A stretch of 63,286 nt of DNA, the filler included, from Diploschistes diacapsis (lineage: Eukaryota), in NCBI GenBank assembly GCA_023645945.1. It is 12 parts of 12 records of this genome, joined end to end, with 100 filler letters (N's around TTAATTAATTAA, not from the genome) between each part and the next. Parts side by side here need not be neighbours in the genome. Positions count along the whole stretch, not along the records: positions 1 to 25,902 come from JALAIB010000195.1; 11 more parts are not named here. One strand, written 5' to 3'. The translations under genes were made by a program, and so were the position numbers. This document shows, piece by piece, positions 1 to 63,286 of the stretch; position 1 is the first letter of the stretch; each line of letters starts with the position of its first letter. The notes under the pieces were generated by a model that saw nothing but the letters and a program-made list of their open reading frames with translations, did no database searches and was not told where the DNA came from.

Positions 1-1500
1 CGTTAATAATGCGTTTATTAAAGTATTATTGACGTATTAGATCTATATGATCGTATTAGATGAATATAGGGTTCTAGAGGGCACCGTGCTTAAAATTAAT
101 AAAAGCTTATATGGGCTAAAGCAGGCGATTAAAGATTAATATAAAGAATACGATAGTATACTTTTAAATCTAAGATTCGTCCGATCTAATATTGATTTAT
201 ACGTTTTTATTTTGCGAGATTAAAAGTTATTGATTAGCTTTTACGTGAACGATATTATTATAATAGTATCGGACCTATATGATGTATGTTGGTTTAAGAG
301 AGTATTGGCTGAACGTTATAAGGTTAAGGATCTGGGGGAGATGAAAAAGCTTTTAGGAATGAGAGTTCAGCGATAGCGCAGTTTAGGTTTAGTAGGTTTA
401 GCTGAATTGACCCTAGATTAAGAGGTATATGTCGAGAAGATGCTTTAGCGTTTTAAGATGATAACGGACATATATAAGGGTTAAAAGATACCGTTTAATG
501 GATACGACGGTATTGAATTAGGTAAGGAATTCTCGAAAATAATTAATAAAACGCAGTATTAAGAGATTATTGGTAGTATTATGTATTTAGCGGTTTATAC
601 GAGATTAGATATCGTATTTATTATTAAAAAGTTAAGTCAGTATATGATTAATTTATATATTTATTATTTATATGCCTTAAAGGGGCTATTCCGTTATATT
701 TGGAAGATAAAGGATACTAAAGTTTAGTTTAGTTTTGAATCTAAATTTTCGAAATTACGGGGATACTGCGATATAGATTATAGAGGAGATAAGTTAAATC
801 GAAAGTTTACGTATAAATATATTTTTTAGTTATGCGGTGGATTAATATTTTAAATAAATAAGAAATAGAGCTCAGTTTTAACGTCAATTATAGAAGTTGA
901 GTATATTGGTTTATCTTACGTCGTTAAATAAGTTTTATGATGTTTATAGTTTTTGAGAGATATTAATTATTTTAATTTTATAGAATTATTTTTATATATT
1001 GTTAATTTATTCTGTGATAATATTGGTTCTTTAGATTTAATAAAGCACGTAAGAATTAACGATCGTTTAAAGTATATCGATATTATTTATTATTACGTAC
1101 GAGATTTGGTTAAGCAGGGACGTATTAAGATGTTTTATGTTTTTATCGATAAAATGGTTATTGATAAGTTTACGAAGTTACTGAATTATTCGAAGCACGA
1201 CGTTTTTATTAAGGAACTTGATTTAATTTAAAAGATATTTAATTAAACTATATAATCATACCGGACGATTCCGCATGTGAAGGAATATTAAACAGATAGG
1301 TAGAAGACATAGCTAAAAGTTTAACTAAATTCTAGAAAAAGATTCAGTTCAGTTGAACCTTCTGGAATCCCAACTAGACCGGTTTAGGAATAGTGTAGGT
1401 AATAGGGCTTAACGTATCCTATAAAGATAAAAGTCTGTAAAGTAGGATAACCTCCTAGATAGACCTCTAGACTTCAATATATCCATTACGTTGCCAAACA
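1..1500 (+). mobile_element. RIP-degraded Ty1/Copia LTR retrotransposon, 3' part (RT, RNase H, 3' LTR)
   Basis: Stop-riddled + frame reads KSLYGLKQA, YVNDIII (YVDD), KDLGEMKKLLG, IIGSIMYLAVYTR, GYCDIDY and CDNIGSL...KYIDIIYYYVRD (Copia RT and RNase H motifs). AT-rich, with TpA excess and CpG retained (RIP). Confidence 0.93.
1286..1500 (+). repeat. Copia 3' LTR (~215 bp)
   Basis: Follows a purine tract (GAAGGAA) and ends ...CCAAACA. A closely similar reverse-complement copy at 52661-52899 ends at the same base. Confidence 0.8.
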
Positions 1501-2298
1501 GTTAATAAGCTTCTTATCCTTTTCGATCTCGTTTCTTTTCGAAAGGATGGTCCGTTCAACTACCTCCCATATAACGGAAACACAGTCCTTTCTACCGAAC
1601 TTAATATAGCGAGCACATTTTACCGAAATAAAAAGCATTCTAATACAATCGTGAAAGAATAAGTAATAATTATAAAATAATATATCTAAAAAACCCCGAA
1701 AACGAATAATAAAACTTAAACATTTCTTTTATATCGAAGATAAAGAAAACATCGCTGTTTTATGACTTAAGATTTTCTTTTATTTGGTATTTATATTAAT
1801 TTTTCGGTGCTTATCGAGCCGATAAGATTAAAGAAAAAGAATAATACTACGATCTAAAATATTAATCGATAGTACTTAGCACGCAATAATTAGTCGGGCA
1901 TTTCCCAACTATTTCTTATATATAGTTTAATTAGGATAACACGGGTTACGTAATAAATAAAAGGTCTAAAAGACTATTCTACCCAATCGTGAGTAGAAAA
2001 AAAAACGATAATTTTATTTATTTATTTATTTACTCTATTAAAGGAATTACTGATTATATAATAACGTTATTATAATCTTTATAAATCTAGGGCGTGTTCA
2101 TTTTTATAAATATTTTAAGTTATTACTCGGGATTAATCTATATTCGTTATTTTTATTTTTAGAAAGCCTTCTTTCTAGAGATAGTCTAAGACCTATAATT
2201 ACTCTACCTTCTTCTCTTGCTTGCACTCCTCTTCTAACAGAGATCAAACACACCTTGACTCTACTTGTGTATACCTTGTATAGATAGAGATCATAACA
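1501..2298 (+). mobile_element. RIPed Gypsy 3' region plus LTR (LTR ~1845-2298)
   Basis: Co-linear with 37230-37968 (purine tract, then TAYTACGATC start, GAGATCATAACA end) and with the reverse complement of 39761-40231. Confidence 0.85.
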
Positions 2299-2299
2299 A

Positions 2300-2420
2300 A
2301 CTCCTAATCCAACATTATCCAAGTCCACAATCCAGCATAAATATTGGATCCAACTATCCAACATTTATTGGACCCCTGGTCCAAATATTATTGGATCAAT
2401 AATCCAATAATCCAAAGATC
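2300..2420. repeat. ATCCAA/TTGGAT-rich repeat fragment, probable DNA-transposon subterminal region
   Basis: ggatccaactatccaacatttattggacccctggtccaaatattattgg aligns by eye with 49900-49950 on another contig. Confidence 0.5.
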
Positions 2421-2685
2421 CTTCCTAGTAGCCCCTGGCTACTAGTTAGATCATTGCTAGTAGGACGTTCAACTGTTGTTAGTGACGTGTCCTGAAGGGT
2501 TAGAGAACCTTCAGGGTCCTACTAGTACCAACTGGTCAAATAGACTAACCCATTTAGGTTAATCATCTGACAATTCGATTGCATGATGTTTAAATTATGT
2601 AGCTACAGATTTTATAAATAAAAGTATTCTGCCAAGCCTTTTCGGACTTAGGGCTTAACTCCGTAATAAAACCGTAATATTATCT

Positions 2686-2751
2686 ATCGCCCGTTTCGCC
2701 AACTTCGCGGATTTTCGCGGTGTTTCGCCGCCAAAAACTTTTCGTGATGTA
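2686..2751 (-). repeat. Putative DNA-transposon terminus with TTCGC subterminal repeats
   Basis: The reverse complement TA|CATCACGAAAAGtTTTTGGCGGCGAAA matches 52324-52352. Similarity stops at the TA. Confidence 0.55.
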
Positions 2752-3114
2752 CTTACTTGTTCTGGTTAGTCGAACCTCTAGGTCTAGTCAATATATTAGA
2801 CGCTTCCCATTTTTCAAATGCATATCTCGACGGATTGGTCGGTCATTGGATGTGTAACTGGTGGTAAGTCATTGCTACCATAGAGTAAAGTATCAGTTGG
2901 GGCTGAGTTGTTGCTGTTGAGACATTGATATATATATATATAATCTCTGCTACCTTCACATTCCTGAGAATTTCTGAATTTGATCTGGAGTATTTTGAGA
3001 GCTCAGCTCTACCGACCAAGATATCTTTCCGTCAACTGCCAGTTAATGTTTCGTGGCCAGTACATTGAAACAATCCAAGAGTTCATGAGGTTGTGTAAGC
3101 TACATCTCACACAG

Positions 3115-4557
3115 ATGGCAACTGTTCCTGGTATCCAGCAAGTCAGCGTCCCACTAAGCAACGAGCAACAGCGAATTGTAGCTGCTTCCGAGGTGTCTCG
3201 CCAGAGACTCGGCGATGACTACGCTCGGCTTCAAGCCAAGATCGAAGACGGTAGTGACGGTGGCCTAAATCTAGGATTCTACAAACGAATACCACCATTT
3301 AATCTCTGCATTACATCTGAGTTTGCAGATCATATCCGAGAAACCCATGCAATTCTCAATAAAGTCCTGGTGGATCTTATTGGACGTTGGCACTCTGATG
3401 TAACGATGCGGTTCCCTGAAAGAATGCCACTCGAAGAACATGAGACAAGACTCCTGGCATGGATGGATGGGAACGGCAAGAAATATGTGGGGAAGTATGG
3501 CCATCGAAGCATCGGAATCTGGAGATCGGATTTCGTCATTGCAAAACAAAACAATCTCGAGCGGATCAAACTCATAGAACTGAATGCTCGGATACCTTTC
3601 AATGGACTACACGCGGTGGGGCTCAACGAGGTCGCTGTACAGAGCCTCGTCGATGGGCAGAACGCTCTGCAGCCGCTAAACGATTACGACAACACCATGA
3701 GAACCATATTGAGGCCCTTTGATGGAACAAAGCCACTCTATCTGATACGTGACATGTGGCCGGGAGTTGATTCGCCGCTGGTTCTGAGAGACTTCCAAAG
3801 AATATCTGGTTCCACGACTCGTACTGTAAAACCGTCTCACTTACGAACCAGAAAGGAAGAAGACAGTCTCCGGCTCTGTTTTGAAGAAGACGGCGAGCTT
3901 ATCGATATTGATCAATGTTGCTGTGAGCTTTTTCAGGAAGAACTGAACTTGGATGAGGAAGTTTTGAAGGCATTAGCAAGTGTCTGCCGGATTAATGATT
4001 TGAGAACTCTGCTGTTGGTTCATGATAAGCGTATCCTAGGCATAATCAAAGAAGAGATACCAGATCTCGCATCACGAAAGATCATCACTTCTCATGAAGC
4101 AAGGATTCTGCAAGACGGTATACTTGATACATTATTTCCTGGTGATTTGAAGCTTAGAGCTGTTTTGGAAGAATCCAGATGTGATGCAATGCTCAAAGAC
4201 GGGTACATCATCAAACCAGTGCGGGATGCTTCGGGTCATGGTATCAAATTTGGGAAGAATATCTCTCAAGATGAGTGGCTTACCATGTTGGAGGACCAAT
4301 GTCATCACGCGTTGCTACCTTCAGAAGGCGCCGTGGTTGTCCAGAAACTTAACAATCATGAGTGGTATGATCTGAGCTTCATCGAACACGAACGGAAACA
4401 GGTCAACTTTGTCGGTTCACAGCATATGCTTCATGGCGAATTGCAGGCCTTCGGACCATGGCGAACAGCAGTAGACACAAACTTACCTATGATGGGTGAT
4501 GTCCAAGGTATCAAGGGCATGTTGATGACATGTGTCTTGAGACCTGAAGGATGGTGA
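3115..4557 (+). CDS. Circularly permuted ATP-grasp (glutathione/GSP-synthetase-like) amide ligase, intronless, ~480 aa
   Basis: Long ORF (2980-4557; likely ATG at 3115, alternatives 3046 and 3085). Motif order WRSDF (RxD), LIELNAR (ExN), INDLRTLLLVHDKR, YIIKP-x4-GHGIKFG, VVVQK matches permuted ATP-grasp enzymes. Confidence 0.75.
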   Translation: MATVPGIQQVSVPLSNEQQRIVAASEVSRQRLGDDYARLQAKIEDGSDGGLNLGFYKRIPPFNLCITSEFADHIRETHAILNKVLVDLIGRWHSDVTMRFPERMPLEEHETRLLAWMDGNGKKYVGKYGHRSIGIWRSDFVIAKQNNLERIKLIELNARIPFNGLHAVGLNEVAVQSLVDGQNALQPLNDYDNTMRTILRPFDGTKPLYLIRDMWPGVDSPLVLRDFQRISGSTTRTVKPSHLRTRKEEDSLRLCFEEDGELIDIDQCCCELFQEELNLDEEVLKALASVCRINDLRTLLLVHDKRILGIIKEEIPDLASRKIITSHEARILQDGILDTLFPGDLKLRAVLEESRCDAMLKDGYIIKPVRDASGHGIKFGKNISQDEWLTMLEDQCHHALLPSEGAVVVQKLNNHEWYDLSFIEHERKQVNFVGSQHMLHGELQAFGPWRTAVDTNLPMMGDVQGIKGMLMTCVLRPEGW

Positions 4558-5259
4558 TGACAATCGCAGTGGCTTGCCTTTGATCCTGGTGTTTCGTTAG
4601 AGCTTACCACAATGATACATTCGGGAATTGATGAAGTGGAATGGCCTCTCTGGTGTTCGACAATGCATCCGCAAACTTCTACTTGGTCTATCGAACGCTT
4701 CCTCACCCACCTGCGGGGCTAATTTGGCGGCTGCTTTAGCTTCCGTATGGACTATGTCGAGTGCTTGCTGCTGTCATGTCCTATTATGATCAGCTAGGCA
4801 GGGCATTGGAACCATCTCTCTGCAATAGTAGAAGCCGACATCTTGACTTTTATCGCGTCTTTGATTGATGCATTGATATATCTAGTATCATCCCCTTTAT
4901 TGCCTATGGCTTGTTCCTTTCGAACGACTGAGCACGCCGCGAGTCCACAGTAAGAATGCGTTTTCGTCATCATCAAGATGTCCGCGTCAAGATGCCGTAT
5001 CCTTCGACCAGGATTGCCAATAGTACGCAGTCAGAGGGTACAACTGCTATACCGACCATTATAGAAGCTGTACGTAACGACTGCTACGGAATAAATAGAA
5101 CTGGTTTCGAACTCGCCATTGACGAAGCTTGGACCGAATTAAATTCCCAACAGTACGGTTCATCTGCTGCATCTGTTCTTGTCCTTGGTCACAATCAAGC
5201 TCTTAAATGGAACCAATGTGGGAAAGGAGTCGAAGAATGTATGCTCGAAACATCAGCAA

Positions 5260-7115
5260 CGAATCAGAGAAAGGACGTCCGGAGTGTGGCAGTATGCTAC
5301 TGACCTTCTAGACGGCCTCCTGCCTCCAGATACAAGCGGCAAGCAAGTCCACAAATGTAAGTTGTGCGTGGCAATGGGGAAAGAACATCCAGCCGAGTAC
5401 AAGCTCCTGAAGGGACCTCAGGCTTTCAAAACATCTCCAGCGAGAACATAAGGTCAAGATCACCACACGAGCCGAGATATCGACCAAGGTCGATAATTCC
5501 CAAGTGCTTCGCACCACGAAGATTAAAGGTCTCAGAGGCTGCTGGACTGCTGATACGGTCTCGGCAGAGAGCATGACAGTCCTGAGCTTCTAAGGGAATG
5601 GCGAGCCAAGAGCGCGGCTCGAGCACTTTTGCTCATATGGCTGAAGGAATACAATCTACCTTTCAGCATAGTAGAGTCCTGTGGCTTGGGAGCATTGCTG
5701 CAAAGGTTCGCACTGGACCTCGACGCCTTTCTGCCGAGCTCGCACAGCACTGTATACGGCCATCTAGAGGCAGACCAATTGCACTCCACACTCCAGGTAT
5801 CGTCCAGGATCTGACGACAACAGTATCGACGGTACATCTAGTCTTCGACTGCTGGTCGTCGCCTTTGAAGCAACCGATATTCGGCCTTGCGCGTAGGTAC
5901 TTGAGATCTGATTATCGACTGCACACCCATCTGCTCTGTCTATCAGAAGTTCTGGAGCAGCACGACGGAGCATGTGTGGCTGAGAAATTGCTCGAGTGCA
6001 CGGAGAAATAAAATTGTACTGATTGCAACGGCGCTTAGCCCATGACATCAACCTGTCCACGAAAGCTATCTTCTTTGGTGATAGCAAGGAGCCCGACGAT
6101 CCGGACGATTTCGATGCATGAAGGAGGTTCTCTTGCTACGGTAAGCTTCACAATATTGTCAATGGATCAGAGCGAGTCCGTGTTGGCTGGCGAAAAGGCA
6201 CCGAATCTGGTCGGAGCAATGGATCCAGAACAATAGCACGAGATGTCGGTCCTAGGCGAACATGTACGAGCGAGCACTGAAACCGAGAATGTCCACGAGG
6301 CAATCGATATCTTCACGCAGCAGGGGAAGGAACTTCACAAGGCTTACTGGATTCCATGGGTTTTGAGAACCTTGGGGAGCTGTGCAAACTTCCTGGGCCA
6401 TACAAGAAACTTGCGAAGGCCAGTGAAGGCCTCGATGACTCCATGGATCTAGTCTTGCCAGATTTTGATTATTCTATGGCTTATCTTGAGCTAGCAAGGG
6501 CAACCATGAGAAGTGACGAGTTCGTAGGTCCACGATCGAACGTGCTTGTGCCCTCATGGTAACATACCATATCAAGACTGGTGACACTTCGGCATACTTC
6601 GCAGCCACCGTCCTCATTCCGACTAAGAAGCTGGTTTATTTCAACAAGCACTGGCGTACCTCCGGTGCTGAAGGACCACCTCGAAGCCTGCAGCAACAGA
6701 TGTTGCTCGATCTGAAGCGATACACACAAGATGCGACGGCAACTTGGGAAGACCAAAGCTGTATCTCCAATTGATGCTTACACCAGCAAACCTGTTAATG
6801 CTTCTGCCCACGAACGGCTGCATAAGGATCTGAGAGAAGATGATCTTGAAAAAGCGAGCTCGACTCCTACCTTCGGCAGCCTAACTATGCGGTTGGGCAA
6901 GCATAAAGCATCCAACGTATTCAAGGCTCTAGGTTGGGGACTCAAGCGGAACAGTTGACCAGATATCCTTGCTTATCCAGACATGCCATCGATCTGCTCA
7001 CCGTACCACCTCAGAGCCCCGAGATCGAGCGCTTTGTTCTCGGACTGCAAGGCACCGATGACCAAACAGCGTAATCGCATCAGAGCGGAGACTCTCCGGT
7101 CTTGGGTGCGAAACG
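5260..7115 (+). pseudogene. hAT-family transposase relic (frameshifted)
   Basis: Motifs spread over several frames: BED-like SGVWQY...CKLC, NLPFSIVES, HLVFDCWSSP (first catalytic D), GKLHNIV/WIRASP, AYFAATVLIP..K..YF...W, and the dimerisation domain RYPCLSRHAIDLLTVPPQSPEIER(fs)LFS at 6961-7110. Confidence 0.85.
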
Positions 7116-7901
7116 CTCGAGGACCGGATTTTACGCATGACACACACTGTCGGTAAAAATGACGGTGGTGAAGCTCTGGAAGACGTGAAACAGATGTATT
7201 GCTTTGGCAGTTTGCATTCGAACCAGGGATCTGAATTGCCCGATCGAGAAGCTTTGTCTTTCCACGGGCGCAAAACGGAATGAACTGATCGAACAATGTT
7301 TCCTGCATCGACGAGAGGGGCTCATGGTCTGATATGCCCGCATGCGTGCATGTGTGTGTACTGTAGTAATTTGGATAGCCTGTGAGATTCACAAATACTG
7401 TAGAGTGCAAAAAGTTGATGGATTTTTTCGCGAAGTGGCGGAAGGACTGATGAACAAAGTTGGACTCATTGCACTCGTGAGCAAAGCTCGGGCATCATTT
7501 GTATATAAATACATAATTGTAGAAGGCGCAAGAGGCACATTTGCACATCTCCCTCGACACGATGTAGCGGCGCGCGGAAAGGTTCAAGAAACCGTTTACC
7601 ATTAAAAGCGGTTTGCACCGTCTTTTCGTTTCGCTAGAAGTTGTACGCCTACTTGTTGAGCTGTAACCAGGCTTCGCTTGGCAATAACTTTGGTCTATCT
7701 CTTTGCTTTATAAGTACTGCACATAGATGACTAGTTGTAACTTTCCCTATCTCCCATGCATTGCTATTTCTGCCTCTTCGCGCTTGCCCTACCTAACTAG
7801 CACCTAGCCATAATCATTGACACTGGCCAACACGTGCACATGCTGAGGTCCTAACATCCAGTCTCACATGCTTTCCCAAGCCTCGTCGTCACTGCTAGCC
7901 T

Positions 7902-10900
7902 TTAGTCCGGAGGACACTCCGCCCCCGCCTTAATCTCTGACCTTACAATATCGCTCGCCTTCGCCGCCAACATCGCGATCTCTCTAATACTAGTACTTCC
8001 AAGGATCCTAAACACCGGCACGTCCGCCCCAATCTTCCTCGCCATCCAATTACGCACCTCGACCGCCCCCAACGAGTCGACGCCGTACGCATGCGCCGGC
8101 CTTCCGGCGTCGATTTCCCTCTCAGACACGCCGAGCGCCCGCGACAGCTTACGCACCAGCCCCGCCAACACGGCCTCGGCCGCCGCATCGAGTGAAGCCG
8201 CGGCGGCTAGACTCACGCGCAACCCGGCATCGGCGTCGGAGCCATCGCCTGCTTGTGCCTCTGCGGTCACAATGCTGCCGCGGCCCGCATTGCGCACGTG
8301 CCGGAACAACGGCCGCACCATCCAAAAGGGCTCTGGAATGCCCGCGGCCGCAAGAGCACTGGCGGTCTCCATGCCCGTGATGACCTGGGCCCCTTCTGGG
8401 CTGGCGGGAAGGGGCCGGCGCGCGTCGCAGCACGCGTCGAGCAGAGCGAGGAGCTCATGCTCGGCGACGGCCCCATAGCCTTGCGCTACAAGGTAGTCCG
8501 TGACTTGCTGGCGCTCGGCCGCGTAGCCGACGGAGGATACGACGCCAAGGTCAATTGCGTAGGCGCGTTGGCCGGCGGCGACGCGGTGACGCGCGAGCGC
8601 GTCTTGGAAGGTGTTGCCGCTGGCATAATTTGCTTGGGAGCGAGAACCGACGATGCCGGAGCCGGAAGAGAGGAGGACGAAGAAGTCGAGGGCTTGGGGA
8701 AGAAGGGTGTGGAGGTTCCAGGACCCGGCGATCTTGGGATGAAGGGGGATTTGGAATTGTGTGAGTGTCATGCTCTCGAAAGGAGTGTCCTTGGGAAGGC
8801 TCATGTTAGTTGGGTCATCCGAGTTCGGGGTATAGAAGTAGGCGTTCTTACATAAAGGGCCAAGGTGGATTGGATGCAGCCTCTGATTGGGGGAAGGACT
8901 TGCATTTGCGAATGCAACACGGATTTTAGGGCTGCTTCGTCGGCGATGTCGCATGTCGGTGTAGCCACTATTGCGCCTTCCTTCTGGAGGTCATCAATGA
9001 ACTCTCGGGTGGACTCGCTGCGCGTTGTAGAACGCGAAAGTAGAATGAGATATCGCGCTCCTCGGCTGACCATCCAACGCGAGATGCTCTGTCCAATGCC
9101 TCCCAAGCCACCAGCTATCACGTATGTAGAATTATGATCAAAATCATAGTCGGAGACTAATCGAGGTACAACCTGGATCCTCAGTCAGCTAAAACCCCAT
9201 CGTTGAATCTATACCACCCACTTGAACAGTATCATCTTCGTCCATGGAAATGACAAGCTTCCCAGAAGACTTGCCACTTTGCATGTGTCGAAAAGCCTCT
9301 TCCATCTGGGAGGCCCTATATATGCTCAGCGGACGTGGTGCAAACAGCGATCTATCCTCAATTAGTCTCATGACCGCCGTCATAGTTCTTCCAAGCAAGG
9401 CAGGGTCATGCTCGAGCATGTGGGACATGTCGACCACGGAAAACGTTCCATTAAGCCTGAAGTTTGAAATAGCCAGTGAGCCGCGGTCACGGCGACCAAA
9501 CTCAACGAAGGTACCAAATGGTGCCAAGCACTCGTAAGTAGCCAGCAACGCCTCATCAGTTAACGAATTCAGAATGATGTCCACGCCGCAACCATTAGTC
9601 GCTCTTTTTATGGCGTGTCTGAAAGTTGTTGCGCGACTCGAGAATATGTGATTGCCTGCAATCCCGTATTCTGATTTCAGGACTTGCCTCTTCTCCTCGT
9701 TCCCGACCGTTGCAAAAATTTCCGCACCAAATAAACGGGCAATTTGTATCGCTGCTTGGCCAGTTCCACCAGCCGCCGAATGAATCAGAACCGTGTCACC
9801 CCTTCTAATATGAGCGACTTGTACTAGAGAATGGTACGCAGTACAGTATGCTACTGGCAAAGCAGCCGCGGTCTCGAAGGATAGGTCAGCTGGCAAAAGA
9901 GCTGCGGTGATGGCCTTGCACCGGACATATGTTTTCATCGCCCCATGAGACCAGCCGCATACCCGATCGCCCTCCAGAAAAGGGACGTCGGGGCCTCGTT
10001 TCACAACGACCCCAGCGAACTCTAGCCCTAGTTGAGTGTCATCGTGTACACCGAGTGCAATGAGTACGTCGCGAAAGATGAGACCACTCGCTTTGACCTT
10101 GACTTCCATTTCATCCGAGGCCAGTTCCGCACGCTCGGGCCTTTCGTCTTGGAATTCGAGAGTGTTAAGCAGACCTGGACTACCGACGGTTAAGGCCAAC
10201 CCACGGTTGGAATTATCACCAAGCGTCTGCGGCACCGGAACTTGTGGTATTGTTCGACACGCCACATGCGTTGAAAGAGCCTTGTCTTCAACGATCCGAT
10301 TGATGTATAATGCGCCATGTCTGCTCTCATACTCTGGTTCGTAATCGTCGCTTACTGTTGTAACGGTAGTTGTGTGGGCTTGAACAATAATATTGGCGGA
10401 GAGATGAGCTGAATCTGTGTTTTCAAGGGCAAGCGTCGTAAACCTCACATTTACACCCTCGGATCTCAAGGCTCTAGCCAGACCGATTATGGAATCTGAG
10501 TTGGGATCCTCAGCCACGGAACAGCTCTTATTTGTAACCCAAGTGATGATGCGAGACGACTGAAAAACTTGCTTTAACGCCACAAACAGTCGTTCTGTCA
10601 TATTTGGGAGAACTGCACGTTCGGTTTCGCAGAGGAAGATGTAGTCGGCCGTGGTCCGAATGTTCAAATGCAGATCATCCACTACAATGACTTCATATCT
10701 CTGATTTTCTGCCTGTAAAGAGCTCGACGTGATCTCTTGAGCGATCTGGAGTTGGACCGAACTACCATCATCGATTATAATGAGTGTCGAATCTGGGATC
10801 TGTTTCAGAGACTTGGCAACATCATGATCTGACGCTGTCGCTATTATCACGCTATTGTCTCTTTGGCCATCATCCTTATGATCAGGCCAATGGAAGTCAA

Positions 10901-13900
10901 TTCCATTATAGCCGTTTTCTCTAAGGGCTACTTTCCAATGGCTTGGTGTCAAAAGCGGACTATTTTTTCTAAAGTCTTCGGTGCTTAGCCACCATCCTGC
11001 TAATACACCAAACACAAATGTCGTCCTAATAGTCTCGGGGATAGTGAGCTCAAAGAGTATTAGCCTTCCACCTGGCTTGAGGAGCGGCCGAATATTCTGT
11101 AGTGTGTAGGCGATGCTCTTTGTCGCGTGAAGGGTGTTGGAGGCTATAACGAGATCGTAGGTACCTGCTTCATAGCCTTGTTCTAAAGCATTTTTCTCAA
11201 GATCCAAGGTCTGGAAAGCCACACGGTGCCCTTGGCCTTGGAAAATTGTACGAGCCTTTTCAAAAAAGCTTGCGGAGATATCTGTGAAAGTATACCTTGT
11301 AAAGCATGCGTCTCTCGTGTGGTGGTTCGTTAAAGTCTTGAGAATGAATTTGGTCATACCTCCAGTGCCACCTCCTACTTCGAGTATATTTGATGCAGGG
11401 AATTTATGAGCAAACAACTCCAGATAGGAAGCTAACTTTGAAGTGGCCGAGTTCATCAATTGAGAAACGTAGTAAGTGTCCATAAGATCGTCGGCGAACA
11501 ACAGTTCCAAAGCATCCATGTTGCCACTGATGATATCAGGAAGATGTTCTCCCAACCTTAAAATAAGCTTGCCATCTGGATGATCGCCTTCGTGAAGGAG
11601 CCGTATGATTTCGTCTTGTAGTTTGGAATCTCTTGCGATGTCCATCCATGTGCCGTATTTGCCGGCGCACATTGAAGCGAGGTAATCACTTCCCATCACG
11701 GATCTCATCCACGTTAGATATTTCTGTAGATGTGGCTTTGGCTCGACTTGCGACTTTCCACACATTCCTAGAAGTGTTTTCGAGATCAGCACTGCAGCAC
11801 CAAGCTCCAGTAACTCGACGCACTTGACCGACATTTCGGAATCTGTGGCAGCGTTGCAGTATTGTTCGATCTGTGTCCGACTGAGGAGTTGGATGTCAGG
11901 TTTCCATGACATACTATAACATAAAGGCCCTCGAGTTGCATCTGTTGAAGCCTCAAGATTTTCAACCGACGTGGCTTGAAGCCCGGATATGACTATAGCA
12001 GGCGTTGAGGTACTGGAATCGAGAACTATCGCAGAAGACATAGCAGTACGCATACCTTCCCATGCGGCGTTGACATAAGCTCGAGCTGTTCCTCCATCGG
12101 ACTGCGGGTTAGAAATCCCCATTCCGGCTATCCACATTCTTTTCAAGCGCGTCGGAAGCATTGCGGACATCCTCAATTGATCTCCTCGAGCAAGAGCTAG
12201 AACCATAAGCTGGAATACGCCGTCCATGGCGGTAGGATGAACAACAAGGGTTCTGAAGCCATCTTGATCCCAATTGCAAGGATGGACGCTTGCAGTAGCA
12301 TTTCGAGCCTTGCGGTCAAACGTGACTTCACTAAGAACTTGGAAGGTTGGGCCGTATTCTAATCCACTTTTCTTTAGGTTCTTGTAGAGGATGTTCGGAG
12401 CGATTGAACTCCTACACCGAGCATCTAGCGCCCTGCAATGTGTGTCAGACTCACGCAAATTCTCCCCTTCTTCAAAGTCACGCGAAGAATCGTTGTTGCT
12501 GTATTCAATGACAACGGTTCCGCGACAGCATTCCGACCATTCTGGGTCCTCGTATACATGAAGACAGAACTCTCGCCAACTTGACGATTTGGTGACGATG
12601 CCAGGAACCTGTCGCAAGGAAATCTCTATTTCGACGCCGTCCCGATCCGGAGAGAGCATGATGGCTTTGCTGAAGGTAACATCCTCAACCCTAAACCCGG
12701 ACACTTTCTTTGCTGGGTCGGCCAAGTACTTGGCGGCCTCAATGGCCAGGACGATCATTCCTGCTCCCGGATACAGAATAGTGTTGTTCACGATATGATG
12801 AGTTACCCAACCTGTATCAGACAGCCTGACTATCTTCCGCCATCTTGCATCGAGAATGTTCCAGTCAGGGACAGTGGAGCCGAGAAGCTCATGCTCTGCA
12901 TGCTCTCGGAACCTGAAGCTTTTACTCAACCTACTTTCTATCCAATGTTGTTGGCCGTGGTTGAAAGGGTAATAAGGAGCATCTGTTAGCATTTGAGGCT
13001 CTTCTGAGCCTGCAGGGAAATTGATCGCAGTAAGTTTGACGGGGACTCCAGAGCAATAGAGATTCCCAGCAGTCTTCAGGGAGCTCTGAAGTGCGCAAAC
13101 ATCTTTGATCAACAAGGAGTTGTATGCGACTGTATCGTATTGGTTGATTGACTTGAGAATGTCCCTGATTGGAATTCTCAGGGCAGAATGGGGACCAATT
13201 TCAAGGATATGGTCAACGCTCTGTCGAGTCTGCCTGGAGTTTGTTTTGAGCGGGGTGCACATCTTCAGCACTGCTTTTGAAAATTGGACAGGTTGTGTGA
13301 GGTTCTGAACCCAGTAATCCGCTGTCTGAAGTTGACCAGCCGATGTTGGCAATCCAGTTAGCGATGAAATGAAAATTGGGATGGCGAGATCTTCAGTTCC
13401 AGATTCAATGTTCCCAATCAATGTTTGGTACTCAGACGCAATGGCATCCATAGACTTTGAATGGTACGCTATGCCAACGTTTAGTTTGCGAGCAAATATT
13501 TCCCGTTGTGACAGTATTGTCCGAATGGCATCGATTTGTGATGCGTCACCACTTAACGTCACGTTCTGAGGACTGTTTATGCATGCGATAGCGACTGAGC
13601 CAGTCTGAATGTCATTAGCTAGCGTCTGCAGATTTGAAATCATTTCGTCTTCCGAAAGTCCCACAGACATCATGGCCTCTGCTGCTACCCTCGTACTGCA
13701 CAAACGTCTGGCAAGAAAACCACGGTAATATGCTATCTTCCACGCTGATTCCCGGGAAATACTTCCAGCGGCATAGGCGGCGGCAATCTCTCCAGATGAG
13801 TGGCCAAGTACAGCAGAAGGTGTAACATTCCAATTCCGAAGAAGTTGGACCAGCGCGACCTGTAACGCGGTACATATAGGCTGGGTTAAGGAAAGATCGT

Positions 13901-16257
13901 CAAGCTTTGAGTTGGCTCTTTCTGAAAGTAGCTCATCTGCGAATCGTGAGCATAATCGACTGACGCTAAGTAATAGACAAACCGATCAAAGACCACTCGC
14001 AGCCCAATGTAGAGAGATATTTATCCGCAGCAGAGAGGCTCTCTTTGAAAGTTTCATACCTCATCAACTCCCTCCCCATGGCCCACCAATGAGCACCCTG
14101 GCCAGTGAAGATATAGCCAAGGTTCTGTTTTTCCATGGACCGAGTAGGTTTGGAACAACGGTCTGATAAAGGTGGCTTGAGCTCCGAAGTCGCTGACGCT
14201 AGGAAAGTCGATTTCCATGGCAATTGGCTACGCTTTTCTGACAGTGTAAACGCGAGATTCTCCATAAATGTTTTATTTATGTGATGCTCCGGCAATGTTA
14301 AGAAATACTCATCGTACGCGGATGCCAAACGATTAATGCCCGCTTCATCAGATGAAGACAGAGTGAACAGTAACGGTCTCATGCCGCCCTTACGTTTCCA
14401 ACCACGTACATTCAGAGACTCGTTGGAACGAGATTTGGAGCACAGATGGGTGGCGACATTTCGGACGGTGCAGTGTTTGCCAGACATACCTCGAGACCTG
14501 AGAAAGTTGTAAGCATCATCAAGTACAACATGAGCATTAGCTCCGCCGAAACCAAACGAGTTGACAGAAGCTCGACGAATGCCTGCTCCAGGCCACACGA
14601 TGGTCCGTCTGGGAAACTTAACAGCTTTCAGCACTCATCTCGTACTTGCGCATGGAATTAATTCTCACCTCCAAGTTCCATTCATGCATGGGGATATTTG
14701 GATTAACACGCTCAAAACAGGCATTCTGGGGTATGATGCCTTTCTCCAAAACCATGATTGTCTTTATCAAACCGGCAATCCCACTTGCGCCTTCCAGATG
14801 TCCAATGTTCGATTTGACCGCACCGACGAGCAAAGGATCCTTCGGGGATCTGTAATGCCCAAAAACTGCATGTATCGCACTCGCTTCTATTGGGTCGCCC
14901 ACTGGAGTGCCAGTACCTGCATCATATGCATCAATACCGAAGATATTGAACAGTTTCGATGCCACGAGATAGCCTGGCAAGGGTATAACGTCGTGTCTGA
15001 TATTACTTACCATGGGCTTCAAAAAAGCGTGTCACCCCGGGATCAAGACCTGCTTTGCGATACGTTTCTCTTATCAACGCTGCCTGAGCTTCACCACTTG
15101 GCTGAGTAATGGCTGGAGTTCTTCCGTCTTGATTTGAACCTGTTGAGGTATATGTTGGCAACACTCAATCCTCCATGCCTCCGGTAGGCTTACCTGTAGC
15201 TCGAATGATGGCTCGTATCGTATCTCCATCCTCGATAGCTTTGGAGAGTAGCTTGATGACGACGACGCCAAAACCCTCTCCACGGGCGTAGCCGTTCGCT
15301 CGCCAGTCAAAGCTGTAACAAATACCGTCCGGCGAAAGGAGGTTCAGGTCCGTCATTGAAAGCATGCTTTCGGGATTATAGAAGAGGTTACATCCGCCTA
15401 CGACTCCCTACCTAACTTTAGCGGGAATCCTTAACCGCAGACAAGGGCGCACCATGTCCGCATCGTGATCGCGTAATCCTTGACACGCCAAATGGAGTGC
15501 GTTAAGACTACTCGAGCACGCAGTATCGATCTGTAGGCTTGGTGCGCCAAAGTTGAAAAACCAACTGAGTCGATTAGCCAGCATTCCAGCTTCGGTACCA
15601 GTGGCAAGGTATTTCGCTGATGTTTGGGGGTCTTTCTCCAACAAAAGTTTATAATCGTTTGTGAAAGAGCCAATAGAGACCGAAGTCTTTGATCCATATA
15701 CCTTTTCCATCTGCATTCCGGCTGGGCACACGTTAGGACTACGAGTGTCTGAGGAAGGCCAGTCATATAGGCTCACCATTCTCGAGTGCTCTGTAGGCTG
15801 TTTCGAGTAATAGTCGTTGTTGTGGATCCATGCAAGCTGCCTCTGCCGGAGTGATTGAGAAGAAAGGCGCATCGAATTCCGCTATATCGGACTTCAAGAA
15901 GTGCCCCCCTTTGACGTTCATCTACCCGGACTGTAAGAATAGAATAGATATGAGTGCAACAGAGGGTAGCTTTACAGTCCCGGTTCTGTTTGGGTTCTGG
16001 TGATAGAAGCTCTCCTGATTGAAACGGTCCTTTGGAATTCCGCTGGAGGTATTTATGCCATCCACCATAATCTTCCAGAACGCTTCGGGAGAAAGTGCTT
16101 CTTGTGGAAACCGTATCGCATACCCGACAATTGCGATAGGTTCGAGGAGGTCCGGCTCTCCCGAGACTTCAACAAGCCTCTCGGCATGGCTATTGCGGTA
16201 AACTGAGTCTGATAGCCCTTCCGACACCTCTAGGAATACTGGCCCGGTGGTGTCCAT
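7902..16257 (-). CDS. Highly reducing iterative type I polyketide synthase KS-AT-DH-cMT-ER-KR-ACP (multi-exon, ~9 introns)
   Basis: [65 protein letters not shown]. c[63 protein letters not shown] introns (e.g. 15975-15922, 8851-8790) restore the frame. Confidence 0.96.
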
Positions 16258-17951
16258 GTGCGCAACTGCGTTCAGCCTGACAGATTCTTAAAGAGAGAGA
16301 GATATTCGTAAGGAATAGGTAAAATAGGTGATGTGAGGTCGTCGAACCCCATCCTAGGACTATGTTTTAGCGATAGGTCTCACAGAATCCCCCCGCTGTT
16401 TACGAGTCTGGGGATGCTGGCGTGCTCATATCATACTTCAAGCGATCAGGAGTGATTGATTCGTCTCCCAGTGAGAAGCCGAAAGCTTTTCTAGTCGGCC
16501 GGACCGTCGAGATGCGGCGCAGCGACAATGGACTCGTTACTCGAGCCATTGTCTTCATGACTTCACCTATCTATAGGCTGGGAGGTGGCAGGGCGGACAC
16601 AAGCGGTGTGAGCCACACGGACGGATCAAACTCAACGATGTCACTGATACAGGTAGTCGGAAAACGACGTGCAACGTTTCGCTCTTCGTCTGCGCGTCGG
16701 ATGTGGCGCAGATTGCTTGCATGAAAGCTTTCCCAGCTTCGGTATCAGCTCTTCTCACGATCCCATTTCTCCCACACTGTATATAGGGTTAGAGCGAGAA
16801 ACCTGTAGCAGATAATGTATGTGCCAGTAGGATTCATCCTTTTACCAGAAGCGAGCCATTCAGAAAGCTTTGTGTTGCTGGACTGGTCGATGAAGCCTTT
16901 GGCAGACCCGGATTAACATGATAGTGGGTAGACTAGTGCAAGTTCTTGTTAGAAGGTTTATGTTATCACTCTGTGGGTAGACTACCTTCGTGCCAAGTCG
17001 CGCTAATATCAATCAGATAAACTAAAAGCTACCTGCCTAGCTAGTGAAACCACGAGTAAATGCTAGCAGCGCAGTGGGCATACCTCCGCGGTGTTTTACC
17101 CATAAAGAGGTAACTTACTTTATATGTAGGTAAACCAACTGGCCTGAATGCTTTGTACTTCATCATGCCGTGGACTTTGTGGTAGCTTTATAACACATCA
17201 TAACACATCATATTACACTAGTATAGGTACTCTGGTGAAGCGCCTGGCCCAGTCGACATATCAAACAACATTATCGACCACTGTCTATATCGGGATGCTT
17301 AGTCTGTATGGTAGTAGCCTCAGCGTTACCATCGCATCCTCCCGATTTTGTGTTCGAAGCTAAGGTAGACAACGGTTGCGTAATGCAAATCTGTCTAGGA
17401 AAGAAAGAAAGAAGCTGCTGTAGATCTCGTTGTTGAGTGTGTGGTTGCAAATAATGGCCAAGGGGTTCTGGTGAATCTGTGCACCTTACAGGGGTTTCAA
17501 GACACCAAGGAGCAGGATCATCGGGTCCTAGGTTGGTAATTCATGCTTGGGAGTGCCTGAACATCGGCTGAAAGCTGTGCCCCAAGGCTGGCACCTAGTC
17601 TAGAGTCTAGGAAAGCCCCATGCCTCTTTATCAGGGAATCCCACAATCCGCTAGCTAGCAAGGTGCAGTGCACCACCTTGAAGGAACCAGCTCGGAGCAG
17701 GATTCGGAGTAGACTCAGGGAACAGATGTGCCGTCAAGTCTTCTAACACAGCATTGCGCCGGCTTCCCACTTGCCTTTGCTCTAGTATACGCGGAAATTG
17801 CGTGGCTCAGACTTGCTACAACGACTCTGCTTTCAACCGGCCAATGAGTTTCCATAAATTGAATTTCAGTCTCTAACCATCGTCATCATCGCTCTAAAGG
17901 GCTTTCTTCCCTTCCATAGGAACTTCAAAAATTTGTCTACCAATATCAAAA

Positions 17952-19138
17952 ATGAACGACTCCCAAGCGAGAGATATTGCCCTCGTGGTAGGGCTAACGG
18001 GTATGTCCACTGTGATTGTCATGCTCAGAATCATCGCTCGAATGAAGGGCAAGGCTACCTTTGGGGCTGATGACTACTGGATATTCGCTGCCGCGGCGCT
18101 CAACTTACCATATATGGGAGTCTACATATGGGGTTTGTTGCTTGCGGATACTGGTCCAGGCATTGCTGACGTGCACAGGGGCAATTCAAGAACAAGGCAA
18201 CCATGATCTGGGCCAGCTTCCCTTGGCCTCTTTGATCGAGTATCTCAAGGTCAGATACTGAGGGCTGTTCTAAAGATCCATACCATCTAACGCCGAATGC
18301 ATAGTCCGTATACATCGACGCTGTGCTGTACTGCATTATCATCACTTTCGCCAAGTACAGCGTGCTTTGTCTCTATCACAGGATCTTTGGCAAGGCTATC
18401 AGACGCGGTATCATTGCCGTGGCCATGATTCAGACTATTTGGATGGTAGTCTGCGTTTGTGAGGGTCTATTTCGATGCAGTCCTGTACAAGGAGCTTGGG
18501 ATGTCACGATTTCGGCCGTCTGTCAAAACTTTCAGCTTATCGTTATAGCTGCGGAGCCTTTCAACTGCTTTCTAGATTTTGTCATGGTGGCACTCCCGAT
18601 CCGCGTGGTCAGGAGTCTACAGCTCCCAGTACGGCACAAGATCGCTGTCTCAGCCATCTTTCTTCTAGGCAGTTTGTAAGTACTGAATCCAGCTGCCCCT
18701 TCTACCGAGTCATCCAAAGCTAAAGCTAGAATACCTAGCGTCGGGATCATGACCATTCTGCGCATCATAGAGACGGCGAACGGAAACGTCAATACCAGTA
18801 ACGTGTGGGTTCTCGCTCAAATGAACACCGGGATAGTTTGCGCTTGCTTGCCAACTCTTCGGGCGATGTTGCCCAGGAACGACGCCATCCTGAATGGTTT
18901 GCGAACTGTTGCTTCCTTACTGGGACGAACATCGACTTCAAGAGCACCTGGACATGGCGCAAGCGGCCCCGACTCTAAATCGAGGAGTAAGAACTCCCGT
19001 TATCGAAATCTCGATAACGACAACATGGCGGATTCGGCGTATCTCACGATAACATCACGAGGATCAGACATTCTCGAGACCGATCGGAATTTTCCGTTGG
19101 ACAGGATTGTTGTGCAGCATGATGTAAGCATAGCTTAG
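17952..19138 (+). CDS. Rhodopsin-domain (PTH11-like, no CFEM) integral membrane protein, 4 exons
   Basis: GADDYWI, AKYSVLCLYHRIF, CSPVQGAWD, DFVMVALP, NTGIVCACLPTLR. Three GT-AG introns give a continuous frame. Divergent from the PKS. Confidence 0.9.
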
Positions 19139-19609
19139 AAAATGTTTAACGAACCCTGGAAGAATTAGATACCGGATCCGGGAATCCAGTTGACCCGCCC
19201 ATGACTCTGGGCTCCTCCTGATAAGTTCAACAACTCGAAGGATCTGCACTGAAACCCCCTTACCTCTCTGGCAAGTCGCACCAATATGCATTGTAACCGT
19301 AACCGTAACCGTATAAAAGGCTCCTTCGAGTGCTTAATTACTTGATGCATTTCAGAGGCGTCATATATAAGCGACTAATACACTCCTGACAGTTCCGGGC
19401 TGAGCTATATAGGAAACGTGGTGGTTGCACAGGAAGATAGATGTATTGGTTCTACAATAATCATTGCAACCATACATAAGATTGCTTCCGAGAGCTAAGC
19501 AAAGCCTACCTTCTGCCGCAGTACGACGCATCTGGCCGGGCAGCAATAAATGTGACCTCCATTCCGTTTGTCTCTAGCAAGTGAACTAGAGCCCATCTCT
19601 ACACTTCAA

Positions 19610-20621
19610 ATGGCCTCATCAGAGCACCGGCTGATCGATCAGGTGGCTACCGTGAGCCCACGGCCCCAGCCAATGCAAGTCATCGCACTGGGGATGTCCC
19701 GCACTGGTACCTACTGTATGTTGTGTCAAAACTCCGAGTCGGGCTTGAAGTCGACGCTAATGGTGGTGCCACGGACCAGCAATGTATACTGCTCTGAACA
19801 TGCTTGGCTACAAGACATACCACTGTGCCGAGATTCGCTTGAGGGCAGCAGGAACATATGATTTATGGATTGAGGCGCTGAGAGCCAAATTCCACGGCAA
19901 GGGAAAGAGGTACGGCAAAGTCGAGTTTGACAAGCTGCTCGGGGATTATAGCGTAAGTTAAGCCACGACCCTTCACCAGTTTCCCCATTTGGACTAACCA
20001 ACACTTGAGCAGGCCATCACGGACATTCCCTGTCTGATGTTCACAGAGGAATTGATTCAAGCCTACCCAGACGCCAAGTTCCTCATCACGACTCGCGACG
20101 AAGACTCCTGGGTGAAATCCATCACGGGGCTCTTCAACACCATCCTCGGCTGGAACTGGTATGTTGCATCATTCGACAGGGTAAGTGTCACGAGTTACCT
20201 TTCAGTGATCATCCCGAATCAAGATCCTACTTAACCTCCCTTCTCCGAACAGCTCAGGGTCCAGTCCTACGTAGAAATGATCACCATCGTCTGGAATCTC
20301 TGGACCGGCGGCAACTGGAAGGACGAGCAAAAGCTCCGTCAATCGTTCCGCGACCATTACGCTCTTGTACGATCCAAGGTGCCCAAGGACAGACTGCTGG
20401 AGTTCCATCCGAGCGACGGCTGGGAGCCTCTGTGCAAGCATCTTGGCATCCGCGACGTCCCTGCGGAGCCTTATCCCCGCGTGAATGACCTGGCGTTCAC
20501 CATCGCCATCTTCGATATTCTATGGTGGGCGACGGCCAAGAAGGCTGCAACGGATGTGGCACTAAAGGTGTTGATTCCCGGGGTGGCGGTGGGTGTAGGA
20601 ATGTTGGTCTATCGGCTCTGA
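19610..20621 (+). CDS. P-loop sulfotransferase-like protein (Sulfotransfer_4 type) with C-terminal hydrophobic anchor, 4 exons
   Basis: VIALGMSRTGT, ALNMLGYKTYH, FDKLLGDY/AITDIP, YPDAKFLITTRD..SWVKS, DGWEPLC..LG, YPRVND. Three introns with CTAAY-like branch sites. Confidence 0.88.
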
Positions 20622-20975
20622 AGGAGCCCGTGTGTGGGTGGGCTAATGGGAGGGGGTTGGATCAGTTGAGGTAGCATTGGACTTGGCCCACATCTACCCC
20701 GTTATAATCTACTGGTTCCTGCATGCGGGGGCATGGCAAGGGAATCAAGTCTCTTAGCCCACGTTTTCTTTTGTTTTGTAACATTTGCCTGTGCCGTGGA
20801 AGAATCGGGCGTACCCTCGCAAGAGGACTTCCACCCGGCTCGGGTAGGACAGTGTCACAGGTGAAAGGGAGGGTGACAAAAAGCACCCGTAGTTTTTCTT
20901 GGCGTGACTTTGGCCTAGAATCAGATTTCCAGGATGCACGCCAAGAACAACTGCAGGACGTTTGATAAGTAGTTA

Positions 20976-21082
20976 CAGTCAGGTGCCAAAAGTAGTTAGG
21001 TACACCATAAGCGGCAGTAAAATAAACAGTCAACTCTTTACTGCCGCTTATGGTGTACCTAACTACTTTTGGCACCTGACTG
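20976..21082. mobile_element. 107-bp Tc1/mariner-type MITE (46-bp perfect TIRs, TA TSD)
   Basis: 20976-21021 is the exact reverse complement of 21037-21082, with a 15-bp spacer, CAGT...ACTG termini and TA on both sides. Confidence 0.9.
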
Positions 21083-23513
21083 TATGAGGATAAAGGGGAA
21101 AGCCAAGAAGGATTTCACTCGGGATCCTTCAAGTCCTAGTACGGTTCCTCCAAGCTGCTACGTTCTCTATCTTCGCCCCCCCTTCCCCTTTTGACATGGC
21201 AACGCCCCAGTCTATGCTTCTCGCAGCTATCCCTGATTCGATGATGCCCAAGCAAAAGCTTCGAAATGAAATGGCCTGACTACAGCGTCGACGAAGGAGA
21301 GCCGGGTTGTAAGAATACTATCCTCCCAAAACAAATGTTGTCGATTCAACTTCATTTGTGAACATGGAATGTGAAGGGTAGATGGTTGTCCTGAAATGTA
21401 TGTGGACGCCCGCTAACAGCTGAACACGGGCTGGAGTTATGTTCTACCGGGCACGTGCCATTTGTCACAGTCGTACACTGTCACGTGATCTAATGCTTGG
21501 ATACCGGATAATCACTTAACCGGCCCCGAAACATCATTGCTTAGTAACCCTTTCGATCAATCTTCTTCGAATTAGTTAGTTGATGTATTATACAAAGGAG
21601 CTCCACTCCAGGGACAATACTGGGACCCACCTAATTAGTACAACAGACATACTAATAGGCAACAAAAACACAGTGGCTCAACCACCCTCACTTTCTTCTA
21701 ACATTGCAAATCCAATCAATATGATTCTAACAAGCCAGCCCCCCTCCCTTCTCCCAACACGCCTCTACCATCCTGCTCGTCGCGCGTATACCGTGGCCGG
21801 CAACGGCTGGGCCATACGCGGCCGCCCTCCATTCCCAGCTCGCTATGGATCCATCCAGCGACGTGAAGAAGCCGCGTATCATGTTATAGAGGACTAGCGG
21901 CGCGCCTATGACAACGAGTATGGTGCCTGCAGTTAGTAAGAGGGCGAAAATGAGCTGGGGGAGGAAGTGGGGGACGCTGGGGGTTGTGGACGACATTTAT
22001 TTGTGCTCGGTGCTGTTTAAAGGTGGGTATGGGGGTATGGTGTTGTGGCTGTTGACGCTGGGAATGAGAGCGTGGAAGCAGTGCTGAGGCTGAGAGACTT
22101 GGGAATAAGATGATGGGTCTTCGATGGCGGGTTATGCTTCGATATATGGGCTATTCTTGGCTTTGGGGTGACAATAAAGTGGTGTAATCGCTTTGTGAGC
22201 TTTTCTTGCCGAACAATGAACTTTATTTGATCCAAAGGAAGGAGCTTCTTTGAACTTATATTAGAATGCCAGGGATATCTATAGATTTTGGTTTTCGCAT
22301 CTCCAAGCTGCGATTCTCTGATCCGATTAGCTTGGAAGAGGTCAAGGGGCACTTCAACATGCCATCTTTCTCGCGAGTTTCGGTGCTTCGGTGCCTAAGC
22401 ATCCCCTGGGGCGACAGGATAATAGCATTCGCATGCTCTTCTTCTGGAATATTCAGAAAATGGAACCGATTTGGAGGAAAACCCGTTGGAACGCAGAACT
22501 TCGTGGTTCAACCACCCCAGACCATCGGAGCTACCAACAGAAGTCAGCGGAATTACTTGGCACTCACACGATCCCAATGCCATTACCATTAAACGGCGTT
22601 GGCGTCTAAGTAGTTAAGGAGGGCTTAATTGTGAGAATCGATCTGTTCCGGATGCGTTTTGCCTTTGAAAATTATGGAGACACTTATCACAATGCCTAAG
22701 AGACACGAGTTGCTTATTGTCACTATCAGCAGCCAAGCGTTTCTTTTTAAGAAACACTGGCAGTCTCCGGCGGCACTTGAAAGAAGTTCTTGCAATGAGA
22801 GAAGATACCGAAGAGGCATTGTGCTTGGATGACGGCTAATATTGATGCGAGTGCTTAAGTACGTGTCTGGGGCGACTTGAGCTTGTTGAAGAGGATAGCA
22901 GTTCATGAGGATAAAGAGAATGATTCGATAACATTAACAGGAATAGTGTTGGAGCTCGACACCAGCTTGACCGTGTAAATGTCATGTTCAATCGACATAA
23001 CATACGTGGGCAATTTCATTGACCCTCGAAGTTGAGATGGAGACCCAGAAGGTACACCAAGAAAACACTAACGATGTGTATGCGGATACACTGGAATCTA
23101 TTCTTGGTTGTGTTAGAATACTCTTCGACCCTGTTGAATCTATGTCTACTGCTTGATAATTGGCTAGAGTGCTTCTCGAAACCGTTTGTTTGCGCTGTCT
23201 GCTGCGTGACAATTGTATTTGTTTATATCGTAGCTGAAAGCACCCGTGTTCATCCAGGTGCTGGTGAATGCATCGGAGTTCACCTCGATGCCAAATGCTG
23301 TCATCATCGATCGTCAAGAAGTGCATTGAAGCTCTTTTTGGCCACAACGCCCACTTACTTATGTTGAAGCTTTCATGGTGTTGTTAGGCACTTGAGCAAC
23401 GGCAGCCTTGGGGTATATATTACTTTCATCTGGTGGCCTCTGATTCCTATTATCTGACCGTGGAACATCTAGGTCGCCCTTGAACAATCACATTCAAATC
23501 TGAAGCTCAAGCC

Positions 23514-24952
23514 ATGGCTTACCAGATCTCCAAGAAGCCTAAAATGAGCGGAGACTGCTCTCATCCAGCTCATGCAGAACACTACTATTCCAACGAAAAG
23601 CTCCCCGGGATCTTTAAATTGTTCGATTTCGATGCCATGTACCCTATATTCGATCGTCTTACGTCACTTCTTCGAATAGACGACATCCTACGCCTCAGAA
23701 GGACATGCTCAACACTCAAAACTTCGCTGAGCAGGCTTCATGATACCAAATGGAATATCAATAAGAGCTTGCGACGCTTCTTCAACGATCCTCAAGAGTT
23801 TCGGTCACTTCAGGCTAAACATGACATGCTGATTTCCGGAGTCTTTGCAGCTGCTTTCTTTTCAAGGGACGACAACCAGATCGGATCTGATATGATCATA
23901 TTCCTTCACGGAGAGACTGCATTCCGGGAATTGAAGAGCTACCTGATAAACAAAGCAGGATACCAGATCGAACCTAAGCGTCAACCTCCTCAAGATATAT
24001 CCAAGCCTGAGATGTTTGGATTTGGCGAGGTTTCTTCGGATTCTGAGGTACTTCCTAATGATCTATAGAGCTAGACTCTGCTTACAGAGACCAGCAGGTG
24101 CAACCTTTGGTCAAATACGAAAGCTGCCCAACCCCCGAGCTTTCCTACTGTAGGGTAATGGTGGTCATCACCCGTCGAAGTCCGTCATTAACCTTTTTGA
24201 ACGGGAATGTGCATACTGCTGCAATGAACATCATAGCGTGGAATAAAGCGTATTCGCTATTTCCTGCAGTTACTTATATTGACAAATGCACCTACTCTCT
24301 GGTGTATCTGAGTCAGGGATCAGACCAACTATTAAAGCAGTGCGCTAGTCTGGGCTGGAAAACGCAAGTCGAAGTGTGGCCAGAAGAGAAGGCAGGAAAT
24401 TTTGGCCTCAAAGGGAAGCGTCACGTAGTGGATAGATATACCTGGGTGATCCCGCTCGACTGCAGCGACATTCAACCCTCCAAAAGTCCAGATTTTGTCC
24501 TCAGCCTTGGCGAGTTCGAGGTAGTAGTGGAAGAGGACGGGGACTTTATGTTCACTAATATCGACATGGGTGGCTACAAAAGGTTTACTTCTGACGAGAT
24601 GTCTTCACCTGTCCTTCGATACAGATATCCTATGGTCGAAGCTGGATTCTTTCACGATATCCAGCGTCAGCTCGATCAACATGCGGCTATTGAATTCTTG
24701 AAACTACCTATTGGAGAAAGACCCAGGAAGCTGTTGCAGCACCCTAAAATGAAAATACCAAAGGACTTCAAGCGACCGAAGACTTGGAGATATGCAGATG
24801 AAGACCTCCCAGGCTGGTTCGAAAGGTGGAAACAACGGAAGGATGCCATGAGAGCGGCAGGTGCGGAGACTTTGAGCGATTTTTTAGAGGAAAGACAAGG
24901 GGCGCAGCTTCGACCATGGGGGAGTAAGAGCGAAATGCACATGCACAAGTGA
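23514..24952 (+). CDS. Hypothetical protein with N-terminal F-box-like motif, 2 exons
   Basis: ORFs 23514-24068 and 24098-24952 join in phase through a GT-AG intron ending at 24097. Motifs YPIFDRLTSLLRIDDILRLRRTC, FRSLQAKHDMLISG and HTAAMNIIAWNKAYSLFP. Confidence 0.75.
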
Positions 24953-25902
24953 CAATCATTATTCTCATGACTTCCGCATCACTTAGTTTCCAGGAAGTAC
25001 ATAGGGCGGCAAAGCTCTAAATATGGACACAGTATTGAACTTATTCGAGTCTAGGACATGCTGTAATCACCAGCAATGCTATCTCGTAGTCATGAATGGC
25101 CGTCTCTAGCAAGAATATTCACCTACTTCCGTGCTTCAACGCTACCAGCCAACAGCACAAGCACCCTACAGTCTATCCTACAGCAACCTTAGAGCATCTT
25201 CAAAAACCGCCGTTGATGCAGTTTTTTGAGAAGCAAATTCGGCCACAGGGCTTCACAAGGAAGCAATAAACACGGAGATCAGGGGTTCATGAACACTGCC
25301 GGAGCGCACCCGGGCAGCCTTGTGGTTTGTTGTGTACAGTACAAGCTGGAGAGCTTCGGTGTCTTTCCTATTTCAAGGGATGCTTGTAACCTAAGGTGAA
25401 TTGTAACAGCTCATTGCATGAAGGTCCTATGCCTTGCGCGATCGATGAATGGACGACTGACCCGCTAAAATCGCCGGACTCCTGGTCACCTGGAAAGATA
25501 GGTGGATAATGATACAGCGTTATTATGCACTAAATATAATCCATGGAAACCATTGTGAACGTCTTCGGCTACTACGTTTTTGGGTAAAGAGAGTAGGAAA
25601 GATCCCGTCCGTACTGTTTCCATGGGTTTCTGCCACCTACGAAAAAGGAAAGTATGAATTATTTCGCCGTGAACAAGGCTCGCAGGTTTTTGAGCAGGTT
25701 TTCTTTTTGTTATCGCTTTCGTTTGGAAAGGCTTCTTCGACGGGAGCAGGAGTCTGTCGCGAATTCAGGTGGTACTGTCCTTCCAACCCGGGCTCCTTTC
25801 CCCATACCACTCCCCTTCCCCGCAAACGCGACGGCCCTCTCCCGTGTTCAACCTCAGCCCCATGCCTTGCCTCTCTCCCTCCCCATTCCCGCCCGGGCTC
25901 CT

Positions 25903-26002
25903 NNNNNNNNNNNNNNNNNNNNNNNNNNNNNNNNNNNNNNNNNNNNTTAATTAATTAANNNNNNNNNNNNNNNNNNNNNNNNNNNNNNNNNNNNNNNNNN
26001 NN
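25903..26002. other. Artificial contig linker (44N-TTAATTAATTAA-44N), repeated at 29326, 32744, 36156, 39565, 42968, 46367, 49766, 53158, 56547 and 59919
   Basis: Identical 100-bp spacer carrying stop codons in all six frames. Confidence 0.99.
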
Positions 26003-26474
26003 GGGGAAGAGGATGGGGTGGGGGAGATGGACAGGGAGGTAGAGGGCTTGAAGCTTTTCGCTGGGGCTTGAGATGAATTTTTGAAAGCTCGGGAGGGTGC
26101 TTGGTGGAGAGTGTGCAGGACCCGATGATATTGTTACAAAAGAGTTTCAGGAGCAATCCGATGAGCTAGGAAAATTATCACAAGATGGTAGAATAATGAT
26201 AACGATGCCTCGAGTCTTTCATATACTAAGATTAGGGAGAAAAGCAATAATAATCTGGGTACACCGAGTTTCAGCAGACCCCAGTGCAACCAAGCATAAG
26301 ATATGTTCCGCAATAGATGCTTGTGCCGGTGTCGGCACCGGATCTATGCCATGCAAAAGGGACCCCTCCCTACATCCACCCGACGAATAAACGCCTCTGA
26401 CCACGAATTCGCAAATTCTGCTACAGTCAAGGTGTACCCCGAAAACCCACTGCATTGCCCTCACCCAACAACCC

Positions 26475-28949
26475 TCAAAGCTCATCATCATCATCATACT
26501 CGTGATCCGTCTCCAACTCCTCCTGCGACAAGCCCAAGCCCGGGATCCTTGGCAGTTCGAACTTCATCACGCTCTCCGGCAGCATCTCGCTGTCAGTCAT
26601 GGGCTTGAAGCCGTACAGATTCTTCAGCCGCTGTGTTGTCCCCAGTCCTCCATCTTCGAAGACGCTTTCTGCTTCAACTTCCGGCTTTGGACGGATTGGT
26701 GGGGAAGAAGGGATCAAGATGGGGGTCTGAGCGGTGCTGTTGTAATTACGTTGTCGGCGACTAGTGCTGGGTGAGCTTTGTGTGAGGCTGTTGTTATGTT
26801 TCGGGGTATCGGTAGACAAGAAGGATCCTGGTTCTGGGGAGGAGGGAAGAGCTTGGGTGGGTATTGTTTTGGGCTTCCTGGAGAAGTTGCGCACGGGGGA
26901 GGAGACGATGGAGGCTGTGGTGGCTTGTGAAGGAGGAACGGGGACGTATTTGGGGAATTGTAACTGGGTTAAGTCGGCTGTGGTTGCTTGCGAGGGACGA
27001 GCCTGGGTTCGCGTGTTTCGTGATTTGGAGGAATCGGCAGGCAGCGAAGCAGCTGCATGTCTGGGAGGTGAGGATGCAACTAAAACAACTTCATGCTGAT
27101 GCTGTGAGTTGCGTTGTCGTGTCTCCTGCTTTGACGCCTGCTCTTCCTGTGTTCTGCATGGGTTTTGTTCTTCTACCTTTTGCCTCAGCTTTGGCTCTGG
27201 CTCCAATAAAGGCTGTGGTGGTGAAAATGCGCGCCAGGCGTTCTGAAACTGGGACTCCGTCTCGAGTACCGGGACGAAACTTTGGGTGCGTTGCTCGTAC
27301 TCAGCCTCAAGCTGTGCAGTGGCTTGTTGAGAATCACTACGCAAGTCCGGGAGAGGGCTTTGAGGTTGCGGGACCTCGCAGCTTGGATCGCTAGCAGGAG
27401 GCTCAACCGCAAGTTCCTCTTTGAGAGCACGGGGCTCGTTTTGCGATGCCTCCGCCTCTATTTCTTGTAGAGCTGCAGACGTTTTGCTCTTTTGCGGAGA
27501 GGTGTGCTGGCCTTTCTTGACTCTGGCCCCATACCGTTTCTTGGTTGGCTTAAGTTGAGTGGGAACTGCTTCTGCTGTATCTAACATCCCATGACTTGCT
27601 TCAGCATCCTCATTATCTTTAGATTGAGGACTGTGGTCTGAGTGGAGCGACAGCCCAATTGCTCGCTTCTGTGGCATGTTCCTGGTTGATCTTCGTGAGC
27701 TCGGTGGATGTTGGCCTTTTTCTCCGTGGGGCATCTTGGGCTGCACTGGCTTTCTGAGCGTGGAGGCTGTGGTTCTTCCCGATGAGTTCCCCAGCCCAGA
27801 AGCTTCCTTCGCTATTGAAGACCCGCCAGCTGGCTGCTGGCTTTGACTTAGCGGCTCGCTCTTGACTATTTCAGATTCGGGTGGTAGCCTGAGCCTACGA
27901 TCTGCTGGGCCAGGTTGTTTTTTACCGGCATTCTGGAGGTCGCTGGTATTGGACACCTCAGTACCTTTACTCATAGGTAAGCCCATGTCTTCCGTCGATA
28001 ACCCCCCATGCTCCGCCAATGTTGAAGCATGTTTCAGTGTCCCTAGAGCCTCCATACCTCTCTCGGCTCCACGGTCGTTCTCAGTCTCGATTTCATCGTC
28101 AAAACCATGGGTCCCCACCTTATCTTTCAGATGTTGAGGGTTTCTTCGTATACGAGCCCTCAAGCTTGGACGTGGACTAGGCTGAAAGTTTGGAATTGCC
28201 GAACAAACATCGGAATGCATCGAGGTGATACGGCTTAGTCTTGAACTTGCTCTGCTTAAGGATGCTTGAGTAGATAATTCACTGGACTCAGTTTCATTAT
28301 AGGTATCTTTGACTTCGAGCGACGGTGGCTGCTTATTGACCTTCTTTATTGCTCTTGGAGGGCGACTCGGCGACCACACATTGGTTGAGAGCTCCTTCAA
28401 CGGTGATTGAGGCGGTATAGCAATATACCTTTGGCTCCGAAGCGAGAGTGGAGTAAGAGCGGGAGACTGTGAGGATGGCACAACCCTTTCGATGTTCTTG
28501 CGCGGCGTTTTTGGCGGAGGCATCAACTCCTCTGCTGGTCTTACGGCATGTTGAGGAGGATCTTCAAGCTTAGGCTTGGGAGAGACTGTATTTGAATCAA
28601 TATCTTCCGGTTGAAGGTGCTGTAATCTGAGTGACCGACGCTTTATAGATCGGGATGCAGCTGACGGCGTAGAATTATTGTAATTACTTATTCGTCTTCT
28701 CTTGGCCGCTGATGCTGATGAGATGTGCGTTTGTTCATACTCTAGATCGGAGTCTTCTACCGGCATTCCTAGTCTATGAACGAAGTCGATCTGTGTCAAG
28801 GTCTGTTGCCTTGTCGCAGGGCAAACTGTGGCCGGTTGTCTCTTCGCAAATGTTTGGTTGTGAGGCGTAAAGAATGTCTGTCGGGGTGCCCCCTCATCTT
28901 CTTGGATCCGACTTGAAGATCGTCGAGTTGACCTCTGTCGTTTGGACAT
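26475..28949 (-). CDS. Low-complexity S/P/Q-rich hypothetical protein (~824 aa)
   Basis: 2.5-kb uninterrupted ORF with ATG at 28949. Contains QQTLTQIDFV, many SQ/TQ motifs and the C-terminal TDSEMLPESVMKFELP. Confidence 0.8.
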   Translation of the reverse strand: MSKRQRSTRRSSSRIQEDEGAPRQTFFTPHNQTFAKRQPATVCPATRQQTLTQIDFVHRLGMPVEDSDLEYEQTHISSASAAKRRRISNYNNSTPSAASRSIKRRSLRLQHLQPEDIDSNTVSPKPKLEDPPQHAVRPAEELMPPPKTPRKNIERVVPSSQSPALTPLSLRSQRYIAIPPQSPLKELSTNVWSPSRPPRAIKKVNKQPPSLEVKDTYNETESSELSTQASLSRASSRLSRITSMHSDVCSAIPNFQPSPRPSLRARIRRNPQHLKDKVGTHGFDDEIETENDRGAERGMEALGTLKHASTLAEHGGLSTEDMGLPMSKGTEVSNTSDLQNAGKKQPGPADRRLRLPPESEIVKSEPLSQSQQPAGGSSIAKEASGLGNSSGRTTASTLRKPVQPKMPHGEKGQHPPSSRRSTRNMPQKRAIGLSLHSDHSPQSKDNEDAEASHGMLDTAEAVPTQLKPTKKRYGARVKKGQHTSPQKSKTSAALQEIEAEASQNEPRALKEELAVEPPASDPSCEVPQPQSPLPDLRSDSQQATAQLEAEYEQRTQSFVPVLETESQFQNAWRAFSPPQPLLEPEPKLRQKVEEQNPCRTQEEQASKQETRQRNSQHQHEVVLVASSPPRHAAASLPADSSKSRNTRTQARPSQATTADLTQLQFPKYVPVPPSQATTASIVSSPVRNFSRKPKTIPTQALPSSPEPGSFLSTDTPKHNNSLTQSSPSTSRRQRNYNSTAQTPILIPSSPPIRPKPEVEAESVFEDGGLGTTQRLKNLYGFKPMTDSEMLPESVMKFELPRIPGLGLSQEELETDHEYDDDDEL

Positions 28950-29115
28950 CGGATAGGCCAGCACCTGAACTTTGTCCTAAGCAGAGTATTGAAACATCAG
29001 GATACGGGCATGAAAAGGATTACTGCAAGCCTGCAAGGTGAACTATACGAAGTACTAGAAAATAAAATACGAAGTACGCGTCAGACTCTGTGGAACACGT
29101 CTAAGCGATGGTGGC

Positions 29116-29325
29116 GCGTTTGGTGGGAGCATATAGGGGCACGTGATGTCGTACAGTCTACGTAGGAGCTCTACACACGCTCTAAGGCCCTGTTTGGTGG
29201 TCAGCGTAGAGCATGCGTAAAGCCTCTACGTAGCTTGTACGAGGTCACATGACACTCTACGCTCCCACCAAACGCCCCTTTTCATAGAGCGTCTACGTAG
29301 ACGTCGTAGAGCGTCTACGCGCTCT
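29116..29325. repeat. Inverted-repeat cluster, PIF/Harbinger-like MITE remnant
   Basis: GCGTTTGGTGGGAGC (29116-29130) is inverted at 29261-29275. TAA|GGCCCTGTTTGG at 29183-29197. Repeated CTCTACG/CGTAGAG. Confidence 0.5.
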
Positions 29326-30448
29326 NNNNNNNNNNNNNNNNNNNNNNNNNNNNNNNNNNNNNNNNNNNNTTAATTAATTAANNNNNNNNNNNNNNNNNNN
29401 NNNNNNNNNNNNNNNNNNNNNNNNNGGGAGGGGGATGGGGATGGGATGGAGGATCGAAAGGGTTGTGAAAGGATATAGTGAGGCAGATCAACGAAATCGG
29501 AAGTAATAGGGACGAGGCAGAGGCAAAGGTAGCAGAAGTCCGGGCACGTACGGCAGAGAATCATAAACGTCGCAAACGACGCCCGGCCCGGCGCGGTGCG
29601 CTTCGGCGGCTTGAGGAAGGTCTTGCCGCCGACGTCGACGCCGAAGACGTTCGTCTGGCCCGGCGTCGCGGTGTAGGCGCCACTGGACATGGTTTGCGCG
29701 GGTCCTGGACCTCGTGGATTTGGTATGGTGAGGACTGTAGGTTGTGCGGAAGTTGCTGAGCTCTTGGGCTGTTATAGCTCGAGCTTGGCGTTCGCCGGGC
29801 TTGGACCGAATGGCGTATGTGTGTGAATATCCAACAAGGAAGGTTGGTCACGAAAAATGAACGTCTCCAATTCGAGATAGCTGGAACTCGAGGCGCGTAA
29901 GGGTCGTTGAGTGATAGGACGGAGCTTCAAATGTATGCGAGGCTGTTGTGCGCCTGGCTGGGCAGAAAGAGCTTGGATCGTCAGTTGGGCTTGCCACAAG
30001 TTATGTGATGTGATATGGTACGAAAGCTTTTCTCTACCACCTCATCTATTAAAATAATACCTCAAGGAAGCTCGGGAGATAACAAGATCATAGGAATAAT
30101 CCACTTACAACTCCTAGGTGAATCCAACTTGTGACTAATGTTTGAATTAATCAATCCAGAGTCAACTCGGGACGGAGTCTGAACGAGCAACTAACAAGCT
30201 CCCCGCACATTTTTTCGTCAGATCTAAGATGATTGGAATTTTAAAGGCAACTATGTGCCAGAGTATCTATCAATACTTGCCAGGCCCAACCTATTATAAT
30301 ATATGGACACCGGCCATCGGTCAGCGCTTGAGCCGATGACCCTTCAATCTATACACAACGCGCTCGACCGCTCAAAACTCCATTTATCCACTCCCCTGGA
30401 AAGCGGTATTCACCTCCATTGCTTATAATGACACAATCACCCCCCACT

Positions 30449-31979
30449 CTATGCGAACTTTTCAAACATGGTCGGGCACTCCAGCAATGCCCTCTCAAAA
30501 GCCCCGCTAAACATCTCAGACATCGCGTGGTAATGGAACAGGATACCCCCCAGCACGGCAAAGTGCCAGATGTTGTGACTCCCACCAAAGTAATCGAACC
30601 AGCCAGGCAGAAACTTTTCGGGGATCCTCATCGCGTACACCACCGCGCCAGTAATATACACGATCACGCTCATGGTGATGGGCGCGTAGAAGTAGTAGGC
30701 CCATTCTGGGCCCCGCCTCACGATGAGCTCGATGACGGGCACGAACCCCGTTGCGCCAAGGGAAAGGTAGAAGGCTACCCGCGCCCATGCCATGTCTTCG
30801 CGGTTGAAGAAGGGATGCCAGGGCACGATAACGCCGCCGATGCCCAGCACGGCTGTGGCGGTAACGTAGACCCAGCGACTGGTGGGTTCACAGTAAAAGG
30901 CAGCGTGCTCCGTCGTCATGATGGAGGCGGCGATCAACAGTGAAATGCCTGTGTAGTCTACGCAGGCAAAGCGCTCCATTAGGGTCTGGTCGGCGATGCT
31001 GTTCATGGTGTGCCACATGCAGCTGCACACCAGACACTTGCAAGCTGCGACGAAGAAGAGAGCAACAAAGAATATGTCGAGATTGGTGGAAAGGTTATAG
31101 TTGAGGGAGTTGGGAAAGTAGTAAAAGGCGAGCATGAGGACGAAGATGAAGCCGAGGGCGTGGGACCAGATGTTGACGGATTCGTTCGTGACGGTGAAGA
31201 CGGAAACCACGCACTCGACTGAGCTCTCACAGAAACGGTAGCCTTTCGTGATGTGCGGGTTGATGCGCCAAGGGGTAGGAAGATCCTCGTAGCTGATGAG
31301 CCCGCGCTCTTGGGCTTGCTCCCTGGCATATGCGATACTTTGCCGGAGACCCTCCTTTGCCTTCTCGAACTTGTCGTCGATAAGATCCCTGGCGCTCCTT
31401 AGACCGTCCTCGGCTCGTCGCCAGCTTTCATCCAAAGTGGACCGCCCCGCCTCCCTTAGAGCTTGTCTCCGCGCTTCCAGCTCTCCCAGAAAGCTTTCGA
31501 GCAGCTGCACGCAAGCCGTGGCTCTGGCCTCGAGCGAGTCGTACGTGGGTAGGCGATCTTTGTAGGCGGGATATGTGCTTTCCACCGTTTCTACCAGGAC
31601 TTTGGCCCGTAGCCGGACATCCTGAAAATCTCCTACAGAACACCGCTCCCTCACGTCCTGCAACGTGGTGTAGGCGCGGGTGATGCCTGCGTCGAGTTCG
31701 GTTCTGCCGACCCTACCATACTCCTGGAGGCCTTCGAGTCTTGTCCCAAGGTCCGCTATGAATTGGTTAACCTGTACTCGTTAGTCGGAGCTTGCTTGAA
31801 GCTGACTTTCCTTCACTAACGCTCACGAGAACGGCATCTTTATTTTCTTGAATTTCGTACCGTATCCTTTGGGACATTGAAGGCATTCGACTTCTACCTT
31901 CCAGCCAGTGCACATCAAGCGATGTTGACGTGGTTCTCGCGGAATGGCTAGAAATGGGGTCCTCATTGACAGCCGTCAT
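30449..31979 (-). CDS. IZH3: PAQR / haemolysin-III family membrane protein, IZH3-like, 2 exons
   Basis: PWRINPHITKGYRF, NESVNIWSH, WHTMNSI, ACVDYTGI, PEKFLPGWFDYFGGSHNIWH. N-terminal coiled region; one intron ~31826-31772. Confidence 0.88.
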
Positions 31980-32573
31980 CGAGGGCTTTCTAGTCCCCAA
32001 GAGAATAAGGGGAGGTGGACGTAATTCTCGCATCGTGGAGGAGAAGTAGAACCAGGCAACACAACGAGGGGCAATCGATTACTGCCAAAGCGGGCAACTC
32101 AACGCGTTGAATGATGCTGATGAGAAGGTTTTCTCACTTGCGTCAACCGGTAAGCTCATAGGTAAAGAACCGCGAACACTAGGAAGAATCGACGGAGACG
32201 CTTAGGAACATAGTCGGTGAATGAATGCTTGTATATACAGTGTATGTGAAAGATGTTTGGATTCTATTTGCAAGCAAAGGGCAAAGGGACAGATGAATGA
32301 GATTCTATGTATGTGGTAGGATTCAGGAAACAGAGAAAGCAGCCCCTCGAACCCAACACCGTCCGCCCGCTGAGAATGGACAGGACGGGGGATTATAACT
32401 GGCTGACGGCCGAGACGGGTTAAGACTGGATTTAGAGGTGCCCCGGGTTTAACAGAGTCATCAAACAGCTAAACACCGGAATTGGGATAACTTCAATTGA
32501 AGAAAGCTCTTTATGCATTCAGCCTCTACCTTTCAACACCCTCCACCATCCATCATCCCTACATCACCCCACC

Positions 32574-32743
32574 ATGGACCTCGACGCCACAATGACCGAC
32601 CCCTCCCTCCGCTCCATCCTCGCCGCCAGCACCGCCACCAAAGCCGCCTGCCTCTCCCTCCTCTCCGCTCTGCAACCGCAGCTCCCACAACCACCACCAC
32701 CTTCCACGTCCCCCTCAACCTCAACCTTTCCTTCCTCCTCCAC
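32574..32743 (+). CDS. 5' fragment of a gene cut by the contig end, possibly THO complex subunit THOC5/FMIP-like
   Basis: MDLDATMTDPSLRSILAASTATKAACLSLL resembles fungal THOC5 N-termini as I recall them. Too short to be certain. Confidence 0.35.
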
Positions 32744-32843
32744 NNNNNNNNNNNNNNNNNNNNNNNNNNNNNNNNNNNNNNNNNNNNTTAATTAATTAAN
32801 NNNNNNNNNNNNNNNNNNNNNNNNNNNNNNNNNNNNNNNNNNN

Positions 32844-33215
32844 CTTCCTCCCCATCTTCCTCCTCCCCCCCGATGGGTATCGCGACGGGTATCCACCCGC
32901 TCTCCAGATCCGCTTCCTCTACGGGCACCGCGAACTCGACGTCCTCCGGGTCGTCGGGTATGGAGACGGGCCCGGCGGGGGAGGAGAGAGTGGTCAGGGA
33001 AGCGGTGTTGCGCAGGGCGGCGAGGAGGTGGGATTTTACCTGGGCGAAGGGCGTGGTCGGGTCGAGAGTGAGGAGGACGGTGTGTTTGTGGTGCTTGAGG
33101 CGGAGGGTCCAGTGCGAGGGATGGGGGGCTGGGAGGACGGTCGGGTCGGACTGGATGGAGAGGCTTAGCTTTTGAGGGGCCAAGAGGGGATGGCTGGGAG
33201 AGGAGCTATTACCAT
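32844..33215 (-). CDS. Conserved fungal hypothetical protein, 3'-truncated
   Basis: ATG-only first exon (33215-33213), intron GTAATA...CTAAG...CAG, then SDPTVL...WTLRLKHHKHTVLL...IPDDPEDVEFAVP...GW. Confidence 0.6.
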
Positions 33216-34125
33216 GGCGAGGATGGATTTCCGAGGACGGCGAGAGCTTCGAGATGAGGGACGTGGATGGGGATGAGGATGGGGATGAGGGAAAGAGAGG
33301 TATTGCCTTCCGGCTCAGAAAAGAAAAGGTGCGTCGTTCCCAGACACGCGACTTCTGGTGGGGGGTTTCTCTACTGCAAATCAAAGACGCACTTTTTGCA
33401 GAGGATGGATTAATCTTTTTCCCGCAGGAAGCAACTACCTGCTCACCTCTTTCTCCCATACAATTAATCTGCGCACACGCTAAGTTAAGTCCCATACAAA
33501 TTTGTATGGGCATTTCCTCAAGTTTTCCTTGTCATATCTTTTGTTTCCAACTTTGACGCCATTTCTACGTAGAGATTTGGCCTTCTACATACTTTCTCAG
33601 GTGGGTTTCAATCCGCATTTGCTTGAAATCAACTTTTTGTGAGCTATCTGGAGGCATCGGAGGTGGATACGCTTATATGAAATGCATACAAATTACTATG
33701 GAAACTAGATACGAGCTAAACGGCTCGATAGGCACACTATATGTGGAGAAGAAGGAAAACACATCGTTTGCTTCATCATTGAACAACACCCTCGAAGCGC
33801 TCATTCAAGAGCTTGATATACATAAATAGCGTGATCTGAGATGATGCTTGAGAGTAAGTCATCAGCTGCAATAGACATAAAGTGGCTCTTGCGCGGTAAT
33901 GTCAAAGAATCCAAGGAGGGTATGTACGAACGATCATTGGGTTGATCTTTGGATTATGTGATAACTGTTAGTTTACCATAAGCGCCAACTCAAAAGTATA
34001 GACGCTGTCCACGTGCTGGTTTCCTCGTCATTCTCCGCTAATGCGATACTTCATTCGAAGAATGGGTTGGGTCAGGTTTTGGTTAATGCCGTCGCTCTAA
34101 GGGCCATTATAAGGGACCTTCAGTA

Positions 34126-35734
34126 ATGGCCACCCTACAGAGCATACCGCAGGAGCTACGATTGATAATCACTGATCATCTACATCCGCAAGAGCTTTTC
34201 CCATTTGCTCTGACCTGCAGAAGTTACTGGAAGGCTCTTGCCCCTACTATACAGAGGAAGCGGCTCTCTGAGCGATACCGCTACCTCGAATTACGGGCAG
34301 ACGGCTTTATAGAGTTTTTGCAACAGGCACGGAGAAATCCCTTGATTCTGTCCTGTGTGGAGCAATTGGCGGTCGACACCTGGCGAGCGCACAGTCCCCC
34401 AGACCTAAAACAGCATGACAATGTCATAAAGTCCATTTGGCCCGCTGACTTCTTGACTGCCTTTTCAGCAAACCAGCTCCGAAGCGAGTCTTCGCAAGTC
34501 ATCGAAAGTTTCAAGCAAGCCATCTACGATGGCGATCAAGGCGCTCTTCTCGCTGGAATTGTGTTACTTCTGCCCAATCTCAGACATCTGGAATGGACAC
34601 TTAGCCATGGGAATCCGGCCAATCCTTGGATGCTAATCGCCTTGAAACTTCTGAGGGCGGCGCACGATAGACACCTCCCATCTCTTCCTCTCCAGCGTTT
34701 GAATACTCTGTCATTGTCAGACAGGTGGTTCCGCAGTAACGAAGTGCCTTTAATTGACTATGATCTGCTTGATTGGTTTATGGGAATTCCCTCGATTCGC
34801 TCTGTTCATTTGGCCGTAATCAACGGAGGGTTCGGCGAGGTCAGGGAGAATTTTAATTCAGCATTCCCACTCTCCGGTATCACGAACTTTCATCTGACAA
34901 CGGATTCTACTGTTGCACCTCAACGGATAGTCGATCTCTTTAAGCGCATGGGTTCCCTGCGAAAAGTGAGTCTCTTGACGTTTAGAGAGGCAAATCAAGA
35001 TTTCGACTATAGGCTGGTGTTTGAGGCACTCGAGGCATATTTGAAGCACTCGCTGGAAGTCTTGGGTTTCTATCTGGAGGATATGTTACATGCCAACATG
35101 GTACGTCCCGCTTGTGAAGTTGCACGAGAGACTTCAGTGAGCGGTCTACTAACCAGCGGCTCAGGGCCCGCCCGTCTCACTAGCAGGATTCGCAAAGCTT
35201 CGAGACCTTACCTGCTTCTGGAGGCTCCTTGTACCTGTCCAGAACCAAGTGTCCGAAATGGACAACGAGTACACATACAAGCCCTACCCGCAAAGTGGGA
35301 GTGCGCTTCAAGAGGGTTTTGACCTAGCGCCGCAGCTCCCACAAACCCTAGAAAGGATAGTCTTTATATATATGGCATGTTGTTCACCCGAGAAGGATAT
35401 AGTCATCAAACTCCTGAATTCGAAGAAACAATACTTGCCTGTTTTGCGAGAGCTTCACACGAAGAGCGAGGTGGATTGCAAGACTAAGACCAAACACGAA
35501 GAGATTCAGGCTGAAATCAAGGCAGCAGCCGAAAAGGCTGGAGTCAGGTATTACCATATCGAGGCGGGGCCAAAACCATTGCCTGCATGGTCTAGTTGGT
35601 ATAGTAAGTTGCACCCCAAGACCTCCGCTCTTGGCCTTTACGCCTATACTGGGCCATCAATATCGCGGCTGATCAGAGGTTATCAGTTTAACTCGGCTCG
35701 CCTTTTTCCTCACTACTCGTTGATATGGAGGTAA
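34126..35734 (+). CDS. F-box-like / LRR-like hypothetical protein, 2 exons
   Basis: LQSIPQELRLIITDHL F-box-like start and LPNLRHL/LNTLSL repeats. Intron 35101-35164 (GTACGT...CTAAC...CAG) joins in frame to ORF 35249-35734. Confidence 0.8.
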
Positions 35735-36255
35735 GCTTGAAGCAGTTTCTTTTTGTGATGTAACCTTGTAAACATGAAAGAAACCAGACGCAATGAGTTC
35801 TAAGACACGGAGAGAAGCCCGGTTGATTTGAAGAGTCTCCAGCAGTCCTATTGTTAGAACGAGGGCCGTAAACCGCCACTCACTGGCTTAATCATTGAAC
35901 AAGGCCAACGGCATCCCTTATGAGATGTGATCATAATAAGGGGTGACTAACGATCGAAACCACACAGGAGGTCGCACGGAAAAACGCTTGTCCGCTACCA
36001 CTTGCACCTCCCGAAGTTTTTTGCACATTCCCTCATCATAACTTCTTTACCCTTCGTCCAGCCTCGGGCCCTGTTCCGGGCACAACATTCTACGAAGCAT
36101 GTAACAGCCCTTCTTCTCACTTATCCCACCCCCCACTCCTTCCCCTCCAAAAGCCNNNNNNNNNNNNNNNNNNNNNNNNNNNNNNNNNNNNNNNNNNNNT
36201 TAATTAATTAANNNNNNNNNNNNNNNNNNNNNNNNNNNNNNNNNNNNNNNNNNNN

Positions 36256-37968
36256 TTGAATTACTACCGTAAGCCGAATATTATCTTAACAATAAATACA
36301 GAAAAATCAAGAAAATTTAAAATAAATCATCACTTAATAACGAAACACTAAAGAATATTAAGAGATTTAAGTTCTTAAGGAAGAATCCTCAGTTAAAAAA
36401 GAGAAATAAGGTCTATTTATATATAATTAATTTCAGAACACGTAAACCTTTTAAGAAATTAGATCACGTCAAAATCGAACTTTTCCTTATCGATAAATAA
36501 CTCGTCATACCGGACGAAACCGAACGAGTCAATTATCGACTCAAACTACCAAAAGACGCGAAAATCTACCTAATATTTCACTTCAGATATCTCGAATCAG
36601 CACACTTAGACATAGCGTTACAAAAAATCTTCTACTTCGAACTAAATAATAAAAACGAATACGAAGTCGAAGCAATAATATACTATAAGGACGACAAATA
36701 TTTAATTAAATAGAAAGGCTACCTAAAGTCGGATATAACATAAGAACCCAAGAAAAACCTAAAACACTACAAAATAAAATTAACGGAATTTTATAATATC
36801 AACGGACCTACCATTAAAAACAATTAAAATTAAAAATAAACAATTCACGAAACATACATACATCTAATATAAAAATCTTATAAAATCGACGAAACAGAAA
36901 CTTCCTCCTACGCCATTAACAACGCATCATTTCTTAACTCCTAGTTTATTTACGACGGCGACATAGCCGTTAACAATTAAAGGTCCTACGGGCTACCCGT
37001 AAGCACTATACTATTATTCAGATCGTCAGCCGCCTTAATCTCTTTATTTAATTAATCAACAAAATACTTAACCTATTTTATAGATTTCTTTTCGGCCAGC
37101 TTTAAAGTTTTTCGCAATCTCTATATCCGGGCTTCATATTCTACCAATTAAGAAAAAAGCTTTCGTCTTTTCTCTTCTTCCAATTCTAATCTAGATTCCG
37201 CCTAAACGCGCACCTTATTTACAGCCTCTTAAGATATCGAAATACAGTTTTTTCGCCCGAAACGAGCATGTCTTTCGTAACGAGAAGAAATGGACGGCAT
37301 AATAATATAATGATAAAAAATAGAACAATAAAAACAAAAAAAGTCAGCGATTTTACCTGCTCGAAAGATTCGATCAACAAATTTATAATTACGATAAGTT
37401 AAAGAAGACATCGTTATCCTACGACTTAGGATTCTCTTTTATTTAATACTTATACTTACTTTTCGGCGCTTATCGGGCCGATAAGGCTGAAAGAAAGAGA
37501 TAATATTACGATCCAGATTATCGAGTAATTATCTAATACGTTATAACTAATCGGACACTTCTCAGTCATTCCTTATATATAACCAATCACGAACATTATG
37601 TCACGTGACTAATAAATATTTAATAACAGATATTTATTAAAAATAAATCTACCTGAATAATTATTTATTAATAATAGTTTTATCGTAACAGCTCGATTAT
37701 CGACAACCAACTATCGCTTTAAATTATTTAAGAACACCGCTATAATTCCTTTAAGTCGAAACGTGTTTATTTTCATAAACATCTTTAACGATTATTCGAG
37801 ATCAATCTATATTCGTTACCTTTTATTACTAGATAGCAATCTTTTTAAAAATCAGTACAAACTAATAACCGATCTATTTCTTCTCCTTTTATACTCCTCT
37901 TCTACCAGAGACCAAACCCACCTTAATCAATATCTCGTGTCTACGTTGTAGAGATAGAGATCATAACA
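36256..37968 (+). mobile_element. RIPed Gypsy chromovirus 3' end: integrase C-terminus, chromodomain, antisense ORF, PPT, LTR (37504-37968)
   Basis: KKLDHVKI..F.I, NYRLKLPKDAKIY.IFH, EYEVEAII...YLIK*KG...IT*EP. LTR termini TATTACG...CATAACA. Confidence 0.9.
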
Positions 37969-39564
37969 GGATCGTCCTCATTAATTAGTATTGTTGGGTC
38001 AGGTATCTTTATTAACCGCTTATTTTTAGGTTCTATTATCGTAAAAAAAGTTTTTGTTTTATAAACTTCCGTAAACTCGGCTTTCTTTAATATCATTTAT
38101 TTAAATATTTATTCCGCGATAACCGTCTCGGTGTATCCGCTAATATTTATTTATTTAAGTATTTCTTGCTTCGTGTTATTATCTTGATTTGATAGGTCGA
38201 TTAACGATCCTTATACGTCGGGAATCGTTATCTTAATTCAATCGTTCGGTTGTTCAGTTCAGGTTTATCCTTTAAATTTTATTAATGAAGATTCTCCTTA
38301 AGATTCTTCCGATTAATGTTAGTTTTGATTTTAGTTTCTGCGAACTACTTTTCGTAACTCTGGTTATTTTAATTTAAGTAAATACCGCGTCGTCGTATTT
38401 CTTAATTTAATTTAGGTCAGGTTTAATTTTAGTTTATAGAAATCTTTTCTTAAGGTCCTTCCGTTCATGAAACGCCAGCGCGGGAAAGGATGCTACACTT
38501 CCGGGGGCTGGGCCTGATCCGGAAGGATTACGTGTAACTGGCATCTGTAGGGTAAAGGTCTCGATTCGAAAAGCTAGAGAAGAAACTATTTAAATAAAAA
38601 GAGGGCACAAATAAATAATATACATGCCAGCTTTATTAGGGTTCGGACACTACCTACCTACATAACCATCTTTTAACATCCTTAGCGCAGCTGGCAGCGG
38701 TTATCCCCGATAAGACCCGTTATGTGACCCTACCGTTATAGCTTAATAGGCACCTAGGCTGATCTATCTTATTACCCCCCTTTCTAAATGCTTATATCTC
38801 TTATAAACGCTATACTCTTGTTAATTAATCTATACCTCGATCTTTTTCTTTTTACTACATTTATTCGAAAAGATATCCTTTATTCTTTTTTAATCAATAT
38901 TCCCGTATCCTTAAATCCTTTTTAACGTCGGTTTTAACCAAATACGCTCCTAAAGTCTATAAAAAAGCGCGGTCGTCGTGATTATCAATATCGGCTTATT
39001 TTAACATTTCGCTCCCGTCTATTATCTTTGTTAACGTCGGCTGCCTGTCCCCAAATATTGTTAACTAGGGGGGTTTCAATTTTTCGGGATTTAATTGATA
39101 AACTTTCGTAAAATATCGAAAGTGTTTCCGAAATTAATAGCGGGATATTAATTATCGTCTGTTAATTATTCTATTTAATTTATTTTATATTAAACGTTCA
39201 GTCTTCGTTCGGAATATTTTTTAACGTCGAAAATCTTTTTAAATTTTTATTCTTTTCCGACTTCTATTTTTATCGGGAATGATCCAGAATACGCCTGTTT
39301 TTCTAAAAGATCCTACGGGTCTTTCAAAAAATAAAGACGAGTAAAAGGGTTTAAACTATTTTATTGACGTTAATAAATCTAATTTATAATCGATATCGTT
39401 TATCTTTCGTAAGATATTATAAAGATCGTTTTATTTATTATTTAACTTTTTATAGGCCCGAGTGATTTTAATATTATATATATTTAATTAAATCGAGTCG
39501 TCGGAATTAATTTTTTAAAAAAATATTGATATTTATCCGCGTATCGTTTTTATCGTTATTATAT
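37969..39564 (-). mobile_element. Second RIPed Gypsy family: chromodomain, PPT, LTR-like segment, then gag N-terminus
   Basis: Minus strand reads E*KFKKIFDVK...YKIN*IE*..DDN*YPA.NF (chromodomain), PPT AGAAAGGGGGG (38785-38775), and gag-like KIPDPTILINEDDP near 38009-37969. Confidence 0.7.
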
Positions 39565-39760
39565 NNNNNNNNNNNNNNNNNNNNNNNNNNNNNNNNNNNN
39601 NNNNNNNNTTAATTAATTAANNNNNNNNNNNNNNNNNNNNNNNNNNNNNNNNNNNNNNNNNNNNTTATTATCCTAAATACTCGAAATGGTGCGAATCTAA
39701 CCATCGATAGCGATCGCCCGATCGTGCTATTTAATACATTCATTTTTAAGGATATTTAAG

Positions 39761-40231
39761 TGTTATAATCTTTATCTTTATAAAATAAATATAAGATATT
39801 AATTAAAATAAATTTAGTCTCGTATAAAAGAAAAGTATAAATAGGAAAAGAAGGTAGAATAATTATAGATCTTAAATTATCTTTAAAAAAAAGGTTTTCT
39901 AAAAATAGAAATAACGAATATAAATTGATCCCGAGTAATAACTAAGGATATCTATGAAAGTAAACACGCCCCGGATTTATAAAGGCCGTAGCGACGTTCT
40001 TATATAATCTAGAACGATAATTAATTACCGATAGCAGAGCTGTCGTGATAGAGTTGTTATTGATAGATATCTGTTCCGATAGATCTGTCCTCGATAGATA
40101 TCTGTTTAACGGAAGTTTGTCAGTCACGTGATTTCTGGTCCGTAGTTAGTCTATATATAAAGAATAGTTGGGAAATGCCCGACTAGCTGTTGCGTGCCAA
40201 GTACTGCCGACTAGTACCTTGGATCGTAACA
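39761..40231 (-). repeat. Third copy of the Gypsy LTR
   Basis: Reverse complement runs TGTTACGATCC...ATAACA and is co-linear with 1845-2298 and 37504-37968. Confidence 0.85.
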
Positions 40232-41242
40232 CGCTCCTTCTCCATACAAACACTGTAGGGCTGACAATTATTTTGTGTATATGTTAATTAGGCCCTAAGG
40301 TTCTTTTAAGTCATTTAATCGTGCACACAAGCTTATATCACGCAATAACATCTTTTATTATGTAGCTATGCGCCTTATATTTTATCCTTCTTTTTCTTTC
40401 TCTTGCCTGCTCTTTTTTATTACTTTACTTACTTCTTCCCCTCTTTCTGCTACTTTATACTACTCTTTTTATAAATTTCGTCGCCTCCGCTTTCCCCGCC
40501 GTTATCTTTCCCGCCGTCCTTACCGCCATTATCGCCGCCACCCTTTTCTCTATTTCAATCCGAACAGTTTCTCGTTTCCGTCGCTTACTTCTCGTGATAA
40601 AACTCGTCTTCTACGGCTGTGACGCGTTCTTTCTACTCGATTATCGTACGCGCCTCGTCGCCAACGCTAATTCTATAAACGATAGCGCTGCGTCGTCACC
40701 GTTAAAAGAAAAGAAATACCCTAAATAAGTAACTACTCAAAAAGAAGAGGGGGTAAAAAAAAAGGGGGGGAGGAAGCTAAAAAAAGAAAAAAAGAAAACC
40801 CGTGTTAAAAAGGGGTTTGAAAGGCGAGGAATTTTACCGCGACGATATAAAAACCTCCAAAAGCGACGACGGAAATAAAAAAACCCCTAAAAATGGGAAG
40901 GCAGCTAAAAGGATATAAAAGCTAAATATAAAGAATTATAACTATTTCTTAAGGGCCGTGTTAGGGCACAGAGGGCTTCAGACCCTAATATAATCAACGT
41001 TAATCCTTTACGGCTTTTCTACATAAAGATAAAGACAATTACTAGCGGGACCTTTGTGAATCGTGGGTTCCACTAGTCCTAAAGCGGCTAACTACTTCCG
41101 GGCAGCAATTGGCACCAGATCTTCAACTTCGACAAGGGTGCGGGGTAGTGAGGTATACGAGGTAGTTAACACTGTGGTTTCATGCTGTGTAAAGGACTTA
41201 TTGGTTTTTGCTTTGACCTTTTTTCACTTCATTTTCTGCTAG

Positions 41243-42967
<1,725 letters not shown>

Positions 42968-43067
42968 NNNNNNNNNNNNNNNNNNNNNNNNNNNNNNNNN
43001 NNNNNNNNNNNTTAATTAATTAANNNNNNNNNNNNNNNNNNNNNNNNNNNNNNNNNNNNNNNNNNNN

Positions 43068-44345
43068 GTATTAAATATTTAGAAAAGATAGCCGACCGGC
43101 GCGATCCTCGGATAACTTAAATAATTATAAATATTTTATTTTAATATTAAAGGTGGATTTTCCGGACTACGAGGAGATTTTATAATATTTTAAGGGTGAC
43201 ATTATTTCGATAGGTTTACTTAACGCAACCGGATTGAGCCTGCAGATCAAGTGGGATTAGAATAGAGATAGTAATATTATAATAGGTAATATTTTCGACT
43301 AACTTTTTAACGGACGAGCTAACGAATCTGATATATTAGATAAATTAGATTTTATAATCATGATCGAGGTTGAATTCGTTATATATAAATAACATCTTCG
43401 TGAGCGTGACGGATAGCTTAACTTGGGCTAAAATCGGATCATGTTTCATTTTAAGATACAATAAGTAATGAAATAGTGCCCTATATATTACTTATTGTAC
43501 GTGGCTTTACGTCCAGATCACAATAAATAACTGATTTTTTATCCGTATTACTGTAAGGATTAAGAGCTTAGGGATCAGACGTATTTCCGATATATAAACT
43601 ACAACATCCGACGGCTGGTAAAGGAAAGATATAGAATTAATATTATTTAAGAATCTGTTTCTATTGATTATGAATAGGAAGACGATTACACGTAACTTTT
43701 GTTAAGAATATATTATAAAATTCGGAATTAATAATAAAAATTATAACGTAAGTAAAGGACGGAAGAGATCGTGTTGAAAGACGGCCCAGTCCATACGGTT
43801 AATAATAAGATATAGACTATTTAGGATAAAAAAGATATCAAAATAAAGTTCATACCTTAACCTTATGGTAGAGACGACGTCAGGATCTTTAGACCAGAGT
43901 TACCTTATAAGGCACAAAAGTCTAAACGCGTAAAAAAGATTATTTTATCTTGATATATCGGAATCTAATAAGATCATTCTTAGTTTGATATTGCTATTTC
44001 TGATATATGAAAACAGCTTTCGGCCGTATATAAAGATTTAACCCTCGGATTCTTCTCGCCTTCCGGTTTATATAATATATATAAAGAGATTCCTTACGTT
44101 TTCGCTAGAGCGACGTAGATTACTAAATTAAGAATAATTTCGGATACGTTGGTGGAACGACGTCGCTAGACTGATCCAACGGTAATAAAAGAATAGGTAT
44201 AGATTTTCAATTTAGAAATAAGGGACGCTTATTTTAAGAAATAAGTGGCCAAGGTTTCTAAGGGTTTTAAAAAATATTATCTAGCGATACGCCAAAAAAA
44301 ATATTCCGCTTTTAATATTTAAAAAAAAAGTTTTTTCGCTATTTT
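43068..44345 (+). pseudogene. RIP-destroyed 2OG-Fe(II) dioxygenase-like (PhyH-like DSBH) gene
   Basis: One frame with many stops and no frameshift: LYVALRPD, YPYY, YFRYIN (de-RIP FRHxD), II*ESVSID (IQGSVSID), DVRI.RPELPYK (PHG), SDTLVERRR*TDP. Confidence 0.65.
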
Positions 44346-45448
44346 ATCGCAGACGTAATCCGACTTTTAGAAAACTTTAAAACGAGTATCCCTTCCGAAC
44401 GAGAATTTAGACCTAGATAAAGAAAAGGACGAAAAGGAAGATCAAGTAGATAACCTTAACCTAAGTATAGAAGAAATAGAATTTAAAAAGGATAAAGAAG
44501 AAAAAAGCGGAAAAGATTTTATAAAGGAATAAGTACGGAATAAAATTAAGGATTAAATATTAAAAATAAGTCTATAAATATCTAAACTACAAATAAAAAA
44601 GGAGGAACATAAGGAAAGTTTAAAAAAAGATAGAGCCGTTTTGATTAAAGGTTACATAACTAGGAATCGGAGTGAATATTATAATGCCTTAAAGACCTAT
44701 AATAGTGAATTATTTTTTACTTACGCGGTTATTTGTTTTATTTATTAATTTCATAGTATTCTTACTTTTCCGCTTAATTTTTTTATTTATTTTTTTATGT
44801 GATTTATTTGCTTGCCTACCTTTCTATATGTTTATCTATAATTAAATTCTTGCTGATCGTAACGAGAGGAAGGAAAATGAAAAAAGAGGAAGAAAGCTGT
44901 AAGATATGTTACTAATTGTACCTATCGAGCGAAATATTTATGGATAATATAAATACGATCGGAGATAAAGATATCTTTAGATAAGCACCGTTTTTCTGTC
45001 TAGCTGTATTTAGAAAATAAAATATAAAAAGATAGGTCCAAAAACACGCTTACGTCGAAAAAGGAGTATTAAAGATAATAAATTTCTAGATATTTTAATT
45101 ACCGGAAAAGTATAGGATTACATTAGGATACAAAGATAAAAAGATAGAGATTTCCTATTAATAAAACTTATATAGAATTCGTTATAGGACAGCGAATTAT
45201 TAAAAAGGGGGTCGTATATAAACATAAAAATAAGCGGTAGACTTAATAAAGGTAATCCCTACAGGGCAGCTCCATTTAAGGAGGCCTGCTAGGTAACTCT
45301 AGACAATCAAGGCATCCTACACCTCACAAATGTCCTACCTAGGTATACTGTTGACTACGAGATCACACTACATTCCCCTACTACACCACCTGCGACTATC
45401 TACCTACTACAGCAAGGGAAGTCTCCCTAGACAGCGCGCCTTGTGTTT

Positions 45449-46366
45449 ATAATAGAACCGACAATACCATACACGTCAAATTAAAATAATATTATCGAAA
45501 GATCCATATAAATTACCGAGATGAACATCCGTGTCATATTTAAAAGAACGAAATAAGGATACGCTTTCTAAAACGAAATAATATTGGCCTAATACCATAT
45601 CCGAAATAAAACAATAATAAAATTTAAATTAAACGATTCAATCGCGACGTTTATCGAATATTAACTAGGCGAAAAGCCGTTAATAAATAATATCCGTATC
45701 TAAAGATTAAAATATTATAATTACGTGAATTCTAAGTTATTATCTAAACGATAAAATAAGTTAATAAATAAAGTAAAATTAAGTATAATGATCGGATATA
45801 TTAATATCGATAAATAATATAAGATTTAAGTATTCGATATTTAAAAGATTATTAGGATCAGTTTAGTTAAATTTAATGAAGATAAGACGTTTATTTTTTA
45901 AGAGCTAAGATTATCTGAAAGTTACAGAAAGGGTAATAACGTGATACCCGTCCGAAAGTTACCGGGACGTCTAATTAACGATCTAGTATTTAGTATTAGA
46001 GGTGTTAACGACGGGTCAATTATTTACGTTAACGACGGGTTAACTATCCACGTTAACGACGAATTAATTACGTACGTCAAAGACGCATCAGCGATAAAGG
46101 CAAAAGTTCAGCTAAATTATACTAAATTTTTATTATTTGTTTTTATCGAGGATTACAGCATCCTAAAGGTTTTTATTTTTATTCCATATGATCAACCCGA
46201 GTTAAATAATGATGACCGACGGTTAATAAGGAGGTTCTTGCGGGTTCAGATTTTAAAGAAAAGAATTGAACCTAAATTTGAATTTGAATTTATTGAATCG
46301 AATGTATTAAAGCTTACTGCGTTAATAACGGGCGTTATATACGTTATTAATAATTTAATTACGTAT
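45449..46366 (+). mobile_element. RIPed Copia integrase C-terminus / SH3 fragment
   Basis: EPTIPYTSN*NNIIERS (cf. PYTPxQNGxAER) and MIGY...YKI*...VKFNE. Confidence 0.75.
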
Positions 46367-46599
46367 NNNNNNNNNNNNNNNNNNNNNNNNNNNNNNNNNN
46401 NNNNNNNNNNTTAATTAATTAANNNNNNNNNNNNNNNNNNNNNNNNNNNNNNNNNNNNNNNNNNNNTGAATCCACCGAAACACCGCGGTGAAAAAATAAA
46501 AGCGTGAAAAATAGGCGTGATAATTCCAGAATTATTAAAAAATAAATATTATTTAAAAGTGTTTCGGTGAATGCACGGACACGGTAATAAATTCATTAA

Positions 46600-46810
46600 C
46601 ACGGATACTACGATTAAAAATTTTAAAACACGGATACTTCTACGGACATTACATTATAATAAAAGCACGGACACGGACATTACGGCTAAAAATTTTAAAA
46701 CACGGACACTTCCACGGACACTGCACTACAGTAAAAGCACGGACACGGACACTACGGCTGAAAATTTTAAAGCACGGACACTGCCACGGCCGTGTCCGTG
46801 ACGGCCAGCC
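46600..46810 (+). repeat. 72-bp tandem repeat (~3 units) built from CACGGA submotifs
   Basis: Equivalent positions at 46600/46672/46744 and 46666/46738. Units differ mainly by C>T and G>A changes. Confidence 0.85.
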
Positions 46811-46899
46811 GATTATGTTCCTTTTCGTTCTTTTTCCATTTCCGCGTCTAGTCGTGGTGGTAAATGATTATAAAAGTTATTTAAAGCTCGTAGAAACTG

Positions 46900-47838
46900 G
46901 CCTATTAAGGTTTCTTTATCTTCTTTTTTCCGCGTTAATAATTAGGAGAACGTTTTTTTTCGTTAATATTTTTAAATTATCGTTGCGTTTAGACGGCGCC
47001 GATCTAAATACGTCTGTTTATAAAATAACGCGGCGTTAATAATATTCTTATAAGATAAATATTTATCTTTAATAATATTGAGCTTTTTACGGAGCCCGAC
47101 GTCGTTAACGTCGCGTAAAATACGCGAGATATCCTTAAACTCGTAATTTAACGTAATTTATTAAATAATAAACGTACGAAAGATACTCGATCTTTTAAAA
47201 CAATCGCTTATATTAAAAGACTCGGCGTAATAATCGACGAACGAGATTATTCGTTTTATTATTACGTCGTTTACGTTTCTACGAATCGCGATAGTTATAT
47301 TATAAATTACGCGATCTCGCGTTATCTTTTTTTTCTTTATATCGATATTACGCGTAACAGGTTTCGATTCGGTATCGTCGTTGCGTTAATAACGATAACG
47401 ATATTACGTAATATTTCTAAACGTTCTATTAAACGTTTAGAAGTTGTTCACGTATGGCTAAAACGCGTTAAAATCCGCCACGGTTATTCGCAGGGTGTCC
47501 GCGACGGTAAAGAAACGCGTCTTTTACGCCGGGAGGTCCGTAGGGAAGCTGTAAAACCTTCCCGTAGCAGGCAGCGGCGGTAAAGGGGAGCGAGGGCGAA
47601 CGGGCGCGGCGGGCGCGGCGAGCGCGGCGAGGGTAGGCGAGGTAGGGGCGGTGGGAGGAGCGGAGGGAGGAGCGGAGGAGGGAACGACATTTCCACGGCC
47701 TAGGGCAGCGGCGAGGGTGTCGTAGAGCATGCGGTCTTTAAAACCTAGCTCGTCGTCGTTATCGACATCGGCGACCACGTTAAACGTGGCCGCATCGGCG
47801 GCAGAAAACGCAGGGCGAGTAGGTAAGAAAACATCCAT
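46900..47838 (-). pseudogene. RIPed Mutator/MULE-like transposase N-terminal region
   Basis: Continuing ORF 47524-47838 through its stops gives F*PYVNNF*...YRYRY*R...IIKR...SDCFKRSSIFR...NYE...L..IKDKYL, resembling the N-terminal DNA-binding region of fungal MULEs. Confidence 0.55.
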
Positions 47839-48706
47839 TATATTTAAAAAATAATTAGAAAGATAAGATCAAAAACAATAAAAAAAGTATATAAATCGCG
47901 TAAAAAGTAAATAAATGTGGCTGAAAAAAGGGATAACTCCACAGGTACTTGTGGTTACAGACAAATTTGGGTGATTGAGAAAGTATCTGTAGAACCATGG
48001 TACTCATCTTGTAATTTATGTGTATAGTAGGCAGAATAGCACTTGCCTTTACCGAGAGACTTAGCGTACTAATAGTTTTCCCCATGAATTACATATTCAG
48101 AGAACGTAGAAGGAAACAAACAAAAAAAGAAAAGCCTCATGATAGTAGAAATCTGATCCATTTGCCCCTGAAATCATAACTTCCCAATTAGGCAAGCATG
48201 CCGCCTCCTCCGCCTGAGTCTTCCTCTTACGACGTAGCCCCCGTCATTGACAGAGGGAGGGGCAACAACGAAGGTAAGAAGGCGCGAAGAAACAGCACGA
48301 GGACGAGGCAGACACGAAAAAACAGAGCCTCAAGAGCGAACAAACAGCATATAATGTCTTAAGATGATCGTGTGGGCTTCAAAATGCTCGATGAAGACCT
48401 TGATTATGAAGAAGATTTGTGAGGTGGAAACTTTTGTCTTAGTGAATGAATGAATCATGTATTTAAAGCTACTTACCGCTAAAGAACCAACGTATTAGCA
48501 CTATACGTTGGAGGATGGGGCGCACCAATATGTTCCGGAAGCATCTTGACCAAATCTTCGTCGCATTGCTGATGTAAGAAGTTAACCTCATTTTCTTGAC
48601 ACGTGGAGCCAAGGCATCTTCAACCAGAAAAACCACCACAGAAGGTTCATATCCATCCATCGTTTTTTATCACCCTACATCCACCCCCGTCTCCAACAAC
48701 CCCCTC

Positions 48707-49765
48707 ATGCCGCCTCTCCGCCCTCTCCAGCCCATCACCCTCCCACTCTCATTCCCAACCCGAACCCTGCCCCATCGCCCCCTCTCTACCCCTTCCACTT
48801 TCAAGTCCAGCAGCACCATGCCCCCCCTCTCCGCCCTCCTGCCCCCTTCGTCCTGGGACTCCCACATCCACATCACCGACCCAACCGCCTTCCCCTTCCC
48901 CTCCTCGGCGTCCACGACATCAGGCTACACCCCGCACGCCGCCTCCCTCTCCTCCGCCCTCTCCAACGCCTCCCTCCTCTCGCTCCCCAACCTCGTGCTC
49001 GTGCAGCCGTCCACGTACGGCTTCGACAACAGCTGTCTCCTGCACTACCTGGACCTCATCAACTCCCGGACCAACTCCCACCCCGACGCCAGCGCCAACG
49101 AAAGCGACAACACGGCCAGGAACAACGCCGCCAGCACCAACGGCGCGGCCGCAAACAACCGCGCCCGCGGCGTCATCGTGTTGGATCTGGGCAGTGCGGG
49201 CCCGAGCGACGCGCAGCTGCGGCGCTACCACGCGCGCGGCGTGCGCGGCGTGCGCATCAACCTGAAGAGCGTCGGGCGGCGCATGGAGCCGCGGGAGCTC
49301 CGCGCGCTGCTGGGTCGGTACGCGGACCGGCTGCGGCGCGCGGGCGGCGGCGCCGAGGGCTGGGCGCTGCAGCTGTACGTGGACATGCGCGACCTGCACG
49401 CGCTCGAGGAGTTTGTCGACGAGCATATCAGTCCCTACTACGTCCGCTCCTCCCCGCAGGCTGCGGAGGGCAGTGGGGGCTTGAAGCTGGTCGTCGACCA
49501 CATGGGCTCTCCGGACCGCATTGCGCGGAACTTGGGCGATATGCCCGGCTGGGAGGCGCTGCGGCGGTTGATGACGAGGGAGGGTGTGTTCGTGAAGATT
49601 TCGGCGCCGTATAGGATTGCGAGTGAGGCGGGAGGAGGGATGGCGAGGACGGAGGAGTTGGAAGGCTTGGTGAAGGGGCTTTTGGACGCGAGGGGCGGGA
49701 GGGGGTGTGTTTTTGCGAGCGATTGGCCGCATACGAGGTTCGAGGGGATTGGCGATGTTGCGGGG
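48707..49765 (+). CDS. Amidohydrolase_2 family (LigI-like TIM-barrel) hydrolase, 3'-truncated
   Basis: WDSHIH, VQPSTYGFDN, GVRGVRIN, VVDHMG, VKISAPYR, FASDWPHT. ATG at 48707 or 48818. Confidence 0.9.
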
Positions 49766-50515
49766 NNNNNNNNNNNNNNNNNNNNNNNNNNNNNNNNNNN
49801 NNNNNNNNNTTAATTAATTAANNNNNNNNNNNNNNNNNNNNNNNNNNNNNNNNNNNNNNNNNNNNTCCGCATTATTCGGCCTATAATCCAACCTGATAGT
49901 GGATCTAATTATCCAACATTTATTAAATCCACGGTCCGAATGTTATTGAAATATTAATGACGTCAATATCGATGATATATTTTCGATACTGAATACCGAC
50001 CGTAGCACCGAAAATAATTAATAATTTAGGACTATAAGGCCAGAATATTAAGTTTAGAATAAAAGATCTTCGGGATAAAAATAATGGATATTAAGCCTAC
50101 AACCTTTCAATAAAAAGGTTATTTAATCGTCTTTATCATTCAACCATCCCGCCATGACTATAGGTTATAAATAAGATTATATAGTATATTGGATTAAGAA
50201 GACCCCAATGGCCGCGTACCGAAACAATATGACTTAAAATATAAATGCTGTGTCTCAACAAACCTGTTGCTTTTACTAATAGACTAGCTAGGCTCTCAGG
50301 ATTTTCGACGATGTCGAGTAAAATGCCAATTTCAAATGATCGTGTAATCTTTCCTTGAGTGAAGATCTACTAGATAACTTGGTAAACCTATCTTAACCCA
50401 CAGCGCCAAAACTGTGTTGATGGCTCTTAGTACCAAGCCACCTGGATAGGCCCGTGGTCGTTATCTTCGTTGCGCAAATTGTTTGGCCCGTATCAACAGC
50501 TTTTTGTTGGGGTGT

Positions 50516-51476
50516 TCAATTATCCCGCTGGCTGTTGAGTATCCGTAGGATCATGAGAAAGAGGTTAATAACGTCAAGGTAGAGCGAGATAGCGGCAGCA
50601 ATTTCCTCTTCGACATGATAGTGACGCATAATAAGCTGGGTGTCGACTAGGATGTAGGCACTAAAGATAAGAGCACCGAGCGCACCGTAGATCAGTTCGG
50701 TGGTACTGTTGTTATGGAAAAACATCATCACGAAGCCGAACAGGATAAGCACCCAGAGGCCACCGAATAAATATGGAATCCAGCTAGTGAAATCGTATGT
50801 TGTTTGGCATGCGAACAAGGACAAAGCCACGAAAATTCCGAGCGTGAGTATCAAGGCCTCTAGGACTATACCTGACTGGTAAAAGGTGACAACAACGGAG
50901 ATGGCGTAGGCTTCGAAAGCCGTGAAGCCAGCCAAAAAGAGGAGATTGGTTGGATAGGATTTTCTTTTCCAGTAGGTAAGAAACATGAAGCCAACAGAGC
51001 CGATGAGTGAGACCCAGACAAGCCAAACATTCTGACGCAGAAATGCTTTGTAACTTAGGCTGACAAACGAGACAGAGCTTAAAACGGTGGTTGTAAGAAG
51101 TTGTGCCGTCCTGCCAAAAGTTAGATAAATCAAGAACTAACGATGGCTCAGTACGGCCATGTTCTTACAGGATAGCATAAACTTTGCGAATGAATTGCAT
51201 GCGAATAGGGAGTGTAGCTTCGGCCACAGAGCCACCAAACTGCACAATGATGTTAGCCACTGAAGTGAGCAAGGCCAATAGGCTTGATCAGCAGGTCCGA
51301 GAAGATAATACCTTGAAATCATCGGGAATGTGGTCATCTTCCTGTCTCGGTGCACCGGGCAGACCATGGCTACTCAAGCTACTTTCTGCCTGGTAGGATG
51401 GAGGGGCTTCTGTGTAATTTCCTTCTTCAAAGGAATTACCCCGGGGCGCTGGTTGGTACTTTGTGTTCGCTGCCAT
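50516..51476 (-). CDS. BXI1: Bax inhibitor-1 / TMBIM family protein, 3 exons
   Basis: IPDDFK|FGGSVAEATLPIRMQFIRKVYAIL|TAQLL, KRKSYPTNLLFL, YILVDTQLIM, EEEIAAAISLYLDVINLFL. Confidence 0.92.
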
Positions 51477-52323
51477 TGAGGAGTGGGTGTTATCTGGCCT
51501 CGAAGGTGTAGGTGAAATGGTGAAAGCTGGAGAAGGAAAGGAATTGACAGCGACGACGGTGGAGAGTTTTGAAAAGTGGCAAAAGATGTGACACTGGAAC
51601 AATAAATTGCCGCTCTATGTACTGATAATAAACTGTATAAAAAGCTGAAGCTGAATTATCCTAATAATCTTCGTATATAAACGAGGTTACCACAAAAACT
51701 GGCAGCGAATAATCTAGAAACAAAAGGAATATTTTAGATAAATCATTATTAACTATTCACTGGCGTGATATGTGCCTATAAACAGGCCTCTCTCACATGC
51801 AATTGGTTATAATTCTTATGATATCTAACAATAGTATTATTAACATTAACCTGTTAATAGGCTAGGCAGGTTAGGAATGGTTTCCGAATTCAGAGTTATA
51901 GGAAATATATTTTAGCTACTTCTTATTTTAATTAAAGACATGTGTATATATCCACGTAGTTTTAACAAATAATAAGCCCGGGGTTTTGAGATTATATATA
52001 ATTCAATTACTGGACTATGAAGAAGTCCAACATAACTCTATCAACTACCCTTATCAGAAATTGGAATAATATCATCTTATTGTTAAAAGTAAGGGTATAG
52101 TGCACAGGTCCTAATGTAATGGCAAGTAGGATTACAATCCGAGGTTATCATGCTCTCACTTCCAAACCATTCACTGTAAGTAGATCAATCAACATGACTC
52201 GAATCACGTTATTATTAGTAATAAACAACGGCTGTCCAGAATCGAGTATTTAATAACCTAATATTTAGGACCGAACATCCAATATATTCTATAAGACTAT
52301 ATGCCGATATATTCTTTGATGTT

Positions 52324-52510
52324 TACATCACGAAAAGCTTTTGGCGGCGAAAGCAAGCAAAAACCTGTACAGTGCGCGAAACTGGCGAAACCAACAACAG
52401 ATAACATGTTCAAGCAATTCGCCGGATTTCGTTAAACTTTTTAGCAAAACGTGGCTGGCAAAACCGGCATGACTGGCGAAACTAGCGAAACCAGCGAAGA
52501 TGGCGAGGTC
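52324..52510 (+). repeat. DNA-transposon-like terminus with repeated GCGAA motifs
   Basis: Shares the TA|CATCACGAAAAG...GGCGGCGAAA terminus with 2751-2722. Confidence 0.55.
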
Positions 52511-52584
52511 GATCAAATTTCTACGTAAGCAATAGTTACGTATTTAATAAAAACTTAATAAAACCCTTGTAAAATCTTAATAAC

Positions 52585-52586
<2 letters not shown>

Positions 52587-52618
<32 letters not shown>

Positions 52619-52638
52619 TAATAATAATAATAATAATA
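52587..52638. repeat. (TAA)n microsatellite
   Basis: Read directly from the sequence. Confidence 0.95.
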
Positions 52639-52660
52639 GTCTTCTCCTAAGACATGTTTA

Positions 52661-53157
52661 TGTTTGGCAAGGTAATGGATATATTAAAGTCTAGAGGTCT
52701 TATCTAGGAGGTTATCCTACTTTACAGATTTTTATCCTTGTGGGATACGTTAAGTCCTATTATTTATACTATTCTTAAATCGGTTTAATTGGAATTCCAG
52801 GAAGTTCAGCAAAACTGAACCTCGAATTTCAATTAAACTAAACCTTCTTTTAGAATTAAATCAGATTTTTAATTATGTTTTCTATGTATCTACTTAATAT
52901 TTCCTTACAGACGGAATCATTTAATATATGTATATAATTTATTTAAATAGCTTTTGAATTAAACCGAGATTTTTAAATAAAGACGTCGTGTTTCGAATAA
53001 TTTAATGGCTTCGTAAACTTATTAATAACCATTTCCTCGATAAATAAGTAAGATATTTTAACGCGTTCTTACTTAACGAGATCTCGTACGTAATGATATA
53101 TAATATTAACGTGTTTTGAACGGTCGTTAATCCTCGCGTGTTTTATGAATTTTAAAG
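52661..53157 (-). mobile_element. Second copy of the Copia family: RNase H end plus 3' LTR (52661-52899)
   Basis: Minus strand reads KHARINDRSKHVNIIYHYVRDLVK, and the LTR matches 1286-1500. Confidence 0.9.
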
Positions 53158-53836
53158 NNNNNNNNNNNNNNNNNNNNNNNNNNNNNNNNNNNNNNNNNNN
53201 NTTAATTAATTAANNNNNNNNNNNNNNNNNNNNNNNNNNNNNNNNNNNNNNNNNNNNATATATATATATATATATAATTGAGTTATCTCCGCCGTGGGGT
53301 AGCTTGCCCCGTGCCTTTTTTTTCTCCAGCCAGCCTAGAAACCCCACGAGCAAGGTCCAGCAGCTCTTACTATTCTAGAAGGCGTCACAGCAAACAAGAT
53401 TATTGCATTCCTAAATTCAGTCGTGAGCCTCTCGCAAAATATAGCTACCAACAAACTCGGTTTCTCTGCTCAGAATGCCGCCCGTTCGCCTCTTACACCT
53501 GGAGGCCCACATCATCCCCATGAATGCCACATTTTCTCTCGAAGACGAGAAAAACTGAGAACCGAGCGCAAGAGAATCACAAACCCGTTCGCCGATGTTA
53601 GTTCTGCGAATTCGCAGTCTTGGCCTTCCCAGACTGTGTTGAAGCCGTGAGGCTAGGGTATTTCTTTGTAGAATAATGAAACATAAAAGGCCTTCTTCCC
53701 ACTTTCCCGGTGACCCGCCACGTGCATAAACCAGTGCAGCGATCCCTCCTTGGGGCCCCCTCCCCTGTGACCGAAAATCCGGCAAACGAGCGCGTCTCAA
53801 CGCCACATCGAGGTAAGTAAAAGCTGTGCCAGCCCT

Positions 53837-55575
53837 TCATAAAGAATGTATGCTTCGTTTCCGAGACATTTCCTTCTGACCTAGACTGATCGAATGCATG
53901 CCGCCCGGCAGCTCACCCACGGGCCCTTGGGCTTTGAGCTTCTCCATCAACTTGCCCATTGTGATATACTCTTGCGGGTCGACGACGCCAGACGGCTGGC
54001 TCTGGAAAAAGTTCATCACGAGTTCCAGCGCTTTTCTAGCTTCGTCTTGCGAGGGAGGGCTGACTGGAGAAGACAGCGTGCTATTGTTTGCGGAGTGGGT
54101 GGTGAGTAGATTTCGTGGAGGCGCCATCACGGCTGGACTCTGCTGAATAGGAGATTGGTTGGTGCTTGCTGGCCTCGAAGACGCGTGCTGCAGCTCGGAG
54201 GGAACGGAGAGATTGCGATCTGGATAATCATCACTTGGTGTACCGAGAACTGAATTCGGCATGGCATCTCCCAAGAATATCGAAGTCGTATCCAGCGTTG
54301 GGAAGCTCGGGCCGTTCCCTCGTGCATGAACCGATCCAGAGGTGCTGGCGACTGTTGCGCAGGTAGCGGGGTCCACCTCAGAAGAGAAGAACGGGGACAT
54401 CGGGCTGCATGGGGAAAAGGATGATGATGGAGCTGTGGCATCTGTAAGGCCACTGGCAAGGGAAGTGGCGCTTTGAGAATGAGTATGCTTGTAAATAGCA
54501 GGGAAATCACTGTAACTGTCAGGACTGTCGGTCATTAAATTCTCTCGTGATTGCATCGGTGACATTGGTGACGCGGAAGACATTCCTCCCGCTGGAGAGA
54601 TGGGGCTGATGGCGTTGGGTGTGTGTGATCCAGGCGGAGGCGCCGTGTCAAGCGCCAGATCCGATCGAGCATCCGAGGCCTTGCGGGGCTTCGCACCCAT
54701 CAAATGGTTTTTTTGCTTGAACTTCTCCAACCAGCTATTACTATTAACTTTGGCATGACAGTCCGAGCTGCCAACGGTTGTAGCAAAGAATCTGGCCTTT
54801 TCGCGGATAATGCCGTCGTCGAGAGGAAGCCCTGACCGTTGATGATTTCTGGCCCAATTTGATAAAGCTCGTTCGATATCTGGAAATTTGCCTTTGGCTT
54901 TCTTAATCGGGGAACGGCTGCCGTCTTCCGGAAAAAGATACTTTTCTTTTTGCCTCAAGACTTTGGACACGGTACTGGAATGTTCATCAGCATTTACTGG
55001 ATGGAGATGAACAGCAAAACCATTGTTCTGACCTCCTCTCAACGCCAAACATCGCTGTTGCATTTGATTAGTCGCACAGCAAAAATAATTGGTTCTGGTT
55101 TTGACCTACCGCCTATTTCGGTTTGCTTGACGGCTGGATTATCTTCATGGTACTGGCACATCCGCCTTCGGTCGTGGTCGGTCAACGTTCTTCGGGACGT
55201 TGTAGTATGGGTAGGCTGGTGAGTCGATAAGGGGGGTAGAGGAGTAGCTGTTGCGAACGTTGTCACGGGCGTGACAGGCGGAGGCGGAGCTGGCATGGGA
55301 GGTGGAAGTTGAGAAGAAAGGTTCGTCAACATGCTCGGCCATTGTGCCGTAAACAGAGACTGAGAAGGCTGAGGACTGGCGTACATGGACTGCACAGACC
55401 GGCCATATGGGTCGGTAGGTAAGCCATGTTGCTGCGCAGGAGGAACGAACCCATACGTATGGAATTCGGTGGCAGGAGAGTGTGAGTGAGGAGGATGATA
55501 TTCGTTTATATCCGCCCAAGGATTGTTCGAGTAATCGCCCTGGTGGTGCTCCTCTTTGATCATCATCGGCTCCAT
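53837..55575 (-). CDS. CENP-B/ARS-binding-protein-type HTH DNA-binding protein without a DDE domain, 3 exons
   Basis: RRTLTDHDRRRMC..H...P..KQTEIG|AMFGVER|STVSKVLR (first HTH) and KFPDIERALSNW...IREKARFFA...WLEKFKQK (Tc5-type HTH), followed by an S/P-rich tail. Confidence 0.88.
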
Positions 55576-58500
55576 ACTTCGGACGGAAGCCGGACAGTGA
55601 AAACAGGGTTTTGCCTTGGAGAGCGGCAACACACAACTACCGCCAACCCGAATCCGATGTCCTCAAGCTTTCAAGAACTGTGGGGGTTCGCCGAAAAACG
55701 AACAATGGCTTGCTCTTTTCCGCTTGGATGTCTTGGACGCATGACCCGTCAATGACCGCCTCCAGAGGTTGCTCGTTCCTGTCCAGCCGACGTGGGACGC
55801 GCGGAGCACCTTCTGCCCGCGGGCATGTGTAGTGCGTAATGCAGCAATGGGCTGATAGAATGATTCGCAATAGTACAAAGGTGGGAATGAGCTTGGTTTG
55901 GTGTGCTATAAAAAATTTGACCCAAAAAACCCGCGTTAGTCAGCTCAAGCGGCAAAGCTGGCAGTCTCATGAGCGCATAGCAAGGAGGGAAGTAAATGAT
56001 GAAACAACCTCTGTCAAGGCAAAATGACACAGGACGAAATGGAGCGTGTTTAACACACACAGCATAAGATGGGAAACTACACATAAAAGGTCGGGCCCCT
56101 AGCGAGGTTTTGAACCACCAAACACCGGTGAAGGCATGGTTGGACAGAGGAAAAGACTTGAATCTATGACTGAAAGCGGCCGCGGCATTTTGTATCAACA
56201 TCTAACTAGTGCCGAACACAGGAGCTAGTCCGTACCTCCTTGGAGAGGGAACTCGGAGAAGGAGAGGGGAGAAGGAGAGGGAGAGGGAGAAGGAGAGAGG
56301 GAGAAACTAGCTTAGGATCGACCAGGGCTTCCAGCAGTCGAGAGTACAACGTAGGTAGAATAGTACTCTCTAAGAGTGCTGCAGAGAAGGCTTGAACTGG
56401 TCTCCAATCAAACATATTGCTCGATTGCTGGGATGCTTAACTTGAAGCAACTGTTTGGGTGGTACCTATATCTGATTGATGACTATAATAATGGACAAGA
56501 GAGAGAGTGAGACTCTGGGTGTGTGTGTGTGTGCATATATTTAAGGNNNNNNNNNNNNNNNNNNNNNNNNNNNNNNNNNNNNNNNNNNNNTTAATTAATT
56601 AANNNNNNNNNNNNNNNNNNNNNNNNNNNNNNNNNNNNNNNNNNNNCAACTAACCTTTCTACAAGATGGGGCTCACCTCAACCCCCTTCCCTCCCCCTCG
56701 CCTTCCTCGGCAAGCCGCTCGGCTCCACCTTCCTCCGCGTCGCTATTCTCATCCTAGTTGTCGGATGGCGGCGCCACTTCGAGTCGCAGTACTGGATCAT
56801 CCGCGCCAACTTCCGCGCCAGTAGGGGCAGTGCCTTCACGGCTCGCGCTGATAGTGGCTGGTTTTTTATTTTTTTTTGGCGGTTGTCGTTGTTCCTTGCA
56901 TGGTGCACTTCAAAACGGAAAGAGGCAGGCCAGCTCAACTACGAACGGGAAGAGACACACGAGACGGGCCGAAGCCGTGAGTGAGTCAACGAACCACGGC
57001 CTCGAATACGGGTTCTAAAATCGAATCGGCTGACTGTCGCAGCACCACGCACCATATACTTCTTCACCGAAGCAGACGACCGATCTCATCTCCAATCCCC
57101 CACCATCGTTCTCCTTGGCCATAGCGGATAGGGGCCTTTCAAACCCCGAGCCTGTTTTCTGAGCCCAGGGTCTCTGAGGTTCGGTAATGTGTGCACCAGC
57201 GAACTGGAAGCAAGAAATGCCCCATACTACACTGTCGAGACGGGTGAACTGCGACTGATGCTGTAGCGTCTCCGACGGTAGCGCTCACCTATTCCCAATT
57301 CAGGGCCTCCTTGAACCGCCTCGGCCTTGCGGCGGGCTTCCTAGAGAAGCTGACCAGCGATTGCTTCCGATGTCGGACGGCCAACGTCGTTGAGCGTAAG
57401 TTTTCCATGACAACCCGAGGATGGACCACTCTGCTGACTCTCTGCGTGAAGATAATAGCGCGAATGCGGTTCGACATCAGGCCGTGAGATAACCCGAGTT
57501 TGGCCGTGTAAAAAGGGGGCTAATATCAATAAGAGGGTGCGGTGAAACATCCTATCTGCGGTTCCTCATCTGCAGATAGCATCGTACGCATGCTCACCCG
57601 TATGAGTCCCGTGTGTATCCTCGCGTGCCAGTTGATGTACTTGACGACGTTCTTCAACGCTTTGCCCCGATCCATATATCGTCGACTTCTTCGAGCCGCA
57701 GCAGCGGCAGCAGCTAAAAGCTGGGGCCTAATGGAACGACTATATCTGCTATCGTAGAGCCAGGCTCTGTCCGCAGCGAACGCGACGAGGATCCGACCCC
57801 TGGATGGCAGAGCCGTTGATGCCGGAGCTCATACATCGCGAGTAGGTGAGCCATCAAGCAGCGATGACGAGGGTGGTTTAAGCGACAGCGACCCCGCTGG
57901 TCCTAACCACGACGATGGCCGGTGGTCGAAAACAGGAACGAGGGTGTTTGAGCTCGAAAAAGCGTAGCTGATGGTCAGAGCCAGACCGGCAGCTCTTGCT
58001 GGCATACAAGAAAGAGGGCAAGCCGTGGCGCTGGATCTTCCGGGAGTTTCCATGCAGAACTCAGCCCGCGATGCAGACGCAACGGAATATGGGTCCAGCC
58101 CAGAGACGTAGGCCGGTGCACAGTTTCTGTGGCTCGGCGTACCTCCGTGGATCTGCCGGGCCGAATCTCCATGTTGGCCAGTCTCTACGCGGGGCGCTGC
58201 TATGGCTTCTGGAAACGGGATTCACAGATGTCGGCTGTTCCGGGATCGTTGTGGCTGTGGCTCTGGCCGTATTGTTGTTGCTGTTGCTGAGCGGGGGGTG
58301 ATTAGGTTGGTATCGGAAAGTCAGATCTGACAACCGTCCATCCGATTTCCATTCAGTCGCCTTTGTTCTTGTTACAGCATCTCAATCCACATCTCGTTGC
58401 TGTTCTACAAACCAACATAACCTACAATCAATCTACTGCGTCCTTGCGAGCTATCAATCCAAGCCTTATCGCCTCCCCCGTAACTCGTCGTCACTTCGGA

Positions 58501-59255
58501 AGGGCCAGATTATATCCCCCTTAAACGTCCCGTCAAGAGGCAGAATTTGGAAAGCCGTTACAACGGCACATATCAGAGCATTAAAAATCGTATTTGGCGA
58601 ATGTTTCCATGGTTCTGCCATGCCATGCCCCCTTGAACAAAAACCCCGTCCTTCATATCCCCCCCGGTTCGCGCTATTTCTTCCTGAGAAAGCGATGCAC
58701 CAATGCGGTTCCCACGTTCTGTCCAAGCATCCAGACCTTACACTCCGAGATCGATCATCTCCCGGCAAAAAACCGCACCAAAACCGGGACCTGGCAGTTT
58801 TCGCCAAGCTTGCAAAGCATATACTTCTGATTTCGACATGGTCGTTCCGCAGCCGATGTTCTCGCACCAGACGGGTCTATAAAGGTGCCTTGTCTACACG
58901 ATAGCAGACTTTCCGATCTGTACATGGGATGAGCATCGCCACAACCCCCCGTGATAAAAAAAAGGGGGGGGTTTTGAGGAAACACGTTGCAGCGTCCCGT
59001 CCCCATTTTCTCGCAAAAAAAGCTGTATGCAGTAAGTAGCTCATCCTCGAAAAAAGGCGTGAGGCCCCCTTCCTACCCAGGTATTGTAGCCAAAAAAAAA
59101 ACAACCTTGGTTGCCATCATGGGGCAAAAAATACCATAAGCCATCGCTGCCCATCTCTACTGTCCTGGTATTATTATACTCTAGTAATAGTCGGTTGGCT
59201 CTTTCAAGAGCAGCCCAATTTCCCCCTTGGAGCATCGTCGATAGCCCACCCCCCC

Positions 59256-59299
59256 TTTCCTTTCCTTTCCTTTCCTTTCCTTTCCTTTCCTTTCCTTTC
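59256..59299. repeat. (TTTCC)n microsatellite
   Basis: Read directly from the sequence. Confidence 0.9.
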
Positions 59300-60139
59300 G
59301 GCATGAGCTCGTTTTTGCAAAGATCCCGCGCGCGGGCCACTGCCACCTTTTTTTCCCCCTACGAAACCCCCCCGTTTACCGTGATCGACTTCGCTTTTTC
59401 GACTCCGGCAGGGGGAAGTTTTTCCCCTTGCTCCCAGGCAGCTGCTGCTGCGTACGGTTCGATCGTGTCTCCGTGCCCGTCTCCCATTTGGGGAGTGGAT
59501 ACGGCGGGCTCTCTTTGCGGAAAGCTCTGTGTCGATGATGACCCGAGAATCATTCGGAACCGGCTGTATGTAGTGTTGTTCGAAGCTTTCGGTAAAAAAG
59601 GATGCTGCTGGCTTGCGGTTGGGGGCGTGTGGAGGAGGGTTTGACCCAACTGGGCTTCTTCGTGGGGCGCCTGTGCCCCCCCAAGATATATAAAGAAAAC
59701 AACGGCTTTCCTTTTATGGAAAGAAGAAGAGTTGGTGCGAGAACGAGTCGCCTTTTTATTATTCTATGATCGTGAAGGAAATGGGCCCAATACATGCGTT
59801 GTAGCCCATCTCGTGGGGGAACAAACAATTCGACCCGAAAAGGATTGTATTTCCGGCATTTGGCGGGCGGCTGCCATGGCCAAAGCTAATCGTATTACTA
59901 CAAGAAGTGAATAAACACNNNNNNNNNNNNNNNNNNNNNNNNNNNNNNNNNNNNNNNNNNNNTTAATTAATTAANNNNNNNNNNNNNNNNNNNNNNNNNN
60001 NNNNNNNNNNNNNNNNNNGAATGAGAACGTTTCAACTTATATTTATTTTAAATTTATTAGGATCAGCCGTGAAAGCTACCCGGTTAAGTTATATATATAA
60101 TAGTAGCTATGTTTGTTTAAAAAGTTTAAATTAGCGACC

Positions 60140-62113
60140 TTACTGCTCTGACGTCGACGATAGAATCACTTTACTACGGCGCTGCTCGCTTAGTTGAAAA
60201 TCTAATTCCACGTACGTGATATCGTTGCAAAGATTCTGATGTATAGTCCGTCGAATTTGATCCCGAGTGCGGGCGGATATAAATACTATCGTATATCTTA
60301 ATAAATGATTTTAACTCGGATAAAGAATGCTTACCTGTTATCAATAATTTCCTTTTCCGTTTTAAGATCATCGAAAGAATGATTTCGGAGAGAAAAATCG
60401 GCCCAAAATGTTTCTAAAGGCGTATATACTTCTTATTTTTCTCGTTATCACGAAAATTCGTCGGGTCGGACGGTCGCCGGTTTATCAAGTATAGAGTAAT
60501 CGCGAAAATCTAGTTTTATTAACGTTTTAAATTAACTTCCGGTAGCATCTCGAGCGAATATATGATTACTTTTCTTTATAACTTCTTTTAAGGATCTTAA
60601 GAAGCTCGTTGTTTCCGGTTTAAAGGTTTGGATCGAATCGTTAACTTTCTGTAGCTCGGCCAGCGACTTGATTTAAGAATTCATCGCTCGGTCTTCTTTG
60701 AATAATTTCGTTAAACGGGCCCGAGCTTCCGGAATAAATTCGTCTATCGAGCTTTAAATTGTTAAACCTCGCACGTATAGGAATAATATTTATTCTAGTT
60801 TTTAAATTATTAAATAAGATGAATCTTTCTTGTACGTGATACGCCGTTATTTTTCGCCGTAATGAGCTGCTTCACGTGTAATAGGAAAACGGAAATCCTA
60901 TAGTCTGTCCCGATAAAAACGACGCTGTTATAATCGTCTATGTCGGTAACGCGATCGTGTAATCCGGTAAAGTAAGCGCGTACGAAGCGACGCGAACGAT
61001 TCGAAAGAGCTTGGGTTAATTAATAATTAGGTTCGAGTATAAAATTGAATGAAGTACGTGGGATTTCCGTTTATCAAGTGATTAAAAGGAGGTGGTTTCG
61101 GAGGCCCGTCAACGTAAAAACGAAAAGAAACACGTGTTAATCGATTTTAACGTTTATAAAACCCGAGAAAGTTAACGTGAACGTAACGTTATTCTTTTTA
61201 CGATCGTGGGCGTTAATATTAAGTTCGTTATTAATATTTGCGCGTCGTTATAGATTATCGGTATTCTCGATCTTAATATTAATATTAATATTTTCGTTAT
61301 GCGGTAAACCGTTAACGGTCTTGATCTTAAGCTCGATAAGAGTATATTTATAGTTAATAAGTAAAAAGATCAAAAAATATGTTAGCTGTGTTTTAACGAG
61401 TATAAAGCCGGTAGCGATAATATAGATTTTAATGAAGGGTTTGTCGCTCTAGGAGGTATAAAATTAAAAACTGATGATTGTTCTAAGGACCGCCGTTCGG
61501 TAAAGTAGACTATACATTGTATATAGACGGGCTTTCGGAAGCGCGATTAAGAATAATAGGGTTAAAAGGAGGCCCAACTGTACGGCGTTAATAATACCGA
61601 AAAGCTACCCGACGTCTACCTTATAATGATGTTATACAGCCATACAGGATCCGAGAAGGAGAAAGATCCCCTTTAACTACCCGAGAGAATCGAATATATT
61701 AATATTAATATAAAAGCTAACATGCCTAAAGACGCATGCGCTCGCTTAAATACCCGAATCGAAGTATCGAGCATACGACTAGCGAACGTAAAATCGCCTC
61801 TAAAAACCAAAAGAACGAAAAAAATAAACGCAAATATATCGAGGCTCGTTCTAAGCTCACGCGCCGAGCGAATGTCAATAGAAACGAAAACAGCGATTAT
61901 AATCCACGAGCCCGACTCGAGAATCATTCGTAGCCATATCACGGGACCGAAAGCGCGATATCGACGGATAATAAAGGGGTAATATAAGCATTTATAAAAT
62001 CAAAATTTAAAATAATATAACCATAAAGAAAACATAAAGCATCGCAGTATAACGAAAGTAAAGACACCGCCAGCGGTAATAACAAAGATCTGCAAAACAT
62101 TAGAAGACTATAT
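60140..62113 (-). pseudogene. RIPed full-length ferric-reductase (FRE)-like gene
   Basis: LQIFVITAGG...LYYPFIIRRYRAFGP, TM region KRAHASLG, NAD-binding AYFTGLHD...YNSVVFIGTDYRIS.FLLHVKQLI...TRKIHLI** (cf. TGPHG...GxGI...LPxxKQL...IHLVWQ), and C-terminal RDQIRR...VELDFQ. Confidence 0.8.
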
Positions 62114-63286
62114 CTTTAATATGATTTCGGCTTAGAACAGGAAGGGTATAGTAAGGATATATAGGATCCACGTAGTTCTAGAACGCCTGAAAACCGATGC
62201 CAGCCCCTTGAAGCCGGAAGAGGAGCGTAGAAAGATTGATTATACCTTAAAAATATAGAACGTGGGTAGAAAATATGCCCGAGCGCTAATCCGACACGTT
62301 TCACATGTATTAAAACTCGCGCTTAATAGTATAATAAGTTACAACTCTCAAAACATTCTAAAAAAAGAACGTAGCCGTTTTATACAAAATTAAAACGACG
62401 GTACCGGGCGTTCAAAATAACGAGAATGTATAAAAATTTAATTTCAGACCGGTCTAAACGACTTTATATATTTTTAAATAAACAAAATATTTTATTAAAT
62501 TTTCAAGCCATCCTAAATTTCTAAGCATGAGATTTATAAAAGAAAAATAAATTATTAGAAATTTACGCGGCGACGGGACTACCTTATCAAGAAATCGTGG
62601 AAACTTACTAATATTTATAAGGACACGGACATATACCTGATCGTCCGTTAAGAGAAATAATATTTTATTTTTAATTCGTAAGGTGGAGGATCGGCATGGT
62701 CGTTTTCCGAGGACGATCTTGTAATTTTCCTCCCCTTTTCCTCCCTCATCATCTCTTTAACCTAGTTAGAACAGTCATTATCCCCAATCTCGACGATAGA
62801 ACACACGAGATTTTCAGTATAAGATCGGGACGAGTTCTAAACGTAGCGAGAAAATCATATCCGAAGATACGGATCCCGACAGCGACTTCAAGAAGGCGAC
62901 ATAAAGGGCGCAAAGCGAGCTTATTTTCTCGAACATTACGCTAGTCGAAATTCCTTGGAGTCAAATTCTTTAAGTTCTAAACTTATCGTTCTACGGAAAT
63001 CTTGTCTGACTTCAGCTTAATTACATATATCCATCTTTTTACTACTTGAACGTTAGAATGTAATTAATATAAAATATTGCTTTCAAACATCTTCATTTCG
63101 TCGAAATAGACGTCTACCCGTTTATCGTGATATAACAGAAATATTCATTTATTATTAAATCTCGTTAAAGATTCCGAAACGACTATAATATTATAAAGAT
63201 TCTTTTGTTGAAGTATGATCGCATAACGCATCATTTGGAAATCACGCAATCATTTAGCCACCTTATTATTGTATATGGTTATGATA

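Follow-up and report, generated by a model that had tools for sequence, protein, structure and literature searches.

In most polyketide synthases of the highly reducing type (HR-PKSs), the chain leaves the acyl carrier protein (ACP) with no in-cis domain dedicated to its release. Cyanobacterial polyketides of the CurM/OLS kind are off-loaded by a sulfotransferase-thioesterase pair, in which the sulfotransferase is a domain of the PKS and is followed by the thioesterase (TE). To our knowledge, the reducing-PKS clusters of lichens are almost entirely uncharacterised and the sulfation of fungal metabolites is little known. Literature searches found, by title or abstract, no fungal BGC study on PF17784 (Sulfotransfer_4) and, among the matches listed, neither relevant work on a lichen gene cluster of a sulfotransferase and a polyketide synthase nor a fungal ATP-grasp and HR-PKS pair that forms amides. 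A passage of PMC11677658 states that before that study just one fungal PAPS-dependent sulfotransferase had been shown to act on polyketides, and a title in its reference list describes SgdX2 as an 'activating sulfotransferase' of secondary metabolism. PF17784 is named nowhere in PMC11677658 (0 occurrences). The closest described relative of the ligase considered below is Cp1B, for which PMC12568646 (Liu et al., Nat Chem Biol 2025) reports that mutagenesis showed R139, D141, E163 and N165 to be important.

The window, which is the whole stretch of Diploschistes diacapsis DNA that was analysed (63,286 nucleotides, filler included), holds four genes at 3115-20621, all of them intact and with their catalytic motifs kept. 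The features of this region and its borders are as follows.

2..470, + strand: Ty1/copia reverse-transcriptase relic, RIP-degraded, left border (RVT_2, E 1.5e-18)
3115..4557, + strand: ATP-grasp ligase of the Cp1B (E-64 pathway) family, sister clade, 480 aa, single exon (PDB 9cjn_A, PF28486, tree)
4558..7901, no strand: spacer of 3.3 kb without a recognisable gene, on which the ATP-grasp and PKS genes converge (ORF/Pfam scan)
7902..16257, - strand: highly reducing PKS, KS-AT-DH-CMeT-ER-KR-ACP, 2614 aa, 10 exons (Pfam domains, spliced model, tblastn)
16258..17951, no strand: upstream region of 1.7 kb common to the divergent PKS and 7-TM genes (gene models)
17952..19138, + strand: Fung_rhodopsin (PF20684) multi-pass membrane protein, the 7-TM protein, 340 aa, 4 exons (Pfam, model, hydropathy segments)
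19610..20621, + strand: PF17784 sulfotransferase with a hydrophobic C-terminal tail, 271 aa, 4 exons (PF17784 E 1.4e-20, model)
20974..21084, no strand: MITE-like palindromic high-copy element, 111 bp, right border (inverted repeat and depth)

A sequence-only reading of this DNA had described four intact genes on one gap-free contig, and both the gene models and a continuity check agreed with it: a single 18279-nt contig from one run (X1) spans 2723-21001 with zero differences. The gene identities it had given (ATP-grasp, PKS, membrane protein, sulfotransferase) were also in agreement with the Pfam and PDB matches. Contigs from a run of another study (X2), about 98% identical, cover 7586-20409, and cover was nil in bins 3151-7056, which contain the ATP-grasp gene and most of the spacer. 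Since no X2 contig bridges the uncovered stretch, this gap is not evidence that the ATP-grasp gene is absent. The borders were as described, RIPed retroelement DNA on the left and a MITE-like element on the right. The copia match, detectable only with stops read as X, lies in an AT-rich block (GC 0.29-0.33) that extends to about 3000; the RIP-like indices of positions 1-3000 were 1.12 (TpA/ApT) and 0.71 ((CpA+TpG)/(ApC+GpT)), and the depth at 2500-3150 was about 4800 in runs X1 and X2. The right element is a perfect 48-nt inverted repeat (20974-21021 and 21037-21084) with arms 100% complementary and 15 nt apart. The bin that contains it, 20728-21378, had a depth of 2700-4200 in the two runs, and in an X2 contig only 28 letters, other than those of the window, stand between 20973 and 21096.

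Among the 35 ORFs of at least 55 aa in the spacer, there was no Pfam match above cut-off, and a check for a fifth gene gave mixed codon-usage scores, 0.07-0.10 in two + strand ORFs and about 0 in the others. The spacer includes two inverted repeats (19 and 16 nt) and is not RIP-like by dinucleotide indices; a check for a decayed transposon gave just a sub-threshold hAT dimerisation match at 6907-7071 (E 0.0035; 17.5 bits, with a cut-off of 21.4). ORFs in 16258-17951 had zero Pfam matches. The earlier statement that the contig contains no hydrolase held for 3-21 kb, where a Pfam search found neither a thioesterase nor an alpha/beta-hydrolase, and did not hold for the whole window, in which further RIP blocks are followed by a sulfatase at 41.2-43.0 kb and by an Amidohydro_2 gene at 48.6-49.8 kb. 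An ORF at 24062-24949 had as its database matches only clusters named 'hypothetical protein'.

The PKS model has nine GT-AG introns of 45-94 nt, lacks internal stops, and was collinear by tblastn with residues 30-2607 of a 2607-aa Cladonia PKS. Its domain order and active-site motifs are those of the fungal highly reducing iterative type I enzymes. The motifs located in the spliced model are DTACSS208, HGTGT346, NIGH383, GHSSG685, EVGGGTG1493, GGTGQAA2030, GGLGGIG2233 and GVDS2555, with a deviation in the DH domain, which has H-x3-N-x4-P in place of the strict H-x3-G-x4-P (G to N). The last exon codes for the KR and the ACP (Pfam PP-binding and ACP_SdgA_C), and the protein ends 59 residues past the ACP serine; TE, R, C and carnitine acyltransferase domains were all absent in the Pfam search, in accordance with the end soon after the ACP that had been noticed before. 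The importance given to this 'release-less' end did not survive comparison. In the 120 PKS relatives among the matches listed, Pfam marks no domain of the TE, R, C or carnitine acyltransferase families, and on these sequences the ending at the ACP is the norm of the family and no oddity. The PKS appears to be without a characterised orthologue among the relatives found.

The 7-TM gene matched PF20684 in two exons (E 1.1e-29 and 2.4e-5). The closest representatives of its product are 71, 57, 53 and 49% identical, the one at 53% being from the lichen Letrouitia leprolyta, and the remainder are at most 45% identical. Beyond PF20684, no Pfam family was found at E<=0.01 and the bacteriorhodopsin-like profile was not matched. 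The term 'rhodopsin-type' that had been applied to this protein is consequently correct for the Fung_rhodopsin 7-TM family and incorrect for microbial (type I) retinal rhodopsins, only PF20684 having been matched; judged by its profile, the protein is a member of the fungal PF20684 family, not a retinal protein.

The profile match and the similarity to solved members place the sulfotransferase in PF17784. Its exons matched PDB entries 5tiz, 4mua, 8y9p and 9kf1 with E values from 3e-5 (exon 3) to 3e-10 (exon 4), and the comparison of the enzyme together with its lichen relatives to solved PAPS-dependent enzymes gave 1e-18 to 1e-31. Conserved motifs are RTGT-x-S, TD-x-P and T-x-RD-x2-W-x-S. The corresponding segments GMSRTGTYS, ITDIP and ITTRDEDSWVKS align with the solved enzymes and may bind the phosphosulfate and 3'-phosphate of PAPS.

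The link between the PKS and the sulfotransferase was found again in other lichen fungi. Among the matches listed, seven lichen genomes or contigs could be matched for both proteins, and in five of them the two relatives are neighbours, as read from locus-tag order and identical contig sizes, not from contig DNA.

Heterodermia aff. obscurata: Q9195_005614 and 005615, consecutive tags, 117394-nt contig
Variospora velana: Q9210_002564 and 002566, 25670-nt contig
Seirophora scorigena: Q9173_002958 and 002960, 26265-nt contig
JGI proteins P0167 and P0054, each on a 19632-nt contig
JGI proteins P0193 and P0051, each on a 24499-nt contig

The linked PKSs are ranks 5, 8, 13, 14 and 19 among the 120 matches listed and are just 40-43% identical to the window PKS, so orthology is not proven; the linked sulfotransferases are 57-68% identical to exon 4 of the window gene. 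In Variospora and Seirophora scorigena the PKS and sulfotransferase tags are separated by a single further tag, a candidate counterpart of the 7-TM gene that separates the two genes in the window. The two unlinked cases are Cladonia borealis, with tags 148 apart on one 1.71-Mb contig, and Seirophora villosa, with the two matches on separate contigs. No sulfotransferase match could be paired with the two closest PKS relatives among the matches listed (55% and 50% identical; ENA contigs of 152677 and 21316 nt). Unrelated neighbours are common around fungal PKS genes, and it might be argued that only the PKS matters here and that the sulfotransferase, the 7-TM protein and the ligase are such neighbours. 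The two unlinked genomes of the seven are consistent with this interpretation, and so is the size of the PF20684 and PF17784 families in fungi (5650 representatives at E<=0.001 for a 7-TM exon). We consider it unlikely, since chance would hardly produce five independent linked pairs that involve the top-ranked relatives of both proteins and are spread over three genera of lichens and two contigs from metagenomes. Because the relatives are neighbours in five of seven cases, the PKS, 7-TM and sulfotransferase genes are read as a conserved lichen module. In the window this trio is compact, with a divergent region of 1.7 kb between the PKS and 7-TM genes and a gap of 471 bp from the 7-TM gene to the sulfotransferase gene.

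The ATP-grasp enzyme had been recognised correctly as a ligase, and its membership in the Cp1B/E-64 family (PDB 9cjn) had been missed. Residues 57-454 aligned with 75-498 of chain 9cjn_A, 'Ligase Cp1B', at E 4.7e-62, and the precomputed family assignment is PF28486; a Pfam search with a profile set that does not include PF28486 returned only ATPgrasp_ST at 17 bits, below cut-off. The segment WRSD...ELNAR aligns with WRPD...EINAR of Cp1B, which contains R139, D141, E163 and N165, and four of four catalytic residues are kept. The predicted reaction, held to be very probable, is the formation of an amide between a carboxylic acid, activated as its acyl phosphate, and either an amino acid or another amine. 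A split with SH-aLRT 100 divides the ATP-grasp tree into the clade of the window ligase (28 rows) and a Cp1B-like clade (23 rows), and the latter contains all six metagenome loci placed on the tree. Five of these six metagenome loci have E-64-type neighbours, with a TauD dioxygenase beside the ligase. Six locus tags of ligase relatives were unmentioned in the literature searched.

The gene could be what remains of an E-64-type cluster for a cysteine-protease inhibitor, its oxygenase and amide-bond synthetase having been destroyed by RIP. The family of the ligase agrees with this origin, as does the RIPed DNA, which begins within 200 bp on the upstream side of the gene. We regard it as very improbable, because the ligase belongs to the sister clade, outside the ligases with a TauD neighbour, because the left flank, with stops read as X, yielded copia reverse transcriptase only, and because 418 ORFs from the loci of 20 relatives, compared with the window, matched only the ligase gene, plus one match of E 0.007 at 54.6 kb. 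Near the ligase, Pfam searches turned up neither an Fe/2OG oxygenase nor an ANL amide-bond synthetase nor a PLP decarboxylase, and the window as a whole lacks a Pfam match to an Fe(II)/2-oxoglutarate oxygenase or an ANL amide-bond synthetase, by which an E-64-type cluster is recognised.

The sequence-only reading had proposed that all four genes form one pathway, in which the ATP-grasp enzyme would, without an NRPS, couple an amino acid to the polyketide acid after its release and the product would then be sulfated. One contig does carry the genes side by side, with repeat blocks at both ends, and the intact ligase keeps its catalytic residues. Sections of PMC12568646 indicate that the Cp1B family activates non-amino-acid carboxylates and state that Cp1B homologues with >30% identity are present in BGCs unrelated to E-64; these BGCs are the subject of its Supplementary Fig. 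23, and PKS-linked homologues may already be known. The comparative data pointed in the other direction. The ATP-grasp relatives come from other fungi than the PKS-sulfotransferase lichens, and none of the 46 listed is from a lichen genome or contig with the PKS-sulfotransferase pair, as judged by organism and contig sizes; in 20 metagenome loci of these relatives, tblastn found no match for the PKS, the sulfotransferase or the 7-TM protein. Co-localisation was thus observed with the sulfotransferase and not with the proposed ATP-grasp partner. In addition, the ligase gene converges with the PKS gene across a 3.3-kb spacer with no recognisable gene; the other three genes are compact; and the acid that Cp1B is known to use, a small dicarboxylate, is unlike a long acyl chain. 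The four-gene pathway is therefore unlikely, and membership of the ATP-grasp gene in the PKS cluster is possible and unsupported. A lineage-specific recruitment is conceivable, given an undamaged ligase gene, with catalytic residues in place, at a distance of only 3.3 kb from the PKS. We think it rather doubtful that the ligase was recruited to the module in this lichen lineage, leading to an NRPS-free sulfated methyl-branched polyketide acyl-amino acid; if true, it would be the first case of a Cp1B-family enzyme acting on a polyketide acid.

The best explanation, with a probability of roughly 0.55, is that two things adjoin: a conserved lichen PKS/7-TM/sulfotransferase module and an independent Cp1B-family ATP-grasp neighbour, possibly all that is left of a second small pathway that disappeared in the RIPed DNA to its left. 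The uncharacterised module would consist of a methylating highly reducing PKS, a divergent 7-TM gene and, directly downstream of the latter, a putatively membrane-anchored sulfotransferase. The PKS would build a methyl-branched, largely reduced chain that would come off the ACP unaided by a dedicated release domain in cis, and the sulfotransferase would O-sulfonate a hydroxyl of the product with PAPS at the membrane. The sulfate could stay as the final ester or act as a leaving group, an 'activating' sulfation as with two related enzymes, SgdX2 and the schistosome one, and the product is, as predicted from the genes, probably a sulfated (or sulfate-activated) methyl-branched reduced polyketide. 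A bolder variant, rather doubtful like the recruitment of the ligase, is that the sulfotransferase, as a separate enzyme, would prime a beta-hydroxyl for elimination and so shape or release the chain. Export, anchoring and self-protection are guesses for the 7-TM protein. The four-gene proposal is in this way narrowed to the portion backed by comparative data. The PKS-sulfotransferase pair, recurrent in several lichen genera, is a testable lead to sulfated (or sulfate-activated) aliphatic polyketides, and the ligase is a divergent addition to a clade that is sister to the amide ligases newly described from the E-64 pathway, enzymes of interest as biocatalysts.

Compared with known systems, the PKS has the same domain order and the same end as the fungal ACP-terminated HR-PKSs (lichen PKSs and an alternapyrone synthase annotated alt5, among the matches listed); it is at most 55% identical to any relative among those matches and 36% to the alt5-annotated protein. 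The ligase is homologous to Cp1B and Cp2B of the E-64 pathway (Aspergillus flavus; PMC12568646) and of similar size, 480 aa versus the 517-residue deposited chain. Unlike Cp1B, it groups in a distinct, uncharacterised clade with proteins of Talaromyces (T. proteolyticus BGW36DRAFT_288913, T. atroroseus UA08_06450 and T. stipitatus TSTA_041060 among them) and of Fusarium (such as F. decemcellulare NM208_g9369), and the residue aligned with the pocket F175 of Cp1B is Ala. The sulfotransferase is homologous across the fold, with shared motifs, to the oxamniquine-activating sulfotransferase of Schistosoma (4mua), to SgdX2 of sungeidine biosynthesis (8y9p) and to 9kf1, and differs from them in its hydrophobic C-terminal tail and in adjoining a fungal HR-PKS. 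Unlike in CurM/OLS, it is a separate, putatively membrane-anchored protein of a different Pfam family, with no TE at 3-21 kb; as in CurM/OLS, a sulfotransferase would work with a PKS, and sulfation of a beta-hydroxyl could drive elimination.

The region at 3115-20621 of the window holds a real, intact and uncharacterised lichen highly reducing polyketide synthase (PKS) cluster, and the conserved partner of the PKS is a PF17784 (Sulfotransfer_4) sulfotransferase. The sequence-only reading had proposed a four-gene cluster of a PKS, an ATP-grasp ligase, a sulfotransferase and a rhodopsin-type membrane protein. Its description of the genes and borders was correct, as seen from the gene models, the Pfam matches, the copia relic and the inverted repeat.

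Genes beside the PKS, and borders of the cluster
Left border: copia-type reverse transcriptase, detectable only with stops read as X
3115-4557 (+): ATP-grasp ligase gene, single open frame, 480 aa
17952-19138: 7-TM gene, four exons, PF20684 (Fung_rhodopsin) match
19610-20621: sulfotransferase gene, four exons, PF17784 match
20974-21084: right border, a 111-bp stretch formed by a perfect 48-nt inverted repeat

The PKS was modelled by tblastn with the 2607-aa Cladonia borealis PKS, which is collinear with it from residue 30 to 2607, and the pieces were joined at GT-AG introns. The spliced gene has nine such introns (45-94 nt) and a 7845-nt frame (2614 aa) with no internal stops. Pfam identified KS, AT, DH, methyltransferase, ER, KR and ACP domains and no further domain past the ACP; every expected motif was found, with H-x3-N-x4-P instead of H-x3-G-x4-P in the DH. 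Since none of the 120 PKS relatives listed carries a thioesterase, reductase, condensation or carnitine acyltransferase Pfam family, an ACP-terminal end is the rule for this PKS family. The best named relatives (39-42% identity) all come from lichen-forming fungi (Cladonia, Xylographa, Heterodermia, Variospora, Sclerophora and Icmadophila). Two ENA proteins are closer (55% and 50%), and a Thelotrema lepadinum PKS falls in the 90% cluster of the first.

The last exon of the sulfotransferase gene was used as the search query, and the relatives and members of their 90% clusters were paired with the PKS list. The search gave 25 relatives, with identities of 68, 57, 59 and 53% for the first four and a drop to 44% after them. 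The two genes are linked in five of the seven matched genomes or contigs, as judged from locus tags and equal contig sizes.

Sulfotransferase and PKS pairs in the seven matched genomes or contigs
Heterodermia aff. obscurata, 117394 nt: sulfotransferase Q9195_005614, PKS Q9195_005615; tags consecutive
Variospora velana, 25670 nt: Q9210_002564, Q9210_002566; a single intervening tag
Seirophora scorigena, 26265 nt: Q9173_002958, Q9173_002960; a single intervening tag
JGI contig, 19632 nt: P0167, P0054; both on contigs of equal size
JGI contig, 24499 nt: P0193, P0051; both on contigs of equal size
Cladonia borealis, 1.71 Mb: JMJ35_003662, JMJ35_003514; one contig, tags 148 apart
Seirophora villosa: Q9193_001737 (15396-nt contig), Q9193_000877 (20977-nt contig); separate contigs

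The 7-TM protein probably also belongs to the conserved partnership. The lone tag between the sulfotransferase and PKS in Variospora and Seirophora occupies the place of the 7-TM gene in the window and may, by its position, be the counterpart of that gene. An exhaustive profile-free search with the largest 7-TM exon returned 5650 representatives at E<=0.001 and two at E<=1e-30. Identity is 71, 57, 53 and 49% for the closest four and <=45% for the rest; the only named protein of the four comes from the lichen Letrouitia leprolyta. Contigs of run X2, a sequencing run of organism A from another study, span 7586-20409 and differ from the window in 1.5-2.1% of letters; PKS, 7-TM gene and sulfotransferase are therefore a block in this close relative too.

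Among solved structures, the ligase has a sole strong match (E 4.7e-62), Cp1B (9cjn), the ATP-grasp enzyme of E-64 biosynthesis that couples trans-epoxysuccinate to an L-amino acid (PMC12568646). Four residues that cripple Cp1B when mutated are kept in the alignment. A search of ~5.8 billion proteins gave 46 relatives at E<=0.001. Talaromyces (five species, 36-39% identity) and Fusarium (two species, 34%) supply the best named ones; an Aspergillus bertholletiae protein, by eye much like Cp1B, belongs to a second group at 27-34%. The tree was built from 51 rows, namely six metagenome ORFs and all of the 46 relatives but the truncated duplicate P0012, and divides into two clades, SH-aLRT being 100 on either side. 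The window ligase is a long basal branch in the Talaromyces/Fusarium clade, its exact placement unsure as long branches meet here; in the other clade are the Cp1B-like proteins, together with every one of the six metagenome loci.

Ligase relatives (23-46% identity) turned up at 20 loci in JGI metagenomes, and at none did tblastn find a match to the spliced PKS, sulfotransferase or 7-TM proteins. Neighbours at six loci were examined through 53 of their 107 long ORFs; overlapping ORFs and the duplicates L001 (of L002), L008 (of L007) and L016 (of L014) were left out. A TauD-type dioxygenase adjoins the ligase relative in five of the six, a PLP decarboxylase occurs in one and MFS or ABC transporters in several, which is the E-64 pattern. 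At L014:7623-9464 (duplicate L016:4798-6639), a 614-aa frame combines a TauD dioxygenase domain (residues 354-474) with the C-terminal portion of an ATP-grasp relative; this is a natural fusion of ligase and oxygenase or else read-through across a short intergenic stretch. When 418 locus ORFs were searched against the window, 47 of 48 matches fell in the ligase gene and the other at 54.6 kb (E 0.007). These searches indicate, at the level of sequence, that the window ligase lies outside any E-64 cluster and that its distant relatives, those at the metagenome loci, are without PKS linkage. None of the 46 relatives is on a contig matching the sizes of the seven paired genomes or contigs. On this comparative evidence the divergent Cp1B-family neighbour is unlikely to take part in the cluster. 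A literature search found no publication on PKS-sulfotransferase or PKS-ligase pairing.

The window is fungal, and its entire length also occurs in a run labelled lichen metagenome, which may be where it comes from. Normal blocks of ~0.5 GC are interleaved with AT-rich blocks of ~0.3 GC that have RIP-like dinucleotide indices. The palindromic right-border element sits in a thousand-fold-depth bin in two runs. At 20974-21084, the 111-bp palindrome is replaced in run X2 by 28 other letters, which, judged from this comparison, shows the element to be a recent insertion. Between the PKS and 7-TM genes (17077-17145), 67 window bases stand against 25 other letters in run X2; both differences are insertions/deletions between close relatives. 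In the 3.3-kb spacer between ligase and PKS, 6907-7071 (+) has a sub-threshold match to a hAT dimerisation domain (E 0.0035) and may be a decayed hAT element.

The statement that the contig holds no hydrolase needs qualifying for the window, where sulfatase and amidohydrolase genes lie further along.

Other genes in the window
23484-24949 (+): ORFs of 194 and 296 aa in adjacent frames, no Pfam family; in the Atlas, the 296-aa ORF matched only Ascomycota 'hypothetical protein' clusters
26475-28976 (-): 833-aa ORF, no Pfam family
30449-31780 (-): HlyIII/adiponectin-receptor-like, housekeeping-type, E 1e-57
41243-43015 (+): arylsulfatase-type gene, Pfam Sulfatase E 5e-20, between RIP blocks and 21 kb from the sulfotransferase; an intron splits the active-site motif CSPTR after CS, and the 3' end enters an N run near 42.97-43.02 kb
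48578-49813 (+): Amidohydro_2 ORF, 411 aa, E 3e-19, hydrolase/decarboxylase-type, the window's top coding score
50516-51136 (-): Bax inhibitor-1, housekeeping-type, E 2e-52
53837-55105 (-): Tc5/pogo-type transposase DNA-binding domain, E 1e-14

PAPS-dependent O-sulfonation is the most likely chemistry of the window sulfotransferase. Its hydrophobic C-terminus and the adjacent 7-TM protein would place this step at a membrane. The sulfate could be kept on the product or used as a leaving group; the PKS product, the release step and the 7-TM role are all putative. The sulfotransferase exons and the lichen relatives match three solved sulfotransferases, the schistosome oxamniquine-activating enzyme (4mua), 9kf1 and SgdX2 (8y9p), the last being the sulfotransferase of sungeidine biosynthesis.
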